64,000 nucleotides of DNA. Source: a virus (lineage: Duplodnaviria > Heunggongvirae > Uroviricota > Caudoviricetes). Positions 1-64,000 of the stretch are shown piece after piece. The first letter of the stretch is position 1; the number at the start of each line of letters is the position of its first letter. The DNA lies in the IMG/VR virus record IMGVR_UViG_3300021066_000001. One strand, written 5' to 3'. A program made the translations under genes and the position numbers. The notes under the pieces were generated by a model. The model searched no databases. It worked only from the letters and a program-made list of their open reading frames with translations, and was not told the origin of the DNA.

Positions 1-571
1 TCGGATCCTTGAACATCGTGATCGGTGCGCCGGCGACGACGAACATCGCGTCGGCCTTGCCGGTCTTGAGCCCGTTCAGGCCGTCGACCTGGCTCGCGGT
101 CAGCTCTTGCCACTTCGCGCCGGTCAGCTCCTTGAACACCTGGGTGGTGACGTACGTCGCCGAGCCTTGCGGGCCCTCGACGACGCGCTTTCCGGCGAGG
201 TCGGCGACGGACTTGGCCGGCGACTTCTCGGGAACAGCGACGTGGATCTCGGTCGAGAAGAAGGGAAAGACCATCTTGATCTTGTCCATCGTCGCCTTGT
301 CCTGGCCAGACATGAAGACCGCGGTGTCGATCGGAACGACGCCGAACTGAACGTCAGGCCGGCTCTTCACGGCGTAGATGTTCTCCTCGCCGCCGGCGGT
401 CTGGACGTTCTTGATCGAGAGGGTCGGACCGCTACAGGCGCGAACGATGTCTTGGACCATCGGGTAGTTGGTGCCGGTCGGCGGGCCCGAGGCGATGCCG
501 ATGGTGGACTGTTGGGCCAGCGCGGCGGTCGCGAGGGCCATCGAGGAGCAGATGACGAGGATGCGTTTCAT
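1..571 (-). CDS. Periplasmic solute-binding protein, partial (N-terminal 190 aa; runs off window start); TAXI/TRAP-like or PhnD-like SBP
   Basis: Not in ORF track (edge-truncated). Minus-strand translation MKRILVICSSMALATAALAQQSTIGIASGPPTGTNYPMVQDIV...GEENIYAVKSRPDVQFGVVPIDTAVF resembles TAXI-family SBPs (signal peptide, GxxxGxYY-like N-terminus). GGAGG SD 8 nt upstream; ATG at 571 overlaps stop of upstream gene (ATGA). Confidence 0.5.
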   Translation of the reverse strand, partial: MKRILVICSSMALATAALAQQSTIGIASGPPTGTNYPMVQDIVRACSGPTLSIKNVQTAGGEENIYAVKSRPDVQFGVVPIDTAVFMSGQDKATMDKIKMVFPFFSTEIHVAVPEKSPAKSVADLAGKRVVEGPQGSATYVTTQVFKELTGAKWQELTASQVDGLNGLKTGKADAMFVVAGAPITMFKDP

Positions 572-864
572 TTCTTGGCCTCCAGGAGCTTGCTCATCCC
601 AGCCGAGCTGGGACGGTTGACGGGTTGAGGGTCCGCGGCAGGGGGAGCTTGGACCGGCGCAGGTGCGGCCGGCTGAGCGACAGGCGCCGGCTGCGGCTTC
701 GGCGCCTCGATCGTTTGCACGACCGCTGGTTGCTGGGCAGCTTCTTGCACGACGGCGGTGGTCGACTTGAACGCGCCGCGCTCGTGAAGCTCCTTGAGAG
801 CGTATCCGGCGCCGCCCGCCACCGCGAGGATGAGCAAGAACTTCGGCAAGGGTTTTAGTTTCAT
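568..864 (-). CDS. Secreted/membrane-anchored Pro/Ala-rich protein
   Basis: ORF track; N-terminal signal/TM (KFLLILAVAGGAGYAL), PAPV-rich low complexity. Confidence 0.5.
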   Translation of the reverse strand: MKLKPLPKFLLILAVAGGAGYALKELHERGAFKSTTAVVQEAAQQPAVVQTIEAPKPQPAPVAQPAAPAPVQAPPAADPQPVNRPSSAGMSKLLEAKK

Positions 865-887
865 GTGGCCTCACTTATCATGGAATG

Positions 888-917
888 ATTAGAACATACC
901 TCAACGAGAGAGTAAAC
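888..917 (-). promoter_or_regulatory. sigma70/T4-early-like promoter, -35 GTTTAC / 18-nt spacer / -10 TCTAAT
   Basis: minus-strand GTTTAC at 917..912, TCTAAT at 893..888, upstream of the ATG at 864. Confidence 0.35.
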
Positions 918-1021
918 TCACTCTTGATCTCTTTTTGCGGCCTGGCGCAAGCTTCGCCGCCAGAGACGGGTCAGGAACATTCGCCACAACAGCTTGATCG
1001 GATTTCGCGTGCCGTAAATGC

Positions 1022-1687
1022 TCACTTGAACGCCTGCCAAAGCCCGGTACCCACCGAACCGCCGCAAAGCGCCGTCTTGAAGCCTGCCTCTAGTAAGAGG
1101 GCGTAGAGATTCTCTGGACTGATCCACTTAAAATGGGTGACGTGCGGCGGCAGGCCGTCACGAGCTTGCACGTGGTATACCGTGTCGCCGACGAGGTAGG
1201 ATACCTCCACGAAGTTGTGACCGTCGAGCGTGTATTCACGCACCTTCGGAGCACGCGGCGGCGCGACGTTGAACGTGTTGAAGGCGAAGACGCCCCCGGG
1301 CGCGAGCACCGCGTACACGTCCCGCGCGGTCTCGGGAGTCAGCCAATAGTTGATCCCCTGTTGGCACGCGACGACGTCGTACGGCACGTCGTGCACCCAC
1401 CACCGACGCAAGACGTGCTCTACCTGGTCGTGGAAGATGCGGTTGGCGCGGTTGCATGCCCAGAGCGCGGTCCGTGCCTCGGCGGTGAGCATGTCGGGCT
1501 CGTCGTCGACGTAGGACACCCGCGCGGCTCCCGCGTTGATCGCGTGCAGGGAGAGGCGCCCGCCTCCGCCGCAGAGGTCAAGCACGTGCTTACCTTCTAG
1601 CACAACGCCCTCTAGCAGCTCGGCCGGCGTCCGCTTGAAGAAGCGCTGGTAGAGCTGCTCGTAGACCTCGTGGATGGGGTAACGCAT
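1022..1687 (-). CDS. Class I SAM-dependent methyltransferase
   Basis: VLDLCGGGGRLSLHA (motif I GxGxG), acidic residue after beta2 (YVDDEPDM). Confidence 0.7.
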   Translation of the reverse strand: MRYPIHEVYEQLYQRFFKRTPAELLEGVVLEGKHVLDLCGGGGRLSLHAINAGAARVSYVDDEPDMLTAEARTALWACNRANRIFHDQVEHVLRRWWVHDVPYDVVACQQGINYWLTPETARDVYAVLAPGGVFAFNTFNVAPPRAPKVREYTLDGHNFVEVSYLVGDTVYHVQARDGLPPHVTHFKWISPENLYALLLEAGFKTALCGGSVGTGLWQAFK

Positions 1688-2775
1688 CAGTACTTGATCA
1701 GGAAGGCGCCGTGGCCCTCGATGTTGAAGATGTCTTCTTGAGGAATCACTCGCTCGGCATCGCGCACGGTGCCCGCTGGGGCGTAGGGAAGAGTGGGTGC
1801 TCCAGGCACTTGACGGTGCCAGTGGATGATCGATTGACAGGTCGTTTTCTTGAAGATCATGTCGAGGAGCGGGGCGTTGAGGGTCGCTTTCCGCCCCTCG
1901 GTGATCACCTCACGAAACGTGTGATCGACGACCTTCACGTAGACCCGGTCATCGAGCTCATTCTTGCCGCGCCCGGTGGTCAGAAAGCTGCCGTTGATTC
2001 CACGCACCGCGATCGTGCCGAAGACGTAGCCCTCAGGAGTCGTCTCGAACATCTTCTCGTGAGAGCGCACCTCGCTCTCGAATCGCTTGAACATCAACGC
2101 CCAGATCGGATTTGCCGTTGAGCGGGGTGCCTCTTGATCGACCGTCGTCGTGTAGTACTTGTCGGCGGCGCACTCGAGGATGAACTTCTTGAGGTCACCG
2201 GCCTTGCGATCTAGCACCCCGCGCTCGCGGGTGACGATCAGCTTCCGAGAGAGATCGTTCGTGTCGTTCGCAAAGACGGCCGTCGCCTTAGCCTCGAGGA
2301 CGATCCCGTACGCGGCAGAGATGAGCTCCTCCTCTTGAACGTTCGTCAACAGCTTGAACGCGAAGAGCTTTGTCCACGGAGCCGCCTTCTTGACCTCGTC
2401 GACGATCCGAGGAGCGATCGTGAAGTTGATCGGGATGACGTCTCCGGGCTTGTAGTTGTGGCTCGGAAACTTCGTCGTCATCTCGACAGCCGGAATCAGG
2501 TTAGCGACGGCGGCGCCGAGCACGACGGCGTCGAAGTCCTTGGCCATCTTCGTCACCAGGTCTAGATAGTCGTGGATGCCGCGGTGGGTGATGATCCGCA
2601 GGTCGACCGATCCGGTCGGAAGCTCAGCTCCCTTCGCCGTGAGATAGGTGACCTCGGCGTGGTAGCTCAGCTCCTCAGCGAGTTCGGCCATCAATCCGCC
2701 TCTGAACCGGTTCGTGATGATCTTGACCGGGTCGAGGTGAGCGTGGACCGGACCGCCGGTGACGAGGATTCTCAT
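1687..2775 (-). CDS. CoaB-like (phosphopantothenate-cysteine ligase / DFP family) domain fused to a C-terminal domain of unknown function
   Basis: Start trimmed to the internal ATG (MRILVTGGPVHAHLDPVKIITN...), abutting the next gene's stop. Matches E. coli Dfp CoaB domain blocks: ITAGPTREPxDPVR, CAAVADY ~ GAAVANL, ICANDV ~ VFANDT. Confidence 0.6.
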   Translation of the reverse strand: MRILVTGGPVHAHLDPVKIITNRFRGGLMAELAEELSYHAEVTYLTAKGAELPTGSVDLRIITHRGIHDYLDLVTKMAKDFDAVVLGAAVANLIPAVEMTTKFPSHNYKPGDVIPINFTIAPRIVDEVKKAAPWTKLFAFKLLTNVQEEELISAAYGIVLEAKATAVFANDTNDLSRKLIVTRERGVLDRKAGDLKKFILECAADKYYTTTVDQEAPRSTANPIWALMFKRFESEVRSHEKMFETTPEGYVFGTIAVRGINGSFLTTGRGKNELDDRVYVKVVDHTFREVITEGRKATLNAPLLDMIFKKTTCQSIIHWHRQVPGAPTLPYAPAGTVRDAERVIPQEDIFNIEGHGAFLIKY

Positions 2776-3338
2776 TAGCTGTCTTCGCTCTTGTCTTGCC
2801 TGTTCCAGAGGTTGAGACACTTGCGGGCTCGCCTCGCCCACTCCCTCGGCGTCATGTCGAAGTTGGCGTCGCCGAAGAGGATCAGCGCGTTGTCCTTGGG
2901 GACACCGAAGATGATGCCGAGGTTGCGGAAGGGATCGTCCTCCACAAAGCATTGGAGGCTGGGGTTGAGCTGCTCGTCGAACTCCAGGCTGACGTTGCCG
3001 TCACCCTCCAGCTTCAGCTCGAGACCGAGCTTCCGAAAGTAAGGGAGCACAGCGGCGTGGCCAGCCGCGCAGGCGGTCGTTCCGCAGCGCCCGATGTGGC
3101 ACTCCGACAGCGTGTCGCCCGGGACGAGACCCATCTTCTCGGCCTTCGCCTGCCGCGAGGTGACGGTTCGGCCAGGAATCGTGGCCCAGTAGGCCATGTT
3201 GAAGTGCTTGCCTCGCTCGGGCGGCAGCTTCTCCATGTGCTCGATGAGCTTCTTCAGCCGCTTGTCTCCGAAATGTTCTGTGAAGTTCAAGTGCGATCTC
3301 CGTGGATTGTAACAATTAATGTAGATGTAACTTTGCAT
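2775..3338 (-). CDS. Hypothetical protein, KHFNM...CGTxACAxG family (paralog of 40105..40605)
   Basis: Shares the KHFNM-x-W...CGT(T/S)ACA(A/L)G(H/F)AAV.P.F..LGLE motif with the ORF at 40105..40605. Confidence 0.6.
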   Translation of the reverse strand: MQSYIYINCYNPRRSHLNFTEHFGDKRLKKLIEHMEKLPPERGKHFNMAYWATIPGRTVTSRQAKAEKMGLVPGDTLSECHIGRCGTTACAAGHAAVLPYFRKLGLELKLEGDGNVSLEFDEQLNPSLQCFVEDDPFRNLGIIFGVPKDNALILFGDANFDMTPREWARRARKCLNLWNRQDKSEDS

Positions 3339-3608
3339 CTATGAAGAGACGATGAACCTGAGGGTTTTCACGTTGGCCGGAATCTTGTCTAGGTCGACCT
3401 CGAACCCCGACTCCCAGTCTCCGTGGTAGTCACGTGTAGGGACCTCGACCTCCAGGCCCGACGGATCTGGATCTTGCCCACCGAAGAACTCTGAGACGCT
3501 CTCAGGCACTTCGACATTTGCCTTCTTGCAAGCGTCCCAGACCTCCTTCATCTCTCTCCACTTTTCGTCAGGCGGCACAAATCCCATCACGTGCAAAGAT
3601 AAGCTCAT
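3339..3608 (-). CDS. Hypothetical protein (89 aa)
   Basis: ORF track, start trimmed to the internal ATG that overlaps the stop of the ABC ATPase. Confidence 0.4.
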   Translation of the reverse strand: MSLSLHVMGFVPPDEKWREMKEVWDACKKANVEVPESVSEFFGGQDPDPSGLEVEVPTRDYHGDWESGFEVDLDKIPANVKTLRFIVSS

Positions 3609-4447
3609 CAGATGCTCCCGAAGAGACCCTTGATCTCGCGGACCGTGGGCCAGAAGTTGGGGTGAGCGGTAACGTCGCTCGTCCAAGCGAGACCTCGAGC
3701 GATCAGGTCATACTCCTTGACGAGGTACGCGCCAGGAACGAAGTCGCCCTTGTCGTCACGATCACGCCCCAGGACCCAGATCGTGTCGGCGATCGCGACC
3801 GCTTGCTCGATGTCGTGGGTGGTGACGATGATCGTGTTGTACTCGTTCTGCTGGGAGACCTGGAGCACGAGCTTAGCCGCGATCTCCTTGTTGATCGGGT
3901 CGAGCCCCGAGAAGGGCTCGTCCATCAAGATGTAGAAGCTGCTGCACAGCACCTGCTGGATGATCGCGACCCGCTGGCGCATCCCGCCTGAGATCTGAGA
4001 CGGGTAGAGATTCTTGGTGTGGGTCAGGCCGAACTTCTCCATCAGTTCGACGACGTCCTCATCGGACTTCTGGTGGCGACCAGCCGCTAGCTTTAGGTTG
4101 CTCCAGATCGTTCGGTGCTTGAGAAGCGGGTAGCTCTGAAAGACGACGCCGACGTCTCCGGCCTGGGGCTCCTTGTAGGTAGCCGCAGCCTTGTCGCTGC
4201 CGGGGTTCACGCGGTAGCTGATCTTGCCAGACGTCGAGCGCTGAAGCCCGGCCAGACACTTGAAGAGCTGAGTCTTGCCGACGCCCGACGGTCCGAGCAG
4301 CGCAACGACCTGTCCCTGCGTCAGCCCGGGCCGCTTGATGTTGTCGACCTTGAGGTTGACGTCTCGGAGGATCACCTTGGGTCCGTACGAGAGGCCTAGC
4401 CCCTCGACGGTAAGCAAGCGGCTGCCGAGAGAGAAGTCGCGACTCAC
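3608..4447 (-). CDS. ABC transporter ATP-binding protein (SsuB/TauB/NrtD-like family)
   Basis: Walker A GPSGVGKT, signature LSGGMRQRVAI, Walker B ILMDEPFSGLD, H-loop TTHD. Confidence 0.85.
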   Translation of the reverse strand: MSRDFSLGSRLLTVEGLGLSYGPKVILRDVNLKVDNIKRPGLTQGQVVALLGPSGVGKTQLFKCLAGLQRSTSGKISYRVNPGSDKAAATYKEPQAGDVGVVFQSYPLLKHRTIWSNLKLAAGRHQKSDEDVVELMEKFGLTHTKNLYPSQISGGMRQRVAIIQQVLCSSFYILMDEPFSGLDPINKEIAAKLVLQVSQQNEYNTIIVTTHDIEQAVAIADTIWVLGRDRDDKGDFVPGAYLVKEYDLIARGLAWTSDVTAHPNFWPTVREIKGLFGSI

Positions 4448-4746
4448 GACGCCCTCGAGCTGCCCTTGCAGATCACCGCACGTTGTCCAGTTAAGCCAGA
4501 ATGCGGAATCACCTTCGCGATCGCTCGCCGAAGCTCCTCAAGATCGGCTCGATCCTTCTCTAGCTCCATCACGTGGGAGGCGACGCGGCTGATCATCGTC
4601 GCCTTGAAGACCTGCGCGGTCATCTGACCAGGCTTCTTCTCGTACCCCTTCTCGAGGTCGAAGCAAGAGAGCAGAGAGTAGAGCTGCTCGATCGTGAGGT
4701 ACGAGAGCACCTCGGTGAAGATGTCACGCTGCTTTAGATCCATCAC
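4444..4746 (-). CDS. Hypothetical protein
   Basis: ORF track; 4-nt overlaps with neighbours. Confidence 0.4.
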   Translation of the reverse strand: MMDLKQRDIFTEVLSYLTIEQLYSLLSCFDLEKGYEKKPGQMTAQVFKATMISRVASHVMELEKDRADLEELRRAIAKVIPHSGLTGQRAVICKGSSRAS

Positions 4747-5051
4747 GGCCTCCTGAGGTTAAACATGCGAACGGTGTACCAGATCGCGAGCGGCCAGTAG
4801 ATCCAGCCAAACAGCACGCAAACGAAAAGCTCACCGGGGTGATACTTCTTGTCGACCGTCGCCAGAGCCGCCCAGCTGAGAAGTCCAGCCCCAAAGATGT
4901 AATAGCAGATGGGGGCGAAGTGGTCGTCTGGCGCGGCGATGAACCAGGGATGATGCTTGAAGGTCCCGAGAATCACGGCCGCGACGATGATCGCGACGAC
5001 CACCCCCAAGATCACCATGACCTCAAACTTGTCGCGAGGGCGGGCTTTCAT
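4743..5051 (-). CDS. Small integral membrane protein
   Basis: Start trimmed to the ATG overlapping the permease stop (ATGA); three hydrophobic segments. Confidence 0.45.
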   Translation of the reverse strand: MKARPRDKFEVMVILGVVVAIIVAAVILGTFKHHPWFIAAPDDHFAPICYYIFGAGLLSWAALATVDKKYHPGELFVCVLFGWIYWPLAIWYTVRMFNLRRP

Positions 5052-5827
5052 CGAGCGCTCGTCAACGCGACGTAGGGGCAGATGATGTTGCGAATCCACC
5101 TCAGCGCGTAGTCCTGGAGAATTCCGTAGACCAAGATGGTTAATTGTATCGCAAAGATCGCGTCGAGATTTAGGTGCTTGCTCATGTTCATCAGCAACGC
5201 TCCGATCCCGCCCTCATACCTGACGAGCCCCTCCACCATCGAGAGGAGAGTCCACCCGATCGCGGCGTTTTGCCTGATCAGGTCGAACGCTTCATCCATG
5301 CGGCCACGCACGACCACCTCGAAGGTGGCGCGCCACCCCGAGAGCCCGAGGGTCTTCGCGTAGTCGATCTCCTCCTGCGTCACGCTGTCGATGATCGCGA
5401 GCATGTTAGTCAGCAAGAAGGCGGTCATCCCGAAGGTCAAGAGCCAGATCTTGAGCGCGGCGCCGTCGGACGTCCACAGGGTGAAGAAGAAGGTGATGCC
5501 CGCGAAGCCGAGAAATCTCAGCGAGGTCATCCACCTGATGATCGGCTTGAAGGCGGGCGCGGTGTAGAGCACACCCAGGCCGAGCGTGATCGCCGACGCG
5601 TAGAAGATCGCCGACGCGATCGTGACGGAGCTCTTCCAGAGCTCGACGAGCATCCCCTGGGTCGTCGCTAGCATCTCCCAGGCTTGCAAGATCTCTAGCG
5701 GGTTTGGGATGAGCTTGTACGGCGAGATGAACCAGAGAACGAGCAAGATGATCGCTTGCCCGATCGCTAGGATCTTGAGTGACCCGACCGGCTCAAACGG
5801 AACTACGTAGCTCTTCAACGATCCCAC
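5048..5827 (-). CDS. ABC transporter permease (SsuC/TauC-type inner-membrane component)
   Basis: Multiple TM helices; EAA-like loop region (...DYAKTLGLSGWRATFEVVVRG...). Confidence 0.75.
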   Translation of the reverse strand: MGSLKSYVVPFEPVGSLKILAIGQAIILLVLWFISPYKLIPNPLEILQAWEMLATTQGMLVELWKSSVTIASAIFYASAITLGLGVLYTAPAFKPIIRWMTSLRFLGFAGITFFFTLWTSDGAALKIWLLTFGMTAFLLTNMLAIIDSVTQEEIDYAKTLGLSGWRATFEVVVRGRMDEAFDLIRQNAAIGWTLLSMVEGLVRYEGGIGALLMNMSKHLNLDAIFAIQLTILVYGILQDYALRWIRNIICPYVALTSAR

Positions 5828-5912
5828 TCGACGCCTCCGTCGTTAGTTTGGGCGAGCACCTTGGGTTCGAACCAAGATCTTACGAGCCAACTCCCTCGTG
5901 CTCGCTTACGTC

Positions 5913-7697
5913 TTAGTTCGCGCGGAGGATAACCTCGACGCGACGGTTCCTCGAGCGCCCGGCGGCGCTCGCGTTGCTCTCCACCGGCATGTCCTGGCCG
6001 TAGCCGCGGGTGGCGATCCGGCTCTCCGGGAAGGCCTCGCGCGAGTTCGTCATCAGGAAGTTCTTCACCGCGTCCGCGCGCTCCTTCGAGAGCGATTGGT
6101 TGCGGGTCGGGTCACCGGTGCTGTCGGTATGTCCGTTGATCTGGACCGACATCCCCGAGACCGCTACCTGGTTGAGGAGCTCGTCCAGCACCGTCGCTGC
6201 CCTCTCGTTGAAGGTCGCCTTGCCGCTGTCGAATTCGATCGTCCAGGCGCGTTTGGCGACGACGTCACCGCGGGCCGCGTCACGGTAGACCGGCAGATCG
6301 GCCTTCGCCATTCGGGTCACCTTGCTGGCGACGCTCTCGATGTACTTCGAGGTCACCACCTGGTTGTAGGGCACCAGGCGCGGCAGCTCGGACGGGTAGA
6401 AGCGGTTGTCCATCTCGCCGAAGACGGTGTAGACGCGCTTGTAGATGTCGTCCTTGCCGCCGACGCCGAAGAGGTGGACGTTGTCCGCGAGGCCGATCGT
6501 GGTCGATCCGCCCAGCTGAACGCCGTACATCTCCTTGCCCTTGAAGTACGTCTTCCAGTAGGCGCCGTCCTCCTCCTTGAAGACCTTGGCGGCGGTCTCG
6601 GCGGCCTGGGTCAGCGCGACGTCGTTCGAGCGGACCAGCTCGCCGCCCTCCCAGGCTGCCGAGAGCATGCCCTCGACGAAGCGGGAGTTCTGCGCCATCC
6701 ACTGCTTGTTCCCGATCACGATCGACGGCATCATCATCGCGTACTCCCTCGTCGACGCGACGGAGGCGATGCCGGCGCAGGCGAGGCGCTTCTCGTTGCA
6801 CTTGGTGACGACGTTGACGTCGCCCGGCGTCCAGGTCGCGGTCCCGTTCTGGCAGGCCTTGACCGTCTTGCCGGTCTTCTTTCCGTTGTTCACCTCGGGT
6901 CGGTTCTCGCAGTAGCCGTTGATCAACTTCTCGTCGGCCTCGGTGAAGGCGCTGACCGAGACGAAGTTCATCGCGTTCGGGTCATACGTCTTCTCGTCCG
7001 GGTTGACCGGGATGCCGTTGTCACCCGCCCACTTCATGCAGATGTGAACGTCGCCGTCGCGGAGAACGCCGCCGATCAGCGAGCCGCGCGCCTTTTGCGG
7101 GTCGGCCTTGACGGCCGCCGGCAGCATGCACTTGTCCTCGCCGCGGGAGAAGCCGATCGCGCCGACCACCTGGATCTCCTGGCCGAGCTTGTTCAGCACC
7201 TGCTGGGCGCCGTACGCGAAGCCGGGCAGGGCGTCACCCATGATGACGGCGAACGCCGCTCCTCGGTTCGGCACCGCGACGCCCTTGGAGACGTCCTCGG
7301 CGAAGGCGACCAGCTCGGCGGTGATCTTGCCGTAGTCGTCCTCGCGCTGCACGTCGAGCTTGACCCCGGCCTTGGCCATCAGGCTGTTCGGAGCCGTTGA
7401 CGGGCCGCCGTTCGCGTACATCAGGCCCAGCGTCCCGTTCCAGGGAATCGTCAGGAACTTCACCCGGATGTCGCTGTTCCCGGCCGGCGCGAGCGCCACC
7501 TGGGTGACCTGCGCTCCTGCGCTCGGGGCCGGGGCGCCGAGGTTGCCTGACGGCAGGTCGACGCGAGTCGGCACGCTCGACGCGACGGTGGGTTTGGTGT
7601 TGAAATAACCGCGTTGGTCCGCATAGTTGTAGCCGAAGTAGGCTGCGATTGCCACGACGGCCACGACCAGGGCTTTGCCTCCAGCTTTCAATTGCAT
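5913..7697 (-). CDS. ABC-type substrate-binding protein (NMT1/SsuA/TauA-like) fused to a C-terminal OmpA/MotB peptidoglycan-binding domain
   Basis: N-terminal signal/TM; C-terminal OmpA_C hallmark TIEFDSGKATF...VQINGHTDSTGDPTRNQSLSKERADAVKNFL...RRVEVIL. Confidence 0.7.
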   Translation of the reverse strand: MQLKAGGKALVVAVVAIAAYFGYNYADQRGYFNTKPTVASSVPTRVDLPSGNLGAPAPSAGAQVTQVALAPAGNSDIRVKFLTIPWNGTLGLMYANGGPSTAPNSLMAKAGVKLDVQREDDYGKITAELVAFAEDVSKGVAVPNRGAAFAVIMGDALPGFAYGAQQVLNKLGQEIQVVGAIGFSRGEDKCMLPAAVKADPQKARGSLIGGVLRDGDVHICMKWAGDNGIPVNPDEKTYDPNAMNFVSVSAFTEADEKLINGYCENRPEVNNGKKTGKTVKACQNGTATWTPGDVNVVTKCNEKRLACAGIASVASTREYAMMMPSIVIGNKQWMAQNSRFVEGMLSAAWEGGELVRSNDVALTQAAETAAKVFKEEDGAYWKTYFKGKEMYGVQLGGSTTIGLADNVHLFGVGGKDDIYKRVYTVFGEMDNRFYPSELPRLVPYNQVVTSKYIESVASKVTRMAKADLPVYRDAARGDVVAKRAWTIEFDSGKATFNERAATVLDELLNQVAVSGMSVQINGHTDSTGDPTRNQSLSKERADAVKNFLMTNSREAFPESRIATRGYGQDMPVESNASAAGRSRNRRVEVILRAN

Positions 7698-7728
7698 GGT
7701 TAAAGCTCCCGTTGGTGGTTTGAAAGAG

Positions 7729-8838
7729 TTACTTCTTTGCTCTACCAGAGCCGAAGAACTGGTCCTGGTAGTCTCCGCCGCTCACGGAGACCGCCTCGTC
7801 GGCGGCGATCCGGGTCGGCAGGGATTCGGTGACGTGGTGCTCGATGAGGAGACGCTTCTCGCCGCCAAGCAGCAGCGAGTCGGTCTGGTTCTCGAACTTC
7901 GCCAGCTTCTCGAGCGCTTCGGCTTGCCACACGCCGTTTTGCAGGTCGATGCCCTCGAGGACGCCGCGCGTCGAGTCCATGAAGTCTTCGATCTCGCCGA
8001 GCTTCTTGCCGTACTCGGCGGCGGTGTACTCCATCGCCTGCTCGAACAGCTCGTACTCGTCGCCTGAGCCGCGGAGAATCGCCATCGCCTTCGACATCGC
8101 CTTGTGCGACGCCCTGATCATGTCGCGCTCTTGCTCCCTGACGCTCACCTCGTTCTTGATCTCGGTGATCGCGTTGGCCGACGCGATCTCATACTTGATC
8201 AGCGCCTTGTAGAGCATCTGCATCTTCGACAGCGCACCCTCGAGCCGCTTGTTGAGGGCGGTCAGCCGGCCGTGCTGGTTGCTGTTGATGCCCATCTGCG
8301 ACTTGGCGGAGAGGACGGCCTCCTGGTCGCCGCGCGCCTCGGCCTTGAGCCCCATCTCTCGAGCCGCCGCGACCATCTTGAGAGCCTTTGCGGCCTCGTC
8401 CTGGTTTTTCTGGATCTTCTGTTCGGCGATCGAGATCTGCCCCTTGAGGGCCGACTTGCTCTCCCGGAGCTCGGTGAGCTTCTCGTTGAGGGTCGAGATG
8501 TACCCCTTCATGATCCCGATCGGGTCGATCTCGACGAACCACTGGGTGATCCACCGCATCACGCTCTTGAAGCCGTAGTTGACCAGCAACCACACCTTCC
8601 GGTTGGTGACGAAGAGCGCCAGGAGCGCGAGGCCGACGGCCGAGATCGTCGCGGCGATCGCCGCGTTGAAGAGCGCCGCGAGGTTGTTGAACATCGTGAT
8701 GAAGATCGGCGAGATGACGTTGAAGCCCATCGCGACGCCGAGTGCGATGAGGGCGATGACGATCATGCCGGTGGTGCCTTCTGGCTTGCTCCAGAAGGAC
8801 TTCGGCTTGAAGTCGCTGGGGACGGACGTGGGTAGCAT
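7729..8838 (-). CDS. Membrane-anchored PspA/IM30 (phage-shock protein A)-like coiled-coil protein
   Basis: Two N-terminal TM helices followed by ~250 aa of heptad-rich sequence resembling PspA/Vipp1 (LIQEMED.LVE-like block MRWITQWFVEIDPIGIMKGYISTLNEKL...). Confidence 0.45.
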   Translation of the reverse strand: MLPTSVPSDFKPKSFWSKPEGTTGMIVIALIALGVAMGFNVISPIFITMFNNLAALFNAAIAATISAVGLALLALFVTNRKVWLLVNYGFKSVMRWITQWFVEIDPIGIMKGYISTLNEKLTELRESKSALKGQISIAEQKIQKNQDEAAKALKMVAAAREMGLKAEARGDQEAVLSAKSQMGINSNQHGRLTALNKRLEGALSKMQMLYKALIKYEIASANAITEIKNEVSVREQERDMIRASHKAMSKAMAILRGSGDEYELFEQAMEYTAAEYGKKLGEIEDFMDSTRGVLEGIDLQNGVWQAEALEKLAKFENQTDSLLLGGEKRLLIEHHVTESLPTRIAADEAVSVSGGDYQDQFFGSGRAKK

Positions 8839-8860
8839 CGGTTTGCCTCCGGGTTGGTGA

Positions 8861-9574
8861 TTAGGTGAGGAGAGCCGAGAGGCTCGCCTTCTCGCCCTCG
8901 AGCTCGCTCTTGACGTGCTCGACGGTCAGCTCGAAGCGAGCCGCGACAGCGCGGATCTCGGCTTCGGCGGCGTCGGCCTCGGCGCTGAGCTCGTTGATCT
9001 TGGCCGCGCTCTCACTGATCTGGTTCTCGAGCGACATGATCTCGCCGCGCAGCTGCTCGATGCGCTTCAGGGATGTCTCGTTGGCGGCCTTGAGCCTCGT
9101 CGCTTCGGTGCGAGAGGTCCCCGACTTGGCCGCGATCTCGCTCTCGGTCTTGGCGGTGAACCTGCGCGCCTCTGCGACGAGGTCCATCAGGTGGATGTCG
9201 ATCGCCTTGACGATGTCCGACGACGAGCGTTGGCTCGTGGCGAAGGCCGCCTTGATGCGCGTTGACTTGTCGGGGATGACGTTGACCAGGAGGTTGGACT
9301 TTTCCTGGAGATCGGTGTAAGCCGAGGCGCGCTTCGCGATCATCTTTTGAAGCGCTTCATACATCTCCGGGTCGTAACCGACCGCGACGCGGGCGGGAGC
9401 GGTACCTCCGGGGGCGGTTGCGACTGGCTTCGTCGGCGCCGGCTTGGGCGCTTGCTTGTCATCGGGAAGCTCGACGAGCACGCCGGCCGCGGCCCGTCCG
9501 AGTGACTTCAAACCACCGAAGAAGCCAGAGTTGTCATCGGCCATGTGAGCTTGTTTCTCCTTTCGCGCTCGCAC
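8861..9574 (-). CDS. Coiled-coil protein, unknown function
   Basis: ORF track; Ala/Glu-rich heptad composition. Confidence 0.5.
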   Translation of the reverse strand: MRARKEKQAHMADDNSGFFGGLKSLGRAAAGVLVELPDDKQAPKPAPTKPVATAPGGTAPARVAVGYDPEMYEALQKMIAKRASAYTDLQEKSNLLVNVIPDKSTRIKAAFATSQRSSSDIVKAIDIHLMDLVAEARRFTAKTESEIAAKSGTSRTEATRLKAANETSLKRIEQLRGEIMSLENQISESAAKINELSAEADAAEAEIRAVAARFELTVEHVKSELEGEKASLSALLT

Positions 9575-9612
9575 TTTGGTGAAGGCAGCGAGCTTTCCTC
9601 AAGTTCTAGGAA

Positions 9613-9642
9613 GTTATATCATCTTTCCAAGAACAAGTAAAC
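9613..9642 (-). promoter_or_regulatory. T4-early-like promoter GTTTAC-N18-TATAAC
   Basis: minus strand GTTTAC 9642..9637, TATAAC 9618..9613, ~38 nt ahead of the ATG at 9574. Confidence 0.4.
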
Positions 9643-9663
9643 TCACATGGCACAAATTTTAGC

Positions 9664-10548
9664 TTAGACCGCCACCTCAAGCTTCACGAACGGATGAGAT
9701 CTGTATCCGACGATGTCGAAGTCCTCGGGCTTGTAGCCGTCGATGTCAGTGTTGTCGGTCAAGATGTCTAGACCGGTCGGACAGTCGATCGGTGCTCTGT
9801 CAGGAGAGCTTAAGATCTCCCTCATCTTCTCGACGTGGTTGAGATAGATGTGGGCGTCGCCGTAGTTGATCTTGAGATGCCGCGGCTTCAAGCTGGTCGC
9901 TCGAGCGAGGAGATGAGTGAGCAATGCGTACTGCGCGATGTTGAACGGGCCGCCCAGGCAAGTGTCCCACGACCGGATCGCCATCATCAGGTCGAGGTGA
10001 CCGTCGTTCGAGACGTAGCACTGGAAGTCACGATGACAGGGCGGCAGCCCCATCTTCTCGACGTAGGCCGGGTTCCACGCGGACACGATCAAGCGACGAT
10101 CACGAGGTCTCGTCTTGATGCGCTCGATCAAGTTCTTGATCTGGTCGATCGGCGGCTCGAAGACGACCGTGCGACCAGGCTCACGCGTCAGGATCGAGTG
10201 GTGCTTGAACCGGTCCTCGCCGAACGCCTCGTAAGCTGCACCCGGCCAACGACGCCACTGCACGCCGTAAACCGGACCCAAACTTCCGTCTGGCTTCGCC
10301 CATTGATCCCAGATATGAACGCCGTGGTCATGCAGGTACTTGATGTTAGGCTCGCCGCGGAGAAACCAGAGCATCTCGATGAACGCATGCTTCCACAGCG
10401 TCTTCTTGATCGTGACGAGCGGAAAGCGCTGACGAAGATCGAAGGAGAGTTGGCCGCCGAAGATCGAGAGAGTGCCGACTCCGGTACGATCCTCGCGGCG
10501 CTCTCCCTCGGAGAGAATCTTGTTGAGCAAGTCTACGTATTGTTTCAC
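9664..10548 (-). CDS. thyA: Thymidylate synthase (ThyA family; dUMP hydroxymethylase cannot be excluded)
   Basis: RRLIVSAWNP, LPPCH catalytic Cys, FQCYV, GGPFNIAQYALL (Asn = uracil-type specificity), GDAHIY; ~30-aa C-terminal extension. Confidence 0.85.
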   Translation of the reverse strand: MKQYVDLLNKILSEGERREDRTGVGTLSIFGGQLSFDLRQRFPLVTIKKTLWKHAFIEMLWFLRGEPNIKYLHDHGVHIWDQWAKPDGSLGPVYGVQWRRWPGAAYEAFGEDRFKHHSILTREPGRTVVFEPPIDQIKNLIERIKTRPRDRRLIVSAWNPAYVEKMGLPPCHRDFQCYVSNDGHLDLMMAIRSWDTCLGGPFNIAQYALLTHLLARATSLKPRHLKINYGDAHIYLNHVEKMREILSSPDRAPIDCPTGLDILTDNTDIDGYKPEDFDIVGYRSHPFVKLEVAV

Positions 10549-11171
10549 GGACGCCTCTTGAAGGTAAGGTATGGGGTCACCGCCCCGGTGTGAAAGAAGA
10601 CCTCATACTCGGGGATGTCTTCACCGACGTTGAGGAGATCAAACTGATCTGAGTAAACAGTCGCTTCGAACTTGAGGCTCGCGTAGTCATACTCGACCTT
10701 CATCGGAATCGCGTGCTGCCAGAGAAGTCGAACCATCCCCGGACTGTGGTCGAGCACACCTCGGTCGTAGCTGATCTTGCCGTAGCGACGATCTAATTTT
10801 TGCGTTGATTGAGCTGCTTGAGCCTGCAAGTGTCCGCCGGTGCTCGTGCTAGTGATGATCAAGCTTGGATTGGCGGTCGTGCTCGTAGAACCGCTAGCTC
10901 CAGATGAGCCTCCGCCCGCTGCCCCGGTGATGATCGATCCGTTGGCCGACGAGCCGCCAGAGCCCCCGGCCGCTGCGCTGTAGTTGTAGATGATGATCTG
11001 ACTCGGCGACAGCGTCGCGCTTCCCACGATGGTGACGGCAGGATTCACGTCGGTGGCAACGAACTCGGCCTTGTCCTCGGCTGGAGTCGCAGCTTGAGGC
11101 TGGCTCTGGTCGCCAAAGACGTCTCGCCGCATCGCGTCGATCTCGACGAGGAGCTCCGAGAGTGACGCCAT
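10545..11171 (-). CDS. Hypothetical Gly/Ser-rich protein
   Basis: ORF track, start trimmed to the ATG abutting the upstream stop; low-complexity GGSGGSS middle. Confidence 0.4.
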   Translation of the reverse strand: MASLSELLVEIDAMRRDVFGDQSQPQAATPAEDKAEFVATDVNPAVTIVGSATLSPSQIIIYNYSAAAGGSGGSSANGSIITGAAGGGSSGASGSTSTTANPSLIITSTSTGGHLQAQAAQSTQKLDRRYGKISYDRGVLDHSPGMVRLLWQHAIPMKVEYDYASLKFEATVYSDQFDLLNVGEDIPEYEVFFHTGAVTPYLTFKRRP

Positions 11172-11836
11172 CAGGCCGCCCCCAGGTACTTCTGAACGAG
11201 CTCCTCGGTGCGCGGCGGAATCCACCCAGCTGGCTTGCGTACGTCCCAGGTCGAGCCGCGCTTGGAGTCCGCCGCGTTAAGCACTCGCTCCTTCGCCATG
11301 TTAGCTCGTTGCACGTCAGTCCACAGCTCATTCCACTGGATGAGGGTGAAACCCATCCGGTAAGCACCGTACAGGCAATTTTGATAGAGGGAGACGAGCG
11401 CGTTCTTGACCCCAACCTCGTGGTTCGAGATGAACGCTAGGATGTAGTCGTCGATGTTCTTCCGCAGCACCCGGTGAAAGATCTGGTGATTCTCAGGGGT
11501 GAGCAGGTGGGGCTTGAGCCCGGTAAACTTGTCGGCCTCTTGGGACGAGAAGAGCATCTCCTCAGGCGTCCCTGCCTCGACGAGCTTGTTGAACTCGGGA
11601 ACGTCGATTCCGTGAAGGAGGGCACAACCGCAGGTGATGTAGACCAGGTCGATCAGCGAGTCGATCGCTGTCGCTAGATCTTGACGCATGTACGCGTCGA
11701 CGTACTCCTCAAGCTCCTCGTGGAAGAACTTGACTCGAAACTCGAAGAGACCTTGCTCGAGCTTCGTGAAGTGAGGAGGGGTTACGAGCGCGAACTTGTC
11801 GTGAAAGTCGCGTACATCCTGACAGTAGTTGACCAT
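11171..11836 (-). CDS. All-alpha NTP pyrophosphohydrolase (MazG/dimeric dUTPase-like)
   Basis: FFHEELEEYVDAYMRQDLATAIDSLIDL matches the EExxE...ExxD metal-binding pattern. Confidence 0.45.
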   Translation of the reverse strand: MVNYCQDVRDFHDKFALVTPPHFTKLEQGLFEFRVKFFHEELEEYVDAYMRQDLATAIDSLIDLVYITCGCALLHGIDVPEFNKLVEAGTPEEMLFSSQEADKFTGLKPHLLTPENHQIFHRVLRKNIDDYILAFISNHEVGVKNALVSLYQNCLYGAYRMGFTLIQWNELWTDVQRANMAKERVLNAADSKRGSTWDVRKPAGWIPPRTEELVQKYLGAA

Positions 11837-11896
11837 TGAATGCTCCGAAGATAGAGCATTCTAAGCTCCCGGTCAACTAAAGGAAATTTTACCGAG

Positions 11897-12130
11897 TCAG
11901 AAGATTCCCAGATGCTTCAAGAGCAGCATGATCGCGGTGACAGGGAGAACGACCGCCCAGGTCTTCCAGTCTCGCAAGAAGTAGATGAATAGCTCAAACG
12001 ATTGAGTGACGCCGTCAAGCATGATCTGCCGAGTTTCTCTGATCAGCGCCGTGACCGTCAAGAAGCCGATGGTGACGACGAGAATCGTCACCATCAGCCA
12101 CGGGTGGCTCCCGAGAAGCTCGACGATCAC
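11897..12130 (-). CDS. Small membrane protein
   Basis: Two hydrophobic helices. Confidence 0.45.
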   Translation of the reverse strand: MIVELLGSHPWLMVTILVVTIGFLTVTALIRETRQIMLDGVTQSFELFIYFLRDWKTWAVVLPVTAIMLLLKHLGIF

Positions 12131-12786
12131 TAGCGGAGCGAACCCTTGCCGAGCTCGGCGTGCGAGTACTCGAGCGACTCGAAGTCGGTCGAGAGGGTCT
12201 TGGCGAGGTGATCGCGCAGGTGGGCGAGGTCGGCTGCCAGGGTCGGCTGGTCATGCGCGACGATCTTGGCGCGCGCCGTGTTGTAGAAGATCGCGGCGCC
12301 GACGATGACGTCGAAGAGGATCTCGATCTTGCCCGTCACCTTGTTCTTCGCGTACTTCGGCGCCTGGACCGCGCTGTAGCGCCAGCCGCGCACGCCCTTG
12401 ACGCGCGACTTCTCGGCCCAGCGCTTGATGACGTCGCCGATCTCGCCGCGTAGATCGGCGAGATCGTGAGCCGAGGACGCGTTCGTGATCACCTTGAGCT
12501 TGATCGCAGACAGCTCCGGAACAGCGGCCACCGCCGAGTGGATGTTCGGAACGTCGACCGAGCGATAGTTCGCCTTGTTCTCAAAGAGAACGTTGGCCGA
12601 CATGCGCTTCAAGCGCTTGTCGGTGAGCAGAGCGACGATCGCGTCGGTCGCGTTGGGGACGACAAGCTCGGTGAAGTCCGGCTGATTGTCCATCTGACCC
12701 TCCGGGCCGAACGCCGAGGTCGCGACGTCGAAGCCGCGAACGATGAAGGGACGTGCTCTCTTGGACTTCTGGGTGCTGAGGTTCAT
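12130..12786 (-). CDS. Hypothetical protein
   Basis: ORF track, codon-usage consistent. Confidence 0.5.
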   Translation of the reverse strand: MNLSTQKSKRARPFIVRGFDVATSAFGPEGQMDNQPDFTELVVPNATDAIVALLTDKRLKRMSANVLFENKANYRSVDVPNIHSAVAAVPELSAIKLKVITNASSAHDLADLRGEIGDVIKRWAEKSRVKGVRGWRYSAVQAPKYAKNKVTGKIEILFDVIVGAAIFYNTARAKIVAHDQPTLAADLAHLRDHLAKTLSTDFESLEYSHAELGKGSLR

Positions 12787-12812
12787 GGGTATCTCCCGTG
12801 AGAAAAGTGGAA

Positions 12813-14162
12813 TTACTTCGAGTCGAACTCGATGAGGTAGCGCGGCCGCGCTTGCGACAGGCGGTAGACGATCATCTCGTTATTCATCACGCCCGACTTT
12901 TTGGCTTGAGCGTACATCGAGTCGTAGCCGCTGGGCAGCCGGCCAGTCGGGTTGCTGGGCGTGTAGTAGTTGCCCATCGCGACGTCGAAGAGGAACATGA
13001 AGCAGTTGGAGTCGCGGCGGCCGCCGTCCCAGTAGCCGTAGCTGTAGTTGAGGGATTTGGTCGACTGGTCGCTGAAGTAGAGGCCGTCGCCGAACATGCG
13101 GCCGGTGATGTTGATCGAGCCGCCGCTGCGCGGAATGATCAGGCCCGACTTCAGGATCGACAGCACGTTGAAGACGCGCGTGCCGTGCCAGAGGGTCCAG
13201 TTGTTCTTCGCCGCCTGGGCGACCGGGTCATTCTCGAACGCCTTGGAGGCGCCCGGCAGGTCGACCTCGAAGAAGCGCACCGGCTTGAGGTGACGCGACT
13301 CGTGGATGTTGTTCGCGCTCTCGCGGAACATCTTGATGATGCGATCGATCATCTTGCCGTCCGTGAGGACCTTGATCTCGGAGTCGAAGACGTTCGGCAT
13401 GTCGGCGATCGACTTGTCGGCCGCGATCGCGCTCTTCGCCCTAGACTCGGCGAGGTCGGCCGAAGCTTCCATCTGGTCCAGCATCGTGTTCTGGCGCTGG
13501 AGGGCGTTCATGTCGGGGATGAAGGCGCGGTGCCAGCCGCGCGAGTGGCCGACCTTTTGCGGCACCTTGCGGAGATAGGCGCCCAGCTTGTTCATGAAGG
13601 CAGGGTTGTCGAAGTCACCGCGCTGGACGTAGACCGCGAGGTCCTGGAGGATCGTGCGAGCGTCGATGATCGAAACCTTGCCGATCACGCCGACGGCCGA
13701 CGAGATCACGCCCGTCTTCAGGTCGATGTCGATCATGCCACCGGACGAGGCGATCAGCTCATGCTTGTTCGCCTTGACGAGCCGCTCGACGAGGTCATGG
13801 AGAACAGGGTCAGCGGCCTTGACGAGCTGTGACTTGGCCGCCTCGACCAGGACGACCTGGCTCTTGACCGGACCGGTGGGCCCGGTCGGTTGGCGCTCAG
13901 CGATGACGTTGACGATCTCGTAGCCCTTGAGGAGCTTCTCGGCGATCTTGCCGGCGAGGTTGAGTTGCTTCGGGGGCTCGACGTTCAGCGTGTCACGGCC
14001 GACGCGGCCGTACTTGACGATGATGCCGGCGGGGTCCTTGACGAACTCCCAGACCTTGTTATTGTTGTTCTCGGGGTCAGTGCAGACGAACTTTGCGGTG
14101 TCGAGCTGTGCGTATTGTGCGGCGAGCTTTTTTGCGGCTTCTTTATCGAGTTGGACGACCAT
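12813..14162 (-). CDS. PARP-family ADP-ribosyltransferase with N-terminal WGR domain
   Basis: WGR-like KVWEF...KYGRVG; catalytic H-Y-E signature: TLWHGT (His-Gly-Thr), GRMFGDGLYFSDQSTKSLNYSY (Tyr), NEMIVY...YLIEF (Glu). T4-late-like TATAAATAG 53 nt upstream. Confidence 0.7.
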   Translation of the reverse strand: MVVQLDKEAAKKLAAQYAQLDTAKFVCTDPENNNNKVWEFVKDPAGIIVKYGRVGRDTLNVEPPKQLNLAGKIAEKLLKGYEIVNVIAERQPTGPTGPVKSQVVLVEAAKSQLVKAADPVLHDLVERLVKANKHELIASSGGMIDIDLKTGVISSAVGVIGKVSIIDARTILQDLAVYVQRGDFDNPAFMNKLGAYLRKVPQKVGHSRGWHRAFIPDMNALQRQNTMLDQMEASADLAESRAKSAIAADKSIADMPNVFDSEIKVLTDGKMIDRIIKMFRESANNIHESRHLKPVRFFEVDLPGASKAFENDPVAQAAKNNWTLWHGTRVFNVLSILKSGLIIPRSGGSINITGRMFGDGLYFSDQSTKSLNYSYGYWDGGRRDSNCFMFLFDVAMGNYYTPSNPTGRLPSGYDSMYAQAKKSGVMNNEMIVYRLSQARPRYLIEFDSK

Positions 14163-14214
14163 GATTTCCTCTTATCGCGATTATGATGGATGCCCTAAGT
14201 TCTAGGTGCACAAT

Positions 14215-14223
14215 CTATTTATA
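14215..14223 (-). promoter_or_regulatory. T4-late-type promoter TATAAATAG (the TAG doubles as the stop of the upstream small gene)
   Basis: Exact TATAAATA on the minus strand, 53 nt before the PARP-like gene ATG; AGAGGAAA SD follows. Confidence 0.5.
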
Positions 14224-14418
14224 GGAAGAGATCAATCTCAATTCGGGGCGGCGCTTGCGGGGAGAGGGCGGTGTAGCCGAGCGCTCTCCGTCGCTGAAGC
14301 CGAACTTGTAGAAGAACACCGCGAAGCTCAGGTAAGCCGCGCCCATGAGTCCAAACGCGATGTAAAGGGCGTCATCACCGCGGAACGGAGCCAGGTAGAG
14401 AGCGGTGCACACCGCCAT
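14215..14418 (-). CDS. Small membrane protein (67 aa)
   Basis: Trimmed from ORF 14215..14649 to the ATG before the hydrophobic C-terminal half; the upstream part overlaps a better ORF in another frame. Confidence 0.35.
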   Translation of the reverse strand: MAVCTALYLAPFRGDDALYIAFGLMGAAYLSFAVFFYKFGFSDGERSATPPSPRKRRPELRLISSYK

Positions 14419-14476
14419 GATTCCGAGCGACGGCAGCCGCAGAGGAGCATGAGCATCGTAACGAGGAAGGAGGGCT

Positions 14477-14788
14477 TCACCGGTTGTACCAGAGGACGTG
14501 GGTCGCCCACTCGGGGGCAAATTGCTCTCCAGAGAGAATCTTGGAGGGTTTGATCCAGTTTGTGATGTCGCTGTAGACGACATGTGTAGCTGTTGCCCAG
14601 TCGCCCATTCCGTCATAATCGATGAAACCGCCTGCTTGGCAGGCCTCAACGAACTCCTCGATCGTCATCAGATCGCCGTTGGAAGCTTGCTTGACGAATC
14701 GCCCCTCATCTTGCTCGACGTCTTCGAACTCGATGAGCTTCGCATTTTCCGGAATCATGAAGGTAATTTTATCACAAAACTCGAGCAA
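14477..14788 (-). CDS. Hypothetical acidic protein
   Basis: ORF track. Confidence 0.5.
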   Translation of the reverse strand: MLEFCDKITFMIPENAKLIEFEDVEQDEGRFVKQASNGDLMTIEEFVEACQAGGFIDYDGMGDWATATHVVYSDITNWIKPSKILSGEQFAPEWATHVLWYNR

Positions 14789-14807
14789 AGAACACGAAAG
14801 TGAGAGC

Positions 14808-15119
14808 TTATTGCATTAATCTGGCGATCTCGAGGGCATGTTTCACGGTGATCATCTCGCTTCCCATCTTTTTATCGATGGTCCTGATGAACTCGCGCGC
14901 CCACGGCGGTAACGCCATCGTCGTCTTGTAAGGACGAGATCCGAAGCCCCAGTTTACCCCACTACCTCCTACTCTCACTCGCTGTACGCGAAACTTTCTC
15001 GTGAGATAAACCGCGATGGGACACATCGCGCAATTGTTCGCCTTCGCGAACAGCTCGTAGGGATTGCGCTTCGCCTTGTTCTCGAGCCAAGCTTGAAACT
15101 CGCTCTTGATTAATCTCAC
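14808..15119 (-). CDS. Hypothetical protein
   Basis: ORF track. Confidence 0.45.
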   Translation of the reverse strand: MRLIKSEFQAWLENKAKRNPYELFAKANNCAMCPIAVYLTRKFRVQRVRVGGSGVNWGFGSRPYKTTMALPPWAREFIRTIDKKMGSEMITVKHALEIARLMQ

Positions 15120-15310
15120 GCTCCCTCCAGCGTCGCGTTGTGAAGCTCGACGATCCTGCGGCCGACCTTGTAGCCGACGTTAAAGGCAACGGCCCCGTAC
15201 GCTTCGATGTCCTTACGGTGCTCGAGCAAGACGTGAAACTTCTCCTCGGTGTAGATCGAGCCGTCGATCACCTGCCAGCGCACCTTCGTGACGTCCTTGA
15301 GCGCTCTCAC
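15116..15310 (-). CDS. Hypothetical small protein
   Basis: ORF track; 4-nt overlaps. Confidence 0.4.
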   Translation of the reverse strand: MRALKDVTKVRWQVIDGSIYTEEKFHVLLEHRKDIEAYGAVAFNVGYKVGRRIVELHNATLEGA

Positions 15311-15954
15311 GTCGCCGCCTGAACGAAGGCCTGGAGCAAGCTCTCCTCGATCACGTCAGGTCGTTGGTAGAGGCTCGATGCGACAAGGATGAACTCGAGG
15401 AGCGGCTTGAACGTCCCGACGTTCTCGGCGGTCATCCCGCTCGCGACGGCGAGCCTCCCGCCGGCGGCCGAGCTCATCCGAGCGATCTTCTCGAAGGTGG
15501 GCGGCTTTCCTGTCCCCGGACCGCTAGTGGTCGGGATGAAGCCGAGCTTGACCGCGTTCTCGGCCGCCTTCTCGGGATCGCTCTCTGGGGCTTGATACTT
15601 GAAGGCGGTCGCGGCGAAGACGAAGCCACCGAAGTACTCTCGCGAGTTGGCGAGCTCTTGCTGCTCCGCGGTCGGTCCCGCCGACGAGAGCTGCTGGTCG
15701 AACCAGAGCATGTCGAGCTCGTGGCTGAGCATCTGAACGTAGGCGATGTTCTCTGGCACCGAGAGCAGGTTGACGCCGACCTTCAACTTCGGGTGAGCGC
15801 GCTTGACCTTGACGGCAGCCTTGAGAAGCTTGATGTCCTGGTTCGCGTGGGAGATTAGAAACGTGCCGTAGCAGCCAGCGGCCGCGATCTTGGCGGCCTC
15901 CTGGAGGGCGTGACGATCGTCGTGAAAGTGGATGACCGGGCAGATCTTGCTCAT
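15307..15954 (-). CDS. Hypothetical protein, possibly a TIM-barrel (BtpA/SgcQ-like?) enzyme
   Basis: Start trimmed to the ATG overlapping the upstream stop (ATGA); weak resemblance only. Confidence 0.3.
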   Translation of the reverse strand: MSKICPVIHFHDDRHALQEAAKIAAAGCYGTFLISHANQDIKLLKAAVKVKRAHPKLKVGVNLLSVPENIAYVQMLSHELDMLWFDQQLSSAGPTAEQQELANSREYFGGFVFAATAFKYQAPESDPEKAAENAVKLGFIPTTSGPGTGKPPTFEKIARMSSAAGGRLAVASGMTAENVGTFKPLLEFILVASSLYQRPDVIEESLLQAFVQAAT

Positions 15955-16760
15955 CCGAGGTGCTTCTCCCTCATGCGCTCGAGAGTAACTTGTGCGCCTC
16001 GCGGAGGGATTGCTCCGAAGACGACCTCTCGGTAGGTGCGCAGGTAGCTGATGGCTTGTGCTTGGGTCCAAGCGTGGATCACGTAGTAGAAGGCTCCCTC
16101 TTGCTGGGTGTCAGGGACATCCTTGAACGCGGAGGAGAGCTTCTTCACCTGTTCCTTCTCGAGGCCGATGAAGCAGAGCTCCCAGACTCGCTTGCGCCGC
16201 CGGATCTCAAGCTTGATCTGCTCGCCGCGAGAGTTGAGGCGAGGACTCATCGGCTCGGTGATCGGGATGATCTCAAACCAGGACACCCGCACGTCGTCAT
16301 AGCGAGCGTGCGGTGGCCAGTACCGATTCGGAACCTCTCTCAGGTCGTAATCGACGTAGCCCTCGGAGGATCTGTCACCGCGGCTTGGCACCTCGAAGAA
16401 CATCCACGCGAGGGACAGCCAATCGATGACGCGCTCTCGCTCCGTGAAGTTGCGAAGTCGTCCCATGCATCCCCGGTGCACGTGCTGTCGGGTCTCGCGA
16501 TCATAGACCTGGTCGTCGAGAGACTCCGACGAGTTGACCCACCGCTGGCCGCAGAGCGGACACTTTTGTCCGACCAGATTGGCGCCCATGCGCCATGCCA
16601 CCAACTCTCCGTCCTCGCTGAGAACGCCGATCATGAACTGGTTGAACTCGTCGTAGCCGGTGAGCTGGTCGTGCGTCACCGGACGCTTGATGAATCCTCT
16701 CACCTGAGCCATCAGCTTCGAGCTCATGCCCAGATCCTCATGAAGATGTCGGCGGTCCAC
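15951..16760 (-). CDS. Hypothetical protein with CxxC...HxxC zinc-binding motif
   Basis: ORF track; CPLCGQRW...HVHRGC. Confidence 0.45.
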   Translation of the reverse strand: MDRRHLHEDLGMSSKLMAQVRGFIKRPVTHDQLTGYDEFNQFMIGVLSEDGELVAWRMGANLVGQKCPLCGQRWVNSSESLDDQVYDRETRQHVHRGCMGRLRNFTERERVIDWLSLAWMFFEVPSRGDRSSEGYVDYDLREVPNRYWPPHARYDDVRVSWFEIIPITEPMSPRLNSRGEQIKLEIRRRKRVWELCFIGLEKEQVKKLSSAFKDVPDTQQEGAFYYVIHAWTQAQAISYLRTYREVVFGAIPPRGAQVTLERMREKHLG

Positions 16761-17512
16761 CCGTTGACGATGTCCGAAACCTGTCCGTCGCCGAGCTCGA
16801 TGAGGCGCCAGCCGCCGTCGACGCGCTGAGCGACGTCGAGCGAGAAGAACTTGCTGCGGACCTCGGGAATGATGTCGTAGACAAACATCGGCACAGGCAC
16901 GTCACCGAGCGAAAACAGCGTCCCGTTCAAGATGAAGTAGCGACGCTCGCTACCAGCAACATACTCTTCGGCGCGTCGAAAGGTAATTCCTCCCTCGAGC
17001 TCGCGGTACTGGCGCATCGCCCTGATGATCTCCGTCACCTTCTCTGGAGAGTCGGCGATCGAGCCTGGAGCCGTCTTGAGGGACTTGACGTAGTCCTTGA
17101 TGAAGATCTCGCCCCAGCCGAGCTTGGCGAACTCGGCGGCGTGGTCATCGTTGAGGTTGTAAAACCGCGACTCGGTGGTGTACTGCTGGATCACCGGGTT
17201 GTGGTACCACCCGTAGATCCAGTGAGTGCGGGCGTACTCGTCGACCTGAGTGAGCGGTGTGGCGCCGCGTGAGAGGATCGCGTCAACGAGCTGTCCGTAC
17301 TGCGGCACCGTAAGCATCCATCCCCGATAGACGACGGTCGCCTCCTCGGGGATCTTGCCGATTCCCTTGAAGGTGTACGAGCGCTGAAGCTCGTCGAGGT
17401 CGAAGAGCGACGCTGAGAAGCCCATGCTGAGGGCGAGCGCATGCTGATCCGCGACGAGCTCGTCGGGTTTCTTCCTGCCGAGCGGGTCGCAAGGAAAGAG
17501 GAAGTGAATCAC
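16724..17512 (-). CDS. ATP-grasp fold protein
   Basis: Length and motif pattern (IFIKDYVKS...GSIADSPEK...RRYFILNGTLF...RLIELGDGQVSD) are consistent with phage ATP-grasp/DUF4343 proteins. Confidence 0.45.
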   Translation of the reverse strand: MIHFLFPCDPLGRKKPDELVADQHALALSMGFSASLFDLDELQRSYTFKGIGKIPEEATVVYRGWMLTVPQYGQLVDAILSRGATPLTQVDEYARTHWIYGWYHNPVIQQYTTESRFYNLNDDHAAEFAKLGWGEIFIKDYVKSLKTAPGSIADSPEKVTEIIRAMRQYRELEGGITFRRAEEYVAGSERRYFILNGTLFSLGDVPVPMFVYDIIPEVRSKFFSLDVAQRVDGGWRLIELGDGQVSDIVNGWTADIFMRIWA

Positions 17513-18702
17513 TCGGCCTCCGCGTTCGTCTGGACCAGGTTGAGCTGCTCGAGCGGGTACTCGTCGAGGTGGTGCTTCAAGAAGTAGCCCTTGTAGTCCG
17601 GCTCCTGGCCCGAGTAGCGCTTCATCAGGAGGCCGAAGTACGGGTAGCCGTCCTTGTGCTTGATCGCGAACGACTTCTTGTCGAGGGCCTTGCTCGCCTC
17701 GTACGTCTTCTCGACATCCTCGATGATCTTGTCGATGCGCGCCACCACCTCGGCCTCGATCTTGAGGATCTCCGAGATGTCGACGCCCTCGCCCACCAAC
17801 TTGCCCTTGAGGTCATCGAGCTGCTCACCGACCACCGCCTCCGCGATGTCGCGCACACGCAGGAACGTCATGTACTTGTGGCGCTCGATGTAGTCCTTGG
17901 TCTTGAGCTTGACCATCTCGCCGCTCTTGAACTGGATCACCCAGCCCTCGACGCCGGTCTTCGACGCCAGCAAGTCGATCACCTCGGCGTCGACGACGTG
18001 ATCCGCCTCGTCGCCGAACAAGATCGCGCGGGCCTCGACGTCCTCTTGCACCAGCGGCACCTCGAAGGTGCGGTGCAGATCGTAGAGCTCTTCGTACGTC
18101 ATGTAGCGACCGGTCACGTTGTCGCGAACGTGCAGCAGGTCGAGCGACGGCTCCTGGTAAGCCAGAACGATGCGCGACGTCGGCGACGTCCACTCGAAGA
18201 TCGCCGTCATGCCGAGCGACACGACGTGCTCGCAGAGCGAGTCGTAGCGATGCCGGATGTCTGGGTCTGAGTCGAGCCACTTGTACGTCGCCTTGACGAC
18301 GTCCGACTCGAACGACTTCTTCGACTTAAGCTTGTAGAGGCGGTTGCGCGACATGTCAAACATGTCGACCGTGTGGATCATCGAGCCGTCACGCTTCACC
18401 ATCACGCGAGTCATCTCGTCCCACGGTAGCGCGTCGACGCGCGACTCCGGGCGCTCGTTGAGGTTGAAGAACTTGTGGAGCGGACGCGAGATGATGCGAC
18501 CGTCCTTGAAGACGACGCCGCGCGCCTCGCGCGAGAACGGGCAGTCGAACGTCCCCTCCGCCGCGACGACGTACGAGCACACGACGGTGCCGTTCGACTG
18601 CTCCATGAAGCGGATCTCGGTCTTGTCCGCGACCGCTTGGCGCATCAAGATGTCGTTGCTGAGGTTGGGGAACATGAGGCCTCGATGGAGTCCGACGTAC
18701 AT
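17509..18702 (-). CDS. rnlA: RNA ligase, Rnl1 family (T4 RnlA-like)
   Basis: Nucleotidyltransferase motifs: KxDGS (VKRDGSMI), EGWVIQF (motif IV), VKLKTKDY (motif V). Confidence 0.75.
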   Translation of the reverse strand: MYVGLHRGLMFPNLSNDILMRQAVADKTEIRFMEQSNGTVVCSYVVAAEGTFDCPFSREARGVVFKDGRIISRPLHKFFNLNERPESRVDALPWDEMTRVMVKRDGSMIHTVDMFDMSRNRLYKLKSKKSFESDVVKATYKWLDSDPDIRHRYDSLCEHVVSLGMTAIFEWTSPTSRIVLAYQEPSLDLLHVRDNVTGRYMTYEELYDLHRTFEVPLVQEDVEARAILFGDEADHVVDAEVIDLLASKTGVEGWVIQFKSGEMVKLKTKDYIERHKYMTFLRVRDIAEAVVGEQLDDLKGKLVGEGVDISEILKIEAEVVARIDKIIEDVEKTYEASKALDKKSFAIKHKDGYPYFGLLMKRYSGQEPDYKGYFLKHHLDEYPLEQLNLVQTNAEAE

Positions 18703-18909
18703 TCAGCTGCAGAAGAGAATGCGGAGGTTGGTCATGCGGGTCCGGCAGTGCGCGCAGACCACTTGACCGTCGGACTTCAGCGTGAACATGTCACCTTGGC
18801 ACTTTGTGCAGTAGTACTCGATCACCGATTGTATCGCCGGCGCCGCACGCAGCGGCTTGAAGTCTGAGAGCTTGATGACTTCAGCGCACTTGCCGAGGTT
18901 TGAGTTCAA
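18703..18909 (-). CDS. Small zinc-ribbon protein
   Basis: CTKCQG...CAHCRTRM; TTG start with GGAGG SD. Confidence 0.45.
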   Translation of the reverse strand: MNSNLGKCAEVIKLSDFKPLRAAPAIQSVIEYYCTKCQGDMFTLKSDGQVVCAHCRTRMTNLRILFCS

Positions 18910-18939
18910 CTTCGCCTCCGAAGTTGTGGAATATAGAGA

Positions 18940-18969
18940 ATTGTATCACTCTTGAGAGGCGAAGTAAAC
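18940..18969 (-). promoter_or_regulatory. T4-early-like promoter TCTGGTTTAC-N18-TACAAT (extended -10)
   Basis: minus GTTTAC 18969..18964, TACAAT 18945..18940 with TG extension; lies immediately after the terminator. Confidence 0.45.
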
Positions 18970-18975
18970 CAGAAA

Positions 18976-19004
18976 AAGAGGGAGACTCGTTGAGTCTCCC
19001 TCTT
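18976..19004 (-). terminator. Rho-independent terminator
   Basis: 13-bp perfect stem (AAGAGGGAGACTC / GAGTCTCCCTCTT), 3-nt loop, then a TTTTT run on the minus strand; lies downstream of gene 19021..19203. Confidence 0.7.
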
Positions 19005-19020
19005 GTGAGACGTGGTGATC

Positions 19021-19203
19021 TTACTTCTTGGATGCGCCCGAGCGCTTGGCCGCCATCTCCCTGCGAGCGTCGACCTTGGCTGCCCTCTTCTCCTTCTTCT
19101 CGGCTACCTTCTGAGCGTGTGTCTTTTGCTCAGGCTTGGCCGGGTCCTTGGCGACCGCGGAGAGAGTGAAGAGCGCAACGACGAGAGCTAGGATGAGTTT
19201 CAT
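19021..19203 (-). CDS. Small secreted Lys-rich protein
   Basis: Signal peptide MKLILALVVALFTLSAVA followed by a K-rich tail. Confidence 0.5.
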   Translation of the reverse strand: MKLILALVVALFTLSAVAKDPAKPEQKTHAQKVAEKKEKRAAKVDARREMAAKRSGASKK

Positions 19204-19367
19204 GTGGTTCTCCGAGTGATATGATGCCGCTAGTGTGGCCTATTTACTAGAGCGGTACTTCCCGCACCCCTTGACGCAGAGAGTCTTCGGAGAGTGATAT
19301 CGAGAGTGAAAGGTGCGAAAGTCGTGCCAGCAAAGGACCCGCCTGAGAATCCAGTAGAGCTTGTTGA

Positions 19368-19550
19368 TCATAGCTTCCGGTCTTCCTCCTCCTTGGCTAG
19401 CTGATAGAGCAAGCCGAGAAAGAGGCCGACCATGATGACGAGAAACACGGTCGCCGAGATCGCCGCGGTCAGGGGATGTCCGAAGATAGCTGAGAGAAGG
19501 CCGAAGATACCGACCACGACCGCTAGCATCACGACGTGGTAGAAGTTCAC
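19368..19550 (-). CDS. Small membrane protein
   Basis: Two TM helices. Confidence 0.45.
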   Translation of the reverse strand: MNFYHVVMLAVVVGIFGLLSAIFGHPLTAAISATVFLVIMVGLFLGLLYQLAKEEEDRKL

Positions 19551-19963
19551 CTCACCACCCAGTACTTTCCGCCCTCTCGCGGGTGAGGCTCACAGATCTT
19601 TCCGTTGACGATCGCCTTGTTGCCGAAGATGCACGAGCCCCGGATGCAGTTATATCCGTTGTGATAGAGGACGTCGCACTGAAAGGTCGACATCTGCCCC
19701 ACCCTGATCCTCGGCTCGACGAGCGTCGAGCCTTGCGGGGCGAACCAGTAGTCGGCCTCGGCCGTAGAAAAGTTGACCTCCATCAGCGCGGCGAAGAGCT
19801 CGCTTCTGAGGATGAGAGAGTCTTGCTCGGCCTCGACGTATGCGAAGTGCCGGCCGTCTCGCTCTGGCACCTCGAGCATCTCCCCTGGCTTCACCGAATA
19901 CAGGTAGATCGGTAGCGACTTGAAGTCGAGCTCGATCGTGTCACCAGATCGTGGGAGATTCAC
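19547..19963 (-). CDS. Hypothetical protein
   Basis: ORF track. Confidence 0.5.
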   Translation of the reverse strand: MNLPRSGDTIELDFKSLPIYLYSVKPGEMLEVPERDGRHFAYVEAEQDSLILRSELFAALMEVNFSTAEADYWFAPQGSTLVEPRIRVGQMSTFQCDVLYHNGYNCIRGSCIFGNKAIVNGKICEPHPREGGKYWVVR

Positions 19964-20538
19964 TCGATCATCTCGTCGATCTGCTTGAAGAGGTTCGAGA
20001 GCCCTAGGCTCTTGTCGTTGACGATCAGGTGATCGAACCCCTTGACGAAGCTGATCCCCTGCTCTGACTCGTGAGCGTACCGGTCATCCTTGGTGAGGTC
20101 GGGGACCTGCAAGTAGATGAGCACGGCGCCTGGTTGCTCCCTGAGCCACTCGGCCTCGTTCTCGAAGCGGACGTCGGTGATGATCGTGCCGCGCTTGATC
20201 TTGATGTTGTTCATCACCTCAAGCGCGGCACGCTGGATCCAGACGTCCTTGCGAAGCATGTTGCGACCGTACTCGGTGCCGAGGAGCTGCATCGCGCGCC
20301 TGGGCGAGAAACCCCAGAACGGGTCGATCTGCTCCTTGAGCACGCGGTCCTCCATCTGCTCTGGCGTGAAGCCGAAGAGGATGACGCACGCCTGCTTGAT
20401 CGGCTTGGCGAAGGCATAGCGGTTGAAGCGATCTGGAAACTTCGCTTGCAGGTAGTTCGCAACGGTGTCCTTGCCGCCGTTGAGAGGACCGTGGATCCCG
20501 ATGAGGTTGACGGAGTTGACGGAGACTTTTGAGAGCAT
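19960..20538 (-). CDS. Deoxynucleoside monophosphate kinase (T4 gp1-like)
   Basis: GPLNGGKDT P-loop and overall similarity to T4 gene 1 dNMP kinase. Confidence 0.7.
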   Translation of the reverse strand: MLSKVSVNSVNLIGIHGPLNGGKDTVANYLQAKFPDRFNRYAFAKPIKQACVILFGFTPEQMEDRVLKEQIDPFWGFSPRRAMQLLGTEYGRNMLRKDVWIQRAALEVMNNIKIKRGTIITDVRFENEAEWLREQPGAVLIYLQVPDLTKDDRYAHESEQGISFVKGFDHLIVNDKSLGLSNLFKQIDEMIE

Positions 20539-20585
20539 GCTCCATCTTAACTTTGGAGAGCGCGCCGGGATATTTTTCTAAATAG

Positions 20586-21146
20586 GTGATGCTGCTCAGC
20601 GAGCTCGCCATCTCAGACGTCACCTTTCACGTGAGCGAAGACCGTGAGGGTGACAATAACCGCGGCTTCCGCGTGGATCGCATCGAAGCGAAGCGTGACG
20701 GGAAGGTGATCGGCTACATCCAGGTCTCTTACATCCCGAGCGAGCGCTTCAAGAAGTTCTACACTAGCCTCGAGCAATACACCCGACACATCGCTGGAGG
20801 GCATCCGCCCAGCGAGGATCCTGAGACCCGCAAGCGCCAGGAGCGAGCGTTTCGAGACTTCGAGCACTACCACGTTGACAAGCCGTTCGTCGAGTTCATC
20901 AGGGTGATGGACGAGATCGACGGAGCAGATAGGAGCTATCGTCGCCAGGGTTTAGGCCTCGAGCTCTACAAGCAGATGTTCAAGTACCTGAAGAGGCGTG
21001 GGCTCAAGCTCTACGCCTCGAACCTCCAATCAGACGAGGCTAAGGCCGCGTGGGACAAAATGGAGAAGATCTTCGTGGTGAAGCGCGAGATGTTTCGCGT
21101 GCACCGCAAGGATGTCGAGCGCCGCTACCTCGCCGCGCTCAGGTAG
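20586..21146 (+). CDS. Hypothetical protein, possibly GNAT-like acetyltransferase
   Basis: RRQGLGLELYKQMFKYL resembles the GNAT motif A (Q/RxxGxG/A); weak. Preceded by CTAAATAG. Confidence 0.35.
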   Translation: MMLLSELAISDVTFHVSEDREGDNNRGFRVDRIEAKRDGKVIGYIQVSYIPSERFKKFYTSLEQYTRHIAGGHPPSEDPETRKRQERAFRDFEHYHVDKPFVEFIRVMDEIDGADRSYRRQGLGLELYKQMFKYLKRRGLKLYASNLQSDEAKAAWDKMEKIFVVKREMFRVHRKDVERRYLAALR

Positions 21147-21331
21147 TTCTCAAGCTCAACCTTCAGCATGATGCAGTCCGCCTTCCACGGCGGGCCCTCC
21201 TGGCGGTGTCTCTTGTCCTTGCGGATGACCTGCGCCTCGTCCCAGCAGAGCTTGGAGGTCGGGTAGTAACCGCCGATGTTCGAGGTGTGAGAGTTGTAGA
21301 CGATCAAGACGTAGATGACGATCGACTTCAC
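21125..21331 (-). CDS. Small protein, member 2 of a tandem paralog pair (68 aa, GTG start)
   Basis: VKSIVIYVLIVYNSHTSN...WKADCIMLKV; its GTG overlaps the TGA of member 1 (GTGA). ORF track shows only a longer TTG-extended version. Confidence 0.45.
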   Translation of the reverse strand: MKSIVIYVLIVYNSHTSNIGGYYPTSKLCWDEAQVIRKDKRHRQEGPPWKADCIMLKVELENYLSAAR

Positions 21332-21495
21332 TTCGCGCCGACCATGATCGCGTAGCAGTCGGCCCTGAGCTTCCCGGCGTTGGACTTTTCGATTCGCTCC
21401 ATCTTGGTCTTGCAAGTGACCGCGTCTCTCATCTCCTCGATGCTTGAGAAGTTAGCGTTGTAGGTGACGAGGATCCAGATGATGAGCGGTTTCAC
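21328..21495 (-). CDS. Small protein, member 1 of a tandem paralog pair (55 aa, GTG start); absent from the ORF track
   Basis: VKPLIIWILVTYNANFSS...KLRADCYAIMV aligns with member 2 (VKxxIIxxLVxYN...KADC..I.V); upstream in-frame stop at 21528..21530. Confidence 0.4.
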   Translation of the reverse strand: MKPLIIWILVTYNANFSSIEEMRDAVTCKTKMERIEKSNAGKLRADCYAIMVGAK

Positions 21496-21761
21496 GTGAC
21501 GACCTAGAGGTTCGTGAAGGCGGCCGTTTTATTCTCGAGGATTTGAGTGAGCTTCATGTGATATTTAACAGAAGCAGGCGAGCATCTCCCACTCTCGACG
21601 GGTGGGGCGGCAGAGCACCTCTGATCCCGGGGAGGCGGCTCTGTCATCTAGGGTGATGTGTTCTCGCTCAACGAGTCGCTGCGGCAAGTCCCAGATGACG
21701 CGAGCAGGAACTCGCATCCTGGCGCCGTAGTGAAGCTCTTGCCCGTTCGAGAGAACGATCC

Positions 21762-22811
21762 TCACGTCAGCTTCTTGAGTGCCCTCAAGACACACTCTGG
21801 CACGTACTGACGCACCGCGCTCTCCCACCCCTCGAGGTGAAGCATGCTCTTGACGACCGACGAGCTCACCTCTGTTAGGTGCGACGGCGGCATCAGGAAG
21901 ACCGTCTCGACCTCTGGCGCGATCTTCTTGTTGACCAGGTTGAGCTGTGTCTCGTAGTCGAAGTCAGTGACGTTGCGGATGCCCCGGAAGACAAACTTGG
22001 AGCCTGTCTCTCTAGCGTAGGCGACGAGCATCTTGTTCTGGGGAAGCGCCGTGATGTTGACCGCTCCTTCTGCCAGGGGCGTCTCTCTGATCGCTTCGGC
22101 CACGAGGGCTTTCCGCTCCTCGAAGTCAAACAGGCCCTTCTTGTTCGGATTATACGCAACCACGACATCGACGGCGTCAACGAGGTCAAGAGCTTTTTCG
22201 ATCAGCCACATGTGACCCTCGGTGATCGGATCGAACGAGCCAGCGACGATCCCTCGCGTGATGCCCCTGGCGACGTCGACCGCCCGTAGCGCCGCCATGT
22301 TGAGATCAGAGTCGGTCGTGTCGATGATCAAGTCGCACTTGTGTGCGTGATCGTGCCAGTCTCCCTGGCTAGCGATGATCGCCTTGATCTTCTCACGGGT
22401 GAAGCCGTTCCGCTTCATCACGCGTTCGATGCGAGTCTCCTCGTCTGCGACAATCGCGATGACCTTGTCGAATTGGTCATCCATCCCCATCTCGAAGAGG
22501 AGGGGAAACTCGACGATGATGTCTCGCTTTCCCGCGTTGAGAAGCAGATTGAGCTTGAGGGACATGAAGGAGCCAAAGAGACCCTCTACCCAGCGCAGCT
22601 TCTCAGGTGCTTGGAAGACGATGTCCGAGATCGCCTTGCGATCGCTGGTCCCGAAGTACTCGAAGAGCTTCGCCTTGATCTCGGTGTCCTCGTAGAGCTC
22701 ACGCACCAGGTCGTCGATGTTGACGAAGTTGAACTCCGTGAGGAGAAGCTTGAGCTTGTTGACGAGCGTCGTCTTTCCGCTTCCGATGCCGCCGGTGATG
22801 GCTATCTTCAC
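21762..22811 (-). CDS. Fusion protein: dephospho-CoA kinase (CoaE-like, N-terminal) + phosphopantetheine adenylyltransferase (CoaD, C-terminal)
   Basis: N-terminus MKIAITGGIGSGKTT...NIDD (CoaE P-loop + DxD). C-terminus GSFDPITEGH...FRGIRNVTDFDYETQLNLVNK...VFLMPPSHL..SSSVVK aligns closely with E. coli CoaD. Confidence 0.75.
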   Translation of the reverse strand: MKIAITGGIGSGKTTLVNKLKLLLTEFNFVNIDDLVRELYEDTEIKAKLFEYFGTSDRKAISDIVFQAPEKLRWVEGLFGSFMSLKLNLLLNAGKRDIIVEFPLLFEMGMDDQFDKVIAIVADEETRIERVMKRNGFTREKIKAIIASQGDWHDHAHKCDLIIDTTDSDLNMAALRAVDVARGITRGIVAGSFDPITEGHMWLIEKALDLVDAVDVVVAYNPNKKGLFDFEERKALVAEAIRETPLAEGAVNITALPQNKMLVAYARETGSKFVFRGIRNVTDFDYETQLNLVNKKIAPEVETVFLMPPSHLTEVSSSVVKSMLHLEGWESAVRQYVPECVLRALKKLT

Positions 22812-24202
22812 GCGCGAAGTTCCTTAGAGAGGTCAAGCGCCTCGAGGTCGCGGACGTATAGGGTGACGTTCGTCGAGTCTCTGTAGAACTTCAGCTGGAT
22901 TTGAGTGTCGGTGATCTGCTTCTCGAGCTTCTCGATCTCGTCCCTAGTCAGGCGGTAGAGCGGGATCGCCATCAGCTGGTCGATCAGGGTGAACTTCAGG
23001 TCGGCGAGCAGCTGCTGCCACTCCACCTTGGTCTTCTTGGAGAACTTGGAAGCGTTATCGCCGTGAGTGTAGTGCTTGACCCAGCGGAGCCGCTCGTTGA
23101 GCTCGACGAGCTCCGCCTCGAGCTGCTTGATCACCGCTTGGCGGCGCTCCTCGTACTTGTCGAGACGAAAGTCGATGAAGTAGTCGATCAGCTCCTCCGG
23201 GCCAGAGAAGCGCTTCAGCTTGCCGTGCGGCAGCCACACGGTGAAGTTCTCCGTGACGCGCCAGACCAGCTTGAACTTCTTGACGAGCTCCTCGTCGTCG
23301 GCGTAGCCGGTGGTCCGTGGCACCGTGATCACCCAGTCCCAACCCTGCGAGGTCGAGTTCGCCTGGAAGCTCTTGATGTAGCCGGCGTCCTCGAGGGTGT
23401 AGAGGTACTGCTTGTAGTTCTCCTCCCACGTGCCCGGCGGCAGCTCCGTGATGCGGAGCGTCGTCGAGTTGACCTTCTCGATCTTGCCCTTGACGGTCAC
23501 TTGCTTCGTGGCCGGGTCCTTGGTGACCTCACCGGTGTAGCCGCGGAACCACGGGACCAGGGGCTTGGGCTTGCCGCCCTTCAGGGCCGCCAGGATGTAC
23601 CGCTTCAGGTCCTCCGGGTTGTACTGGAGGAAGGAGGAGGCATGTCCGGTGCCCATCGAGTCGTTCCCGTTGATCAAGACGTTCGGGAGGATCGGGTAGT
23701 AGAACTTCGGCTCGATCTGGTCACCGTCGTTCTCGAGGTATTCCAGGATGAGGTCATCTTCCTTGATGAAGATCTTCCGGAAGATCGGGTTCAGGTCGGT
23801 AAAGATATAGCGGTCGGCGCCAGCGGCCGGCGAGAGCCGGTTACCGAACTGCCCGATCGGCTGCAGGTAATTGATATTGTTGGTCCCCGGGAAATTCTGG
23901 GCGAGACCGACGATCGCGCCAGAGAGGGAGCCCTCGCCGTGATCGTAGTGGGTGATCTCAGCGATGAAGTTGGCTAGCTGAGCGACCTTGATGCCGTTAC
24001 CCGGGGTGATGCTGGGCGCCTTTTTGAGGGTCCCGTAGATCACCTTGCGCTGGCTGATCTTGAAACCGTCGACGATCGACGGGATCATCCGGCGGTTGTT
24101 GTACATGCTGAACTCGCGAACCGGACCGTCGAAGAGCTCCTTGACGGATTCGGCGCGATTCGGGTTGAACTCTGGAATCGGCGCCTGGGTAGGTCTCGTC
24201 AT
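22808..24202 (-). CDS. Type II DNA topoisomerase, A-like subunit (T4 gp52-like)
   Basis: DGFKISQRKVIYG (DGLKPxQRK motif), and a downstream block consistent with the catalytic Tyr region (AAGADRYIFTD). Confidence 0.8.
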   Translation of the reverse strand: MTRPTQAPIPEFNPNRAESVKELFDGPVREFSMYNNRRMIPSIVDGFKISQRKVIYGTLKKAPSITPGNGIKVAQLANFIAEITHYDHGEGSLSGAIVGLAQNFPGTNNINYLQPIGQFGNRLSPAAGADRYIFTDLNPIFRKIFIKEDDLILEYLENDGDQIEPKFYYPILPNVLINGNDSMGTGHASSFLQYNPEDLKRYILAALKGGKPKPLVPWFRGYTGEVTKDPATKQVTVKGKIEKVNSTTLRITELPPGTWEENYKQYLYTLEDAGYIKSFQANSTSQGWDWVITVPRTTGYADDEELVKKFKLVWRVTENFTVWLPHGKLKRFSGPEELIDYFIDFRLDKYEERRQAVIKQLEAELVELNERLRWVKHYTHGDNASKFSKKTKVEWQQLLADLKFTLIDQLMAIPLYRLTRDEIEKLEKQITDTQIQLKFYRDSTNVTLYVRDLEALDLSKELRA

Positions 24203-24208
24203 AGGTGC

Positions 24209-24219
24209 ATTATATCACA
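24209..24219 (-). promoter_or_regulatory. Extended -10 promoter TGTGATATAAT, 6 nt from the ATG (leaderless configuration)
   Basis: Minus-strand TGTGATATAAT-gcacct-ATG. Confidence 0.4.
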
Positions 24220-24253
24220 AAATGTGCATATTTTGTCACAAAACTTAGAGCTT

Positions 24254-24424
24254 TCACGGCGTAAGCGTGAATTCGTGCTCCATGTAGTCGGCTTCGCACT
24301 CGATCAAGTCTCGATGACGACACTCGTTGCAAGCGGTACCGAGCCCATGATTCTCGTAGCACGCTCCGCATTCGGAGCAAACCGGGTAGCCGTCCTCGTC
24401 AAATTCTTGGGGATGCAAGCTCAT
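24254..24424 (-). CDS. Small zinc-ribbon protein (56 aa)
   Basis: CSECGAC...CNECRH; ATG overlaps the topoisomerase B stop (ATGA). Confidence 0.45.
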   Translation of the reverse strand: MSLHPQEFDEDGYPVCSECGACYENHGLGTACNECRHRDLIECEADYMEHEFTLTP

Positions 24425-26364
24425 TCTACCTCCTCCGCGCTTTCTATGTCCAGCGTCTCGACGTCGTCGTCGGTCAGCTTCAGCCACTCCTTCCGCTTGT
24501 CGGATGAGCCGTACGCCTTCGAGAAGACTAGCTCGATGACGTCGTGGTCGTCTTGGCTCCGCGCCTCGATGCGAATCAGGTGGTCGTTGATGCTCTGGAA
24601 GTACTCGGTGAACTCCTCGTCTTGCGAGGTCGCTAGCCCCTTGTAGTACTTGGAGCGGTACTTCGTGCCCTTGTGCTTCTCCTCCCACTCCTTGAAGTCC
24701 TTGATCTCATAGAAGGAGAGCGGCTTCTTGCTGTTGCCGACCCAGACCTTGACGATGGGCGTCATGAAGCGGTGGATGACACCGAGCTTGAAGAGCTCAG
24801 GCCAGAAGCGGTGGAAGTTGTTGATCAGCAGGCCCTGGATGTGGGCGCCGTCGTGGTCCGCGTCGGTCATCAAGCCGATCTTGGCGTAGCGGAGCTGGTG
24901 GATGCTCTTGACCGGCTCCCCGATCTTCAGCCCCATCGCCACCATGATGTTGAAGAACTCCTCGTTTGCGGTGATCTTGCTCACCTTGGCCGAGCTGACG
25001 TTGAGCGGCTTGCCGCGCAGCGGGAGAAAGCCCATGCGGTCACGGTCGCCAGTGCTCTTGCCCACCTTCGCAGCCGAGTCACCCTCGGTCAGGAAGAGGA
25101 TGCACTTCTGGGGGTGCTTGCCGGCCCAGTTGGCGTCCTGGAGCTTGACGATGCGGCGAGCTGGCGTCTTGTCGGCCTCCTTGTCGAGGTCCTTCAGCTG
25201 CTCGCGCTCCTTGACGAGGGTCTTCGCCTCGTGCCAGCGGATGATCGCCTGGACGATCTCGCTCTTGTGGATCTCCTTGACCATCCGATCGGACGGCGCC
25301 CAGCTCGTGCCGAACTCCTTGACCGCCGTCGTCAAGTTCTCCTTCGTCTGCGAGTTGTACCGCGGACGGTGAATGCGAGCATTGATGAAGAGGTGGAAGT
25401 GGGCGAAGATGTCAGACGGCTTGAGGTCGATCTTGTTCTTCCGCTTGATCAGCTCGCGCAGCTGGTTGGCCAGCTGGTATGCGACGTAGTCGACGTGCGT
25501 GCCGCCGATCGTCGTCTCGGTGCTGTTGACGAAGGAGACGTGCTGCAGGCCGTCCTCGCTCCGGGCGACGCCGATCTGCCAGTCCGAGTTCGCCTCGTAG
25601 ATGAAGTCCTTGCCGTAGAGGTGAATGTAGTCCTCGAAGGACTTGACCTGGATGCGCTCACCGTTGAGGAAGACCTTGAGACGCGGGTTGCATGCCGCGA
25701 CGTCGTAGACTCGCTTGACGAGCTTGGCGTAGTTGCCGTCGTCGAGCGTCACCTTGAGGTGAGCGTAATCCGGAGTGTAGGTGATCCGAGTAAAGCCCTT
25801 CGCGCCGTCCCTGATCTTGGGCTCGGTGACCTGACGCATGTTGTTCGACCAGGTCTGCTTGAAGGCCTTCTTGCCGTCACAGGTCTCGACCGTGAACTCG
25901 GTCGAGAAGATGTTGGTGAGCGACGCACCCTCCCCGTTTTGGCCGGTGAGGTCGGCCGCGGCGTCCTTGTCGTCGTCGTTGAAGTTCGAGCCTGACCGGA
26001 GGTACCCGAAGATCATCGTCGGGATGTGCTCGCCGTACTCACCGTGGATGACGACCGGGATGCCTCCGTTGTCCTCGACCGAGATCATGCCGGTCTTCCG
26101 ATCGATCTCCACCTTGACAGCGTCGAGGCGAGCACCCTCGGGGGTCTTCGAGAAGTCGACCGAGTTTGAGATGATCTCGTCGAACAGCTTGAGAAAGCCG
26201 GGCGCCCACGAGAGCTCCCTCTCGACCATCTTGCCACCCTCGACCACCCACGTCTTCGCGGTGACTGGCTCCTTGGCACCGATGTAGCGGTTCGGTCGAA
26301 GCAAGACGTGCTCGACGTCCGTCAGCTTCTGGTACTTCTTCTCGATCGAACGTTGACTTGTCAT
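24421..26364 (-). CDS. Type II DNA topoisomerase, ATPase/Toprim subunit (T4 gp39+gp60-like, GyrB family)
   Basis: GHKL ATPase N-terminus, Toprim LTEGDSAAKVGKS...D.D, 647 aa. Confidence 0.85.
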   Translation of the reverse strand: MTSQRSIEKKYQKLTDVEHVLLRPNRYIGAKEPVTAKTWVVEGGKMVERELSWAPGFLKLFDEIISNSVDFSKTPEGARLDAVKVEIDRKTGMISVEDNGGIPVVIHGEYGEHIPTMIFGYLRSGSNFNDDDKDAAADLTGQNGEGASLTNIFSTEFTVETCDGKKAFKQTWSNNMRQVTEPKIRDGAKGFTRITYTPDYAHLKVTLDDGNYAKLVKRVYDVAACNPRLKVFLNGERIQVKSFEDYIHLYGKDFIYEANSDWQIGVARSEDGLQHVSFVNSTETTIGGTHVDYVAYQLANQLRELIKRKNKIDLKPSDIFAHFHLFINARIHRPRYNSQTKENLTTAVKEFGTSWAPSDRMVKEIHKSEIVQAIIRWHEAKTLVKEREQLKDLDKEADKTPARRIVKLQDANWAGKHPQKCILFLTEGDSAAKVGKSTGDRDRMGFLPLRGKPLNVSSAKVSKITANEEFFNIMVAMGLKIGEPVKSIHQLRYAKIGLMTDADHDGAHIQGLLINNFHRFWPELFKLGVIHRFMTPIVKVWVGNSKKPLSFYEIKDFKEWEEKHKGTKYRSKYYKGLATSQDEEFTEYFQSINDHLIRIEARSQDDHDVIELVFSKAYGSSDKRKEWLKLTDDDVETLDIESAEEVE

Positions 26365-26370
26365 TTGAGC

Positions 26371-26381
26371 ATTATATCACA
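26371..26381 (-). promoter_or_regulatory. Extended -10 promoter TGTGATATAAT, 6 nt from the ATG (leaderless configuration)
   Basis: Minus-strand TGTGATATAAT-gctcaa-ATG; same 11-mer as at 24209. Confidence 0.4.
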
Positions 26382-26626
26382 TTTTTAGAGAAAAGTTATA
26401 TTCTAGTTCTAGTTATGAGCTTTTCTCAAGAGTCTGAGTGTACTTTTTAGGCGTTTTGTGTTACAATACTCATTATGGCGATACGCATCGCACCCTCTCG
26501 CAGATACGAGAGAGTCGCCCACTTGATGTCGTACACGACGTGGGTGACGCTCACCTGTCTCCACAATCCCCATCGGGCGTGGTGCCTGCTCCCCGAGATG
26601 TATCACCGTCAATACTGGGGACTCCC

Positions 26627-26827
26627 GTGTCTCTGAGGTGCTTCGCTTGCGGGAAGAAGCTAGGCAAGAACCCGACCCTCGTCGACACCCGCGACGCGCA
26701 GCTCGTCTACGTCGGAAGCGAGTGCTTGAAGCTGATCCTCGCCGCGGGCGAGGCTGGCTACCAGCCGCCGGGAATCGGGCCACGCTTGTATCCGATGAGG
26801 AAGGAAAATCCGCGCTCAGGCGACTGA
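26627..26827 (+). CDS. Small CxxC protein (66 aa, GTG start)
   Basis: VSLRCFACGKK...YVGSEC; GGGGA 7 nt upstream; lies in an otherwise non-coding gap between minus-strand genes; trimmed from ORF 26438..26827. Confidence 0.3.
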   Translation: MSLRCFACGKKLGKNPTLVDTRDAQLVYVGSECLKLILAAGEAGYQPPGIGPRLYPMRKENPRSGD

Positions 26828-26882
26828 CATGAGGCACGCTAACCGGTACCAAACGAGCGCTCGAGGTAGGTAGGTAACCACC

Positions 26883-27497
26883 TCAAATGGAGCAAAGGGA
26901 CCTCAGGCCACCAGCCGAACGGACCTTTCCCATCTGCAAGTATCTGCCGCCGCTCTTGTAGTTGCTCTGGACCCAATACTTGAGCTCGGGGTTGAGCATC
27001 GACGCGTCGATCAAGAACCATGGCCTCACCTCGCTCGCGACGAGCACCCACGCGATGATCGCGTGAAAGTCTCTCCACCGTGACATCGGAGTCACCATGC
27101 GATGCATGTCCTCCTCAGAGAATGAGAAGAATTGCCGAGGATTGCCGTTCGCGTCGTAGCGTGATTGAGCCTTGAGCTCGAGAAGGTAACCGTCGGCGCT
27201 CACGTCCCAAAAGTACTGGCCGCTCTCCTTCTCGACGTTCCAAACGACGTGCATTCCAGCTCGCTCAAGGCGACGCACGATCGCGAGCTCGCCGAGCTTC
27301 CCGTGAATGCAATCCTCGCGCACCTTCTCGAACGTGCGCCCGCGGGCCGCCTCTGGGCTCGAGAAGATCTTCTCAGCCATCTGGTCGATCCTGATCGCAG
27401 TTTGCGGAGAGAGCCAGATGCTCTCTAAGTCAATCGGGGTTGAGAGCTCACGAACGAGCCAGCGAGCGATCGTTGAGTCGAGGGTGATCTCGTTCAC
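26883..27497 (-). CDS. Hypothetical protein with a possible PD-(D/E)xK nuclease motif
   Basis: ...GKLGELAI...FWDVSADGYLLELKAQ (D-x(n)-E-x-K arrangement). Confidence 0.35.
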   Translation of the reverse strand: MNEITLDSTIARWLVRELSTPIDLESIWLSPQTAIRIDQMAEKIFSSPEAARGRTFEKVREDCIHGKLGELAIVRRLERAGMHVVWNVEKESGQYFWDVSADGYLLELKAQSRYDANGNPRQFFSFSEEDMHRMVTPMSRWRDFHAIIAWVLVASEVRPWFLIDASMLNPELKYWVQSNYKSGGRYLQMGKVRSAGGLRSLCSI

Positions 27498-27654
27498 CAG
27501 GTGGGAATCTTTGACCTGAGGTAGGTAGTTCGTTGAGCGCCGCTCTTTCTCGCGGCTTGCTCGAGGATGCGCATGACGCGATCATGTGACAGCTCTGGAC
27601 GGAGCTGATCACCGTGAGGATAGCGCAGCTTGTTGTACCACGAGATCATCCAGC

Positions 27655-27939
27655 TCATACGATTTCTCCGGAGAGATGCTTGAATGCGTCTCTAAAGCTC
27701 AAGAAGCGAGGTACCTGCAGCACGTCCATCTTCTTGTTGAACGTGTCAACGAGGTGAAACGTCCAGGGAATGAGATAACCTGTCGTCTTTCTCCACTTCG
27801 CGTTCGTCCACGAGCGCTCTTGAAGCGAGTTGACGGCCTTGGGAGTGTCACCCTCGGCCCAGTCGTACTCGACGTGGTTGTGCTCCCAGCGCCCCTTCTC
27901 GTTGAGGCGCTCCCAGCACGTGGCGAATTCCCAGGTCAC
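27655..27939 (-). CDS. Hypothetical Trp-rich protein
   Basis: ORF track. Confidence 0.45.
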   Translation of the reverse strand: MTWEFATCWERLNEKGRWEHNHVEYDWAEGDTPKAVNSLQERSWTNAKWRKTTGYLIPWTFHLVDTFNKKMDVLQVPRFLSFRDAFKHLSGEIV

Positions 27940-27940
27940 T

Positions 27941-28156
27941 CTAGCTCTTGTGAAAAATTGAAGTGATCCTCTGCCAGAGGGTGGGCTTCACCTGGTAGTG
28001 ATGCTTGACGAAGTCCTTGATCCCGTCCCACGCCCGGCAGACGTTCTCTTGATCTCCGTAGTGAGCCGTGCGATAAGCCTGACAGCGCTCGTAGAACTCT
28101 CGGGACTCGAGCGGGTCTTCACCCTTGGCTACCGGAAAAACTTCTCGGTAGGTCAT
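27941..28156 (-). CDS. Hypothetical small protein (71 aa)
   Basis: Trimmed to the ATG overlapping the upstream stop (ATGA). Confidence 0.4.
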   Translation of the reverse strand: MTYREVFPVAKGEDPLESREFYERCQAYRTAHYGDQENVCRAWDGIKDFVKHHYQVKPTLWQRITSIFHKS

Positions 28157-28761
28157 CGTGCTAGCGGGCAAGCCTTGACGGCTGTCATCAACTCGTGCTC
28201 GATCGAGCCCGGCAGATAGGCGCGGCGCACGACGATGTCGCCCTCTTCGGCGCCTGGAACTTCGCCAGCGAAAGCTGGCGCACCGAGGTAGAAGAGCGCC
28301 GTCTTGGACGTGCTCTTGAAGGGCCACGCCGCTTGAAAGTCCGCGCCGTTCGTCACGGCGTTGTTCGCCGTGCGATAGTCAACGACGTCGAAGAGCTCCT
28401 CGGGTAGCACGAGACCGACCCCGGTTTGGAGCCCCTTGAGCGCCGCTTCGCTCTCGTTGAAGGTGCCCCACGGCAAGCAAAGCTGCTCGCCTGCGCGCGA
28501 GATGACGTCGGTGAGCTTGTCGAGGTTCTCGGCGTAGCCAGCGCTGCACACGATCATCGTCTCGTGCTTCGCCATCCACTCGCGGAGAACGTTGCCGCGC
28601 TTGGCCTCAGGATCCCCAGAGCGATGTTCCGCGGTCATCGGTCGGAGGTACTTGTAGATCGTGCGATGTACGACGTGCGCCGACTGGATGCCACCGTGGA
28701 TCGGGCCACCCATGCCGCCGGTGTACATGTTAATGAAAGTGTAGAAGCGAAGTGCCGTCAT
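28153..28761 (-). CDS. Hypothetical protein
   Basis: ORF track. Confidence 0.5.
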   Translation of the reverse strand: MTALRFYTFINMYTGGMGGPIHGGIQSAHVVHRTIYKYLRPMTAEHRSGDPEAKRGNVLREWMAKHETMIVCSAGYAENLDKLTDVISRAGEQLCLPWGTFNESEAALKGLQTGVGLVLPEELFDVVDYRTANNAVTNGADFQAAWPFKSTSKTALFYLGAPAFAGEVPGAEEGDIVVRRAYLPGSIEHELMTAVKACPLAR

Positions 28762-29285
28762 GTCACCTCTCTGCTGGCGAAGGTCTTGGAGAATCTCTCG
28801 TAGATGCGAGAGAAGATTTTATCATGAGTGTGCGAGACGAAGAAGGCATGCTCGGCGATGAGTTTCACGAGCTCGTCAGCCGTGTTCTCGTCTTTGCTAG
28901 TTGGATCCATCTTGTAAACGATGCCAGCCGCGATCGTTGAATAAACGCCGGTCTTGTAGCTCCGCTTGGCGGCATGCTCCGAGATCATGTAGACGTACAA
29001 CCCACGACCGGTGTTCCTGCCAAAGAAGCTCATGTTCTTGGTGATGATCCGAAACGATCCAAACCTGACGTCGGCGTCGCCGCTGATTGAACCGATCACC
29101 GGATGGAAATGGTCGCTCGAGGAGAGCGTCGCGTAAGCTCTCGCGTTCTCGAGAAAGACGGCAGGCTCAAAGTCATTGAACCGCGCCGAAGTGCCGCAAA
29201 ACCCGTCGAACGACGGTGCCCCGTCCACCACGCTTCCATCGGCGAAGATCATGAGACGACGGGTGCTCATCGGCACTCCGAGCAA
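28758..29285 (-). CDS. Hypothetical protein
   Basis: ORF track. Confidence 0.5.
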   Translation of the reverse strand: MLGVPMSTRRLMIFADGSVVDGAPSFDGFCGTSARFNDFEPAVFLENARAYATLSSSDHFHPVIGSISGDADVRFGSFRIITKNMSFFGRNTGRGLYVYMISEHAAKRSYKTGVYSTIAAGIVYKMDPTSKDENTADELVKLIAEHAFFVSHTHDKIFSRIYERFSKTFASREVT

Positions 29286-29560
29286 CCGGCCGAGGCCTCG
29301 CCGTCGTGGTAACCGTCCCGGTTCGCGTCAGAGACGCGCTCGTCGATGTAGTCGTCCAGGGTCATCGGTGCGTAGTTGAGGCCGAACGAGTAGTTCGCCG
29401 CCGCGGCCTTCTTCTTCGCCGCCTCGAGAGCCGTCTCAGCGGCTTTCTTCGAGACGTACACTTCGGAGCCCAGGCGTGACACGTGGCCGTACTTGCCGCC
29501 GCCTGCGGCTAGCACGTAGAGCTCCGTGTCCTTGAATTCCGTCCTTTCGGTGACCTTCAT
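29267..29560 (-). CDS. Hypothetical protein
   Basis: ORF track; GGAGG SD; TTGAGTTAAAAT promoter-like motif 25 nt upstream. Confidence 0.5.
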   Translation of the reverse strand: MKVTERTEFKDTELYVLAAGGGKYGHVSRLGSEVYVSKKAAETALEAAKKKAAAANYSFGLNYAPMTLDDYIDERVSDANRDGYHDGEASAGCSECR

Positions 29561-29600
29561 AGCGCCTCCACTAGAAGTTGAGACATTTTAACTCAATTCG

Positions 29601-29888
29601 TCACAAAAAGATACAGCATGAAGAGACAGAATGGAACGCTGAAGAAGATGAACCCGAGAATCGCAAGACCTGGAAGGGCCTCGAGGAGAGTGACATCTCC
29701 GTAGTCGCGGTGCTCCTCGGCGCGAGCTCCAGGGTTGTAGTTGGGATCAAGCTCGAGGATCGGTTTCCGCCGAGCGCGTAGTAGATCTTGAGCTGCTCGG
29801 GAGAGAGCTCCTCAGGGTGGATGAGATTGAGGGTGCCGGTGATCGTCTCACCGGGCGGAGAGCTCGGTGAGCGGTGAGGAGGCGGCAT
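29601..29888 (-). CDS. Hypothetical protein, possibly frameshifted (see findings)
   Basis: N-terminal half looks protein-like (..EQLKIYYALGG); the C-terminal half is low-complexity, while the -1 frame encodes a convincing TM tail. Confidence 0.25.
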   Translation of the reverse strand: MPPPHRSPSSPPGETITGTLNLIHPEELSPEQLKIYYALGGNRSSSLIPTTTLELAPRSTATTEMSLSSRPFQVLRFSGSSSSAFHSVSSCCIFL

Positions 29889-30031
29889 CAGTGATCTCCC
29901 GGACCGATGCCGTGGCCGAGGCTGATGTCGATCTCGTGGCGGCGGTAGAGCCAATCTCGAAACCACTCGATGAGGACCAACCCGAGCACCGGAACGACGA
30001 CGAAGGCGAGATAGATGAGAAGGTCGATCAT
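29888..30031 (-). CDS. Small membrane protein (47 aa); absent from the ORF track
   Basis: MIDLLIYLAFVVVPVLGLVLIEWF...; ATG overlaps the upstream stop (ATGA). Confidence 0.4.
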   Translation of the reverse strand: MIDLLIYLAFVVVPVLGLVLIEWFRDWLYRRHEIDISLGHGIGPGDH

Positions 30032-30744
30032 GGCTTGAAGGAGAGCCGGGTCAACCCGCCAGAGACCCGGTCGATCTTGAGCTGCTCCCGCTTGAGCTTT
30101 CCGAGGTAGATGGGCGTGCCGGTGTCGTAGTCGAAGATGAGATAAGACTTCTTCCCGACCGGTCCGTGCTCGAGAAGATCGTCAAGGTATCGCTCCTCTG
30201 ACCGACGGTAGGCCGCAGGGTACGCCGCTCTAAGCTCCTCCAGCTTTTTCTTTGATATGTTCGCAAAGTGTTGAGGGAGGCTAACGCGACCAGCTCGATC
30301 TGCTCTCTCGAAGAGCTTGAGAGTCCTGTAGAAGTACTTAAGAGACGCAGGCACCTCATCAATTCCAAGCATGAACGAGTGGTAGCGTTGTCCAGAGCGC
30401 CGAGCGCATTTAATCTCCAGAACAGGCTTCCCTCCGATAACGACATCATGATTGGACGAGGAGCCTCCGAGCTCGACGTCGTCGAAGATAAACCAGACGA
30501 GAACCTCTCCGCGCCCGAGACGGGTACCGAGACCCTTGACGTGGCCGTGGGTGTCGAAGAGGCGGCGTGCGAAGCCGGGATACGCTGCGACGAAGTTGAG
30601 GAGCCCCGAGAGAAGATTGTTCTCGGTGAGGGACGCCACGGTATGCTCGAGGGGCGACTCGTCTCCCCCGTTGCGCTTGGCGAGGTACTTTCCGCGAAGG
30701 AGTTGCTTGGACGGACGCTCATCTAGTGCTCTTTTTCTTGTCAT
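30028..30744 (-). CDS. Hypothetical protein
   Basis: ORF track. Confidence 0.5.
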   Translation of the reverse strand: MTRKRALDERPSKQLLRGKYLAKRNGGDESPLEHTVASLTENNLLSGLLNFVAAYPGFARRLFDTHGHVKGLGTRLGRGEVLVWFIFDDVELGGSSSNHDVVIGGKPVLEIKCARRSGQRYHSFMLGIDEVPASLKYFYRTLKLFERADRAGRVSLPQHFANISKKKLEELRAAYPAAYRRSEERYLDDLLEHGPVGKKSYLIFDYDTGTPIYLGKLKREQLKIDRVSGGLTRLSFKP

Positions 30745-31030
30745 TCCGAGCTATCTTATCCTCGCGCTCGGCTGCTAGGAATTTTGCCTTAGCGACGATC
30801 TCTCTAGATGATACCTCTAGAGCTCCGTTCTCGATCGCGACGGCGCGACGCTTTTCGGTCAAGTCGTAGTGCGGATACCTCGTATTTTGAAAGCTACCTC
30901 GGCTGAGGCCGACAGTTTCGGCCATCTGGTGGAGCTCCTCGAGGGTGTCAGCGACCAGGTGGCAGTAGTTGGGAGAGCGCGGCGTCGCTCCGGGCTTTCG
31001 CCAGGTCGCCTTGTCGACGTAGGCGGCCAC
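30719..31030 (-). CDS. DUF4031-family protein
   Basis: MAAYVDKATW...CHLVADTLEELHQMAETVGLSRGSFQ...PHYDL matches the DUF4031 signature. Confidence 0.6.
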   Translation of the reverse strand: MAAYVDKATWRKPGATPRSPNYCHLVADTLEELHQMAETVGLSRGSFQNTRYPHYDLTEKRRAVAIENGALEVSSREIVAKAKFLAAEREDKIARNDKKKSTR

Positions 31031-31032
31031 AG

Positions 31033-31467
31033 TCAGCTCATCAAGCTCTTCACCATGGTGAAAAACATGGCGAAGACGATAGAAGCAAGCAAGGAGATCG
31101 GAAGCAACAAAATGAGATAGAAGCCGAAGTTATCACGAAGCTTGAGCTCAGGAACCGGCTCCCAATCCAGAAGCCGCTGGAGCGCAGGCTTGCGCTCACG
31201 CTTGAGGTTGAGGTACTCGTCGAAGCGCTCATTCGCGTCGAGTAAGATGCCGTCGATGTCGTCGAGCATGCTCGCGTCGATGGTCTTGCGCTCCTCAGGC
31301 TCTCGTCCGGTCAGCAGCTTGTAGAGGCGCTTCTCTTCGTCGGTGAGATTACTCCCGCTCGAGACAGGCTCAGGCGGTAGATTCGTAGAGGGTGGGGGCG
31401 GAGGGTGCGGCGAGAGAATCCCCGCTCTAGCGCGCCGACGGCGCCTTCGTCTAGTCCGCAGGCTCAC
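31033..31467 (-). CDS. Hypothetical membrane-anchored protein (Pro-rich N-terminus, C-terminal TM)
   Basis: ORF track. Confidence 0.45.
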   Translation of the reverse strand: MSLRTRRRRRRRARAGILSPHPPPPPSTNLPPEPVSSGSNLTDEEKRLYKLLTGREPEERKTIDASMLDDIDGILLDANERFDEYLNLKRERKPALQRLLDWEPVPELKLRDNFGFYLILLLPISLLASIVFAMFFTMVKSLMS

Positions 31468-31516
31468 GTTCAGTCAGCGCCTTGTAGCCAAAACTTTCCC
31501 TTGCGCTCGACGATCG

Positions 31517-32380
31517 TCACTTCGAGATCTGGATCGGCGTCGCGGCGCCGTTAACGATCACGCATGAGGCCTTGTCGCGGCACGCGGCCGCGAAGATCTT
31601 CGCCTTCTCTAGCTCGATGAACTGGGTGGTGTCCATCCGCATCGCCTCGCGGTAAGCGTTGTCGGCCTTGGCGCGCGAGGCCTCGGCGGCGCTCCGAGCG
31701 TCCTCGGCCTTCTTGCGCTCGTCCTCGGACTTTTTGCGCTGCTGTTGAGCGGCGGTCCGATCCATCTCGTCGACGACCGGCTGGTTCGGACGTCCGCGGC
31801 CGATGCTCATGTCGCGAATCGTCACCTTGAGTCCCGACTCAGCGATCACCTTCGCGAAGGTCTCGCGAACGCTCCGTTCCATCTCGTCGCTGGTCTTGTT
31901 ATCGGTCATCAAGGGGGTCATCTGGTACCTCTTCGCCTCGTTGCGAACGATCGTCCGGTATGGCTCCTTGAGGTTGTGGTCGTACCACTTCGTCCAGCCG
32001 AACTTTTGGACGTTGTACGCCGCATCATGCCACTGGAGGACGATGTAGGTATTGAAGTCAAGGAAGTTGTTGTCCGCGGTCACCAGATCGTCTAACGGCT
32101 CGTCGTACCGAATCGGCGTCGTCTCGACGTTCAGGCCAACGGTTGAGAACCAGTACCAACCTGTGCCAGGCTGCTGCGTCTGGGTGCGCGCGCCACCCTG
32201 GCCGCCGAACCACGGCTTGTCGATCAATACCGTCTCGTGCCCCGGCGGGGTCTCGATCCGGTGCCACCCGAACTTGCTCAGCCAGATGAGGATCGAGAGG
32301 ACGATCAGCACGTGCAGAAAGATCTTTCCGACGTGCAGGTGGAAGTTGTCGCGCTCGTCGTAGCTGTAATACTTGAACAT
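31517..32380 (-). CDS. SPFH/band-7 (prohibitin/stomatin-like) domain membrane protein
   Basis: N-terminal TM helix, central band-7-like region, Ala/Glu/Lys-rich coiled-coil tail. Confidence 0.55.
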   Translation of the reverse strand: MFKYYSYDERDNFHLHVGKIFLHVLIVLSILIWLSKFGWHRIETPPGHETVLIDKPWFGGQGGARTQTQQPGTGWYWFSTVGLNVETTPIRYDEPLDDLVTADNNFLDFNTYIVLQWHDAAYNVQKFGWTKWYDHNLKEPYRTIVRNEAKRYQMTPLMTDNKTSDEMERSVRETFAKVIAESGLKVTIRDMSIGRGRPNQPVVDEMDRTAAQQQRKKSEDERKKAEDARSAAEASRAKADNAYREAMRMDTTQFIELEKAKIFAAACRDKASCVIVNGAATPIQISK

Positions 32381-32390
32381 GTTCTCTCCC

Positions 32391-32846
32391 TTAACAGTAA
32401 GCTTCGGCTTCGCTGCGAGTGTGAAAGAAGTGGATGCCAGACGTGCACTCGAGCAGCGACACGCCGAACCTGAATCTCGGCTTCACGGTCGCGCCAAGCC
32501 GATAGATGAACCTTGAATTGTAACGAGAGCGCGCCTTCTTGAATGACTTTGGACGTCGCTTGCCTCGGCCGCTCAGCTCACGAATTCCCACGACCTGAGC
32601 TCGCGAGGCGCGACACTTGCCGAACTCGACAGCTCTAGGATCACGCTTGAACCACCCGTACGGAGCCTTGACGATCGCACCGGCCGGGAGGATCAGCGTG
32701 ACGATGACGCGCATAGAGTCATCCATGCTGTAAGCGGTCTTGTAGACTCGCCGCGATCGGTCGAGCCTCATCAAGACATCCACGTCAGGGCTAGTTCGCG
32801 CCCACGGCGGGTGAAGCCTCTTCTTCTCGTGCGGCAGAAGTTTCAT
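32391..32846 (-). CDS. Hypothetical basic protein, member of a tandem paralog pair (GKCRA...GIHF motif)
   Basis: Start trimmed to the ATG just after the upstream stop; shares FGKCRA.RAQVV.I...F.Y..G......F.....C..GIHFFHTRSEA with 32848..33291. Confidence 0.5.
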   Translation of the reverse strand: MKLLPHEKKRLHPPWARTSPDVDVLMRLDRSRRVYKTAYSMDDSMRVIVTLILPAGAIVKAPYGWFKRDPRAVEFGKCRASRAQVVGIRELSGRGKRRPKSFKKARSRYNSRFIYRLGATVKPRFRFGVSLLECTSGIHFFHTRSEAEAYC

Positions 32847-32847
32847 G

Positions 32848-33291
32848 TCAGTGGTTGAACGCTTCTCTCTTCGTGCGGTAAAAGTGAATGCCGTTGCCGC
32901 AAGTTGAGAAGGTCTCTTCGAAGTAACCTCTCGGCCTGGCGATCTTTCCCTTGTAGTACCTGAACTCATCGTCCCACTGTGAGCGCGCTGTCGCCACGCT
33001 CTGTCCAAATTGCGGCTTCACGCCGTGAGTCCCCCAGCTCTTGAACACGTGAATCGCCACGACCTTCGCTTGTTCGGCTCGGCACTTGCCATATCCGCGC
33101 GGAGTTCGATAGAGAAGCCCCGCGTAGCACTTCACCCGTGTTCCTTTCGGAATCCAGAGAGTTGCGATTCCTGGCATCTCTCCATGATCCTTCACGAAGA
33201 CCCTCACCTTCTTGTACGCGTAAAATCCCCGCTTGGTCGTCGTGAGAACATCACGCTCGTACGTATCGAATCGTACCCACCTATCGCTCAT
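32848..33291 (-). CDS. Hypothetical basic protein, member of a tandem paralog pair (GKCRA...GIHF motif)
   Basis: YGKCRAEQAKVVAIHVF...CGNGIHFYRTKREA. Confidence 0.5.
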   Translation of the reverse strand: MSDRWVRFDTYERDVLTTTKRGFYAYKKVRVFVKDHGEMPGIATLWIPKGTRVKCYAGLLYRTPRGYGKCRAEQAKVVAIHVFKSWGTHGVKPQFGQSVATARSQWDDEFRYYKGKIARPRGYFEETFSTCGNGIHFYRTKREAFNH

Positions 33292-33854
33292 CCAGTGATC
33301 ACCGTCATGACGTGGTCGAAGCCCTCGCTCTTCGAGGGAGCCAGATAGCTCTTGTTCATGTTCTCGAGGACGTCGTCTGGCACGGACTTCCCGTCCTGGA
33401 GCTTGCGCGTCTCGAGACGCGCGCGGCGGATGTCCTCCGGGAGCTCGAACGCCAGGCCGAGCTTGAAGTAGTTGCGCGGCGCACGAGCGAGCGTCTTGTT
33501 ACGCGCCTTGGGCGTCAGGTTCGTGCGGTCAACGATCAGGTTGAAGCCGCCGGCGAACGCGTCGCCGATGTCGCGCTTGAACTGAAGCTCGAGCGCTTTG
33601 AAGTTGAGGCGACGGTACGCGGCGTCGTAAGAGACATTGTTCTCTCGCGCGTACTTCTCGACGAGCTCGTCCGTCGACGCGACGATGAAGTCGACCTTGA
33701 GCTCCTCGGCGAAGCGTTGCTGGAGAAGCTTGAGGAAGGTCGACTTGCCGCTGCCAGGAGTTCCAGACGCGACGATGCACCACGGCGCATCTGGCTGTGA
33801 TTGACGCAACCAGATCAAGTGTTGAACCGCCGCGTTTGACGTGTTACGCATCAT
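33288..33854 (-). CDS. P-loop kinase, polynucleotide-kinase (T4 Pnk kinase domain / AAA_33)-like
   Basis: Walker A IVASGTPGSGKSTF, DRTNLTPKARN (like Pnk DTNLNPERR). Start moved to the internal ATG-ATG (33854) that sits 8 nt after an extended -10 GGTGATACAAT. Confidence 0.6.
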   Translation of the reverse strand: MMRNTSNAAVQHLIWLRQSQPDAPWCIVASGTPGSGKSTFLKLLQQRFAEELKVDFIVASTDELVEKYARENNVSYDAAYRRLNFKALELQFKRDIGDAFAGGFNLIVDRTNLTPKARNKTLARAPRNYFKLGLAFELPEDIRRARLETRKLQDGKSVPDDVLENMNKSYLAPSKSEGFDHVMTVITG

Positions 33855-33862
33855 GTCAGGAG

Positions 33863-33873
33863 ATTGTATCACC
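33863..33873 (-). promoter_or_regulatory. Extended -10 promoter GGTGATACAAT (leaderless configuration)
   Basis: Minus-strand GGTGATACAAT-ctcctgac-ATGATG. Confidence 0.35.
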
Positions 33874-33907
33874 GGCGCGTTCGCGAGTAAACTGCGAAGA
33901 TGTAACA

Positions 33908-34561
33908 TCAACGCTTGCTTAGGTAGATCACGCTAAAGATCACGGCGGCGCCAGAGAGCCCCATCCAGAGCAACGCCCACATGACCGCAGGAATTCCAGT
34001 CATGCTCTGCATGATGAGCGCGTCGGTGAAAGTTTGCGAGGAGACGCTCATGCGAAAGAGGCCACCGAGATCGTAGAAGGAGTTAACGATGAGTTGCATC
34101 CCGAGAAACGCGACGATCAGGTCGGCGACATGCTGTGGAAGCTTCGTTAGCAAGAGAAAGCCGATCCCGACCAGCGCGAGCGCGCACGCGAGACCGATCG
34201 GGGAGAAGAACGAGACGAGGAAGAACATGACCGCACCCACCGCCATCAGGCAGCCGCCGATGAGCCGCGTGCCGCGGCCTCCCGTGGCGAGCACCATCAA
34301 CAAGCCGGTGACGGTGGTACCTACATACCCGGCCGACGCGGTCACCACGTGAAAGCCTCCGCTGACCATCGTCACTCCTGACGTGTCTTGGAAGATGCTG
34401 ATGCTGTGCACGCTACCGCCGGTCAGCCAGGAGGCGACCGCGTGACACATCTCGTGGATCGTCGTGTCGAACAGCGTCAGAGGATATGTCAGAACCCCCA
34501 ACCCGGGGACGTACGAGAGAACGACCGTCGCGATGACGGCGACGGCTAGGGCGACGTTCAC
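33908..34561 (-). CDS. Integral-membrane zinc metalloprotease (HExxH; M50/DUF3267-like)
   Basis: TTIHEMCHAVASWLTGG, multiple TM helices; GTG start overlapping the upstream stop (GTGA). Confidence 0.55.
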   Translation of the reverse strand: MNVALAVAVIATVVLSYVPGLGVLTYPLTLFDTTIHEMCHAVASWLTGGSVHSISIFQDTSGVTMVSGGFHVVTASAGYVGTTVTGLLMVLATGGRGTRLIGGCLMAVGAVMFFLVSFFSPIGLACALALVGIGFLLLTKLPQHVADLIVAFLGMQLIVNSFYDLGGLFRMSVSSQTFTDALIMQSMTGIPAVMWALLWMGLSGAAVIFSVIYLSKR

Positions 34562-34815
34562 TTCTTGATCTTGTGGGGCTCGAGCCAGTGCTCGATCAGC
34601 GTCCACTGAGCCTCGCCGAGGCTCCCGGCGTGGAGCTTCGCGTTGTCCTGTGCGCGCCTGATCAGCTCGTCGATCGTTTCGTTGTGCTGGTCCTTGAATG
34701 AGTCGAGAAGCTCTTGCGCTTCGGTAGGTGTCAAGACGATCACGCCCTCTCCGTCACGCTTCACCTTCGCGAGGGCTTGGATGAGCTTGATCACCACAGG
34801 GGTAGAAACGATCAA
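34558..34815 (-). CDS. Hypothetical protein
   Basis: ORF track. Confidence 0.45.
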   Translation of the reverse strand: MIVSTPVVIKLIQALAKVKRDGEGVIVLTPTEAQELLDSFKDQHNETIDELIRRAQDNAKLHAGSLGEAQWTLIEHWLEPHKIKK

Positions 34816-34843
34816 TGTCAGCTTCCGTTGTTGGAAAAGTCAA

Positions 34844-35242
34844 TCATGCGATCACCCCTCGTCTCATGAGATAGCGAATCGACGCGCACGTCTCGATGTA
34901 GCCGTAGCGGTAGGGATGCTTTCGCCCGCCAGGCTTCGTGTACATGTTGCGGAGCACGGCGAGGTAGTTCGTCTTGATCGCTCGCATCGAGACGCTAGCC
35001 GACTCGCGGCCGTCACGATTGCGGTAGAAGTCATACCGGCTCAGCTCGCACTCGAGGTCGAAGGGCTTGTAAACCGGCGGCTTCTTCTTTTCCTCATCTC
35101 CCTTGAAGAGACGCTCGATCTTGAGCTTGAGCTCCTCGACGTCTGGATCTATCTCGACTCCACGATACGTCTCGTCGAACGTGCCTCGAATTGCCGTCTC
35201 TAGGGCCGCGAGCAACTGTCGCAGCTTGGTGATCTTCTCCAT
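34844..35242 (-). CDS. Hypothetical protein
   Basis: ORF track. Confidence 0.5.
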   Translation of the reverse strand: MEKITKLRQLLAALETAIRGTFDETYRGVEIDPDVEELKLKIERLFKGDEEKKKPPVYKPFDLECELSRYDFYRNRDGRESASVSMRAIKTNYLAVLRNMYTKPGGRKHPYRYGYIETCASIRYLMRRGVIA

Positions 35243-35254
35243 CTGTCTATCTGT

Positions 35255-35512
35255 CTATCTCTTCACCTGCTTGGCGTGCAGCACTCGCTCGAGGTCGTTC
35301 TTGAGTTGAAGCATCGAGAGCTTCTCGGCGATCCAGAAGTCAGGATCACCCGTGCGAGCCTTCGCGACGCCGTATGGCATCTCGTTCGTGCTCAGAAAGT
35401 ACTCGAAGAGCTTCTCGTAGAGGGGAGTGTCGAGGTCAAGATCGGCCTCGCCGCTCGCGATGTCGACGATCTGCTTGCGATCAGCGTCGTTGAAGATTTC
35501 TTCGGTGACCAT
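35255..35512 (-). CDS. Hypothetical acidic protein
   Basis: ORF track; ATGATACAAT extended -10 plus GGAG SD upstream. Confidence 0.5.
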   Translation of the reverse strand: MVTEEIFNDADRKQIVDIASGEADLDLDTPLYEKLFEYFLSTNEMPYGVAKARTGDPDFWIAEKLSMLQLKNDLERVLHAKQVKR

Positions 35513-35582
35513 CTCGCCTCCGAGAATAGATGAAGAATTGTATCATCTCTCAGCTCCAAAGTACACTGGCTAAATATCTCTC

Positions 35583-36053
35583 ATGAAGCTCAGTGATCTG
35601 TACGAGTCCGACGCGAGAGACACCGTCGACGAGATCGAGGTGACCGACGGGATCCAAGCCGCCGAGGAGGCCTGGGCGGGAGGCGTCGGTGACTTCGGCG
35701 ATCCTGAGGCCGCGTATCACGTCCAAGCGATGCCCGGCTACTTCGCCTACCGCTCTGAGCTCGAGGAGCGGCTCCGCGAGAAGCACGGCGACACGCTCAC
35801 GCTCTACCGGAGCATCACCCCCAAGAAGCTGGAGGACTGGAAGAACGGCGCCGATCTAGACCCGATGGGCTTCACGACGAGCAAGAAGTTCGCCGAGAGC
35901 TGGGGCAACTTTGCGGGGAACCGCGGTAAGAAGATGCTCGTGATCAAGGTCGACGTTCCCGTCGGAGCGATCATCATGCGGGGCAAGGCCGAGGAACACG
36001 AGCTCGTCGTTGACGCGAACGAGATCTCAGCTCACACGATCAAGGTCGTCTAG
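35583..36053 (+). CDS. Hypothetical protein (plus strand)
   Basis: ORF track; preceded by GCTAAATAT 6 nt before the ATG. Confidence 0.5.
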   Translation: MKLSDLYESDARDTVDEIEVTDGIQAAEEAWAGGVGDFGDPEAAYHVQAMPGYFAYRSELEERLREKHGDTLTLYRSITPKKLEDWKNGADLDPMGFTTSKKFAESWGNFAGNRGKKMLVIKVDVPVGAIIMRGKAEEHELVVDANEISAHTIKVV

Positions 36054-36297
36054 ACTTCTTTCGGAAGCTCTCTCGCCACTGGCCAACCTCGTACATCTTC
36101 CCGGCGAGCCAGAAGAGGAGCCAGATGGCCGTCATGTTCAGCGAGATCGAGATGAACTCCAAGAGTGAACCTCTCGTTTGCCAGAACAGCACGAAGCTGC
36201 CCTTGAGACCCACTCCCGTCGGCAAATCACCGATTCGTCTCCCCCACTCCTCCTCGGTTCTAAATCGCCAGATCGGCTTTTCGGCGGTGCGCTTCAC
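36040..36297 (-). CDS. Possible small membrane protein
   Basis: ORF track; hydrophobic C-terminal half; start uncertain. Confidence 0.3.
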   Translation of the reverse strand: MKRTAEKPIWRFRTEEEWGRRIGDLPTGVGLKGSFVLFWQTRGSLLEFISISLNMTAIWLLFWLAGKMYEVGQWRESFRKKSRRP

Positions 36298-36298
36298 C

Positions 36299-37108
36299 TT
36301 AAGCTCTCAGCTGCGCGGGGGAGACGACCAGGTCAACCGTCCACCCGATCGGCAGGTAGGCTGGCTTCATCTTGTCGATGAAGTGTTGACGCCACTCGAT
36401 GACGAAGTCCTCGATCGTGCCCTCCTCGATCAGCTTCTGCGCGACACGATACCCGTGCGTCTCCTCCGGGAGAGTGCGGCGGTGCTTCAAGCTGAGGGCC
36501 GTCAGATATAGATCCATCAGGTCGCCGTCATCGGGGTCATGACCGAGGTGCAGGGCAACCCACCTCGTTAGCTCAGCTCTCCGCTCCGCGGGGATCTTGT
36601 CCTTGAGCTTTCTCGACAGCAGCGTTCTCGAGATCATCCCGACCTTGATCGCGATCTCGCGCCCCTCGTTCTTGAGCGGCCCAGCCTCGATCCCGTAGCG
36701 CTTCGCGATCACGCGCTGGAGCTCGAGGGAGTGGCGCTCGTACTCCTCGTGGTGCTCGAGGCACAGCAGGAGGATGTCGTGAGAGCGCCGTGACTTGTAC
36801 TCGAGCGGCAGGTAGCGCCGATACTGGTATGGAACGACGTGGTGACGCGTCACCTCGGTCGAGCCGCAAACTACGCAGATGCTCTCCTTCTCCGAGAGGA
36901 AGTACTCCGCACCGTGATCACGGTGCCCCGGCCCGTGCGGGATGAACGTCAGCTGGAAGACCGGCGGGTGCTTGGAGACGAGCTTGGCGAGCCCGCGCTT
37001 GATGTACCAGTCAGCACGGTCCTCGCCGCACATGCACATGGGCTGACCGTCCATGTCCAACATCTTCCAGTTGGAGTAGGCCTTACGACTTAACGGCTGT
37101 CCCGCCAT
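36299..37108 (-). CDS. HNH endonuclease domain protein
   Basis: CVVCGSTEVTRHHVVPYQYRR...LLCLEHH (Cx2C...HH...Cx2HH). Confidence 0.6.
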   Translation of the reverse strand: MAGQPLSRKAYSNWKMLDMDGQPMCMCGEDRADWYIKRGLAKLVSKHPPVFQLTFIPHGPGHRDHGAEYFLSEKESICVVCGSTEVTRHHVVPYQYRRYLPLEYKSRRSHDILLLCLEHHEEYERHSLELQRVIAKRYGIEAGPLKNEGREIAIKVGMISRTLLSRKLKDKIPAERRAELTRWVALHLGHDPDDGDLMDLYLTALSLKHRRTLPEETHGYRVAQKLIEEGTIEDFVIEWRQHFIDKMKPAYLPIGWTVDLVVSPAQLRA

Positions 37109-37532
37109 CGCTCTCTCTCGGGTTCAAGAGGTTGAAGACCGTCTCGAGGTCACGCTTGCGATCGTGGATCGACCGGTAATCGACGCTCGACACCGGGAAG
37201 GACGCCGGACCAGAGCGCTTCGCAGACTCCTTGCGCTCCCTCTCAGGCACTAGGCGCTCGTACATCTTGCGGAGAAGCATGTCGTCCCAGAACGTCAAGA
37301 CCTCCGCGTCACGATAGTCCTCGACCATCGAGCTCGGGAGGCTAGCCTTGCTGACCAGATCGTAGAGCCTGAGGGTCGCCGACACCATCGCGGATCCCTC
37401 GTCGAAGAAGCCGGGAGTGTTGACGAGCCTGGCCGACGCGTCCATCAGCTTGCGGACATCATCGAGAAGCAGCTCGCGCAGATCGGTGCGAAGCTTGACT
37501 TCTCGGCGCGCGGATTCTTCGGAGGGGCTCAC
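37083..37532 (-). CDS. Hypothetical protein (GTG start)
   Basis: ORF track; TTGAGTTAAAAT 6 nt upstream of the GTG. Confidence 0.45.
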   Translation of the reverse strand: MSPSEESARREVKLRTDLRELLLDDVRKLMDASARLVNTPGFFDEGSAMVSATLRLYDLVSKASLPSSMVEDYRDAEVLTFWDDMLLRKMYERLVPERERKESAKRSGPASFPVSSVDYRSIHDRKRDLETVFNLLNPRESDGGTAVKS

Positions 37533-37577
37533 TTGAGAATTTTAACTCAAAACTCTCAAAAAGAACAGGCTTGAGCG

Positions 37578-37775
37578 CTACGGAAGCTTTTCGAGCCACG
37601 TGATCAAGCACTTCTTTTGGCAAAAGTGATGATCGAGATCAGGTGGAAAGTACCGGTAAGGATCCATTCCCGTCGAGCTGAATCTGGGTTGCGTCGTATC
37701 CTGTAACCGAAACACCAGATGCTCATCCTCTCTCGTCAGGTCGCGAGCACACTCATCACAGATGATTTTGATCAT
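37578..37775 (-). CDS. Small zinc-finger protein
   Basis: CDEC...HHFCQKKC. Confidence 0.45.
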   Translation of the reverse strand: MIKIICDECARDLTREDEHLVFRLQDTTQPRFSSTGMDPYRYFPPDLDHHFCQKKCLITWLEKLP

Positions 37776-38878
37776 GCGGTCACCTGATAGCCAGCGACCA
37801 CGTCACCCTTCTCCAGGTGTCCGCGGCTGTGGGCCTTCCGTCGCCACTTCAAGCCACCGCACTGCAGGCAACGCCATTGCTCGATCGCTTGCTCCTCCCA
37901 GTCGTGCATGCAGCTCGCGTTCCGAGCCGTCTTGTCATGGCAGAAGTGGGCGCGGACGTCATGACGTCGCCGCCACAGTCCGCCGCCCTTTCCGCCGAGG
38001 CGCTTGATCTTCGGGATCGGATTGAGCTTGAAGGTGATCACCGAATGCTTCAGCAGCGTTCGCGGCTTGTTGCGGATCATCTGCTGCTTCGGCCCGAGCT
38101 CGGTCAAGTATGTGACCTTGCTCGAACGATTGAGAAGCAAGAGGAGCGCGACGAGGATGCGAAGCTCACCCGCCGAGCCTTGAAACATCCGCATGAAGGT
38201 CTGGCGAACCTCATCTCGATGCTGGTCGTAGATGATCTCGACGGAGTGATTTGCTCGAAGCGATCTCGCAAACTCAGTCTGCGTGGGCGTCAATTGCTCG
38301 ATCATGTCGGTCTCGAAGGCTACCTTTCCGACCGTCAGACCAGTCTGTCGTCTGATTATGTCCGCCATCATCTTGTGGAGCGACTCGCCCCAGAAGAAGG
38401 CGTCAAGCTGAAAGCGCGAGATGCCGATCGTCTCACAGAACTCGAGCTCGCTCTTGTGGTCAAACGGCTGAAAGAGCTTGTACTTCATCGGTGAGAGCAA
38501 CGCGTCCTTGAACCGTCCGTGCTCATCGGTCGCGTTCGCGATCACGTAGGCCGACGGCCAGTTGATCAAGAAGCCCAAGAGGAAGTCAGAATCGGCGTCA
38601 GGCACTCGCCCTGTCAGCGCTTCATAGTGGATGCGAGAGTTGAACTCGACCCAGGTGAGCGGAAACGGCGGGAGCGCAAACTCTTGCCCAAACGCGATCG
38701 CTTCCGGGAGATCGCGTTGCATCTCGCCGAGGTAGCGTGACGCCGCGTCGTCCAGGACGAACCGCTTCGCCTCGATGAGCTTGTCCCGGACGACGTTGTA
38801 CGTGCGCTTGCTGTGCTTCCAGGTCGACTCGTACTTCGTCGCCAGAAACATGTCCGCGAGCGTGGGTTGGCGCTTCAT
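37772..38878 (-). CDS. Hypothetical protein with C-terminal Cys/His cluster
   Basis: ORF track; ...CHDKTARNASCMHDWEEQAIEQWRCLQCGG. Confidence 0.5.
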   Translation of the reverse strand: MKRQPTLADMFLATKYESTWKHSKRTYNVVRDKLIEAKRFVLDDAASRYLGEMQRDLPEAIAFGQEFALPPFPLTWVEFNSRIHYEALTGRVPDADSDFLLGFLINWPSAYVIANATDEHGRFKDALLSPMKYKLFQPFDHKSELEFCETIGISRFQLDAFFWGESLHKMMADIIRRQTGLTVGKVAFETDMIEQLTPTQTEFARSLRANHSVEIIYDQHRDEVRQTFMRMFQGSAGELRILVALLLLLNRSSKVTYLTELGPKQQMIRNKPRTLLKHSVITFKLNPIPKIKRLGGKGGGLWRRRHDVRAHFCHDKTARNASCMHDWEEQAIEQWRCLQCGGLKWRRKAHSRGHLEKGDVVAGYQVTA

Positions 38879-39047
38879 GAGCAGCTTACATACCTCAATC
38901 GTTGATAGCGCTTCATCTCATCCGTGTGAATCAAGCCGCATCTCGATGAAGCATGAGGATCTAACACCTCGACGATCAGCACCTTGTTGGATCTTGGCTG
39001 GTAGATCTGCATCCGCCACTTAGAATTGACAAGATTGAGTTGGCGTC

Positions 39048-39476
39048 TCATGAGTTGTACACGATTCGCAGGTACGGGTCGTTGACTACTCTCTCGCGGT
39101 AGAGGTGCGGGAATTTCTCCTTGAGCTCGTGCACGGTCGCCTTGAGCTTACGCGGGCCGAGAGGTGACGGCGCGTTGAGCATGTACGTGACCGAATGCAC
39201 GTCCTCATCGTTGAAGCTGATCTCCGCAGGCGAGAATAGCTCACGCTCGTCCTCAAACATCGGATGCTTGAGTTGCGGCTGGGGACCGTACTCCACCTCG
39301 CGCAGCTGGTTGAACCACGGGGAGCGATGGAACGTGATCTTGAACGGGCCGTGAGAACCCAGCTCTCTCCAGTAGCTCAAGCTGACGCCCGAGTGAATCT
39401 TGCTCTCGCGAATGCGTCGCTCGTCGAGAACCTTGAGCGGGTTCGAGCAGTTGTAGTAAGCAATGACGAGGATCAC
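39048..39476 (-). CDS. Hypothetical protein
   Basis: ORF track. Confidence 0.5.
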   Translation of the reverse strand: MILVIAYYNCSNPLKVLDERRIRESKIHSGVSLSYWRELGSHGPFKITFHRSPWFNQLREVEYGPQPQLKHPMFEDERELFSPAEISFNDEDVHSVTYMLNAPSPLGPRKLKATVHELKEKFPHLYRERVVNDPYLRIVYNS

Positions 39477-40108
39477 TTCTTGTGCTTGTAGCGGATCTGC
39501 TTCCAGAGCGCGTTCTCGACGACGTGCGGCTCGACCTTGTCGCTCTTGAGGAGCTTGATCGTCATGCCGACGAGCGCGCTCACCGCCTTCGTGTTCCCCA
39601 TGAGCGCAGCCTCGATCATCGCGGTGTTCGTCTCGACCACCTTCTTGATCGTCTCGTGGAAGATCTCGTTCTCGTCCTTGACGACGCCGGTGTGCTCGAT
39701 GACCCTACACTTGGCCATCTCCTCTCTGACCGCCGTGATCGCCTCGCGAAATCTCTCGCGGGTTTGCTTCGTTTGGGCGATGACGCCGGCGGAGAACTCC
39801 TTGTGAAAACGTGGATCTGCTACCAGGCCATCCGGGAGAATGCGGCCAGCGTACGGCCGATCGACGATCGGCTGGTGGCGATCGATCTTCGCTTGCGCGG
39901 CAGCCTCAACAGCAGCGACGAAGACGTCGAACTGCTCGGCGGTGAAGCCACCGTTAGAGAGCACTGCCTTGAGCGCCTTCTCGTTGTTCAGGTCGTCGCC
40001 GATTTCCCACTTTCCGATGATGTTGACGCACCCATCGATCTCCCGTTGGGAGATCGGATCAGAGTTGTCATGATCGAAGTGATAGAGCTTGCTGATGACG
40101 CATCTCAT
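39473..40108 (-). CDS. Hypothetical protein
   Basis: ORF track. Confidence 0.5.
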   Translation of the reverse strand: MRCVISKLYHFDHDNSDPISQREIDGCVNIIGKWEIGDDLNNEKALKAVLSNGGFTAEQFDVFVAAVEAAAQAKIDRHQPIVDRPYAGRILPDGLVADPRFHKEFSAGVIAQTKQTRERFREAITAVREEMAKCRVIEHTGVVKDENEIFHETIKKVVETNTAMIEAALMGNTKAVSALVGMTIKLLKSDKVEPHVVENALWKQIRYKHKK

Positions 40109-40605
40109 CGGGAGCTCCCGGATAGAATTCGCTTTCTAGCCGCGGCCGTCGCGTCATGCGGGAGGGGACCGATCTCGCGGTGAGCGTACTCCGCCCACTG
40201 CTTGGGAGTGCGAATGTAAGAGATGTTGCCGAAGAGCGTCTTCGCGTCGTCATAGCCGATGTCGAAGAACTTCTTCGCCGCCTCGAAGGGGGAGTAGCCT
40301 CGCCCCTTCACCCTGAATTGATAACTTGAGTCCTCCCATCTCATCTCTAGCCCCAGCTCTTGAAACTTTGGCTTCACCGCGGCGAAGCCGAGGGCGCAGG
40401 CCGAGGTGCCGCAATCCATTACGTGCGTTCGAGTAATCCGGGTGCCCTCGCGAGCGATCTCGTGCCAGCCTCGGTGATCCAAGAAGGCTCCCATGTTGAA
40501 GTGCTTGTGTGTCTCGGGAGCTTGTTTTCTCATGTAAGCGATCAGCTCGTGAAGCAGCACCATCGCGCGGAGAGTGAGAAGACGTGGGCCGTAGAGCTTT
40601 TTCAT
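40105..40605 (-). CDS. Hypothetical protein, KHFNM...CGTSACALG family (paralog of 2775..3338)
   Basis: Shared motif block with 2775..3338. Confidence 0.6.
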   Translation of the reverse strand: MKKLYGPRLLTLRAMVLLHELIAYMRKQAPETHKHFNMGAFLDHRGWHEIAREGTRITRTHVMDCGTSACALGFAAVKPKFQELGLEMRWEDSSYQFRVKGRGYSPFEAAKKFFDIGYDDAKTLFGNISYIRTPKQWAEYAHREIGPLPHDATAAARKRILSGSSR

Positions 40606-40619
40606 CGCGTGATCTCCGG

Positions 40620-41153
40620 TCAGAACTTGCAGAGCGAAAAGGTCTTGTACTCACCCGCGTCGAAGAGCTTCTTCGCGCCGTTGAGCTCTAGGAGCTCGAT
40701 GATGAAGGCGCACTCGAGGACGATTCCCCCAGCCTTCTCGATGAGATAAGCCGCCGCGGTCGCGGTGCCTCCGGTCGCCAGGAGGTCGTCGACGAGGAGG
40801 ACATTGTCTCCGCGCCTGATCACGCCAGCCTGAATCTCGACGCAATCGGTGCCGTACTCGAGCGCGTACTCCATTTGAAGCGTGGCGCCCGGAAGCTTGC
40901 CCCTCTTGCGGATCGGCACGAAGGGGAGGTCAAGCGCAAGAGCCAAGGGTACTCCGAAGAGAAAGCCGCGAGACTCGAGCGCGGCGATCGCCGTCGGCGA
41001 CTCGTAGCCGCGGCTCGGTTGGTAGCGGTGAGCGAGTTGGTTGATCACGTCTTGAAAGTCGACCGGCGACGCGAGAAGCGGGCAGATGTCCTTGAACATG
41101 ATGCCCGGTTTCGGAAAGTCGGGGACGTCTCTGATCAGCTTGTTGAGGATCAA
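40620..41153 (-). CDS. apt: Adenine phosphoribosyltransferase
   Basis: FKDICPLL, PRPP-binding VLLVDDLLATGGTA, 177 aa. Confidence 0.8.
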   Translation of the reverse strand: MILNKLIRDVPDFPKPGIMFKDICPLLASPVDFQDVINQLAHRYQPSRGYESPTAIAALESRGFLFGVPLALALDLPFVPIRKRGKLPGATLQMEYALEYGTDCVEIQAGVIRRGDNVLLVDDLLATGGTATAAAYLIEKAGGIVLECAFIIELLELNGAKKLFDAGEYKTFSLCKF

Positions 41154-41491
41154 TGGAGGCTCCTAGCGAAGGTCTTCCCCTTGAGCTCGTCCTTGACGGC
41201 GGGCGACTCGTTGAGGAGGCTGATCAGCGACGCGGCGATCGTGTGGTAGATCTCCTCGCACTGATTCGAGTTTACGTATGGGTAGATCCCGATGTCGGTG
41301 ACGATCAGGTCAGAGTTGGAGGTCCGCCCGCGCATTCTCTCGGGGAGCACATCCTCGGTCTGGATCGTAAACCCGGTGAGCGTCGGGCAGCTCTCAAAGA
41401 TCTGCTTGACTCTCTTCGCGACTTCTGGGGTCATAAAAATGACGCTCCAAGCACCAAGCCGAAGAGCAACCCGATCACGAAGGTGTCCCAC
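41150..41491 (-). CDS. Hypothetical protein
   Basis: ORF track. Confidence 0.45.
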   Translation of the reverse strand: MGHLRDRVALRLGAWSVIFMTPEVAKRVKQIFESCPTLTGFTIQTEDVLPERMRGRTSNSDLIVTDIGIYPYVNSNQCEEIYHTIAASLISLLNESPAVKDELKGKTFARSLH

Positions 41492-41501
41492 TGGATGTAC
41501 A

Positions 41502-41786
41502 TCACATCACCCAGCCGTACGGTGAGTTCTTGTTGAGGAAGACCTTCTTCCCGCGCACCTCGAAGTACTCGCCGCGCTTGCTCGAGAGGAGCGGCGCGCG
41601 CCGGATCATGCCGATCTTGCAGCCGTGCCCCGAGCGAAACGAGTAAGCGACGACGCGCTTGCCGATCTCCATGATGACGAGATCGGCACCGCGGTTGCGC
41701 TGAGTGCCAAAGGCGGTCACGTACTTGACCGGAACGTGAAAGAAGCGTTGGTCCATCGGTTGGCTGGGACGCAGGAGGGTAGTCAC
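41502..41786 (-). CDS. Hypothetical protein
   Basis: ORF track. Confidence 0.45.
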   Translation of the reverse strand: MTTLLRPSQPMDQRFFHVPVKYVTAFGTQRNRGADLVIMEIGKRVVAYSFRSGHGCKIGMIRRAPLLSSKRGEYFEVRGKKVFLNKNSPYGWVM

Positions 41787-42025
41787 TGGATGCGCTCCAC
41801 GTGGGTGACAGGGGACTCTTCCGAGTCGTCGGGAGAGCGGAGAGCGAGGCGATCGCCGACGTTAAGCTCGGTGACCTGATCGAGCTCATCGGCCGTGAGG
41901 TTGATGTCGCTCACGAGCTCAAGCAGACGGAGCGGCTTCGAGCACGCCATCGTCTGCTTGAGCTCGTTGATCCACCCGTACGGGCCGCCGACGACCAGGT
42001 ACTCCTTCGGCTGCTTGCCGCTCAT
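41783..42025 (-). CDS. Hypothetical protein
   Basis: ORF track. Confidence 0.45.
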   Translation of the reverse strand: MSGKQPKEYLVVGGPYGWINELKQTMACSKPLRLLELVSDINLTADELDQVTELNVGDRLALRSPDDSEESPVTHVERIQ

Positions 42026-42648
42026 CGCTTCACCCTCGCTAGAAAATCATCGATCGTCGATTCGACGGCCCGATAGAGCTTCTTGTCGCCCCTCGTCAGG
42101 CCGGGCAGCGCGTCACGCTTCTCGCAGAAGTACTTGACCGCGAAGCCGCCGACCGCCTTGAGCGACATCCCCGACAGGTTGTGGAGGATGTCAGCCAGCT
42201 TGATCGTTTGCACCTTCGGCAGACGATCGCGCTTGTGCTCCCGGGCGAGGCGCTTCGCGCGGTTGAGGTCCGGGTACTTCGCCTTGGTGAACTCGTCGGT
42301 GCACTGGTCGACGTACTTGCCGACCACCTGGCCGAACTTGGCGGTGACGTCGGCGAGGGTCGTCTTCGTGTCCTCGACGGTGTCGTGGAGGAGAGCGGCG
42401 ATGATCTGGTCCTCGTCTCCGCCCGCGAGCCGAACCAGCTCGGCGACGATGACGACGTGCTCGACGTAGAGGACGGACTCGCCGGCCTGAGCCGAGTACT
42501 TGCGAATCTGGCGACCGAGAAGGTCGCGCTCGACCGTCTCCTTGGCGTGGTTGTTGTGCCGGTCTTCGGCGTAAAGAACGCCCGTCATGACGCGCGCGCT
42601 GAGAGCTTCGAGATTCTGGCGGGCTTCGGCGTAGGACGGGATGTGCAT
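42022..42648 (-). CDS. HD-domain (p)ppGpp hydrolase, small alarmone hydrolase (SpoT/Mesh1-like)
   Basis: AALLHDTVEDT matches the Rel/SpoT hydrolase HD motif; 208 aa single domain. Confidence 0.65.
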   Translation of the reverse strand: MHIPSYAEARQNLEALSARVMTGVLYAEDRHNNHAKETVERDLLGRQIRKYSAQAGESVLYVEHVVIVAELVRLAGGDEDQIIAALLHDTVEDTKTTLADVTAKFGQVVGKYVDQCTDEFTKAKYPDLNRAKRLAREHKRDRLPKVQTIKLADILHNLSGMSLKAVGGFAVKYFCEKRDALPGLTRGDKKLYRAVESTIDDFLARVKR

Positions 42649-42653
42649 AGTGA

Positions 42654-42683
42654 ATTATACTCAATTTGACGCCAAAAGTAAAC
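42654..42683 (-). promoter_or_regulatory. T4-early-like promoter TCTGGTTTAC-N18-TATAAT, 5 nt from the ATG
   Basis: minus GTTTAC 42683..42678, TATAAT 42659..42654; near-identical copy at 42924..42953. Confidence 0.5.
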
Positions 42684-42719
42684 CAGACTTCACACTAATC
42701 GCGTGAAATCTAGAATTTG

Positions 42720-42917
42720 TTAGCGAGCTTTGTCGAGGACGCGCCAGACGACCGCGCGAATTGTGCCGTGTCCAGAGCCGTCGGGAGTGGACCAACCGCG
42801 GCGGAGCTTAGTCATGACGCCAAAGTCACGCCCGTTCGCCATGATGCGTTTCTGGGTAGGGCTCAGGGTGATGACGTGAGCCGTCCCAGCGTCGGTGACA
42901 ATTTTGCGGGTGTTCAT
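42720..42917 (-). CDS. Hypothetical small protein
   Basis: ORF track. Confidence 0.45.
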   Translation of the reverse strand: MNTRKIVTDAGTAHVITLSPTQKRIMANGRDFGVMTKLRRGWSTPDGSGHGTIRAVVWRVLDKAR

Positions 42918-42923
42918 AGAGAG

Positions 42924-42953
42924 ATTATAAACTCAAAATGAGCAAAAGTAAAC
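42924..42953 (-). promoter_or_regulatory. T4-early-like promoter TCTGGTTTAC-N18-TATAAT, 6 nt from the ATG
   Basis: minus GTTTAC 42953..42948, TATAAT 42929..42924; shares ~40 nt of similarity with 42654..42700. Confidence 0.5.
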
Positions 42954-43005
42954 CAGATCACCTCAAAAAGACGATGATCTGGCTTATTTTACCGCAATTA
43001 CTAGT

Positions 43006-44502
43006 TTAAGCCATTGCTCTCGCGCGAACGTCGTCGAGCTTCTCGTCGATGAGCAGCACGCCGTTCTCGTAGATCGTGACCATCTGGTCCTGGTACTCGG
43101 CGTCGATCTTCGAGTCCATGTCGAGCGTCACGTACTCGCCGGTGAGAGCGCTCCGGTACAGCGAGAGGCGCCCGCCCTGCGACTTCTTGCCAGCGTCGGT
43201 GATCGGGTTCTTCGCGATCGGCTCCCAGCGGTTTCCGCGGCGAATCGCCGACGCCTTCTGCGCGAAAGAGTAGGTGTCACGGTTGACCTTCTGGAGGAGC
43301 GCGCCGCCAGAGCCGAACACGATGTTGCAGGCCGCGAAGCCCATCTCGGTGACCTGGTCGAGCACCGCGTTCATCAGGTCGAAGTCGACCCCGTCGCCCC
43401 AAATGACTCCGACGTTGTTGATCACGAGAAAGCCTTTCGAGTTCTTCGTGGTGCCGAACGCCGCGGCGAGCTTGCGGAGAATCGCCGGGAGGAGCTCGAG
43501 AGGGTCGCCCGAGTCTGGGCGGAGAACCACCTTGGCGCCAGAAGCGACGATCATGTCCCTCAGTGAGCAAACGACATCGGTCTCACGGAGGGTGTCGTAA
43601 CCGTCGATGACGATCGACACGATGCCGCCCGGCTTGGCCTGAGTCTTGATCACCGTCTCCAGGTACTCGCGCTGACCCATCGCGCCATACGCGGTCTGCA
43701 CGCTGTGCTCGGTGGCAAAAACGCTGTAGGCCGCCATGTCACAGTTGTAGTAGAAGTTCGCCGCGCGTACGCCGTCGATCGTGTCCGATCCGCCGAAATA
43801 GATCAGGTGGGACATGCCGCCGTTTTCGGCTTGCTCTCCGCAAGTGACCCCGCGGCCGCCGAAATCGTGGAGAGCGATCGCGGTCCAGGGCACCGGCGCC
43901 GGATCGTTCGACATCGCGTCATACAGACGCAGCGCACGCCAATTCTTGTAGTCGTTCGACGCGATCGTCGTCATATACCAGACGACGCGCTGAACCGCGG
44001 TCTCGATGTACGACGCGAGCCAGAACAGGTCGGGATCGGTGCACTCGATCGTCCAGAGAGCGTTGCCGCTCGGGACTCGCGTGCCTTCGCGAACGCCGCG
44101 GATCTTCAACGGCAGAAAGCCGTTGTACTTCTTGACGACCTTTTCCCAGCCAGCACGGTTGAAGGTGACGGCGCCTTCACCAGCGATCAAGTGCTTCTTG
44201 GCAAAGGCCTCGGCCTCGTCGATCATCTCCATGGTGATCTGCTTAGAGAGCAGCACCTTTTTGATGAACATCTGCATGCCGACGGGGACGATCGTTTCGC
44301 CCTTTTTACGGGCCGCGAGATAGGAGAACATTCCGTTCGTCGCGGCCGGGTAGATCGCCCAGTGGCCGAGCTTGTAGCTATCCGCTTCGAGCGGAATGTT
44401 GCGGGGCATCAGCGGCTGGCCGCCGCTCCACGCGGTGATGGTCTTCTGGTCAGGTGTGTCTCCGGGTTCCCGGAGGGGTGCAAGTTCAACTGCATTTTTC
44501 AT
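43006..44502 (-). CDS. nadV: Nicotinamide phosphoribosyltransferase (NAMPT/NadV)
   Basis: 498 aa; N-terminal ...LEADSYKLGHW and overall NAMPT-like length and blocks. Confidence 0.8.
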   Translation of the reverse strand: MKNAVELAPLREPGDTPDQKTITAWSGGQPLMPRNIPLEADSYKLGHWAIYPAATNGMFSYLAARKKGETIVPVGMQMFIKKVLLSKQITMEMIDEAEAFAKKHLIAGEGAVTFNRAGWEKVVKKYNGFLPLKIRGVREGTRVPSGNALWTIECTDPDLFWLASYIETAVQRVVWYMTTIASNDYKNWRALRLYDAMSNDPAPVPWTAIALHDFGGRGVTCGEQAENGGMSHLIYFGGSDTIDGVRAANFYYNCDMAAYSVFATEHSVQTAYGAMGQREYLETVIKTQAKPGGIVSIVIDGYDTLRETDVVCSLRDMIVASGAKVVLRPDSGDPLELLPAILRKLAAAFGTTKNSKGFLVINNVGVIWGDGVDFDLMNAVLDQVTEMGFAACNIVFGSGGALLQKVNRDTYSFAQKASAIRRGNRWEPIAKNPITDAGKKSQGGRLSLYRSALTGEYVTLDMDSKIDAEYQDQMVTIYENGVLLIDEKLDDVRARAMA

Positions 44503-44561
44503 CGTAAGCTCCTTACGGTTAAATTACAGGCTTGCGTCTTTCGCTCACCTGGTGCTGCAAT

Positions 44562-45731
44562 TCACTTGATCTTTCCGCCCACGTTCGCTCGCTCGAGGCG
44601 GTCGGCGAAGTCCGAGATGATGTCCCAGTGGTCATCGAAGAGCTGGTCCGACATGTTGATCGCTTCGCCGACCGGAAACCACTTCGCCTTGACGGCGTCA
44701 TCGGAGCCCTTCACCTTGGGCAACTTGATCTTGCCGTCGACGACGATGTCAGCCAGCTCGAAGCAGTAGGCCATCGAGACGACGCGGCCGCGGCCGGGCG
44801 AGCGATCCGGGTGCTCGAAGAAGTGGTTGAACTTCAGCGAGTTGCGGAGGGCGAGCTCGGGGACGTCGAGCTTAGTCTCTTCGTAGAGCTCACGAACGGC
44901 GGTGTCGAAGGTCCACTCGAACTCGTCGACGTGGCCGCCCGGGAGCGCCCAGAGGCCCTTGCCGGGTGCAGCGCGGCGTTGGACGAGGAGGATGTGGCCG
45001 GTCTGAAAGACGACGGCGTCGGCCGCGAACTCGATGATCGGGTACTTGCGCACCGTTGAGAGGGCCTTCTTCGCCTCGTTCTTCTTGCGCTCTACCTCGA
45101 ACTCCTCGAGGAGGAGTGAGTAGGCCGGCGTCTCCTTGAAGCGCTCGAGGAAAGCGCGTGACTCGTGAGGGATGAACGCGCGGAGCAGCATCTCGCGGTT
45201 GCCGTCGGTGATCTGGTTGCCCTCGAACTCGTTGCGGAAGAAGAGGTTGCGGAGGGCGGTCGCGGAGAGAACCTTGCTGACGTTGCGGTTCTCCTCAACG
45301 AAGTCCCGCTTCCAGTTGGCCTGGGCGAGGAGCATCTGCAGGTAGAACGTACTAGCGTCGCGCTCGGAACCGGTGAGGTAAACCTCCCTGGCATCGGGCG
45401 CCGCGCGTCTGACCTCGGCCTGGACCTCGGCGAGCCACTTGGTATTGTTATACCTGTAGTCGCGGGCGAAGACGACCTCGAGGTCCGCTAGATCCGACCC
45501 TGGGCGAGGGGCGTTAGCGTTGAACCAATTCTCGTACCAGTTCATGATCACAGCGGCACGTTCGCCGCCGGTGAAGGGATTCTTGGTGGTGCGAGGCTGC
45601 CAGGTCGAGCCGATGACGACGATGACCTTGTTGCTGAGGTTGAGCGCTCGCTCGAGAAGCTCAGCGTGCCCGACGTGGAACAACGAAAACCTACCGATGA
45701 GGACCGTGAGGTCCCGTTTGCTACCTGTCAC
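44562..45731 (-). CDS. natV: Bifunctional NMN adenylyltransferase (NadM-type) / Nudix hydrolase
   Basis: HxGH nucleotidyltransferase motif (GRFSLFHVGH), Nudix box GGHVDEFEWTFDTAVRELYEETKL; GTG start with AAGGAG SD. Confidence 0.8.
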   Translation of the reverse strand: MTGSKRDLTVLIGRFSLFHVGHAELLERALNLSNKVIVVIGSTWQPRTTKNPFTGGERAAVIMNWYENWFNANAPRPGSDLADLEVVFARDYRYNNTKWLAEVQAEVRRAAPDAREVYLTGSERDASTFYLQMLLAQANWKRDFVEENRNVSKVLSATALRNLFFRNEFEGNQITDGNREMLLRAFIPHESRAFLERFKETPAYSLLLEEFEVERKKNEAKKALSTVRKYPIIEFAADAVVFQTGHILLVQRRAAPGKGLWALPGGHVDEFEWTFDTAVRELYEETKLDVPELALRNSLKFNHFFEHPDRSPGRGRVVSMAYCFELADIVVDGKIKLPKVKGSDDAVKAKWFPVGEAINMSDQLFDDHWDIISDFADRLERANVGGKIK

Positions 45732-45825
45732 GAAGAAGCTCCTTCTATCGTGGTTGAGCGCGACCCGTCTATCGGGTCACGATGCTATTTAAGGACATCC
45801 TAACACAGTCATGCTAGGATGTAAA

Positions 45826-46161
45826 CTATTTCAGTCCCATGCACCGGTTGATCTGGACACGAAGGCGGCTCATGTAGTCCTCAAGCTGGTCACGCGAGAC
45901 GCTGATGTCCTGGTTGAGACGATAACTAAAGTAGTACCTGACCCCAGGCCCGTATGCTCCTCGCAATCCGCTAGCTTGCCAAACGATCTGGTCGCCGAAG
46001 ACGACGTGGGTGACGGCGCTCAGGTTGACGAGCACGCCGTGGCCTGCCTCGTACATGCAAACTCCAGCTGATCTAGGGCGATCATGGTCATTCTCAGACC
46101 CCGACCCTGCAAGAGCCGACATGCATGTGAGCGAGAGAGCGAGAGCAAGGATGATCTTCAT
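45826..46161 (-). CDS. Small secreted protein
   Basis: Signal peptide MKIILALALSLTCMSALA. Confidence 0.5.
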   Translation of the reverse strand: MKIILALALSLTCMSALAGSGSENDHDRPRSAGVCMYEAGHGVLVNLSAVTHVVFGDQIVWQASGLRGAYGPGVRYYFSYRLNQDISVSRDQLEDYMSRLRVQINRCMGLK

Positions 46162-46604
46162 AGGCCAGATTGATAGATGAGCTTGATCTTGAGGAACTTT
46201 TCGATCTCTTCCCAGTTTTCAGCCTGGGTGCAGGGTTCAGCGATCAGCTGCTTGAAGTTTCTAAGCGCATCGTCGTCCGTCCAGCGATTCTTGATGAACG
46301 TCTTGTCGGCCAGGTCATAGATGATCGACGCCGAGTACTTCCCCTTCAGCGGGATCCTCCACGCGAAGTCATTCCCGGGACTCACCCTCCGTCCAACCTC
46401 GATGATAAAGTTTTCGTTCTTGCCTGACCTCGTGAACGCCGGACCGAATGACAAAAACATGAAATGGTGATCCGGGCGCATCTCTCTGATGTGGGGCCAA
46501 TCGAAGTCGTCAGGCGGAGTGGGAGCTACGATGTGTCCAGCTCGCTTGAACACCTCATAGAGCTCATCGCTCAAAGCTCGATCACCTGCCCCTTCTGCGC
46601 CCAA
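46158..46604 (-). CDS. Hypothetical protein
   Basis: ORF track. Confidence 0.45.
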   Translation of the reverse strand: MGAEGAGDRALSDELYEVFKRAGHIVAPTPPDDFDWPHIREMRPDHHFMFLSFGPAFTRSGKNENFIIEVGRRVSPGNDFAWRIPLKGKYSASIIYDLADKTFIKNRWTDDDALRNFKQLIAEPCTQAENWEEIEKFLKIKLIYQSGL

Positions 46605-47461
46605 CCCTTGAAGCCGTCAGCAACGGCGTCGGCCTTCGGTCCAAACTGATAGTGGTAGAGCCACATCTTCGCCTTCGTCTCGGCGGGAAGCGTCTTGAGC
46701 TGGTCGTAGTGCGCGTGAACCCGTGACTTGAAGGGAGTCGTCTCGCAGTCGTGGAGAATCAGATCGGCCGCGTTGTAAAAGTCGACGATCTGCTCGGGAT
46801 TGAACTGGGTGTCCGACGTCCAGAAGACGTTCTTGCCGTTCGCCTTGAACTCGAGCCCGAACGACGGCATGATGCGATTGTCCGACATGATGTGAACGAC
46901 CTGGATCAGCTTCATGTTCAGGCCGCACCAGCTGAACTGTCCCTTCTTGCCGACGCGCTGCAAATTGAAGTAGGTGTCGAGGTCAGCCGCCTCTCCCTGC
47001 TTGGAGTCCATGCCGCCGGACAGCGACTTGCTCCAGAGCTCGTACGCGAGGGAGCGATCGATGATCAGGTTGGGCTTCGGCTTTCCGGCAAAGTGGGTCA
47101 TGAAGCCGATGTACTCCATGCCGCCGACGTGATCGGCGTGCGGGTGGCTGATGTAGACGTCGTTGATGTCCCACGCCGTTAGGCCTTGCTCGCCGAGCGA
47201 GAAACGGACGTCGCCTCCGGCGTCCCAGAGCATGCGCCGCGTGCCGAGGGTCGGGTGCGTGGCGGTCAAGACGAGGTTGCTCTGCCAGTTGCTGGTGCGG
47301 CCGGCCTTGAGAGCCTCGATGTCGGTGTAGAACGCCGCGCCAGTGCCGAGAAACTGGATCTGGTACTTGTAGCCGAGATTGAGATCCTTGAGATCTCCGA
47401 TCTTGAAGCTGATCGTCTTGTCGAGATCGATCGTTTGGTCGAGCTTTTCGGTGCTTTCCAT
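46571..47461 (-). CDS. Metallo-beta-lactamase-fold hydrolase (RNase Z/ElaC-like; candidate Apyc1-type cyclic-nucleotide phosphodiesterase)
   Basis: FLGTGAA, HPHADHVGG (HxHxDH), downstream His/Asp ligands. Confidence 0.6.
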   Translation of the reverse strand: MESTEKLDQTIDLDKTISFKIGDLKDLNLGYKYQIQFLGTGAAFYTDIEALKAGRTSNWQSNLVLTATHPTLGTRRMLWDAGGDVRFSLGEQGLTAWDINDVYISHPHADHVGGMEYIGFMTHFAGKPKPNLIIDRSLAYELWSKSLSGGMDSKQGEAADLDTYFNLQRVGKKGQFSWCGLNMKLIQVVHIMSDNRIMPSFGLEFKANGKNVFWTSDTQFNPEQIVDFYNAADLILHDCETTPFKSRVHAHYDQLKTLPAETKAKMWLYHYQFGPKADAVADGFKGWAQKGQVIEL

Positions 47462-47678
47462 CGTCTCTTCTCCGTGGAGGTTATTTCAAACTACCTGTTG
47501 CTCCATCGGCGGAGCCTTGCTCCGTCAACTTGTCTGTATCCTATCACGTTTTCGCGAGAGGTACAAACAACTTCGTCACTTTGATCCAAAAATTTCGATG
47601 ATTACTCCACAGATGAGAAAGATGATGATGAGAAGGACGATGGGGTGCTCGTGTGCTCGTGCGCCCAGTTCCAGAATG

Positions 47679-47891
47679 TCATGGACAACTCACTATGTTT
47701 AAGAGGGTAAAGATCTTCTGCATCCAGACGCCGCAGAAGTAGCTACACACGCACGCGCCCCAGCACATCTTCTCGCGCGCAGACTCAGAGAAGATCGGCC
47801 AAGATAGAGACCCCACCGCAAGACCTACTACCGCGATGAGCGAGAGGCCCAACAAGGCCCCGTAGAGAACCGCGACGTAAACGTTGCTCAC
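47679..47891 (-). CDS. Small membrane protein (70 aa, GTG start)
   Basis: Trimmed from ORF 47679..48185 to the GTG overlapping the upstream stop (GTGA); hydrophobic YVAVLYGALLGLSLIAVVGLAV. Confidence 0.35.
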   Translation of the reverse strand: MSNVYVAVLYGALLGLSLIAVVGLAVGSLSWPIFSESAREKMCWGACVCSYFCGVWMQKIFTLLNIVSCP

Positions 47892-48841
47892 TTGTACTCC
47901 CAGTCCGAGCGACGCTCGACGATCGTCAAGCACTTGGCCGATCCACCGGCCTTCAGGTACTCCGACAGGTCGGTCTCGAGGGGGATGAAATTTTCGTCGT
48001 CGAGAAATCTCTGAAGCCGGCCGCTCAGCTTGTGAGCGATCACGCACTCCTGGATCCCGACCGCGTTTGCCGAGAAGTCGATCGCCTCGCTCTCGTCGAG
48101 AAACGTCCACGCCGTGCCGAGGTCGTTGAACATGTCCTCTAGACGAAGTCGTGAGGCGCGGTCGAAGGCCTCCGGATAGAACCACCCGACCGACGCGTCA
48201 CCCTGTCCGTGCCAGAAGAAGCACGTGTCTAGGTGATAGAAGCGAGGATCAACGAGACGTACCGGGATGATCTGCTGCGCGTCATCCTCCGTGTAATAGG
48301 CGCAGAGCTGCTTGACGAACTCCTCGGAGGTACGATGACCGTAGCCGACGACTAGATAGTCACCTGCGCGCAGGAGGTCTCCGTCACCCTCAAACGAGGG
48401 GAGAACCTTGCCAGGATGGAGCTCTCTGATGATCTCGTGGCGGTGCCACGAGAAGTGATCCTCAAAAAAGTTTTGCTCGATCACTCTCTCCTGCTTGGCG
48501 AACCTTGAGGGGAGGAAGATGTAGTCACCTGACCCGTCGCTCTTGGGGAGAAACGAGCCGGCGTTCGCGATGAAGACGGCGTCTGGCGCGTTGTCGAGGT
48601 GAAAGGGAATGACGCTCGGATCGGCCTGGTGCACGTACGCGCCCGCGTGCTCGAGGTGATAGACGAGGTTCAACCACTGCTTCTTGGCGAGGCTCAGGTC
48701 GACGGTGCCGATCTTGTCGATCATCCATGGGTTGATCTCATAGTCGACGCCGTAGACGCTCGGCCTCGAGACGTGGAGAGTAGCTGGCTTGAGTTGCTCC
48801 TCAAGCAGGAGCTCCTTGAGCGGTCGTTGTTCTGTCGTCAT
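47888..48841 (-). CDS. Amidinotransferase-superfamily enzyme (ADI/DDAH/agmatine-deiminase-like guanidino-group-modifying fold)
   Basis: C-terminal GGSAKCLT matches the catalytic-Cys motif (GGG..HCMT) of this superfamily; 317 aa. Confidence 0.45.
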   Translation of the reverse strand: MTTEQRPLKELLLEEQLKPATLHVSRPSVYGVDYEINPWMIDKIGTVDLSLAKKQWLNLVYHLEHAGAYVHQADPSVIPFHLDNAPDAVFIANAGSFLPKSDGSGDYIFLPSRFAKQERVIEQNFFEDHFSWHRHEIIRELHPGKVLPSFEGDGDLLRAGDYLVVGYGHRTSEEFVKQLCAYYTEDDAQQIIPVRLVDPRFYHLDTCFFWHGQGDASVGWFYPEAFDRASRLRLEDMFNDLGTAWTFLDESEAIDFSANAVGIQECVIAHKLSGRLQRFLDDENFIPLETDLSEYLKAGGSAKCLTIVERRSDWEYK

Positions 48842-48867
48842 CCCATCTCTCCCAGTTCGCGCGGTAT

Positions 48868-49341
48868 TTACGGAACCGGGATGACAGAGATGGAGTGCTT
48901 GGCTGAGCCAGAGATGAGCCTGGTCGAGTACGAGACGTAGACGAGAACGCGCCGCTCCTTGTCGTAGAAACGCTTCACCTTGAGGTGCTTGAAGATGGGT
49001 GAGCGACTCTCTCGAAAGACCTCCTCACCCTGCTCGATCGCGATCCTGAGGATCAGCGAGGGGCCGATCTGGCGACACGCGATCGAGGCGTCGGAGGTCT
49101 CTTCGGCGAAGGGGTTGAGCGTGCCCCTGACCGTGTAGCTGATGTAGCAGTAAGCTCCCTCGACCTTTGGATCGGCGAAGGCGTCGATCGCGATCTTGCT
49201 GTTGGGGCCCATGAAGTTGATCTCGGTCGTCACCTCACCGATCCGATCGCGAGCGTGTGCGCTGGTCATGAAGCCGCAGATCGCCATGAGGAGAACGAAG
49301 ATCGCGAAGACCGCGCCGTGCAGATCCATCTTTTTGGTCAT
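48868..49341 (-). CDS. Secreted or lipoprotein-like protein
   Basis: Signal peptide with a Cys in the hydrophobic core region (VFAIFVLLMAICGF). Confidence 0.45.
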   Translation of the reverse strand: MTKKMDLHGAVFAIFVLLMAICGFMTSAHARDRIGEVTTEINFMGPNSKIAIDAFADPKVEGAYCYISYTVRGTLNPFAEETSDASIACRQIGPSLILRIAIEQGEEVFRESRSPIFKHLKVKRFYDKERRVLVYVSYSTRLISGSAKHSISVIPVP

Positions 49342-49350
49342 GTGCTTATC

Positions 49351-49605
49351 CTATAATCTTACGTTGAGCCAAGAGATGTGAAGATTAGTACCGCTGAGGA
49401 GGACTTCGTACCCCATCTCCTGAAGCTTCGTCATCACGATCGAGACGTCCGTACCGGCGTTGAGAGCCGATGTCGCGACGGTATACTTGAAGAGGCCGTT
49501 CTTCGCGCGCCTAGCGATCTCCTCGGAGATCACGTACACGGTTTGAACGCTAGTGTTAGTTTTTGCTCGCTCAGCGAGCACCTTAGCTTCTCTGGCGTTG
49601 ATCAC
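49351..49605 (-). CDS. Hypothetical protein (84 aa, GTG start)
   Basis: Trimmed to the GTG overlapping the upstream stop (GTGA). Confidence 0.4.
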   Translation of the reverse strand: MINAREAKVLAERAKTNTSVQTVYVISEEIARRAKNGLFKYTVATSALNAGTDVSIVMTKLQEMGYEVLLSGTNLHISWLNVRL

Positions 49606-49811
49606 TCGTCCCTCGCTAGGATCGGGCTGAGCGTGCACCCGAGGGGAGAGTCGCTCGATCTTGAGTCGCGAAAATTCTTGTAGCTCCCGCCGCAGCCCCG
49701 GCACTTGAGATACGTCGAGGTGTGTGCTCCGTAGATGTGAGTGTTCTCAAGATCCGCCCGATTGACCTCGAAGTGCACCATCTGACATCTCAAGCAGGTG
49801 ACCTCGTTCAT
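49602..49811 (-). CDS. Small zinc-ribbon protein
   Basis: CLRCQ...CRGCGG. Confidence 0.4.
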   Translation of the reverse strand: MNEVTCLRCQMVHFEVNRADLENTHIYGAHTSTYLKCRGCGGSYKNFRDSRSSDSPLGCTLSPILARDE

Positions 49812-49859
49812 GACGGAGATATTATCTCAACCAGACCTAGGTGTAAACTAGAGCCTAGG

Positions 49860-50549
49860 TTATTTGATGAACTTCTTAGGGTCTGGTTGTTGCTCCGCGA
49901 TTCGCTGAATCTCGCCGTTCTCATGCTTCCACCGCACGTTTAGCACGGGCATCTGGTGCTGCTGGATGCGATTGAAAGCTTCTACGGCGATCTCGAGGAT
50001 CTTTTGCGGAGAAACGAAGGCGCCAGACCCGTCATGGACGTCGAGGAGAACCTTGTGGGTGATGAGTGAGCGATCGAAGGCCCGGTAAAAGTCGTTCTGC
50101 TCCTCCTCCCTCTGAGTGACGTCAAACGACTTGCCGTCATCGGAGATGAAGTTCCAGTCGGAGGTGTGGAGAAGAATGAGGAGCGTTCGCTCATCGAACT
50201 TGGAACCGATGCTCTTGAAGTGGCGCTCGAGCTCGAAGACGTACGTTCCGTCGTACTTGCGGTACCTCGGGGCGTACACAAACTCTCCCAGGTGAGCTCG
50301 ATCTAGGATCAGCTTCGCCTCTGAGGAGAGCATCCTGAGCATGGTGGTGAAGGACTCGAGCTGGTATTGCTTCAAGGCCTCACGGCTTCGCTCTTGCTGG
50401 TGGAGAATCGGCCCTGTCAGGTAGCGATCGAGGAGCTTGGGCTTCTCGTAGTGAATGACTTGAAAGTAACCGAGCCGCTGGAGAAGACCCTCGATCAGCG
50501 TGCCCTTGCCGAGACGATCGCAGCCCTCGATGATGATCGACGAGAACAT
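49860..50549 (-). CDS. Thymidylate-kinase-like P-loop (d)NMP kinase
   Basis: IIIEGCDRLGKGT (like IEGxDGAGKTT); start trimmed to an internal ATG. Confidence 0.5.
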   Translation of the reverse strand: MFSSIIIEGCDRLGKGTLIEGLLQRLGYFQVIHYEKPKLLDRYLTGPILHQQERSREALKQYQLESFTTMLRMLSSEAKLILDRAHLGEFVYAPRYRKYDGTYVFELERHFKSIGSKFDERTLLILLHTSDWNFISDDGKSFDVTQREEEQNDFYRAFDRSLITHKVLLDVHDGSGAFVSPQKILEIAVEAFNRIQQHQMPVLNVRWKHENGEIQRIAEQQPDPKKFIK

Positions 50550-50749
50550 CAGAACGCGATGAGACCGGTGATGACCGAGAAGATCGCAGCGGCGAAGCAA
50601 CCGAGGCCGATGAGGGTAGGAAATACTCCGGCCAAGCCGTCGGCGAATGTGCCAGAGCCCCCGCTAGCGTTCGCTCCCCAGAACATGAACGTTCCTCCGA
50701 GAGCGCACAAGAAGATCGGCACGTACCACCAGTGAAGAATGATCGTCAT
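50549..50749 (-). CDS. Small membrane protein
   Basis: Two TM helices. Confidence 0.45.
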   Translation of the reverse strand: MTIILHWWYVPIFLCALGGTFMFWGANASGGSGTFADGLAGVFPTLIGLGCFAAAIFSVITGLIAF

Positions 50750-50755
50750 GTCCCT

Positions 50756-51127
50756 TTACTTGGCGAGCTTGAGATTGGCGCCGCCGGGCATCTGGCTTGG
50801 GCTAGCGAGAGCGATGCTCGTCGTCTGTTGCATGTAGATCTTCTCGAGCTCGGGATCTGGCGCGTAGACCGCGATCGCGATGTCCTTCAGGTCGACACTG
50901 AGCTTGACGTCCTGGTTGCCCAGAGTCCAGGGCATGATCGCGAGACCCTTCCCGAGCGGGTGGAAGCCGACGACCCGGGTGTCGGTGAGAACGACCGCGA
51001 GGCTCTTGAGAGGTTGACCTTCCTGAAGCAGATCGTCGAGGTTGATGCCGACGGACGAGAGGGGCGACTCGGTGGCCTTAGCGATGATGTCCTCGCCGGT
51101 GGTGAGCTTGATGCAGATGATCTTCAT
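50756..51127 (-). CDS. Hypothetical protein
   Basis: ORF track. Confidence 0.5.
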   Translation of the reverse strand: MKIICIKLTTGEDIIAKATESPLSSVGINLDDLLQEGQPLKSLAVVLTDTRVVGFHPLGKGLAIMPWTLGNQDVKLSVDLKDIAIAVYAPDPELEKIYMQQTTSIALASPSQMPGGANLKLAK

Positions 51128-51801
51128 GTGATCTCCAGGTATTTGAAGTGTCTTGAGTAGACGTGTAACGAGCCGGCGTTCCAGAAGATGGGTCCCTCCT
51201 GGAGGTTCGGGTAGGTGTAGCGAAGGTCACCGAGAAGCTGGTCCCTGACGTGCTTCTGCCAGTGAAAGTCGTTGTTGTAGCCAAACACCGCGTCGTTCGA
51301 CCGCATGTCGACCTTAGTGACGAGGGCTTCCTCGCGGATGAAGTATTGCACAGTGTTGGTGCAGATGAAGTCTTGCATCCCGTCACGGTTGAAATCGACG
51401 TGCATCGATGGCCGAGTGTAGATCATGACCGCGCGGCGTGACGTCGAGTCCCGGTCAAGCTCGGTCAGAACGTTCTGGTATTGCATTCCGTTCTGAAACC
51501 CGTAGATGCACCAGCCGTAGTTGGAGTTGATCTCGCGCTTAGAGCTAGCTACCTGAGACCAGATCTGCGGCGGGCCGCCCGGGATGTCGTCGACGTTGAG
51601 AGACATGCTCTCGTACCACTGGAGCTCGCGCTTCGCCCACTCCTCGTTGAGGGAGCCGAAGATTGTCGGCTCGTCAGCCAGAAAGCACGCGTTGATGATC
51701 TCAACGGTCTGCGCGCCCGTCTTGTTGTTGCCGATCGTCATGAACTTTTGATTTCGGTAGAGCTCGATGAGCTGAGCTCGGATGTCGCGCACTAGCATCA
51801 A
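51124..51801 (-). CDS. Deoxycytidylate 5-hydroxymethyltransferase (T4 gp42 homolog)
   Basis: Matches T4 gp42 blocks: KTG.QTVEII.A.F.ADEP.IFG.LN, SKREINSNYGW, SRRAVMIYTRPSM, FICTNTVQY, MRSNDAVFG, WNAGSLHVYSRHF. Confidence 0.85.
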   Translation of the reverse strand: MMLVRDIRAQLIELYRNQKFMTIGNNKTGAQTVEIINACFLADEPTIFGSLNEEWAKRELQWYESMSLNVDDIPGGPPQIWSQVASSKREINSNYGWCIYGFQNGMQYQNVLTELDRDSTSRRAVMIYTRPSMHVDFNRDGMQDFICTNTVQYFIREEALVTKVDMRSNDAVFGYNNDFHWQKHVRDQLLGDLRYTYPNLQEGPIFWNAGSLHVYSRHFKYLEIT

Positions 51802-52112
51802 GCTCGCTTCCCTCCGCCTGAGCGGTGGGGCTTGACCGGACGACCCTTGTCGATCTCGACTCCGAGTTGCTCCACGAACTTTTTCACGTCACTCGGAGCT
51901 ACATCTACCTCAATGAGAGCAACGCTTCTTCCCTTGCGACGTACTCTCTCGCGAGCTCCCTGGTGGGGAAAGTAACCGCGCTTGTCTCCTCGGGCGCGAG
52001 CCTCAAGCAAGAGCTTGCGACTGGTTGTGTGAAGCACGGGAGTAAAGTCGATCTTTGTGGGATCGACAGGAATTCCTGCGATGTTTATCGGCTTAGTGTC
52101 TTCGGAGTTCAT
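51798..52112 (-). CDS. Hypothetical protein (weak SUI1/YciH-like resemblance)
   Basis: RRKGRSVALIEVDVAPSDVKKFVEQL vs SUI1 GRKGKGVCLITGLDLDDAELTKLAAEL; weak. Confidence 0.35.
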   Translation of the reverse strand: MNSEDTKPINIAGIPVDPTKIDFTPVLHTTSRKLLLEARARGDKRGYFPHQGARERVRRKGRSVALIEVDVAPSDVKKFVEQLGVEIDKGRPVKPHRSGGGKRA

Positions 52113-52115
52113 TTG

Positions 52116-53204
52116 TCATTCTACCTTGCCGCCAGCTAGCCGTAAATTTTCCCGGAGGTACTCGTTGTTTGGCTCGATCGCTAGAGCTTGACGAATCAAC
52201 TCGACGCCCTCAGCGCGCATCCCCATCCAGTAAGCGGAGACACCCGCGAGGTTGTGCGGCTCATATCCCCATGCCGACGGCTCGTTGAGATAGACGTTTG
52301 GGCGCTCCTTGATCGCGAGCGCTCGAGTCATCGCCGCGTAGCAGCCGACGTGGTCCTTCCGCGTCTCATAGAGAAACTTTCCGTACTCGACCCAGGGCTC
52401 TCGGGTACGGGGCTCCTCGGCGCAAGCACGTAGTAACCAGCGCTCGGCCTCGTCAAGCTGACCGAGCGCTTGCAAGCAACGCGCGATGTAACGCATCGAG
52501 GCAGCTCGCTCGGCGTTCCAGGTCGCTCGCTTGAGGGTGAGGTGACGCTTCAGCTCGGCGATCGCGTGGTCCCACATCCCGTAGTACATGTACTCGCGAC
52601 CGAGATAGTGAGAGTTGCGGTCATCCTCTGGCTCCTCACGCACCGACAGCTCGAGGAGCGAGAGGTAGGAGCCTCGTGACTTCGTCGGGTCGGGGTAGTG
52701 ATAGAGCTTGAACCCGTCGACGAAGAGCTGCGTCTCTTCGCCCTTGTAGAAGGCGAGGGTCTCGTGGACAGGCTTGACCCAACGAAAGCCTCCTCGGGTG
52801 TGGATCTTGTCGTACCAGTATGTCGTCCCCTCTCGACCGTCAGGGAGAGTGTTCCACACGTACTGGTAGCGGACTCGATCTGGCTTCTTTTCTGCCTTGA
52901 GATAAGCCTCCTCGAGGCACTTGCGCCACCCGGGCGAGAGCACCTCATCGAGGTCGATGCACACGCAGAGGTCGACGTCGGCGGGTACGAGCTGCATCGA
53001 GATGTTTCGAGCGACGTCGAACCGCCACGGCTTGAGCTTGATGACATCGACCTGCGCGCCGCGGCGCCGTAGGGCTTCGACCGTACCGTCGGTAGAGCCG
53101 GTGTCGGTAACGTAGACGCCGTCAGCCTCGTTGCAAATCGAGTTCATGAAGCGATCAACGAACTTCTCCTCGTTGAGCGCGATGGTGTAGACGACGATCT
53201 TCAT
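52116..53204 (-). CDS. GT-A fold (GT2-like) glycosyltransferase fused to C-terminal TPR repeats
   Basis: YVTDTGSTDGT nucleotide-sugar-binding motif, DLD (DxD), then 3-4 TPR-like repeats (AELKRHLTL..., YIARCLQALGQLDEAERW...). Confidence 0.6.
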   Translation of the reverse strand: MKIVVYTIALNEEKFVDRFMNSICNEADGVYVTDTGSTDGTVEALRRRGAQVDVIKLKPWRFDVARNISMQLVPADVDLCVCIDLDEVLSPGWRKCLEEAYLKAEKKPDRVRYQYVWNTLPDGREGTTYWYDKIHTRGGFRWVKPVHETLAFYKGEETQLFVDGFKLYHYPDPTKSRGSYLSLLELSVREEPEDDRNSHYLGREYMYYGMWDHAIAELKRHLTLKRATWNAERAASMRYIARCLQALGQLDEAERWLLRACAEEPRTREPWVEYGKFLYETRKDHVGCYAAMTRALAIKERPNVYLNEPSAWGYEPHNLAGVSAYWMGMRAEGVELIRQALAIEPNNEYLRENLRLAGGKVE

Positions 53205-53563
53205 GCCAGCAACTTCCAGAACTCTCGGTCGACGATCTCCGACATGCCAGCCTCTAGCAAACGCGACTGCGTCGTGAGCTTCACGGAGATCTCATTCATC
53301 TTCTTCACTGACTCGCTCTCTACCTCACTAACTCGTCTCGCGTAGATGGGATAGGATGGGAAGAAGAAGTCGCCTAACGCTTGCTCTAGCGCTGCTGGAA
53401 GAGCATCCGCCATCGCTCGCTCGTCGTAGAGCCGGCCGCCGGCGTTTGTCTTCGTGACTTGGAGCTCGTCCAACATGAACAAGTCAGCCGTGCGTCCTCT
53501 GATCTCAGCAGCCATCCGCGTCTCTCGCTTCCTCACGCAACCACCCCTCTTGCCAGAGCTCAC
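53201..53563 (-). CDS. Hypothetical protein
   Basis: ORF track; start uncertain. Confidence 0.4.
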   Translation of the reverse strand: MSSGKRGGCVRKRETRMAAEIRGRTADLFMLDELQVTKTNAGGRLYDERAMADALPAALEQALGDFFFPSYPIYARRVSEVESESVKKMNEISVKLTTQSRLLEAGMSEIVDREFWKLLA

Positions 53564-53709
53564 GGCGATGATCCACGTACGGACATTGCTCGTACATCGC
53601 GCCCTCCCAGTACGCGTCGGCGCCCTCGCTCACCACGAGCTCGTCGACGTGACGCTGGCGATACGCGTCGAGCGGATCGAACCCGTCGATGAGCGGGAGC
53701 GAGCTTACG

Positions 53710-54117
53710 TCATCTGTCATTTCCATTACCCTTGAGCACTCCTCGAGACCATCTATCGGCGAGCTTGGTGACGTTGTAAGACATCACCTCTTGAGGATTT
53801 AGGTCGTGAGCCGTCGCGATCCTCACTAGATAGTAAAGGATGTCTCCGAGCTCCTTCTTGAGCTGATCCCTGTCAAGCTTGCCGTCACGCACCCACTTCT
53901 TGAGGAGCTCCATCACCTCGCCGGTCTCACCTGACAGGCCGACGGTCATGATGTAGTGGTCGCGCAGCTTCAGCTTTCCCTCGTTGAGCCACACCGCGTC
54001 GACGAACTTCGCGTACTCGTTGAGGGTGATGTCCCCCTTCGCGGCCGCCTCGACGATGTTTCGTTCCTTAGCTTGCTGCTTGTTTTCCCTCGTGCTAGCT
54101 CTTCTGCGTGGAATCAT
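53710..54117 (-). CDS. MazG-like nucleoside triphosphate pyrophosphohydrolase (candidate dCTPase/dUTPase)
   Basis: GLSGETGEVMELLKKW...ELGDILYYLVRIA matches the phage MazG EExxE/ExxD core. Confidence 0.65.
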   Translation of the reverse strand: MIPRRRASTRENKQQAKERNIVEAAAKGDITLNEYAKFVDAVWLNEGKLKLRDHYIMTVGLSGETGEVMELLKKWVRDGKLDRDQLKKELGDILYYLVRIATAHDLNPQEVMSYNVTKLADRWSRGVLKGNGNDR

Positions 54118-55813
54118 TGACTTCCTGCTTTAGTTGCTCGAACGCCTCACCCCAGCACGACGGGTCGTAGTGGTAGCTTGACGGGCGATGGGTGATCTGT
54201 TCTGCTTGCATGACGTAAGATCTAGCTTCAGCGAGCATCCCGGCTTGCTTGTAGATGCGCGCCGCGTAGGTCTTGTACTCTCTCGACGCCGGGCTCTCGG
54301 CGATCGCTCTCACCATGTGTTGAGCCGCGTCGTTTAAGGCACCGGCGGTCTGGAACGCGCCTGCCACCTGGGCGTGGAGGAATCCACGGTCCGCGTTAGG
54401 GCACTCTAGCGCCTTCTCGTACGCTCTCAACGCGTCATCGAAGCGCCCGACCTTGAGCAAATCCGCCGCGTAGAACGAGTAGAGCTTCCAGCGGGTTGAG
54501 TCCTCGCGGAGAGCTTGCTCGAGGAGCGGGAGGTACGTTGACCGATCCTTTAAGGGGTCAGGTTTCTGAACCATCTTGATCCCGCCGAGCCACTTGATGA
54601 TCTCAGCTTGTCTGTTGATCTTGACGAGTACCTCATGCACCGGGAGCTTCCACTGGTAGCCGTGACGGTTGTGGATGCGCTCGTGCCAGTGGCTCGAGAT
54701 CTGCGTACCGGCGCCGTGCCAGTCCCAGATCGACTCGAAGCGGTGGTGATAGCGATCACGCGGGCGACCGATCTCTTGCAAGTCCTTCTCGATCTCCTCG
54801 ATGAGGAGCTCTCTCCAGTTAGGCGTATCCATCAGCTCGTCGGCGTCGATCGAAACACACATGTCGATGTCCTCAGGAACGAGACAGAGAGCGGCGTTTC
54901 GCGCGTCGTCAAATCGCCAGGGATCGACGTGGAGCTTGACTACCCTCATGGTGTTCGTCGACGCGCCGCGCAGGTGACCTGAGTGATCGTAGTGAAACTG
55001 AAGGTCCCTCTCGTGGCCGTGGCTCTCGGTGCGCTCCTCCACGAATCGTACGAGTTGCGTGAAGGTCTCGTCCGATGATCCGGTGTCGCAGAAGACGATG
55101 AAATCAGCCTCTTGGATCGACTCGTAGCAGCGCTTGATGAACTTGCTCTCGTTCTTGCAGATCCCGTAGACGGCGATCTGGGGCTTCAGCACGTCGTGCA
55201 GAAGCTCCTTGACGAACGGCGTTGACGAGAGGAAATAGATGCCGATCTCGGCCTCGCGACCCCACGAGACGACGTGCTCACCGACGCACTCCATGAACTC
55301 CTCGTGAGTCCAGTCATCCTTGAGATGAGCCTCGTACGGGTTGCCATTGTACTCGTCCTGCGGATAGTGCCCGAGGGGAACGCTGACGATCACGAGCCGG
55401 CCGAGTCCGAGCGCGTTCTTGATCAGCTTCACAGCTCCCTCTGGCCCGTCCTTGGGGAGATGCTCGATCACGTCACCGAGAAAGATGATGTCGAAAATCG
55501 GAGCTGGACAGGGCGACAGCCAGTTCGGTGCTCTCCAACCGGTCAGCAAAATTTGACCGTGGGCGACGTGGAGCTTATCGTACTTCTCGAGTAGCCCGAA
55601 CTCTGCGACGTAGGGTTCCCAGATCTCGATGCCTTCCCAGTGAAACTTTGGCCGGGGTAGGTGGCTTTTCGCATAGCGGTCAGAGTACGTGCCTGAGCCA
55701 GCACCGAAATCTAGGACCCGGTGTTCGCTGTAAAAGAGCTTAGAGATCTGGTGATTGATGCGGAGGATCGCGCGATCAATCAACTGCTTCCCGGAGTCTG
55801 AACTAAATGGCAT
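54095..55813 (-). CDS. Three-domain protein: class I SAM methyltransferase + GT-A (GT2-like) glycosyltransferase + TPR repeats
   Basis: N-terminus VLDFGAGSGTYS (MTase motif I); middle IVFCDTGSSDET...D.D; C-terminus TPR-like (YEKALECPNADRGFLHAQVAGAFQTAGALNDA...). Paralogous to 52116..53204 in the GT+TPR part. Confidence 0.6.
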   Translation of the reverse strand: MPFSSDSGKQLIDRAILRINHQISKLFYSEHRVLDFGAGSGTYSDRYAKSHLPRPKFHWEGIEIWEPYVAEFGLLEKYDKLHVAHGQILLTGWRAPNWLSPCPAPIFDIIFLGDVIEHLPKDGPEGAVKLIKNALGLGRLVIVSVPLGHYPQDEYNGNPYEAHLKDDWTHEEFMECVGEHVVSWGREAEIGIYFLSSTPFVKELLHDVLKPQIAVYGICKNESKFIKRCYESIQEADFIVFCDTGSSDETFTQLVRFVEERTESHGHERDLQFHYDHSGHLRGASTNTMRVVKLHVDPWRFDDARNAALCLVPEDIDMCVSIDADELMDTPNWRELLIEEIEKDLQEIGRPRDRYHHRFESIWDWHGAGTQISSHWHERIHNRHGYQWKLPVHEVLVKINRQAEIIKWLGGIKMVQKPDPLKDRSTYLPLLEQALREDSTRWKLYSFYAADLLKVGRFDDALRAYEKALECPNADRGFLHAQVAGAFQTAGALNDAAQHMVRAIAESPASREYKTYAARIYKQAGMLAEARSYVMQAEQITHRPSSYHYDPSCWGEAFEQLKQEVNDSTQKS

Positions 55814-55820
55814 CTGTGAA

Positions 55821-55829
55821 CATAAATAT
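55821..55829 (+). promoter_or_regulatory. T4-late-like promoter variant CATAAATAT
   Basis: 52 nt before the collagen-like gene ATG, the same spacing as the TATAAATAG/PARP pair. Confidence 0.3.
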
Positions 55830-55881
55830 GCTCAATAGTAACTTGCATCAATTCACGCGGATATTTTTCTAAGGACTAGCG

Positions 55882-58032
55882 ATGAGCTTGACAGGACCTA
55901 CCGGGCCACAAGGATTTCCTGGACCCACAGGACCCACCGGGTGGACCGGACCTGTAGGCGCGACTGGAGCCTCGCTCACTGGTCCGACCGGTCCTGCTAG
56001 CGGACCCACCGGAGCCACAGGGCCGCAAGGATTTCCGGGTGTCACTGGTCCGACCGGTGTCATTGGTCCGACTGGAGCGACCGGGGCAAGCGGCGTCGCA
56101 GGAGCCCGCGGACAAACCGGTCCGACTGGAGCTACCGGCGCCGATGGGGTCTCCCTCACGGGACCGACCGGGGCGACCGGAGCAGGGGGTGATGACGGAG
56201 CTGACGGAGCTACAGGCCCGACCGGTCCGACTGGAGCGACTGGCGCCTCAGGGCTTTCTGTAACTGGACCTACTGGTGCGAAGGGCGCGACCGGCCCGAC
56301 GGGGCTTTTAGGAGCTACTGGTCCGACCGGAGCTGCAGGTCTCTCGCTGACCGGGCCTACCGGCGCGAGCGGGGTAGCTGGCCCGACAGGAGCCGGCGGA
56401 GCTACAGGAGCTACAGGAGCTTCTGGTATCTCGGTAACCGGTCCGACTGGAGCCAAGGGACCTACCGGCGCGACAGGTGCATCGGTGACTGGACCGACAG
56501 GGCCCTCGATCACGGGACCTACCGGTCAATCTGGAGCTCGAGGAGAGACAGGCCCGACCGGAGCTACCGGTGCCGCTGGGATCTCCCTCACAGGCCCGAC
56601 CGGAGCTACAGGAGCTGGTGGGGATGACGGATCGGACGGAGCTACAGGACCGACCGGCCCGACCGGAGCTACAGGAGCAGCTGGCATCTCGGTCACTGGC
56701 CCGACCGGCGCGAAGGGAGCGACCGGGCCGACGGGTTGGACAGGCCCATCGGGGGAGACCGGTGCGTCGCTGACAGGACCGACCGGACAGTCTGGAGCTC
56801 GCGGAGAGACCGGTCCGACAGGAGCTACAGGAGCGGCTGGAGTTTCACTTACCGGTCCGACCGGAGCTACAGGAGCTGGCGGAGATGACGGGTCTGACGG
56901 AGCTACAGGACCTACCGGTCCGACCGGAGCGACGGGGGCGGCCGGCGTCTCGATGACCGGTCCGACCGGCGCGAAGGGAGCGACCGGGCCGACAGGAGCT
57001 TCGGTGACCGGACCGACAGGAACGTCTCTCACTGGACCGACAGGGCAATCTGGAGCTCGCGGAGAGACAGGGCCGACGGGATGGACAGGGCCAGCAGGGT
57101 CTAACGGAGCGGCGGGACCGACGGGGGCGACAGGTCAATCAGGACAGCGCGGAGAGACCGGTCCTACTGGGCTCTCGCTGACAGGGCCCACGGGAGCTTC
57201 TCTGACAGGGCCCACGGGAGCTGCAGGAGCTCGCGGACAGACCGGTCCGACCGGAGCGACGGGCACCACAGGTCCGACAGGTCCAAACATCACTGGTCCG
57301 ACAGGAGCTCAAGGGCAGCCAGGAGCAACTGGACCGACGGGATCGCAGGGAGTGACAGGTCCGACCGGATGGACAGGTCCGAGCGTTACGGGTCCGACCG
57401 GCGTCACCGGGCCCCTCGGTCCGACAGGCTCCACAGGCGCGACAGGCCCCTCGGGCGGACCGACTGGACCGACAGGCTGGACGGGTCCGAGCGTCACGGG
57501 ACCGACCGGACCGCAGGGAACAACTGGACCGACCGGAACAACAGGGCCGAGCGTTACAGGCCCAACTGGAACGGGTGGTGCTACTGGACCGACTGGGGCA
57601 ACTGGGCCGCAGGGGACAGGTGGGCCGACAGGGCCGAACGGGCTCGTCGGCGGAGCTGGTCCGACAGGTCCTACAGGAATTCGTGGTCCGACCGGCCCGA
57701 CCGGATGGACAGGTCCGAGCGTTACGGGCCCGACCGGCGTCAAGGGAGCTACCGGGCCGACAGGCCCCGCGAACACGATCATCGACGGCAGCGCAACGTT
57801 CAACCCTGGCAATTTGGTTGACGGCGCGGGTGAGTCGACGACGGTGACCGCGACCGGCGCAGCGCTGGGCGACTTCGCTGTCGCATCCTTTTCGCTCGAC
57901 ACGCAAGGTCTCACGGTCACCGCGAACGTCACCGCAGCTGACACTGTCACGGTCAGGTTCCAAAATGAGACCGGTGGCGCGATCGACCTCAACAGCGGCA
58001 CGCTCCGCGTCAGGGTGTGGAAGCTCGCATGA
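55882..58032 (+). CDS. Collagen-like (interrupted Gly-X-Y) fibre protein with C-terminal globular domain; probable tail fibre
   Basis: ~620 aa of GPTGxTG triplets, internal tandem repeats, C-terminal ~90 aa non-collagenous beta-rich domain. Confidence 0.75.
56152..57090 (+). repeat. Intragenic tandem repeats (~85-140 aa units, 3 copies) inside the collagen-like gene
   Basis: [16 protein letters not shown](A/S)[31 protein letters not shown] ... [14 protein letters not shown] recurs at aa ~91, ~235 and ~322. Confidence 0.7.
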
Positions 58033-58886
58033 AGCTGATCGAGATCACCGGCGAGAAGAGATATGAAGCTCTTGAAGATGACTACTCTACCCTCCTCCTC
58101 GAGGGCGGCATGGCGCTCAAGGGATGCACGAAGATCTCGCAGGTCGAGGCGCGCCACCTGATTCCTGACTTGATCAAGAAGATCGCGGCTAAGCTCGAGA
58201 TCCCGGCGTCGAAGATCAAGAACGCTGGCTCCGCGGGCAAGAAGCCACACGACCAGGACATCTCTGGAGACATCGACCTAGCCGTCGAGGCTCCGCGTAA
58301 CAAGGTCGAGCAAGCTCTCGCTGACCTCGCGTACGACGATCATCGAGCGATGCCAGCGATCAACGTCTACTCGTTCAACACGAAGCACCTTGATAAGCTG
58401 ATCCAGGTCGATCTGATTCCCGTCGACGACCTCAAGTACGCCGAGTGGTCCTACCTCGCGCACAACAATGACCTCAAGATGGGTCTCAAGGGCGCTCACC
58501 GCAACGAGCTCTTCTTTGCGGTCGCGAAGCACGCGAATCGCCACGTTCTTGACACCGACAAGGACGGTGAGCCGGTTGAGGTTGAGCGTTACTTCTATGA
58601 CCTGAGCAAGGGTCTGATGACCGGAAAGGCTACCCGCAAGGGGAAGCGCGGGACCACTAAGACCTGGACGACGACCGACAAGCACGTGCTAACGAAAGAT
58701 CCCGAAAAGATCGCGCGCATTCTCTTCGGTAGCACCGCCGAGAAGTGCTCGACGTTCAAGGGCACTCTCGCCGCGATCCGAGACGACAAGTTTCCGTACC
58801 CTGACCTGCGTGACAAGATGCTTGATACGGCGCGCGAGGGGATTCGCAACAAGGGACTTCGCGTCCCGCAGGAGCTGCTAAATTGA
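58029..58886 (+). CDS. Pol-beta-superfamily nucleotidyltransferase domain protein
   Basis: [20 protein letters not shown] fits hG[GS]x(9-13)DhD; ATG overlaps the collagen gene stop (ATGA). Confidence 0.5.
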
Positions 58887-59233
58887 AACTCCCTCTGCTT
58901 GAAGAACTGCTGACCCTCCGAGAAGCGTGGAGCACCGAGCTTCATGACGACCGCGCAGCCGCGCTGAGGATGACGGTCAAGGAGCTCGGCTTCAAGGAAC
59001 AAGACCCGAACACCTTCAAGAGAGAGGACGGGCAGGTCGGCGTGCTGATCCACCTTGAGGGTGACGCTTGGAAGGTCTTTACCACGTCGGCCGTGCGAGA
59101 GGTCGCCGTCGAGCATGCCGCTGGCATGGGGGCCGCGCGTCTCAAGCAGTTCATCGACCGCAAGCTTCCCTCGGTTCTCCGCGGTCTCAAGTCAGAGGCC
59201 AACATGGTGCGCGCCCGCGGGCAAGACGAGTGA
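58883..59233 (+). CDS. Hypothetical protein (possible HEPN-like Rx4-6H motif)
   Basis: VREVAVEH; 4-nt overlaps on both sides. Confidence 0.35.
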   Translation: MKLPLLEELLTLREAWSTELHDDRAAALRMTVKELGFKEQDPNTFKREDGQVGVLIHLEGDAWKVFTTSAVREVAVEHAAGMGAARLKQFIDRKLPSVLRGLKSEANMVRARGQDE

Positions 59234-59673
59234 AGTTATCTCTGCTTCTAGAGGATCGTGAGTTCAAGCGGAGCTCGGAGATGCCGCAGTTCTTCGAGAT
59301 GCCCTTCCCGGTCTTTTACGAGCTGTCCGACCGTCGTAACTTTTCAGCGATCTTGCACGTCCAAGACTTGCTCCGTCGCTTCGGCAAGGAGCGCGACGTC
59401 AAGCTCTCGACGCTGACGTCGATCCAGTATTATCTCAATCCGCAAGAGCTTGACTACAAGCTCCGTCACCCTGACACGGATCCGATCCTCGTCGGAAAGA
59501 TCAACGGAATGAACTTGATTCTCGACGGATCACACCGCGCGGCGGTCGCGTGGAGCCAGGGAAAGACGTCGATTCGTGCCCGCTTTCTCGATTTCGGCAA
59601 GCTGAAGACCAAGAACGTCGACAATGACTACCTCGTCAAGAAGTTTGACGCGGCAAGACCGAAAGGTCGATGA
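59230..59673 (+). CDS. ParB N-terminal (ParB/Srx-like nuclease) domain protein, GTG start
   Basis: GKINGMNLILDGSHRAAVAW (DGxHR motif); GTG overlaps the upstream TGA. Confidence 0.5.
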   Translation: MKLSLLLEDREFKRSSEMPQFFEMPFPVFYELSDRRNFSAILHVQDLLRRFGKERDVKLSTLTSIQYYLNPQELDYKLRHPDTDPILVGKINGMNLILDGSHRAAVAWSQGKTSIRARFLDFGKLKTKNVDNDYLVKKFDAARPKGR

Positions 59674-60019
59674 ACGGGCAGAGCCAGCCCTTGTTCGCTC
59701 GCTTCACCAGCGGCTCGTCCCACAAGATGATCGTGTAAGCCAGGCGGCCGTGCGGCTTGAGGGTGCCGTAGACGTCATCCTTCTCCACTAGCATCGATCC
59801 CGGAAGGGAATCTCTGATCGCTAGAGCTAGCACGTCAGCAGGTGACGCGGCCCTGATCCAGGGCACCGCGATCAGGTCGATGTCGCGCTTGAGAGAGCCA
59901 TGCACCCCGATCGCGTACCCGCACCCCCAGCTGATCTCCCGAATCGAGTCGATGTGGCGGAGGTAGGCCTCTTGGCAGGCTCTCACCTTTAGAGCCTCTT
60001 CCTCCGCCGTGTGCGGCAT
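59636..60019 (-). CDS. Hypothetical protein
   Basis: ORF track; convergent with the plus-strand island. Confidence 0.45.
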   Translation of the reverse strand: MPHTAEEEALKVRACQEAYLRHIDSIREISWGCGYAIGVHGSLKRDIDLIAVPWIRAASPADVLALAIRDSLPGSMLVEKDDVYGTLKPHGRLAYTIILWDEPLVKRANKGWLCPFIDLSVLPRQTS

Positions 60020-60481
60020 TTACTTAAGCTCGATCAGCTTGGGCTTCGCCTCAGGCGGCAGCTCACGCTTGATCTGGACCGCCAAAATCCCGTCCTGGAA
60101 CGTCGCCTCATCTACGTCGGCGTGGTCTGGCAGCGTGAACGACAAGGTAAAGTCCCGCGCTCCGATGCCTCGCTTGACATAGACAGGACCGTCCTCCTCG
60201 GTCTTCGACTTCGTTGACCCCTTGATCGTCAGCTTTCGCCCCTGATGCTCGACCGTGATCTGGTCACGCTTGAAGCCAGCGAGCGCGAGCTCGATCGCCC
60301 ACGTCTGGTCGTCGATTTTGACGATGTTTGACGGCGGGTACGTGTCGTTGAACGAGAGCAAGCTCAGATCGCGGTCGAGCCCGTCAAGCAGGTCGAAGCC
60401 GCGGAGCGAGCCTAGCCGGTTGAGGTCGTTGAAGAGATCAGCGACGGTGTCTGAGAGATGCGGAAAGAGAGAGGTTTTCAT
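60020..60481 (-). CDS. Hsp20/alpha-crystallin small heat-shock protein
   Basis: ACD core ...IELALAGFKRDQITVEHQGRKLTIKG...ATFQDGILAVQI. Confidence 0.7.
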   Translation of the reverse strand: MKTSLFPHLSDTVADLFNDLNRLGSLRGFDLLDGLDRDLSLLSFNDTYPPSNIVKIDDQTWAIELALAGFKRDQITVEHQGRKLTIKGSTKSKTEEDGPVYVKRGIGARDFTLSFTLPDHADVDEATFQDGILAVQIKRELPPEAKPKLIELK

Positions 60482-60585
60482 CTGAGAATAACTCCTGTGT
60501 GGCAGTTATGACTGGTCGGAACCCGATAGGCGAACCGCCAGGTACTTCTAGCGCAAGACCCCACCTGGGCGTCCTGCGATTCTAT

Positions 60586-62610
60586 TTATTCAACGACCTC
60601 AAGAGCTAGGCCGCGGTAGCGCAAGAGCTTTTCCGTCGTGGCTGGATAGCACCCGAACTCCTCCAGTGACTTCGAGGCGGGACGTGAGGCGCCTCGCTTG
60701 AGAAACGAGTTATAGAAGCGACGTCCAGCTCCACGAAGTCCTGCCCTCTCGAACTCAGCGTAGACGTTCGCAGCGTACATCTCAGCCCAGAGATAACCGT
60801 AGTAGCCGACAGCGTAGCTGTCCATGTTCCCCGCGAAGAGGTGATGGAAGCCGCAGAGCAGGTTCGTGTCGTGCAGGTCGCCCAGGTAGGGAGCGTACTC
60901 GTCGATCAGCTTCGCCTCGATCTCCCACGGAGAGGTCTCCGAGCGATGAATCTCAAGGTCAAGCGTCGAGCGCTGGATCATTCTGGCTAGCTGATAACCC
61001 GTGTTGACGTGCTTGTTCGCGATCAACGCGTCGTAGAGAGTTTGTGGGATCTTCTCTCTCGACTTCCAGTGGGAAGCGACGTAGTCAAGAACGTTACGGT
61101 TCCAACAGAAGAACTCCATGAGCATCGAGGGAAGCTCGACGATGTCCCACTCGATCGCGCCGAGAGACGCGGTCTCGTACTCGCTCGAAGCGCAGGACAG
61201 CGCGTGCACGCAGTGACCCCACTCGTGGAAGATAGTTTGAAGCTCCTCGAAGTTCATCTTGCCGGGCGTGAAGTTGCAGTTTAAGTTTGCGGCAGGCGGG
61301 TAGATCTTTCCGCTGCTGCTCACCCTGCGACGAGAGAACTCGTCCATCCAGGCTCCGCCTGTCTTCTTCTCTCGAGCGTACAGGTCAACGTAGAGGAGAC
61401 CGTCTCCAACTCGAAAGACCCTCACTGAGGGGTGCCACGTTTGCACCTCCCTCGTCACCTCAATGATCTCGATCTCGTACATCTCGCGGGTCAGGTTGAT
61501 CAACCCCTCGAGAACGCCGTCGATGTCACGGAGATAGTCGTTGAGCACGACGCTGCTCAGACCGGTGCTTGAGCGAAACTTCTCCGTCAAGTACTCGAGG
61601 TCCCACGGCATCAGGTCGCTCTCGAACCCCCGTAGCTTTCCGAGCTCTCTGAGGCGGTCCAAGTCACGAGCTGCACCCTTCTTCGCGGAATCGGCCATCC
61701 GCTGGAGAAAGTCGCTGATCGTCTGAGGCGTGAGCGCCATCTTCTCGGAGGCAGCCAGATCTGCGTATGATCGAGTCGGGTCCTTGGTGATCGTCGTCGT
61801 GAGCTTCTTGCGAAGCTTGAGAATCTTGTTGATGATCTCAACGTTGCTGTACTTACCCGTGGTCGCGCGAGTCATCCGTGCCTGATAAAACAAGCGCCGC
61901 ACGTTACGGTCGTCGCAAAACTGCATGATCGCGTCATACGACGGATCTTGCATCGTGAAGACGTATCCGGTCAAGCCTCGCCGAGAGGCTTCCTCCTTGG
62001 CCGCGGCGAGCGCGTACTCTGGCAATCCCATGTGCCTCTGCCAATCCTCACAGCGCCAGTAAAACGCGTCGGTCGCTTCGAGAAGGTTGGTGTTGAACTT
62101 GGCGCTCAAGCTCGCTAGCTGGTGCACCGTCTTGTTGTAGATCTTGCGTTCACCCTCTTCTAGCTCGATGCCGCCCATCTTGAAGTCATAGATGATCGAC
62201 TCGAGGGCCTCACGCTGCTCTAACGTCAAGTCAGTGCGCTTTTCGAGGCTCAAGAAGCGAGCGTAGAGCTCATGGTTCTGGTTGAACCAGAGCTGGTAAT
62301 CATTGATCAGCTCTTGCGACTTGAGAAACGCGCGACGAACCTGAGGGGTTGACCTGACCTCGTTCAGGTGAGAGACGATCTGAAACGCTCTGTCGAAGGC
62401 CGCGTGCGCGTCATCGATCCGCTGCACGAAGTCCCACGACTCTGGAGCCGCCACCTCGTCGATGATCTTCTCCACCGTCGCGCGAGTCTGCGCCGCGATC
62501 ACCTTCATCGTCGAGTGGATCTTCGCGTGGTCGATGTCCGCGAAGCGGATCGGCCCCTCAAGATCGAGAAGAGGGTCTAGCTGGGTGAGAGACTGGGCGG
62601 AGGCAAACAT
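60586..62610 (-). CDS. M3-family zinc oligopeptidase (oligopeptidase A/Dcp/PepF-like)
   Basis: HEWGHCVH (HExxH) and a downstream Glu; 674 aa. Confidence 0.7.
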   Translation of the reverse strand: MFASAQSLTQLDPLLDLEGPIRFADIDHAKIHSTMKVIAAQTRATVEKIIDEVAAPESWDFVQRIDDAHAAFDRAFQIVSHLNEVRSTPQVRRAFLKSQELINDYQLWFNQNHELYARFLSLEKRTDLTLEQREALESIIYDFKMGGIELEEGERKIYNKTVHQLASLSAKFNTNLLEATDAFYWRCEDWQRHMGLPEYALAAAKEEASRRGLTGYVFTMQDPSYDAIMQFCDDRNVRRLFYQARMTRATTGKYSNVEIINKILKLRKKLTTTITKDPTRSYADLAASEKMALTPQTISDFLQRMADSAKKGAARDLDRLRELGKLRGFESDLMPWDLEYLTEKFRSSTGLSSVVLNDYLRDIDGVLEGLINLTREMYEIEIIEVTREVQTWHPSVRVFRVGDGLLYVDLYAREKKTGGAWMDEFSRRRVSSSGKIYPPAANLNCNFTPGKMNFEELQTIFHEWGHCVHALSCASSEYETASLGAIEWDIVELPSMLMEFFCWNRNVLDYVASHWKSREKIPQTLYDALIANKHVNTGYQLARMIQRSTLDLEIHRSETSPWEIEAKLIDEYAPYLGDLHDTNLLCGFHHLFAGNMDSYAVGYYGYLWAEMYAANVYAEFERAGLRGAGRRFYNSFLKRGASRPASKSLEEFGCYPATTEKLLRYRGLALEVVE

Positions 62611-62626
62611 CAGATCTCTTGTCCGA

Positions 62627-63130
62627 TCAACACGTTAGGTGCTTGGTGAGATCATATACCTGGTTGTACGTCAAGCCAAATTTATCCGCGACCATCTTGC
62701 GGATCGTGAGGTGACTGAGGAGAAAATCGTACTTTATGCGATGTTCGACCTCCTCGATGACCTGCTGCTCGACCTGGTGAGAGAGGATCTTGTGAGTGGC
62801 CAGAGCGTGCTCGATCTTGTTCTCTCGCCGATCGATCTTCTTGGCCCTGCCGTGCTTGCGGGGACGACCGCGCTTTCTCTTGACCTCGGGCTCAACCGAG
62901 TCGGGAATGACTTGCTCTCCGAGGAGGTAGGCCCAGAACGAGGGGACCTTCTTCTGGAGGACCTGCGAGGAGTCCTCGGTGAGACTGGGGATAGCGTCGC
63001 GAGCCTCTTGCTCCTGGGCGACCTGCTCTGCTAGCCCGTAGATCGAGTCACCCATCGGGTAGCCCATCGCTTCGACGTTCGGAACTGACTGCGGGATTAC
63101 TTCATCTTGCTCGGTTGAATTTTCGGCCAT
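62627..63130 (-). CDS. Hypothetical protein with basic AT-hook-like segment
   Basis: KRKRGRPRKHGRAKK. Confidence 0.45.
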   Translation of the reverse strand: MAENSTEQDEVIPQSVPNVEAMGYPMGDSIYGLAEQVAQEQEARDAIPSLTEDSSQVLQKKVPSFWAYLLGEQVIPDSVEPEVKRKRGRPRKHGRAKKIDRRENKIEHALATHKILSHQVEQQVIEEVEHRIKYDFLLSHLTIRKMVADKFGLTYNQVYDLTKHLTC

Positions 63131-63240
63131 GTAACATGTTGAAGGGAACTACTTATCTCAGTGAAGAGAGCAACGTCGTGAAACGAGGAAGTGGAAGATG
63201 GAGAGATTGTAACACATCTCTAGGAAACTAGAAATCGCGA

Positions 63241-63627
63241 TTACTTCTCGATGAAGCACTGGTTGACGAGGTCCATCGCGAGCTCCCCGCTCTCAAACTT
63301 TTTGCGAGCTTCTCCGAGCGGGATGAAGTAGTCGCGCGACGCGTCACGAACGTCACGGATCACGCGCGCGAAGGGTACTGGCTTGAAGGTCCGTGGTCCG
63401 CGCGAAGCTGGCCAACGCTTGTAGAGCTTGCGCTTCGTCATGACGGCGCGCTTGGCCGCTTGGCTGCGAGCGATGCGAGCTAGCTCGGCGGGAAGACATT
63501 TGGCGCAAACGTGGGGAGCACGTGGATCACCCACCGCTGGGGGAGCGAAGAGCTCTCCAGAATGTACGACCCTAGTGCATCTCTGGGTCACAGCTCTCGG
63601 TTCTTCACTGAGCTGTCCAGAGGCCAT
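63241..63627 (-). CDS. Hypothetical protein
   Basis: Trimmed from ORF 63241..63786 (the upstream part overlaps another ORF); start uncertain. Confidence 0.35.
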   Translation of the reverse strand: MASGQLSEEPRAVTQRCTRVVHSGELFAPPAVGDPRAPHVCAKCLPAELARIARSQAAKRAVMTKRKLYKRWPASRGPRTFKPVPFARVIRDVRDASRDYFIPLGEARKKFESGELAMDLVNQCFIEK

Positions 63628-63889
63628 GCGAGGCGAGTAGACGGCGCGCTTCCGCGAGATTGTCCTCATGCAGCTTGAGAACGGCTTGAAACTTCGGAAC
63701 GAGCGCGGCGAGACGCTCGTTAGGCGCGGCCTTGAGGGTGCGCTCGAGCTGCGCGACCTTGCGCGCGTACTCGTCGGTATTCGCACGAGCGCGCGCGTAC
63801 CTGTCGAGGAGAGCTTGCCAGGCGCGCGAGCGCGCCCTCTCCTGCGCTGAGACGCTCGGTGGGAAGAACCAAGTGAGAATAGAGAACAT
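63605..63889 (-). CDS. Hypothetical helical protein
   Basis: ORF track. Confidence 0.4.
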   Translation of the reverse strand: MFSILTWFFPPSVSAQERARSRAWQALLDRYARARANTDEYARKVAQLERTLKAAPNERLAALVPKFQAVLKLHEDNLAEARRLLASHGLWTAQ

Positions 63890-64000
63890 CAGTCGATGTA
63901 GCTCCAGATGCGGAGGCCGTTGACGCCGTGCTTCTCGAGGATCGCCTTGGCCGCCTCGGCGCAGGCCGTCATCAGGCCGTGCTCCTGGCGCATGCGGTAA
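63890..64000 (-). CDS. Hypothetical protein, C-terminal fragment (runs off window end)
   Basis: In-frame coding to the window edge ending ...GVNGLRIWSYID*. Confidence 0.35.

Follow-up and report, generated by a model that had tools for sequence, protein, structure and literature searches.

A dephospho-CoA kinase fused to a bacterial-type phosphopantetheine adenylyltransferase is encoded beside the topoisomerase II genes of a jumbo phage

Analysis of a 64-kb stretch of viral DNA (hereafter the window), which is a section of a 395.7-kb jumbo-phage contig, revealed a gene (21762..22811, minus strand) coding for a single polypeptide that combines an N-terminal CoaE-type dephospho-CoA kinase (DPCK) with a C-terminal phosphopantetheine adenylyltransferase (PPAT) of the bacterial CoaD type. 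This assignment is supported by the sequence and structure comparisons given below. Both enzymes are ordinary, and it is only their fusion and its viral setting that are unusual. Here we show which enzymes the two halves of this protein represent and that their active sites are complete, describe its fold, place the gene among its phage neighbours and the family among other sequences, and propose a role for it during infection.

The open reading frame, as delimited by the ORF listing and the profile matches, begins with GTG and comprises 349 codons followed by a stop codon; an identical protein (P0001) is encoded on a 395,674-bp contig. That the DNA belongs to a phage is indicated by a collagen-like tail fibre, a split T4-type topoisomerase II, Rnl1, a T4-type dNMP kinase and relatives in IMG/VR. 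The motifs on which the initial annotation had relied were all recovered, namely GGIGSGKTT (residues 7-15), IDD (32-34), GSFDPITEGH (191-200), RGIRNVTDFDYETQL (276-290) and VFLMP (304-308), and the combined agreement of motifs and profiles with CoaE and CoaD is far above chance. The plus-strand ORFs that run across the same interval are ordinary shadow ORFs of DNA with 59% G+C.

The N-terminal half (residues 1-182; 22266..22811, minus strand) had been described as CoaE-like, and two models recovered it above their cut-offs: the Pfam CoaE domain (PF01121; 91.9 bits versus 27; residues 3-165, profile positions 3-174 of 180) and the coaE equivalog TIGR00152 (90.2 bits versus 65.55; residues 3-166). 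Its best matches among solved structures are the DPCKs 1uf9, 2grj and 1vhl (residues 3-178), with about 25-30% identity to solved DPCKs, and a Foldseek search aligned it to the Burkholderia DPCK 4i1v_A (TM 0.79, rmsd 2.3 A, 193 columns). Conservation was assessed across 53 homologues with 28-53% identity. In the P-loop GGIGSGKT (residues 7-14; 22770..22793, minus strand), a match to the pattern GxxGxGK(S/T), the residues G7, G12 and K13 are invariant in all 53, as is D33 (22713..22715, minus strand), the putative catalytic base, which was placed by alignment to the E. coli DPCK chains 6ari and 1t3h and falls on the second Asp of the 'IDAD' stretch of E. coli CoaE. Its counterpart is D33 of the E. 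coli enzyme, the conserved Asp after strand 2.

The C-terminal half (residues 186-349; 21765..22256, minus strand) was recovered by the coaD equivalog TIGR01510 with 157.9 bits (cut-off 103.3; residues 187-347) over model positions 2-153 of 155, so that the near end-to-end alignment with CoaD noted earlier holds; the broader Pfam CTP_transf_like model matched residues 189-321 with 59.7 bits. Residues 186-347 match PPATs in the PDB with e-values down to 2e-28 and 34-40% identity, and every one of the top 34 PDB sequence matches is a PPAT. In a Foldseek comparison this half superimposes on E. coli PPAT (6b7a_A) with a TM score of 0.92, an rmsd of 1.4 A and 36% identity. The initial annotation had named a closer relationship to NadD or TagD as the outcome that would overturn its reading; the comparison gave 157.9 bits for CoaD, 26.5 for NadD and 16.3 for TagD. 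Accordingly, NadD, NadR, TagD and citrate lyase ligase were ruled out on scores as the identity of this half, with the first three at 16-36 bits.

Three sequence motifs of the PPAT active site are present in this half: 1) GSFDPITEGH (residues 191-200; 22212..22241, minus strand), the (T/H)xGH nucleotidyltransferase motif, which aligns with GSFDPITYGH of PPATs and in which G191, S192, F193, D194, P195, G199 and H200 are invariant across the 53 homologues; 2) RGIRNVTDFDYE (residues 276-287; 21951..21986, minus strand), a PPAT-specific substrate-binding motif that aligns with RGLRAVSDFEYE of the S. aureus PPAT, with R276, G277, R279, D283 and E287 invariant and Y286 nearly so; 3) SSS (residues 316-318; 21858..21866, minus strand), the ATP-phosphate-binding serine motif, which corresponds to the ISSS of PPATs (here VSSS, residues 315-318), with S316 and S317 invariant and S318 kept in 90% or more. 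The first and third of these motifs align with the S. aureus PPAT as well. K224 too is invariant. We take K224, R276, R279, D283, Y286 and E287 to be the equivalents of K42, R88, R91, D95, Y98 and E99 of E. coli PPAT. Bacterial PPATs are homohexamers.

An AF2 model of the entire 349-residue protein was obtained with a pLDDT of 94.2 and a pTM of 0.82. Helices 32-92, which form the helical CoA-binding domain of the DPCK fold, have a pLDDT above 90 in this model. The last helix of the CoaE domain (residues 170-182) leads almost directly into the first PPAT strand (residues 186-191), leaving a connector of three residues, and the two domains are thus joined essentially without a linker.

Each half is therefore a full-length, motif-complete homologue with the same fold as bacterial CoaD (EC 2.7.7.3) or CoaE (EC 2.7.1.24); in bacteria these are products of separate genes, whereas the phage version is one polypeptide within a jumbo-phage topoisomerase operon. 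The protein had at first been likened to the eukaryotic CoA synthase COASY. The likeness stands as far as bifunctionality goes, in that PPAT and DPCK activities, as predicted for the phage protein, reside on one polypeptide. It does not extend to the type of PPAT: COASY has a PPAT of the eukaryotic and archaeal type, whereas the phage half is bacterial, and its score with the archaeal-type model NF001985 is well below the threshold (19.7 versus 104 bits). The profile matches also bear out that the order is opposite, with PPAT preceding DPCK in COASY, and DPCK (1-182) preceding PPAT (186-349) in the phage fusion, which in addition has no N-terminal targeting or anchor region. The reversed order, the bacterial-type PPAT and the missing N-terminal region together indicate that the phage fusion is independent of COASY.

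The CoaE-CoaD architecture was found in about 75 metagenome clusters (at 50% identity), with lengths of about 340-390 residues, similar to the phage protein; in IMG such fusions are automatically labelled 'pantetheine-phosphate adenylyltransferase/dephospho-CoA kinase'. Most of these clusters belong to a clade found on phage contigs of 150-700 kb, individual members lie on phage-like contigs of 276-718 kb, and some are from uncultured bacteria. Apart from its own copy, the fusion studied here shares at most 52-53% identity with other members. The cellular groups (P0092, P0079 and P0071) form separate clusters, and the first of these is encoded in a clearly cellular locus beside BipA, Dxs and PyrH-like genes, a housekeeping context suggesting that it is probably the CoA enzyme of its organism. 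Hence, the earlier statement that bacteria keep the two genes separate is sound as a generalization but not as a rule. Fusions in the CoaD-CoaE order with a bacterial-type CoaD also exist among uncultured IMG sequences, with comparable architecture and length. In phages, coaD and coaE occur as separated genes, as genes overlapping in either order and as fusions in either order, a classic signature of functional coupling. Several IMG/VR loci (L011, L014-L018, L024 and L028) that were at first taken as fusions proved to be overlapping separate genes. A scan of GTDB yielded at least 80 loci, nearly all with stand-alone CoaD, and one seeming full-length match, in a 'Tenericutes' MAG (L157), resolved into two overlapping genes in different frames.

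Near-identical DNA was not found among GenBank phages, and in that collection no record among the matches listed covered 80% or more of the fusion, with matches confined to single domains. Similarly, a fold search of BFVD returned no two-domain match, and we found neither a description of a phage or bacterial CoaE-CoaD fusion in the literature nor an instance in cultured phages. XacN1, RsoM2USA and other phages that are the closest cultured relatives by topoisomerase are absent from the matches to the CoaE half and from the 40 full-protein matches listed. Stand-alone coaD genes, which are single-domain, unlike the fusion, are annotated in Brevundimonas and Caulobacter jumbo phages, in Myxococcus phage Mx1 and in Microcystis phage MaAM05, and a PPAT has been reported for Microcystis phage PhiMa05. 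One virome paper reports coaD and coaE, listed as snow-virome genes, among the most abundant auxiliary metabolic genes, together with NAMPT and nadM (PMC11097641).

Within the window the gene follows, on the same strand, those for the topoisomerase II large subunit (24421-26364; Pfam DNA_gyraseB/Toprim), a 56-residue ORF lying between the subunit genes (24210-24380) and the gp52-like topoisomerase II subunit (22808-24202; Pfam DNA_topoisoIV). The best cultured relatives of these topoisomerase genes are those of jumbo phages. Translation-coupling signals are apparent at 22808..22825 (minus strand), where a Shine-Dalgarno-like AAGGA (22821-22825) precedes the GTG start (22809-22811), which overlaps the TGA stop (22808-22810) of the gp52-like gene; read from the sequence, this GTGA overlap couples the two. 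The co-oriented upstream genes (22808..26364) and the fusion probably constitute one transcription unit. A sigma-70-like site at 26429-26400 is a consensus match only.

Other genes of the phage related to cofactor and nucleotide salvage code for a NAMPT (43006-44502, minus strand; NF006629 with 487.8 bits versus a cut-off of 405), a NadM-Nudix protein (44562-45731, minus strand; NadM and Nudix models with 250 bits, below cut-off), Apt, two thymidylate-synthase-family proteins, the dNMP kinase and MazG. No called gene in the window had a Pfam match to PanK or CoaC. A gene with a DFP domain (1687-2775) was considered as a further CoA-pathway component; it reached 75-82 bits with CoaB models, whose cut-offs are 217-265, and belongs to a tight, distinct family of about 365 residues, mostly annotated 'hypothetical' and typified by CPR bacteria, and so cannot be counted as support for a pathway. 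A single-protein scan of IMG/VR with it found nothing, and the 187-residue ORF upstream of it had no Pfam match. A GNAT gene adjacent to the fusion (20586-21146, plus strand) was likewise considered as a conserved, acetyl-CoA-using partner, a reading that was dropped since it is absent near the fusion at other loci.

From these features we infer the enzymatic activities of the fusion, the timing of its expression and its physiological role. Most likely it is a bifunctional enzyme for the last two steps of CoA synthesis that draws 4'-phosphopantetheine of the host into CoA during infection. The CoaD domain would convert 4'-phosphopantetheine and ATP to dephospho-CoA and PPi, after which the CoaE domain would use another ATP to phosphorylate dephospho-CoA at its 3'-OH, yielding CoA. 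The overlap of stop and start codons suggests that the protein is made alongside the phage topoisomerase II, probably in the replication phase. The host pool of its substrate is fed by de novo synthesis, by turnover of the prosthetic group of ACP and by CoA breakdown. Jackowski and Rock (1984) reportedly found that PPAT is a secondary control point in E. coli, where 4'-phosphopantetheine accumulates and is excreted; extra PPAT and DPCK would therefore raise CoA. In this way levels of CoA and acyl-CoA might be maintained during the shutdown of host gene expression, and the fusion would be one member of a wider phage repertoire for cofactor and nucleotide salvage. Most plausibly the fusion goes back to overlapping coaE and coaD genes that lost the stop codon separating them, an arrangement in which the two activities would be kept close together and made in a 1:1 ratio.

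An alternative suggested by analogy, which we regard as improbable, is that the fusion acts in counter-defence: during infection a putative host effector, for instance a pyrophosphatase or phosphodiesterase acting on CoA, would split CoA into 4'-phosphopantetheine and 3',5'-ADP, and the phage enzyme would rebuild it from the former and ATP, as NARP1/2/3 do for NAD+. Phage rebuilding of a depleted metabolite is proven for NAD+ (bioRxiv 10.1101/2024.02.11.579819; PMC13464706), and the starting point of the enzyme pair is exactly the main breakdown product of CoA. NARP2 (Nampt and Nmnat) resembles the fusion in being a two-step, ATP-dependent route by which classical salvage enzymes rebuild an ADP-containing cofactor, and the pair is often encoded beside CoA genes: NARP2-type genes lie less than 10 kb from CoaD or CoaE in seven of 18 representative viral loci (NadM-Nudix in 7, NAMPT in 5), and the same proximity was seen at roughly 17 loci when all 72 were counted, which lends the analogy circumstantial support. 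In relatives on 345-kb and 718-kb contigs the fusion is three to four genes from NAMPT, and in the latter a NADAR gene follows it directly; the window itself codes for NAMPT, NadM-Nudix and an Apyc1-like protein. NARP2 differs in its cofactor and enzymes, and it has been shown to act against host defence, a role with no known parallel for CoA. Against this reading, a search of the accessible literature yielded no defence system that depletes CoA, and we know of none. CoA is not mentioned in the NARP preprint (bioRxiv 10.1101/2024.02.11.579819), and PADLOC defence models gave no meaningful match for the fusion, only a trivial one to its P-loop. Moreover, the association is not reciprocal, as all ten NAMPT-centred viral loci have an adjacent NadM and none of the ten has CoaD or CoaE within 10 kb. 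Clustering of metabolic genes is a general tendency of jumbo phages, and in the window the fusion lies ~20 kb from the NAMPT/NadM-Nudix pair (43006..45731), inside an operon of replication genes. The wider version of the idea, in which the fusion and the other coaD/coaE pairs of jumbo phages form a CoA reconstitution pathway beside NARP2 as part of a cofactor-repair island, is likewise improbable.

Less probable still is that the two folds were kept for substrates other than CoA precursors, be it another phosphorylated metabolite or dephospho-CoA made as donor of a non-canonical RNA 5' cap. The nucleotidyltransferase superfamily is diverse in its substrates, weak secondary matches to NMNAT and NadR models were seen, and genes related to NAD and ADP-ribose (PARP, NADAR) occur near the fusion in this and in related genomes. 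However, the CoaD-specific residues beyond the generic HxGH are retained (K224, RGxR, DFxYE with its nearly invariant Y, and SSS), both halves pass their equivalog thresholds, with NadD, NadR and TagD models at 16-36 bits, and the structural match is to PPAT, at the rmsd of 1.4 A given above. Accumulation of dephospho-CoA is also hard to reconcile with a fused kinase that would consume it at once. Finally, many host-like genes occur in jumbo phages and some bacteria have the same fusion, but the least credible reading is that the gene was taken from a host not long ago and persists as a passenger without a role in infection: members found in phage contexts make up a deep clade of their own (33-53% identity to the query) and are spread over numerous large viral contigs, both active sites are strictly conserved, the best GTDB CoaD matches show 36-43% identity and are taxonomically scattered, and the gene agrees with its phage neighbours in G+C and strand.

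As an enzyme that would complete CoA synthesis from 4'-phosphopantetheine, the fusion leaves knowledge of CoA biochemistry unchanged, both activities being textbook ones. Its compact, apparently rigid architecture of two bacterial-type domains in 349 residues makes it a possible tool for the synthesis of CoA and CoA analogues in vitro or in vivo, as well as a natural case in which to study channelling of the intermediate. What it adds concerns the phages: time and again jumbo phages encode precisely the two steps that lead from the salvageable intermediate 4'-phosphopantetheine to CoA, and more than once these have been fused. This recurrence suggests that large phages actively manage the CoA pool, as they do NAD+ and dNTPs. 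The frequent nearness to NARP2-type genes offers a concrete, testable lead: CoA upkeep may belong to the same virocell strategy, or possibly to counter-defence. Were the latter true, CoA-depleting defence systems would be predicted to exist, and CoA would join NAD+ as a central cofactor contested by phages and bacteria.

The ORF at 21762..22811 (-) is listed as a single reading frame of 349 aa with a GTG start, and its translation contains every motif quoted in the initial annotation, which had read it as a CoaE-like dephospho-CoA kinase (DPCK) followed by the phosphopantetheine adenylyltransferase (PPAT) CoaD. Searches with Pfam models recovered CoaE in the N-terminal half (PF01121; residues 3-165; 91.9 bits against a gathering score of 27) and CTP_transf_like in the C-terminal half (residues 189-321), and the NCBIfam equivalog models for coaE (TIGR00152; 90.2 bits against a cut-off of 65.55; residues 3-166) and coaD (TIGR01510; 157.9 bits against 103.3; residues 187-347, model positions 2-153 of 155) were both passed. 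The related NCBIfam models fared poorly on the C-terminal half: those for NadD gave at most 26.5 bits as against the 157.9 of coaD, and those for NadR, TagD and citrate lyase ligase 36, 16 and 21 bits; a better match to NadD or TagD, the outcome that the initial annotation had named as speaking against CoaD, was not seen. In a sequence search of the PDB the best 34 matches were all PPATs (E down to 2e-28; residues 186-347), followed in rank by 14 DPCKs (residues 3-178). By all sequence and structure criteria testable here the protein belongs to both CoaD and CoaE, and the original observation was a correct and solid reading.

An alignment of 53 full-length homologues, 28-53% identical to the query, revealed that hardly any columns other than the catalytic ones are invariant. 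In the kinase half the invariant residues are G7, G12 and K13 of the P-loop, which begins at residue 7, and D33, which aligns to the second Asp in the 'IDAD' motif of E. coli CoaE, the base proposed in the literature to activate the 3'-OH. In the PPAT half they comprise G191, S192, F193, D194, P195, G199 and H200 of the TxGH motif, along with K224, R276, G277, R279, D283, E287, S316 and S317; residues of this half correspond, in E. coli PPAT numbering, to K42, R88, R91, D95, E99 and S128-S130, the alignment itself having been made against S. aureus PPAT. Both active sites are, as judged from the alignment, intact, and their conservation across this range of identity argues for selection on both activities. 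An AlphaFold2 model built from the 53 homologues (mean pLDDT 94.2, pTM 0.82) leaves three residues between the final helix of the kinase (170-182) and the first Rossmann strand of the PPAT (186-191); there is thus practically no linker between the domains, and in the model their orientation to each other is predicted to be defined. Foldseek searches of the PDB with this model recovered E. coli PPAT for the C-terminal domain (6b7a; TM 0.92, rmsd 1.4 A, 36% identity) and Burkholderia DPCK for the N-terminal domain (4i1v; TM 0.79, rmsd 2.3 A).

Like the eukaryotic CoA synthase COASY, the phage protein would be bifunctional; unlike COASY, it has the opposite domain order and a PPAT half of the bacterial type (NF001985, the archaeal/eukaryotic PPAT model, reaches 19.7 bits, its cut-off being 104). 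The earlier description as a COASY-like fusion in reverse order therefore holds for bifunctionality and order but not for family membership, since domain order and PPAT type place the protein outside the COASY family.

The CoaE-CoaD fusion is not unique to this phage. A search of 5.8 billion proteins recovered about 60 clusters of full-length proteins in this order at 27-52% identity, some of them on contigs of 345, 360 and 718 kb and several already named 'pantetheine-phosphate adenylyltransferase/dephospho-CoA kinase' by IMG. When a profile was run against 1.84 billion representatives clustered at 50% identity, the best 150 matches listed included about 75 clusters that match CoaE-CoaD over the full length in a single hit. 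Many of the listed matches were proteins of about 350-400 aa in the reverse order, CoaD first and CoaE second (confirmed by Pfam in P0314, P0340 and P0351), and longer forms of 560-630 aa were also present. The homologue P0319 (589 aa) bears a C-terminal metallo-beta-lactamase (MBL) domain at residues 371-556; the same Lactamase_B_2/Apyc1-like domain is encoded by a separate gene (11031-11855) directly after the CoaE-CoaD fusion in the cellular locus L159, making an MBL-fold protein a possible conserved third partner.

Scanning IMG/VR contigs, with a check of the ORFs, recovered CoaE-CoaD as a single ORF in this window and in L007, L008, L009, L010 and L029/L046; coaE followed by coaD as separate but overlapping genes in L011, L014-L018, L024 and L028; the overlapping pair in the order coaD-coaE in L038, L040 and L043; a CoaD-CoaE single ORF in L048; the two genes 1-2 kb apart in L013 and L020; and one gene only on many jumbo contigs. 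This range of arrangements indicates two functionally coupled genes whose fusion has occurred more than once, apparently through stop-codon loss where the pair overlapped. A distance tree groups every member with a phage-like context (the identical copy P0001, P0009, P0023, P0043 and others) in a single deep clade, separate from several further clusters; the clade of jumbo-phage genes to which the fusion belongs is old and diversified. Among the members of those further clusters, P0092 lies among genes for BipA, Dxs, LysR, M16 peptidases and a UMP-kinase-like protein, and hence in a clearly cellular context; the statement that bacteria keep coaD and coaE separate thus applies to studied bacteria but not universally. 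Another of them, P0079, has type I R-M, Fic and PnuC genes beside it, and the contigs that carry it reach 1.2 Mb. A gene for PnuC, an NMN/nicotinamide riboside transporter, precedes the cellular-type fusions in loci L003 and L160 (the contexts of P0079 and P0071), again a CoA-NAD gene neighborhood, now in a cell; the heavily fragmented gene calls of L160 suggest an organism with an alternative genetic code. The best 80 loci of a GTDB scan were nearly all stand-alone CoaD, taxonomically scattered at 30-43% identity, so that nothing here points to a recent acquisition from a recognizable host. The GenBank phage collection searched contained no record covering at least 80% of the protein and no cultured phage with a CoaE-CoaD fusion, and BFVD viral proteins gave no two-domain match (best TMq 0.43). 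Phage coaD and coaE are already known as auxiliary genes, and fused proteins as automatic IMG annotations; our literature search found no published description of a CoaE-CoaD fusion or of any phage CoA synthase.

P0001 is encoded on a metagenomic contig of 395,674 bp (ena:ERZ27257322:k141_1025171), and G+C, strand bias, gene content and topoisomerase relatives identify the window as coming from a jumbo phage. Its G+C is 57-68% in 2-kb bins (about 59% overall), and nearly all genes lie on the minus strand. A block at 55882-59700 in an otherwise minus-strand region runs on the plus strand, opening with a 716-aa collagen-like tail fibre (55882-58032 (+); PHROG tail-fibre families, E 1e-97), which accounts for a local G+C of 68% and a change in AT skew. 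The window also carries a split topoisomerase II, a T4-type dNMP kinase (19960-20538), RNA ligase 1, a PARP-domain protein and many small ORFs of unknown function. By topoisomerase the nearest cultured phages, at 44-48% identity, are jumbo phages (Xanthomonas phages BUDD, X1, XacN1 and Xoo-sp13, Ralstonia RsoM2USA and Stenotrophomonas phages), from which a Gram-negative proteobacterial host is only a guess; GenBank phages contained no near-identical DNA. The T4 Rnl1-type RNA ligase (17509-18702 (-)), the R2K ATP-grasp protein after it (16724-17512 (-)) and a PNK/PSTK-like P-loop kinase elsewhere (33288-33911 (-)) together resemble a set of tRNA-repair genes that would counter anticodon nucleases. 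Host-like functions unusual in a phage include an M3-family oligopeptidase (60586-62610 (-)), an HSP20 small heat-shock protein (60020-60481 (-)) and, just past the right edge, a ribosomal protein L7/L12 homologue (L006, 7607-7999).

The start codon of the fusion was fixed by homology, the family consensus likewise opening MKIxITGGIGSGK. Direct reading of the coding strand around it (...AAGGAACTTCGCGCGTGAAG...) shows that the GTG (22811-22809) and the TGA with which the upstream gene ends (22810-22808) overlap, with AAGGA 9 nt 5' of the start. The two upstream genes encode both subunits of the T4-type split topoisomerase II, as identified by Pfam (DNA_topoisoIV, 22808-24202 (-), directly upstream; DNA_gyraseB/Toprim, 24421-26364 (-)), and a sigma-70-like consensus, a pattern match only, precedes the latter gene. 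From these features the fusion is probably the last, translationally coupled gene of a replication-gene transcription unit. Convergent with it is the sole plus-strand gene nearby, for a GNAT-family acetyltransferase (20586-21146 (+); PF00583, 31.7 bits), a potential acetyl-CoA user with no conservation beside the fusion in other phages.

Further CoA-pathway genes are not demonstrable from the window, in which Pfam found no PanK or CoaC domain on any called gene. A 362-aa DFP/CoaB-like protein (1687-2775 (-), ORF extending to 2952; N-terminal PF04127, 60.6 bits) reached just 75-82 bits where the CoaB cut-offs are 217-265, and it shares 50-64% identity with a large, tight family whose members are about 365 aa long, for the most part annotated as hypothetical and named mainly from CPR bacteria (Kaiserbacteria, Harrisonbacteria); on both grounds it is not counted as pathway evidence. 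It is unusually conserved between phage and CPR bacteria. Beside it lie parts of an ABC importer, namely an ATPase and a TauC/SsuC-like permease (3608-4447 (-) and 5048-5827 (-)) and an NMT1_3 binding protein (~571-1, extending past the left edge; L005 17127-18071). In B. subtilis an ABC system that takes up a CoA precursor has been described (PMC11487621), which makes this importer of interest.

Elsewhere the window encodes NAMPT (43006-44502 (-); NF006629, 487.8 bits against a cut-off of 405) and, by model matches, a bifunctional NadM-type NMN adenylyltransferase/Nudix protein (44562-45731 (-)). Just downstream are Apt (40620-41153), an adenine phosphoribosyltransferase that passes its equivalog model, and a SpoT-like HD hydrolase (42022-42648; model matches). 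A NAMPT-NMNAT pair constitutes NARP2, which overcomes NAD+-depleting defences (Osterman et al., bioRxiv 10.1101/2024.02.11.579819). In two relatives, on contigs of 345 and 718 kb, one passes NAMPT and NadM-Nudix and reaches the fusion 3-4 genes further downstream. When the ORFs lying up to 10 kb away were clustered all against all at 18 representative viral CoaD/CoaE loci, no neighbors recurred but NadM-Nudix (7/18) and NAMPT (5/18); at NAMPT-centred control loci NadM was adjacent in 10/10 and CoaD/E present within 10 kb in 0/10. The CoA genes therefore accompany the NAD module optionally, in some of the large phages, rather than as its obligate partner. In a snow virome coaD and coaE were among the most abundant viral auxiliary metabolic genes, with NAMPT and nadM, and that study itself notes that their purpose is unknown (PMC11097641). 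The PARP catalytic domain protein (449 aa; 12813-14162 (-); PF00644; phrog_23333), a possible ADP-ribosyltransferase, shares the genome with these NAD+ salvage genes, and in the 718-kb relative a NADAR gene directly follows the fusion. Other metabolic genes are MazG (53710-54117) and two of the thymidylate-synthase family (294 aa, 9664-10548 (-); 224 aa, 51124-51798 (-)), one of which may be a dCMP/dUMP hydroxymethylase-type DNA-modification enzyme; an Apyc1-like MBL protein (46571-47461 (-); Anti-Pycsar Apyc1 family PF23023) is a candidate cyclic-nucleotide-degrading anti-defence gene.

The phage gene thus encodes a CoaE and a CoaD domain, both intact, in a single, apparently rigid polypeptide; it is coupled to replication genes, and we consider its assignment as an enzyme of both activities very probable. 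It would convert 4'-phosphopantetheine with 2 ATP via dephospho-CoA to CoA, fusion providing equimolar synthesis and closeness of the two sites. 4'-Phosphopantetheine is accumulated and excreted by E. coli, and both ACP turnover and CoA pyrophosphatases regenerate it; PPAT is reportedly a secondary control point (Jackowski & Rock 1984). A phage providing just the last two steps would therefore tap this pool and increase or sustain CoA levels with no need of the early pathway. On such maintenance of the CoA pool as the physiological role our judgment is evenly balanced; assignment and role taken together make a likely reading. A NARP-like reconstitution of CoA, raised by analogy in the initial annotation, after attack by a CoA-cleaving defence would fit a substrate that is a CoA breakdown product and the proximity to NARP2 genes, but our literature search found no such defence, the NAMPT association is one-sided and the local context is one of replication genes, and we regard it as improbable. 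Action on a different substrate is still less likely given the invariant PPAT-specific residues and the equivalog scores, and a neutral passenger gene, disfavored by the depth of the clade of phage members and by the conservation of both active sites, is the least credible reading of all. What makes the fusion most interesting is its recurrent link to NAD+ salvage in jumbo phages.

Follow-up and report, generated by a model that had tools for sequence, protein, structure and literature searches.

A putative NARP2-type NAD+ resynthesis gene pair in an uncultured jumbo phage

Two adjacent genes in the stretch of DNA analysed here (64,000 nucleotides, hereafter the window) encode a nicotinamide phosphoribosyltransferase (Nampt) and a protein composed of a NadM-family NMN adenylyltransferase (NMNAT) and a Nudix domain. 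The reading that we favour, with a probability of about 0.7, is that an uncultured jumbo phage encodes in them a unit for NAD+ resynthesis of the NARP2 type, which would serve to keep NAD+ high against NADase defences. NARP2 is already known, and the window pair adds one more, divergent example from an uncultured jumbo phage.

Identity of the two gene products

The first-pass annotation had placed a NAMPT gene and an NMNAT/Nudix gene at positions 43006-45731. Both open reading frames lie exactly there, on the minus strand, and a separate gene call on the source contig yields the identical two products. The genes and their ribosome-binding sites are as follows:

43006..44502, minus strand: nadV-like gene for nicotinamide phosphoribosyltransferase, 498 aa (NCBIfam, PDB and KVP40 NadV matches)
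44509..44514, minus strand: Shine-Dalgarno sequence AAGGAG of the NAMPT gene, read directly, 6 nt 5' of the ATG, within the 59-bp gap 44503-44561
44562..45731, minus strand: natV-like gene for a NadM-family NMN adenylyltransferase with a Nudix ADP-ribose pyrophosphatase, 389 aa (Pfam, NCBIfam, PDB and KVP40 NatV matches)
45739..45744, minus strand: Shine-Dalgarno sequence AAGGAG of the NadM-Nudix gene, read directly, 7 nt 5' of the GTG start codon

The product of the first gene, which comprises the Pfam domains NAMPT_N and NAPRTase, scores 487.8 bits against the NCBIfam model NF006629 (cut-off 405, E 3e-146) and matches PHROG 448 (E 6e-130). Its match in the PDB to the Xanthomonas-type Nampt 7yqo (347 bits, E 1e-102) and those to human and mouse NAMPT (268 bits) exceed that to the SpbetaL1 Namat 9w5w, which reaches just 180 bits. 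KVP40 NadV aligns with it over the full length at 34% identity. The residues Y43, F214, R217, D240, H266, R328 and D330 correspond in the alignment to human Y18, F193, R196, D219, H247, R311 and D313; G369, D370, G399, G400 and R408 to human G353, D354, G383, G384 and R392; and K416, K431 and K439 to human K400, K415 and K423 (the human numbering was cross-checked against the PDB alignments). The catalytic core of Nampt, namely the phospho-histidine, the nicotinamide-stacking Tyr and Phe, the equivalent of Asp219 and the PRPP-binding Arg, Asp and Gly residues, is thus intact, and a search of the alignment for lost catalytic residues, which the first-pass annotation had proposed as a check, revealed none. 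The protein has an N-terminal extension of 31 aa, common to it and homologue P0034, and the start of the 498-aa form that includes this extension is supported by the AAGGAG sequence 6 nt before the ATG.

In the second protein the NadM domain spans about aa 7-225 and the Nudix domain about aa 226-380, with Pfam matches to CTP_transf_like (PF01467) and NUDIX (PF00293). Seven NCBIfam models of bifunctional NMNAT/Nudix enzymes match it over their full length, with E-values down to 1e-74. Since the scores are under the equivalog cut-offs of these models (at best 251 vs. 354), we assign it as a divergent member of the bifunctional NMNAT/Nudix enzymes, as judged from sequence. Its matches among solved structures include the NadM-Nudix proteins of Synechocystis (2qjo, 166 bits, aligned over residues 7-378) and Francisella (2qjt, 137 bits), and its identity to KVP40 NatV is 32% over the full length (E 8e-54). 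The NadM motifs GRFSLFHVGH (aa 13-22, with HxGH at 19-22) and SATALR (aa 156-161, the ISSTxxR motif) lie in invariant columns. So does the Nudix box at aa 265-288 (consensus GX5EX7REUXEEXGU), in which the segment G266-L288 reads GHVDEFEWTFDTAVRELYEETKL and the final Gly is replaced by Lys.

Nampt and not Namat

The transferase of the other phage NAD+ pathway, NARP1, is a homologue of Nampt designated Namat, and the superfamily occurs in 2019 phage records, including many NARP1 operons labelled 'nicotinamide phosphoribosyltransferase'. A NARP1 Namat, which makes NAD+ from ADPR-pyrophosphate, could therefore have been misannotated as Nampt also in the window, as is often the case in phage records, but several features make this extremely improbable. 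In the SpbetaL1 Namat (9W5W, identified as such in PMC12774641), the adenine clamp has been described as the feature of selectivity for ADPR-PP (PMC12774641). The aromatic residues of its clamp helix, F392 and Y396, are replaced in the window protein by A401 and K405, which is the Nampt state: these columns contain G or A and K in Nampts, and Y/F and Y/F/C in three NARP1 Namats. The columns of G355 and G384 contain Gly, as in Nampt, where Namat has Ser, and in the alignment the window protein has no counterpart of the insertion that follows RPDSGDP in Namat. In a neighbour-joining tree of 15 sequences (200 bootstrap replicates), the split between Namats and the remaining proteins is supported by 100% of replicates, and the window protein sides with human NAMPT and KVP40 NadV. 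The partner gene encodes an NMNAT. A tblastn search with three Adps proteins detected no Adps/Prs-like gene in the 64-kb window (E<0.5; the genome is of about 396 kb), and no Adps was found in the 96 related loci scanned. Sequence comparison thus identifies the transferase as a true Nampt; its identity as a NARP1 Namat is effectively refuted by the clamp, the insertion, the tree, the partner gene and the scores. The combination of clamp positions, insertion and partner gene provides a worked way to separate Nampt from Namat in phage annotations.

NARP1 (Adps and Namat) shares with the window pair homologous transferases, the catalytic core including the phospho-histidine, the NAD+ product and, as targets, the NAD+-depleting defences. 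It differs in its Prs-like Adps, which makes the ADPR-pyrophosphate substrate and was not found in the 64-kb window, and in the aromatic adenine clamp and insertion of Namat, while the partner in the window is an NMNAT. NARP3, composed of a PnuC-like transporter and a NadR-like enzyme, is likewise a two-gene phage system of NAD+ restoration that ends in NMN adenylylation (PMC13464706). However, its proteins are unrelated and its substrate is imported nicotinamide riboside; no homologue of NadR or PnuC was found within the 64-kb window.

Gene order and transcription signals

The NadM-Nudix gene lies upstream of the NAMPT gene on the same strand, with a gap of 59 bp, and AAGGAGCTT is found 6-7 nt ahead of the start codon of both genes. 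The same order and strand were found in 30 of the 31 related loci in which NAMPT identity was at least 40% and the upstream flank at least 5.5 kb, as well as in phages LucasX and Bajun, where the genes are adjacent. The E-values together with the conserved synteny exclude chance. The following signals flank it:

45797..45825, minus strand: candidate sigma-70-like promoter TTTACA-17 nt-TAGGAT, with TG, found by a consensus scan in the gap of 94 bp that precedes the NadM-Nudix gene
42683..42713, minus strand: terminator-like hairpin, the first downstream of the pair, with a 13-pair stem followed by TTTACTTTTG

The promoter candidate is overlapped by an 8-bp inverted repeat (ACATCCTA/TAGGATGT). 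Promoter-like sites in the region 40000-49500 number 9, vs. 1.8 +/- 1.5 in shuffled sequences, and the candidate probably drives transcription of the pair. Between the NAMPT gene and the hairpin stands a non-conserved ORF of 65 aa (42720-42917). The hairpin may form the 3' end of the transcription unit of the pair, although this reading is weak, since terminator-like sites are not enriched over shuffled sequences (8 vs. 6.9).

The claim of the first-pass annotation that the same pair is known from vibriophage KVP40 holds for the protein families, at 32-34% identity, but not for adjacency, as the KVP40 natV and nadV genes are about 43 kb apart (at 94.5 kb and 138.2 kb), whereas in the window the two stand next to each other and NatV comes first. 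In the clade of the window protein, this compact arrangement of NatV followed by Nampt is the usual one, unlike in this reference phage. Both protein families, their domain architecture and catalytic motifs are common to the window pair and the KVP40 NARP2 (NadV and NatV), and both are phage-encoded, with no Adps partner found (for the window pair, within the 64 kb); hence the same chemistry is predicted, from nicotinamide and PRPP through NMN to NAD+, with hydrolysis of ADPR in addition. KVP40 differs in having NadR and PnuC, of which the 64-kb window showed no homologue, in the lack of the 31-aa N-terminal extension of the window Nampt, in a NatV shorter by about 48 aa (the window protein has three short insertions), and in overall sequence, the identity being only 34% for NadV and 32% for NatV. 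Among phages with a KVP40-type Nampt, 94% also encode an Nmnat homologue, and NARP2 is present in about 1% of sequenced phages.

Phage context and relatives

The pair is phage-encoded. The window belongs to a 395,674-bp metagenomic contig of an uncultured giant phage. The window protein occurs on 5 contigs, three of which exceed 200 kb (the one read is of 395,674 bp; a separate listing gives 395,730 bp for the longest), and relatives are found in IMG/VR viral contigs. The window encodes a T4-type split topoisomerase II, an Rnl1 with the T4 C-terminal domain and a dNMP kinase. The top matches of the topoisomerase are to jumbo phages of Xanthomonas, Ralstonia and Stenotrophomonas, which are the closest cultured relatives, and jumbo phages also provide the best matches of NAMPT, NatV and the PARP-like protein described below. 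Among 50,697 phage records, none showed similarity at the nucleotide level, and 478 contain NatV-like genes. The nearest relatives of the NAMPT (59-64% identity) are all metagenomic. The closest cultured homologues of the pair, with 36-45% identity for NAMPT and 33-40% for NatV, are encoded by large or jumbo phages, namely Xanthomonas phages LucasX, XacN1 and Xoo-sp13, Ralstonia phage RsoM2USA, Brevundimonas phage Bajun and phiCbK-like phages of Caulobacter. Phage RsoM2USA also shares with the window ThyA-like, Tmk-like and arginine-dihydrolase-like neighbours, whereas the Apyc1, APRT and HD neighbours are specific to the window genome.

It is very improbable that the genes represent an ordinary NadV/NadM salvage operon of a bacterial chromosome or plasmid. 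Both enzymes are canonical in bacterial salvage, the top PDB match is a bacterial Nampt, and neither a virion or structural phage gene nor a tRNA was found in the 64-kb window. On the other hand, almost all genes are on one strand, many short ORFs belong to no family, and the T4-type topoisomerase, the Rnl1, the dNMP kinase, the jumbo-phage best matches of four proteins and the distribution among large viral contigs all argue for a phage genome. The bacterial enzymes, the Nampt of Xanthomonas campestris (7YQO) and the NadM-Nudix proteins of Synechocystis (slr0787) and Francisella (2QJO/2QJT), are the best matches among solved structures and have the same folds and motifs, but they serve cellular housekeeping, while the window genes are viral and their selective context is infection.

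Neighbouring genes

The first-pass annotation had suggested that the surroundings of the pair form a broader anti-defence island. The neighbours that it named (APRT, a ppGpp hydrolase, here an HD/RelA-SpoT-hydrolase-like protein, and an MBL hydrolase) are real, and together with a PARP-like gene they are listed below as context:

46571..47461, minus strand: Apyc1-family MBL phosphodiesterase homologue, 296 aa (PF23023 and PDB matches)
42022..42648, minus strand: HD-domain Mesh1/small-alarmone-hydrolase-like protein, 208 aa (Pfam HD_4, TIGR00691 and PDB matches)
40620..41153, minus strand: adenine phosphoribosyltransferase (APRT), 177 aa (three NCBIfam equivalog models)
12813..14162, minus strand: PARP-like ADP-ribosyltransferase, NAD+ consumer, 449 aa (Pfam PARP, 90.7 bits), 29 kb from the pair

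The MBL hydrolase, encoded 840 bp 5' of the start of the NadM-Nudix gene, is by sequence a real Apyc1 homologue and a predicted phosphodiesterase. It scores 70.4 bits against PF23023 (cut-off 50), its significant PDB matches are solely to Apyc1 (7u2s, 7u2r and 7t28, E about 1e-19), and its HxHxDH metal site is HPHADH, aligned to HIHADH; an N-terminal extension of about 73 aa is present. The HD protein, encoded 357 bp downstream of NAMPT, can be assigned to the Mesh1/small-alarmone-hydrolase (SAH) type. Its only HD domain is of the type of RelA/SpoT hydrolases and is not accompanied by a synthetase domain (HD_4, 48.6 vs. cut-off 27.2; TIGR00691 covers the hydrolase region only). The HDxxED motif is present as HDTVED within LLHDTVEDT, and human MESH1 (3nr1/5vxa) and bacterial SAHs provide the top PDB matches of the protein. 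Its homologues are found downstream of NAMPT in two related loci (L058 and L075). The APRT scores exceed the cut-offs of all three equivalog models (NF002636, 207/125; NF002634, 203/170; TIGR01090, 198/186). The PARP-like protein aligns to the helical and catalytic domains of PARP1, and its H-Y-E triad is intact: His in WHGT, Tyr in GLYF and Glu in NNEMIVY.

The island is only partly supported. The Apyc1 and Mesh1/SAH-like assignments are in its favour, but the neighbours are not syntenic in relatives (no Apyc1, APRT or PARP homologue was found within 10 kb of NAMPT in the 96 related loci) and we know of no anti-defence role of APRT. The region is equally a block of cofactor and nucleotide metabolism, to which most of the surrounding genes belong; the window also encodes a CoaE-PPAT fusion, DFP/CoaB, ThyA and the dNMP kinase. 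The more useful leads in the surroundings are the presence in one phage of a PARP-like enzyme that would consume NAD+ together with a unit predicted to rebuild it, and the bona fide APRT, which is nearly absent from phage records.

Possible function

The assignment of the pair to NARP2 made in the first-pass annotation is borne out by the clade of the transferase, the intact catalytic residues and HxGH, ISSTxxR and Nudix motifs, the lack of Adps in the window and the phage context. The Nampt would convert nicotinamide and PRPP to NMN via the conserved phospho-histidine H266, and the NadM domain would use NMN and ATP to form NAD+. The Nudix domain is predicted to split ADP-ribose into AMP and ribose-5-phosphate, and the latter could be returned to PRPP through the host PRPP synthetase. 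The host RNA polymerase probably transcribes the unit from the candidate sigma-70-like promoter just upstream. The unit would hold NAD+ high in the infected cell and thus may permit the phage to replicate despite TIR, SIR2, SEFIR or RES-type effectors, which cleave NAD+ to nicotinamide and ADP-ribose or ADPR-1''-phosphate. With the KVP40 pair, defence by type I Thoeris and by DSR2 was abolished and NAD+ levels rose (preprint 10.1101/2024.02.11.579819), and the aRES defence was likewise cancelled by NARP2 (10.64898/2026.01.28.702374). As the window proteins share only 32-34% identity with the KVP40 enzymes used in those tests, we infer the counter-defence role of the window pair by analogy to those experiments; the activities of the enzymes, the timing of their expression and counter-defence as the selected function are to be read in the same conditional sense.

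NARP2 overproduces NAD+ even without an active defence (10.1101/2024.02.11.579819). Because of this, and because the phage encodes a PARP-like NAD+ consumer, counter-defence is not separable by sequence from general NAD+ supply. Less probable is the explanation that the pair is auxiliary metabolism: it would maintain NAD+ for the needs of the phage, mainly feeding the PARP-like enzyme, which uses NAD+ and frees nicotinamide, while the Nudix domain would clear the resulting ADP-ribose and protection from NADases would be a side benefit. The intact PARP triad and the wealth of supply genes in the window agree with it, and NAD+ metabolism has been described as typical of jumbo phages (PMC7139368). 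In one relative (L007), the NAD pair lies beside CoaE-PPAT and PanD genes, with no anti-defence genes there. Only 16 phage records contain PARP homologues, and four of these (XacN1, Xoo-sp13, CM1 and RAS14) encode NAMPT and NatV as well; however, these four phages are one lineage, and the association is not independent. In Klebsiella phage FBKp34, the 20 kb to each side of the PARP gene contain no NAD gene, and the PARP gene, distant from the pair here, is never near it in relatives. Counter-defence, the function that we favour, is what experiments on the NARP2 family demonstrate, and the closeness of the Apyc1 homologue also points to it, although the two functions are not mutually exclusive.

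A wider role, to which we assign only a small chance, is that of a hub of a phage 'NAD+/adenylate economy', in which the neighbours would repair metabolites or signals attacked by the immunity of the host. The PARP-like enzyme may spend NAD+, which Nampt and NMNAT may rebuild while the Nudix domain recycles ADP-ribose, and APRT may remake AMP from free adenine, e.g., after the action of ATP-nucleosidase effectors. The Mesh1-like HD hydrolase may act on alarmones or on NADPH, on which human MESH1 is reported to act, and Apyc1 may degrade cyclic-nucleotide signals.

Identity of the gene pair

The two adjacent genes listed below constitute a divergent member of the known NARP2 kind, in which a phage rebuilds NAD+ by means of a nicotinamide phosphoribosyltransferase (Nampt) and an NMN adenylyltransferase (NMNAT).

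43006-44502, minus strand: Nampt, 498 aa, ATG start (ORF listing)
44562-45731, minus strand: NadM-Nudix NMNAT, 389 aa, GTG start (ORF listing)

The ORFs match exactly the stretch given by the first-pass annotation (43006-45731), and its identification of a Nampt with a bifunctional NMNAT/Nudix protein is borne out by NCBIfam, Pfam, PHROG and PDB matches. The 498-aa protein exceeds the cut-off of the NCBIfam equivalog model NF006629, with 487.8 bits vs. 405 (E 3e-146), comprises the Pfam domains NAMPT_N and NAPRTase, and matches PHROG 448, "nicotinamide phosphoribosyl transferase" (E 6e-130); its best PDB matches are the Xanthomonas-type Nampt 7yqo (347 bits) and human/mouse NAMPT (268 bits). 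The 389-aa protein contains CTP_transf_like and NUDIX domains, and its best PDB matches are the NadM-Nudix enzymes of Synechocystis (2qjo) and Francisella (2qjt). Seven NCBIfam NMNAT/Nudix models align to it over the full length (E to 1e-74) with scores below their equivalog cut-offs, and thus it is a divergent member.

The genes are separated by 59 bp, the start codon of each is preceded at a distance of 6-7 nt by AAGGAGCTT, and the GC content of the pair equals that of the remaining window. A start of Nampt at M32, hinted at by the length of most homologues (460-470 aa), was dropped, as the upstream ATG is preceded at a distance of 6 nt by a strong AAGGAG and the N-terminal extension is common to the homologue P0034. 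At the nucleotide level, megablast matched the 2.7-kb pair region to none of 50,697 phage records, and therefore the comparisons were made at the protein level only.

The NadM-Nudix protein aligns over its full length with NatV of vibriophage KVP40, the reference NARP2 phage (32% identity, E 8e-54). Four retained motifs occupy invariant columns when seven sequences are aligned: HxGH (H19-G21-H22), one of the ISSTxxR type (SATALR, residues 156-161), the Nudix box (G266...E272...R280-E281...E284-E285) and, further downstream, PDRS. Of the 50,697 phage records, 478 (0.9%) contain a NatV-like gene, in agreement with the published frequency of the KVP40-type pair, about 1.1% of phages (10.1101/2024.02.11.579819). 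No homologues of Adps/Prs, NadR or PnuC were found within the 64-kb window.

Distinction of Nampt from Namat

The transferase of the NARP1 pathway, Namat, is a homologue of Nampt and usually carries an identical annotation; together, members of this superfamily match 2019 phage records. Namats were taken from three NARP1 operons in which a Prs-like Adps neighbours the transferase (E. coli phage I14.1, Staphylococcus phage SA3 and Pseudomonas phage PAK_P1) and were aligned with KVP40 NadV, three cultured-phage and six metagenomic homologues, human NAMPT and the window protein. The human sequence agrees with the PDB alignments over residues 10-480. Loss of catalytic residues would have spoken against the first-pass identification, and in the alignment all of them are kept: human Y18, F193, R196, D219, H247, R311 and D313 correspond to Y43, F214, R217, D240, H266, R328 and D330 of the window protein, G353/D354, G383/G384 and R392 to G369/D370, G399/G400 and R408, and K400, K415 and K423 to K416, K431 and K439.

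Columns 355 and 384 hold Gly in Nampts and Ser in Namats, and the Namat insertion after RPDSGDP is missing from the window protein. An adenine "selectivity clamp" has been defined for SpbetaL1 Namat (PDB 9W5W/9W5X) in work that replaced the two aromatics of its helix, F392 and Y396, by the G and K of Nampt (PMC12774641). The corresponding positions in the window protein are A401 and K405. In a neighbor-joining tree, the three Namats were split from all other sequences in 200 of 200 bootstrap replicates, while the window protein fell on the Nampt side, in a metagenomic clade with 100% support; its PDB score against Namat 9W5W is 180 bits vs. 347 and 268 bits against true Nampts. Judging from these comparisons, the transferase is a Nampt, and its reading as a NARP1 Namat is rejected on the discriminating columns, clamp, insertion, tree and PDB scores, together with the NMNAT partner and the lack of an Adps gene in the window and the related loci.

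Conservation of gene order

The survey of gene order covered 96 related loci, drawn from IMG/VR, from JGI/ENA metagenomes and from cultured phages. Among the 31 loci with a Nampt of at least 40% identity and an upstream flank of at least 5.5 kb, 30 encode NadM-Nudix upstream on the same strand, with a median gap to Nampt of about 1.1 kb (at most 300 bp in 10 loci); none of the 96 loci encodes Adps. In LucasX and Bajun, the pair is adjacent and ordered as in the window. In KVP40, unlike in the window, natV (94.5 kb) and nadV (138.2 kb) lie about 43 kb apart, and thus the adjacency is a feature of the window's clade and not of the reference phage. Two "hypothetical" KVP40 ORFs compared as nadV/natV candidates were unrelated. 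A second, short PF04095-family ORF of KVP40 (KVP40.0259, 297 aa, L013:9159-10052), about 3 kb upstream of nadV, weakly resembles the window Nampt (E 3e-5). Three small ORFs on either side of the window pair (42720-42917, 45826-46056 and 46158-46460) lack homologues in the 96 loci and were therefore placed outside the module.

Predicted function of the pair

By homology, Nampt would convert nicotinamide and PRPP to NMN, from which the NadM domain would form NAD+ with ATP, while the Nudix domain would cleave ADP-ribose to AMP and ribose-5-phosphate, the latter returnable to PRPP by host Prs. The KVP40 pair abolishes type I Thoeris and DSR2 defence and raises NAD+ even without a defence system (10.1101/2024.02.11.579819). 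The aRES defence, in which ADPR retains a phosphate, is likewise overcome by NARP2 but not by NARP1 (10.64898/2026.01.28.702374).

A real alternative, which does not exclude counter-defence, is that the pair supplies NAD+ for the phage's own use. The window encodes a PARP-like ADP-ribosyltransferase of 449 aa (12813-14162, minus strand) that aligns to the helical and catalytic domains of PARP1 and is likely an NAD+ consumer, since its H-Y-E triad is intact. Its homologues occur in just 16 of the 50,697 phage records, and four of these records are from XacN1-like jumbo phages in which Nampt and NatV are encoded as well; however, the four form one lineage, and in Klebsiella phage FBKp34 the 20 kb on either side of the PARP gene contain no NAD gene. 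Counter-defence and the phage's own NAD+ supply cannot be separated by sequence analysis. The NARP2 mechanism is already understood, and the pair itself holds no surprise for a specialist; the parts that might repay more work are the PARP-like enzyme beside NARP2, the phage APRT and the genes of the CoA pathway.

Neighbouring genes

The genes around the pair had been proposed to form a broader anti-defence island of an MBL hydrolase, a ppGpp hydrolase and an APRT. The MBL hydrolase (46571-47461, minus strand) scores above the threshold of Pfam PF23023, has Apyc1 proteins as its sole significant PDB matches and keeps the HxHxDH motif; on this evidence, we consider it a genuine member of the anti-Pycsar Apyc1 family. 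It bears an N-terminal extension of about 73 aa that is missing from the solved Apyc1 proteins. The HD protein encoded directly downstream of Nampt (42022-42648, minus strand) is a hydrolase-only RelA/SpoT homologue, nearest to human MESH1 and bacterial small alarmone hydrolases (SAHs); phage SAHs have been treated in speculation only (PMC12846349). In L058 and L075, two unrelated loci from metagenomes, a homologue follows Nampt at a distance of about 1-1.6 kb, and a "GTP pyrophosphokinase" of Bajun, 3.4 kb upstream (L003:2061-2645), is weakly similar to it (E 6e-5). The LucasX ORF downstream of NAMPT was compared as well and is not an HD homologue.

The APRT (40620-41153, minus strand) passes three NCBIfam equivalog cut-offs and is a bona fide adenine phosphoribosyltransferase. 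We know of no anti-defence role of APRT, and nothing was found in the literature on a phage APRT together with an ATP nucleosidase. Phage genomes nearly lack the gene: it occurs in 16 records, most of which are fragments of at most 21 kb. Its best bacterial matches among 185,579 species genomes show just 47-58% identity and are spread over many phyla; they give neither a host clue nor a sign of recent capture. Two genes from APRT, a GatB/YqeY-domain protein is encoded (39473-40108, minus strand); in FBKp34, a YqeY-like protein (L187:21779-22186) is encoded two genes after the PARP gene.

The island did not hold as a conserved unit: homologues of Apyc1, APRT and PARP are not found within 10 kb of NAMPT in any of the 96 loci. 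A variable early-gene region, with metabolic and anti-defence genes mixed, is the better description of the pair's neighbourhood.

Expression signals and genome setting

The expression signals around the pair are predictions from motif scans. Upstream of the NadM-Nudix gene, a gap of 94 bp contains a candidate sigma-70-like site, TTTACA-17-TAGGAT with TG, spanned by an 8-bp inverted repeat, ACATCCTA-12 nt-TAGGATGT (45795-45825, minus strand). Two identical near-consensus sites, TTTACT-17-TATAAT (42924-42952 and 42654-42682, minus strand), are located between the 3' end of the pair and the HD gene. The scan shows an excess of promoter-like sites over shuffled sequence (9 vs. 1.8 ± 1.5) but none of terminator-like sites; the terminator-like hairpin nearest to the 3' side of the pair lies at 42713-42683.

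The Nampt sequence was found on a 395,674-bp ENA metagenome contig, ERZ27257322 k141_1025171, and the identical protein is encoded on 5 contigs, three of them longer than 200 kb (the longest, listed separately, 395,730 bp). The best cultured relatives of the topoisomerase, Nampt, NatV-like and PARP-like proteins (37-48% identity) belong to jumbo phages of Xanthomonas, Ralstonia and Stenotrophomonas, from which we conclude that the source is an uncultured jumbo phage, distantly akin to the XacN1/RsoM2USA group. Nearly all genes of the window are on the minus strand, many of them short and without an assigned family, and no tRNA genes were found in it. Those with assigned families include a T4-type split topoisomerase II, a T4 Rnl1-type RNA ligase, a dNMP kinase, two thymidylate-synthase-like proteins, a MazG-like protein, Hsp20 and an M3 peptidase.

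In the closest context relatives, L007 and L039, the NAD pair is accompanied by CoaE-PPAT, ThyA-like, Tmk-like and GT2/TPR genes, with PanD additionally in L007. The following window genes, partly syntenic in L007, L039 and RsoM2USA, possibly form a DNA base-hypermodification cluster:

49860-50600, minus strand: Tmk-like kinase
51124-51801, minus strand: divergent second thymidylate-synthase-like gene
52116-53204, minus strand: GT2/TPR glycosyltransferase
54095-55813, minus strand: methyltransferase/GT/TPR protein

Genes of the CoA pathway are represented in the window by a dephospho-CoA kinase fused to a PPAT-like cytidylyltransferase (21762-22811, minus strand) and a DFP/CoaB-like gene (1687-2952, minus strand); in L007, the same fusion is followed by the aspartate decarboxylase PanD right beside Nampt (L007:10264-11782). 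An arginine-dihydrolase/DDAH-like protein with a guanidino-modifying fold (47888-48841, minus strand) scores well under the family cut-offs, and Ralstonia phage RsoM2USA encodes a 36%-identical homologue 4.9 kb from its Nampt. A collagen-triple-helix-repeat protein of 716 aa is encoded on the opposite strand (55882-58032, plus strand), and its gene accounts for the 68% GC and the positive AT-skew bin at 56-58 kb. Unusual among phage cargo is a set (3608-7697, minus strand) of ABC transporter ATPase and permease-like genes and, after them, a gene for a protein of 594 aa with an OmpA domain at its C terminus.

Follow-up and report, generated by a model that had tools for sequence, protein, structure and literature searches.

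We examined if the genes between positions 49860 and 54117, together with three genes elsewhere in the same stretch of DNA, could reconstruct the T4 logic of hm-dCTP supply and dCTP exclusion, as a preliminary description had proposed. The source is an uncultured phage with a genome of about 396 kb (jumbo) and 59% GC. The window, i.e., the whole stretch of 64 kb that was analysed, is part of this genome; with 20 kb of flank, surveyed by precomputed Pfam alone, the sequence examined came to 84 of the ~396 kb. The topoisomerase II and dNMP kinase had their nearest relatives in jumbo phages of Xanthomonas, Ralstonia and Stenotrophomonas. The six genes named in the preliminary description were real minus-strand ORFs with correct coordinates, each having a significant family match far beyond chance, and the toolkit genes were spread across 45 kb of the genome.

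The ORF at 51124–51801 (minus strand) matched T4 gp42 (PDB 1b49) over its full length (residues 2–221, E=2.3e-77, 56% identity). Some gp42 homologs produce 5-hydroxy-dCMP (PMC13326640, NAR 2026), and the residue rules separating hydroxymethyl- from hydroxy-dCMP synthases were taken from that work. At E. coli ThyA positions 143/146/169/177 the ORF carries D/C/D/D: D replaces L143, the catalytic Cys is present, D169 is kept and N177 is changed to D. The signature controls read as expected (RB69 gp48, E/N/D; M6 gp58, D/D/N; ThyA, L/D/N). The 5-hydroxy-dCMP synthases have Asn at the ThyA-169 position (MRSQN), whereas 51124–51801 keeps Asp (MRSND), which predicts a hydroxymethyl product and not a hydroxy one. 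By its residues this is a hydroxymethyl-type dCMP enzyme, i.e., a dCMP hydroxymethylase (5hm-dCMP synthase) of genuine T4 gp42 type, in agreement with the preliminary description. An RB69-type 5-hydroxy-dCMP synthase identity was rejected, the full dCMP-hydroxymethylase signature not being of the RB69 type.

Between 55813 and 49860 the genes overlap or are tightly packed, which fits one transcription unit; in the part that runs from MazG to the kinase, neighbours overlap or leave hardly any gap, fitting a single operon. Within 49860–54117 lie further genes that had gone unmentioned: a GT2-TPR glycosyltransferase (52116–53204) and five small ORFs (50549–50749, 50756–51127, 51798–52112, 53201–53563 and 53505–53726). 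The hydroxymethylase probably starts at an ATG one codon further in than the listed TTG. Its 3′ neighbour (50756–51127, minus strand) encodes a small conserved protein without assigned function, for which Pfam and NCBIfam searches gave no match; homologs occupy the same place after the TS-like gene in loci L002 and L003 and in six more kinase loci, and its membership in the toolkit is uncertain.

The product of 49860–50549 (minus strand) is a P-loop kinase with a thymidylate-kinase fold (phrog_761 “thymidylate kinase”, 2.4e-9). Its AlphaFold (AF2) model (pLDDT 95) had YorR (2axp/3kb2) and thymidylate kinases as top Foldseek matches and showed at its C-terminus a beta-hairpin extension that is not found in thymidylate kinases; the motifs EGxDRLGKxT and DRAHLGE were invariant across 45 homologs. 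Two identities were rejected: that of a true dTMP kinase, despite the fold, and that of a 5-hmdU DNA kinase, the profile comparison with M6 gp54 (5-HMUDK) aligning 24 P-loop columns only (probability 45). Gene linkage was scored within 10 kb in 80 IMG/VR viral loci with kinase homologs (L092–L171). A TS homolog was found on the same strand in 76/80 loci, a median of 3.3 kb upstream of the kinase, and 75 of these 76 had the gp42-type D/D/D signature; the association was kept in 62/67 kinase clusters of a de-replicated set. A T4 beta-glucosyltransferase homolog lay near the kinase in 27/80 loci (median 1.2 kb, kinase start to its start). The TS-like gene and the kinase also stay together in 249-kb and 497-kb related jumbo contigs and in phage RsoM2USA. 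The inclusion of this kinase in the toolkit was thus borne out, its family standing beside gp42-signature enzymes in 75/80 viral loci. It belongs together with the “nucleotide kinase”, itself uncharacterised, of the cytosine-modification clusters in RB69, DLP3 and RL38J1 (phrog_761 is common to it and RB69 gp45; hhalign probability 90.7 between the two), and from fold, motifs and the very strong gene linkage we infer that it is a candidate hm-dCMP kinase.

A second kinase, at 19960–20538 (minus strand), belongs, as had been described, to the T4 gp1 family of deoxynucleoside monophosphate kinases (Pfam DNMK PF21448, 80 bits, cutoff 27; phrog_139, 4.9e-51; T4 gp1 structure PDB 1dek, 2.6e-7). This family occurs in 872 phage records from many host groups, including Stenotrophomonas, Caulobacter and small Pseudomonas phages, groups which we take to lack hmC; being so widespread, it is no diagnostic marker for hmC. 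The gene at 9664–10548 (minus strand) encodes a canonical thymidylate synthase ThyA (dUMP to dTMP; Pfam Thymidylat_synt PF00303, 3.6e-95) with the L143/D169/N177 residues, separate from the hydroxymethylase.

In RB69 the gp1-family kinase suffices for phosphorylating modified dCMP (PMC13326640); such a kinase is already present here, so 49860–50549 may act otherwise. It could, after replication, act on hmC in DNA and activate the hydroxymethyl for substitution, giving a new cytosine hypermodification, by analogy with the 5-hmdU DNA kinase known from M6, ViI and PhiW-14. A P-loop kinase is tied to a pyrimidine hydroxymethylase in thymidine-hypermodifying phages (PMC5889632), and 49860–50549 is likewise tightly hydroxymethylase-linked, seems redundant beside the gp1-family kinase, and has the beta-hairpin foreign to thymidylate kinases. 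However, its alignment with M6 gp54 is confined to the P-loop, its fold and invariant DR motif are of the nucleoside-monophosphate kinase type, and aGPT-pyrophosphorylase-like, PLP and radical-SAM partners were not seen in the window (Pfam); moreover, the beta-glucosyltransferase homolog beside so many of the kinases would compete for the same hydroxyl. We consider DNA phosphorylation by this enzyme highly improbable and retain it as a candidate hm-dCMP kinase.

Removal of dCTP was assessed from two further genes. The product of 53710–54117 (minus strand) is a MazG-family NTP pyrophosphatase (Pfam MazG PF03819, 37.9 bits, cutoff 22; phrog_229, 8e-32) with weak PDB matches, DCTPP1 among them; related proteins are the generic MazGs of roseophages, actinophages and cyanophages. 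MazG homologs were found in 0/80 kinase/hydroxymethylase loci and were missing at the corresponding position in related jumbo contigs. Of the proposal that this protein is a candidate dCTPase replacing T4 gp56, the family assignment held, but linkage to hydroxymethylases was not found in other loci; a dCTPase role is possible solely by the shared transcription unit. The second all-alpha NTP pyrophosphatase, at 11171–11836 (minus strand), was confirmed as PRA-PH-like (Pfam PRA-PH PF01503, 43.8 bits, cutoff 21.3; phrog_671). It sits two genes from ThyA, has an EExxE...DxxD metal motif visible in the translation, and is homologous to a gene cluster (cluster 10) found in 16/80 hydroxymethylase-kinase loci, where it follows the kinase at a median distance of 5.2 kb downstream; with this modest linkage it appears to be the more likely dCTPase/dUTPase candidate and better supported than MazG. 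Neither pyrophosphatase gave a match to T4 gp56, which falls in Pfam dUTPase_2 and phrog_173; gp56 is an all-alpha NTP pyrophosphatase too, so the claim of different protein families in two positions is true here at the family level only, within a shared superfamily. For the kinase position the claim fails, since 49860–50549 replaces nothing in T4 and is an extra partner that RB69, DLP3 and RL38J1 also have. For the gp56 of RB69, a match of its model to human DCTPP1 is listed in PMC13326640 (Table 1).

The glycosyltransferase at 52116–53204 (minus strand; Pfam Glycos_transf_2 and TPR; phrog_13126, 1e-107) and a methyltransferase-GT2-TPR fusion at 54095–55813 (minus strand; Pfam Methyltransf_23, Glycos_transf_2 and TPR) are paralogs. 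A T4-type DNA glucosyltransferase (alpha- or beta-gt) was not found in the 64-kb window, nor such a Pfam domain in the 20-kb flank. One alternative is that the paralogs fill this place, as GT-A-fold DNA glycosyltransferases decorating hmC after replication, possibly with a methylated sugar. They share a packed transcription unit with MazG, hydroxymethylase and kinase; GT-A-fold DNA glycosyltransferases beside thymidylate-synthase homologs are on record (bioRxiv 2023.12.21.572611); and a beta-gt homolog was present in 0/9 kinase loci with a GT2-TPR neighbour versus 27/71 others. However, these nine exceptional loci are interrelated and so not independent, and collagen-like ORFs were found in 7/9 of them versus 1/71 kinase loci without a GT2-TPR gene. 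When 80 viral loci with GT2-TPR homologs were scored, no TS homolog, kinase or MazG lay within 10 kb in any of them, whereas a collagen-like ORF lay upstream on the same strand in 36 of the 49 having 6 kb of upstream flank. In the present phage 54095–55813 is divergent from a collagen-like gene (55882–58032), and the GT2-TPR pair of L003 likewise adjoins one. In phages PaBG, Lu11 and DSL-LC01 the gene has no gp42-like neighbour (and comes after collagen genes in DSL-LC01), and the TPR domains and a weak SunS-type match suggest protein substrates. DNA glycosylation by these enzymes is accordingly judged unlikely, and from their sequence context both were placed outside the cytosine toolkit, in a putative collagen-like-fibre module.

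A close gp42 relative adjoining its usual kinase family makes modified-cytosine DNA probable, and we think it likely that this phage swaps some or all of its DNA cytosine for 5-hydroxymethylcytosine, the nucleotide being made before replication as in T4. An all-alpha NTP pyrophosphatase would hydrolyse dCTP/dCDP to dCMP (the PRA-PH-like enzyme being the likelier, MazG possible); the gp42-type enzyme, as its signature predicts, would hydroxymethylate dCMP with methylene-tetrahydrofolate; 49860–50549 and/or the gp1-family kinase would convert hm-dCMP to the diphosphate; and, assuming the T4 pathway, host NDP kinase would yield hm-dCTP for incorporation by the phage polymerase. ThyA would separately supply dTMP. 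The supply half of the proposed T4 logic is therefore plausible, given the gp42-type enzyme, gp1-family kinase, ThyA and two pyrophosphatases; the exclusion half is conjecture, MazG being absent from the linked loci. Full replacement of cytosine requires dCTP removal, and usually host-DNA nucleases and polymerase tolerance too. The genes could instead serve ordinary nucleotide salvage or pool balancing, the hydroxymethylase product being low-level or unincorporated and the virion DNA essentially unmodified: MazG, PRA-PH-like enzymes, gp1-family kinases and ThyA are widespread across phage groups, and a gp56-type dCTPase, a DNA glucosyltransferase and a dCMP deaminase were not found (64-kb window; flanks by precomputed Pfam). 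Against this, we know of no role for an intact-signature gp42-type enzyme, from the T4 literature, other than hm-dCMP supply for DNA, and 62 de-replicated lineages keep the hydroxymethylase-kinase pair, many of them together with a beta-gt homolog, which argues for a working DNA-modification pathway; salvage is very unlikely.

The thymidine-hypermodifying phages M6, ViI, SP10 and PhiW-14 resemble this phage in linking a P-loop kinase (5-hmdU DNA kinase) to a TS-superfamily pyrimidine hydroxymethylase, but their hydroxymethylase is dUMP-specific (M6 gp58 has N at 177), their kinase is of a different family, and their aGPT-pyrophosphorylase-like, PLP and radical-SAM partners have no counterpart in the window by Pfam. 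The glycosylated 5-hydroxycytosine clusters of RB69, DLP3 and RL38J1 (PMC13326640) resemble it in layout, having an N177D TS homolog with a thymidylate-kinase-fold kinase alongside and, apart from this pair, a gp1-family kinase in another part of the genome; the Foldseek matches of our model also included the TMPK/YorR structures that have been reported for DLP3 gp78 and RB69 gp45. Unlike those clusters, the present locus has neither GT-B arabinosyl/galactosyl transferases nor genes for NDP-sugar synthesis in its vicinity. The metagenomic hydroxymethylase-kinase-beta-glucosyltransferase loci of large phages (the 80 kinase loci) and phage RsoM2USA (gp10/gp6) share the kinase family (30–55% identity), placed a few kb downstream of a D/D/D TS homolog on the same strand, and in the 80 loci a PRA-PH-like pyrophosphatase recurs. 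In the window and in 32/80 loci the TS gene is of the gp42-like kind, but RsoM2USA and the 497-kb contig have one from a longer subfamily that is ~30% identical. Extras of the 80 loci absent from the window are the beta-gt homolog, a guanylate-kinase-like gene (38/80), a DinG-like helicase (43/80, by motif inspection only) and a CofD-like gene with a nucleotidyltransferase (19/80). The T4 (Tequatrovirus) set comprises gp42, gp1 dNMP kinase, gp56 dCTPase/dUTPase, td thymidylate synthase and alpha/beta-glucosyltransferases. This phage differs in having MazG and PRA-PH enzymes and no gp56 ortholog, in having no alpha- or beta-gt in the window or, as a Pfam domain, in its flanks, and in its extra thymidylate-kinase-fold kinase. 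It agrees with T4 in the identical active-site signature of its hydroxymethylase, a gp1-family kinase, a separate canonical ThyA, and all-alpha NTP pyrophosphatases that are candidates for the gp56 role; the phage serves well to illustrate a modified-cytosine strategy that was already known, rather than a new one.

Every gene named in the preliminary description was found where it had been placed, each with a significant family match, and the T4-style toolkit proposed there is partly supported: the supply of hm-dCTP is the solid side of the proposal, and dCTP exclusion is its conjectural side. The hydroxymethylase gene (51124-51801, minus strand) aligned with PDB 1b49 (T4 gp42) at E=2.3e-77 (residues 2-221 to 6-224), and its description as a gp42 homolog was borne out by 55.9% identity to T4 gp42 when similarity was examined by tblastn to T4. 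Some gp42 homologs, i.e., RB69 gp48, DLP3 gp80 and RL38J1 gp216, yield 5-hydroxy-dCMP and not 5-hydroxymethyl-dCMP; with positions numbered as in E. coli ThyA, specificity for dCMP comes from N177D, L143D/E accompanies non-methyl products, and D169N is a mark of the 5-hydroxy enzymes (PMC13326640). The window enzyme (own numbering) has the catalytic Cys as C147 in DFIC, equivalent to E. coli ThyA C146 and T4 C148; an acidic residue, D144, at the ThyA L143 position; the Asp kept at the D169 position (D170 in MRSND); and an Asp at the N177 position (D178 in GYNND). This signature, D (DFIC), Cys, D (MRSND), D (GYNND), is identical to that of T4 gp42, and is hereafter D/D/D for positions 143/169/177, where RB69 gp48 has E/N/D, the M6 dUMP hydroxymethylase D/D/N and the window ThyA L/D/N. 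The signature residues rule out both a dUMP hydroxymethylase and a 5-hydroxy-dCMP synthase; their identity to T4 gp42, along with the 56% overall identity, supports 51124-51801 as a predicted 5hm-dCMP synthase. By tblastn, 191 Microbacterium phage records matched the window hydroxymethylase, and a literature search on dCMP hydroxymethylase in Microbacterium phages found no report. In phage RsoM2USA (gp10) and a 497-kb jumbo contig (L003, 8003-9037) the slot of 51124-51801, upstream of the kinase, is held by a TS-like gene from another subfamily, whose members are longer (278-344 aa), show 30-34% identity and also have the D/D/D signature; this looks like an in-place swap between two hydroxymethylase lineages.

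Between 55813 and 49860, neighbouring genes overlap by 1-59 nt or are 3-6 nt apart and look like one transcription unit; it is followed by a 155-nt gap with a promoter-like site at 49847-49819. The kinase at 49860-50549, 575 bp downstream of the hydroxymethylase, scored 15.6 bits against TIGR00041 (dTMP kinase; cutoff 83.25) and had no match to PF02223, Pfam giving a weak below-threshold AAA_28 hit only; on these profile scores it is not a bona fide dTMP kinase and should not be filed as one. Two motifs were invariant in 45 homologs, EGxDRLGKxT and DRAHLGE, which we read as similar to the P-loop and the DR motif found in thymidylate kinases. Searched directly against PDB sequences, the kinase gave spurious KIN17 matches only. 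The AlphaFold model (pLDDT 95.3, pTM 0.92) has the thymidylate-kinase fold, with Foldseek probability 1.00 and TM-scores of 0.5-0.7 to many thymidylate kinases and YorR; the thymidylate kinases 4s35 and 4gmd were among the best PDB matches, along with B. subtilis YorR (2axp, 3kb2).

Relatives of the kinase were examined in 80 IMG/VR loci (30-55% identity, contigs up to 368 kb), which were recovered with an alignment query, a single-sequence search of viral contigs having returned no match. A TS-family gene lay within 10 kb in 76 of the 80 loci, always on the same strand (median distance 3.3 kb, upstream). The D/D/D signature was present in 75 of these 76 genes, the remaining one being a canonical ThyA, and when near-identical kinases were collapsed the TS association was kept in 62 of 67 clusters. 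This recurrent hydroxymethylase linkage makes a strong guilt-by-association case for a function of this kinase family in the hmC pathway. Phosphorylation of hm-dCMP would be the most economical role for 49860-50549; we infer this role rather than assign it, since the phage has a gp1-family kinase too (19960-20538), and in RB69 a kinase of that family suffices for the analogous phosphorylation step (PMC13326640). Other recurrent genes in the kinase loci were a DinG-like helicase (43/80, by motif inspection only), a guanylate-kinase-like gene (38/80), a T4 beta-glucosyltransferase homolog near the kinase (27/80, median 1.2 kb), and a CofD-like gene with a nucleotidyltransferase (19/80). In many hydroxymethylase-kinase loci (L104-L154, L005) the beta-gt homolog is followed downstream by the guanylate-kinase-like gene, an NTP_transf_3 nucleotidyltransferase and a fusion of CofD-like and HAD domains, a set by which those phages may carry out a further kind of decoration that is so far undescribed; the 64-kb window contains none of them. 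Beyond the promoter-like site, which sets it apart from the kinase operon, lies an arginine-dihydrolase/DDAH-like enzyme (47888-48841; NCBIfam NF052232 at 5e-47, below cutoff) adjoining a CreA-family protein whose N-terminus resembles a signal peptide (48868-49341). The pair is kept in RsoM2USA and two jumbo contigs; its presence in only 2 of the 80 kinase loci rules it out as a conserved modification module.

The gp1-family dNMP kinase (19960-20538) matched Pfam DNMK (PF21448) at 80 bits (cutoff 27.1), phrog_139 at 4.9e-51, and the T4 gp1 structure 1dek at 2.6e-7, with the P-loop and the C-terminal half both aligned. The MazG at 53710-54117, which the preliminary description offered as a candidate dCTPase replacing T4 gp56, scored 37.9 bits against PF03819 (cutoff 22), and its translation contains the metal-binding helices ExxE...ExxD as GETGEVME and KELGDILYY. 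T4 gp56 matches Pfam dUTPase_2, and the Pfam families of gp56 and of the window pyrophosphatases share one clan. For the RB69 gp56 ortholog, the model was matched to human DCTPP1 as well as to a MazG-like enzyme (PMC13326640), so that gp56 is itself an all-alpha NTP pyrophosphatase. Neither 53710-54117 nor the PRA-PH-like pyrophosphatase (11171-11836) had detectable sequence similarity to T4 gp56 (dUTPase_2, phrog_173): BLASTP E values were 1 or worse, and tblastn with gp56 on the 64-kb window found nothing; local hhalign, uninformative with such shallow profiles, gave probabilities of 2-16. The MazG, most closely related to generic phage MazGs, sits in the hydroxymethylase operon; related jumbo contigs lack it at the equivalent position, and the absence of any MazG homolog from the kinase loci (0/80) rules it out as a recurrent hydroxymethylase partner. 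The MazG of cyanophage S-PM2 prefers dGTP and dCTP (PMC6850273), which makes a dCTPase role for the window MazG possible but unsupported. The PRA-PH-like gene lies two genes from ThyA, and its homologs show a modest linkage to the kinase (16/80 loci).

No homolog of T4 alpha- or beta-gt, of gp56, or of dCMP deaminase was present in the 64-kb window (tblastn with T4 beta-gt and a metagenomic homolog gave a best E of 0.08), and precomputed Pfam assignments for the 10 kb on each side contained neither PF09198 nor other gt, gp56-type or dCMP deaminase domains. A GT2-TPR gene (52116-53204) falls within the 49860-54117 span, and a methyltransferase-GT2-TPR fusion (54095-55813) flanks it in the same operon; GT-A-fold DNA glycosyltransferases adjoining TS homologs are documented (bioRxiv 2023.12.21.572611), and for these two reasons we tested whether the GT2-TPR enzymes belong to the toolkit. 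GT2-TPR homologs (41-50% identity) were examined in 80 viral loci, and in no case did a TS homolog, the kinase or MazG lie within 10 kb. A collagen-like ORF (Gly-X-Y, 12 or more repeats) lay upstream on the same strand in 36 of the 49 loci whose upstream flank was 6 kb or longer, and downstream in 1 of 43; within the kinase loci, such an ORF was found in 7 of 9 with GT2-TPR versus 1 of 71 without. The pattern was the same in phages PaBG, Lu11 and DSL-LC01, and in the window the GT enzymes have a collagen-like gene (55882-58032) as their divergent neighbour. By this co-occurrence, the GT2-TPR enzymes are assigned to a putative collagen-like fibre module, and action as DNA glycosyltransferases is largely ruled out (0/80 versus 36/49). 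Their co-option to act on DNA retains a small residual chance, since the nine related kinase loci with GT2-TPR are all without the beta-gt homolog. The GT2-TPR/collagen-like linkage suggests a widespread phage system that would glycosylate collagen-like fibres; one window GT2-TPR copy is fused to a SAM methyltransferase. We regard as distinctly improbable a bolder reading, by which the kinase family, far from being redundant, would carry out a step absent from characterised hmC phages (e.g., phosphorylating hmC in DNA to start an undescribed cytosine hypermodification), or the adjacent GT2-TPR and methyltransferase-GT2 enzymes of this lineage would have been co-opted to decorate hmC with a (methylated) sugar by their GT-A fold.

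The window has a GC content of 57-68% per 2-kb bin (mostly 58-61%), with nearly all genes on the minus strand. Megablast of 8.1 kb of it against 50,697 phage records found no close DNA relative, ruling out an already known phage. The kinase protein occurs verbatim on a 395,674-bp metagenomic contig (ENA ERZ27257322, k141_1025171), of which the window corresponds to about 26.8-90.8 kb. By topoisomerase II and by the dNMP kinase, Xanthomonas phages BUDD and X1 are its nearest cultured relatives (identity ~45-49%), with Ralstonia phage RsoM2USA also among the top topoisomerase II matches in that range. The gene content is of the jumbo phage type, and includes a split topoisomerase II, a T4-type RNA ligase 1, a PARP-like protein, CoA and NAD salvage genes, an Apyc1-like hydrolase, HSP20 and the collagen-like protein. 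Coenzyme A biosynthesis is represented by a DFP (CoaBC-like) domain protein (1687-2952) and a dephospho-CoA kinase fused to a cytidylyltransferase-like (PPAT-like) domain (21762-22811). The NAD salvage pair, NAMPT (43006-44502) and an NMNAT-NUDIX fusion (44562-45731), together with a phosphoribosyltransferase (40620-41153), is syntenic with RsoM2USA and the 497-kb contig. The product of 46571-47461 has a metallo-beta-lactamase fold (Pfam Anti-Pycsar Apyc1, 70 bits, cutoff 50) and is a candidate cyclic-nucleotide-degrading counter-defence gene; 12813-14162 (449 aa), with a PARP catalytic domain (PF00644, 1e-25), is a possible ADP-ribosyltransferase. An ABC-transporter ATPase and a permease-like protein beside a protein of 594 aa whose C-terminal domain is OmpA (3608-4447, 5048-5827, 5913-7697) are unusual phage cargo. 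The window also has a full-length M3 oligopeptidase (60586-62610; PF01432, 2e-89) and the HSP20 small heat-shock protein (60020-60481), and just beyond its right end (L174, 4791-6172 and 8127-8519) there are a homolog of ribosomal protein L7/L12 and, adjoining an HNH nuclease, an Fpg/Nei-type DNA glycosylase.

If the hmC prediction is true, about 30% of all bases would be hydroxymethylated in a ~396-kb genome of 59% GC, and the DNA would resist most restriction enzymes and several CRISPR effectors and be a liability in metagenomic sequencing and cloning. The widespread GT2-TPR/collagen-like pairing, probably serving fibre glycosylation, is now separated from DNA modification. The toolkit is a known T4-type strategy; its lasting value is the hydroxymethylase-linked kinase family, as a marker and experimental target. 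Members of this family now go under "hypothetical" or "thymidylate kinase" in annotations; in 75 of 80 viral loci they occur together with an enzyme of gp42 signature, and they can flag hmC-type phages in metagenomes. A relationship to the 5-hmdU DNA kinases was ruled out: hhalign of the window kinase with M6 gp54 (5-HMUDK) was limited to the P-loop (probability 45, 24 columns), and no M6- or ViI-like phage was among its tblastn matches. The alignment with RB69 gp45 spanned 90 columns (probability 90.7, E=1.2e-6), and both proteins fall in phrog_761 (window kinase 2.4e-9, RB69 gp45 1.6e-45). The structure matches reported for RB69 gp45 (4gmd, 4s35) and for DLP3 gp78 (3kb2, 4s35) were all found for the window kinase model as well. 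With this homology, and with a dCMP-modifying TS homolog adjoining it, 49860-50549 corresponds to the "nucleotide kinase" of the RB69 gp45 / DLP3 gp78 type, and for the "nucleotide kinase" of the RB69, DLP3 and RL38J1 clusters, hitherto without an explanation, its family is a concrete candidate.
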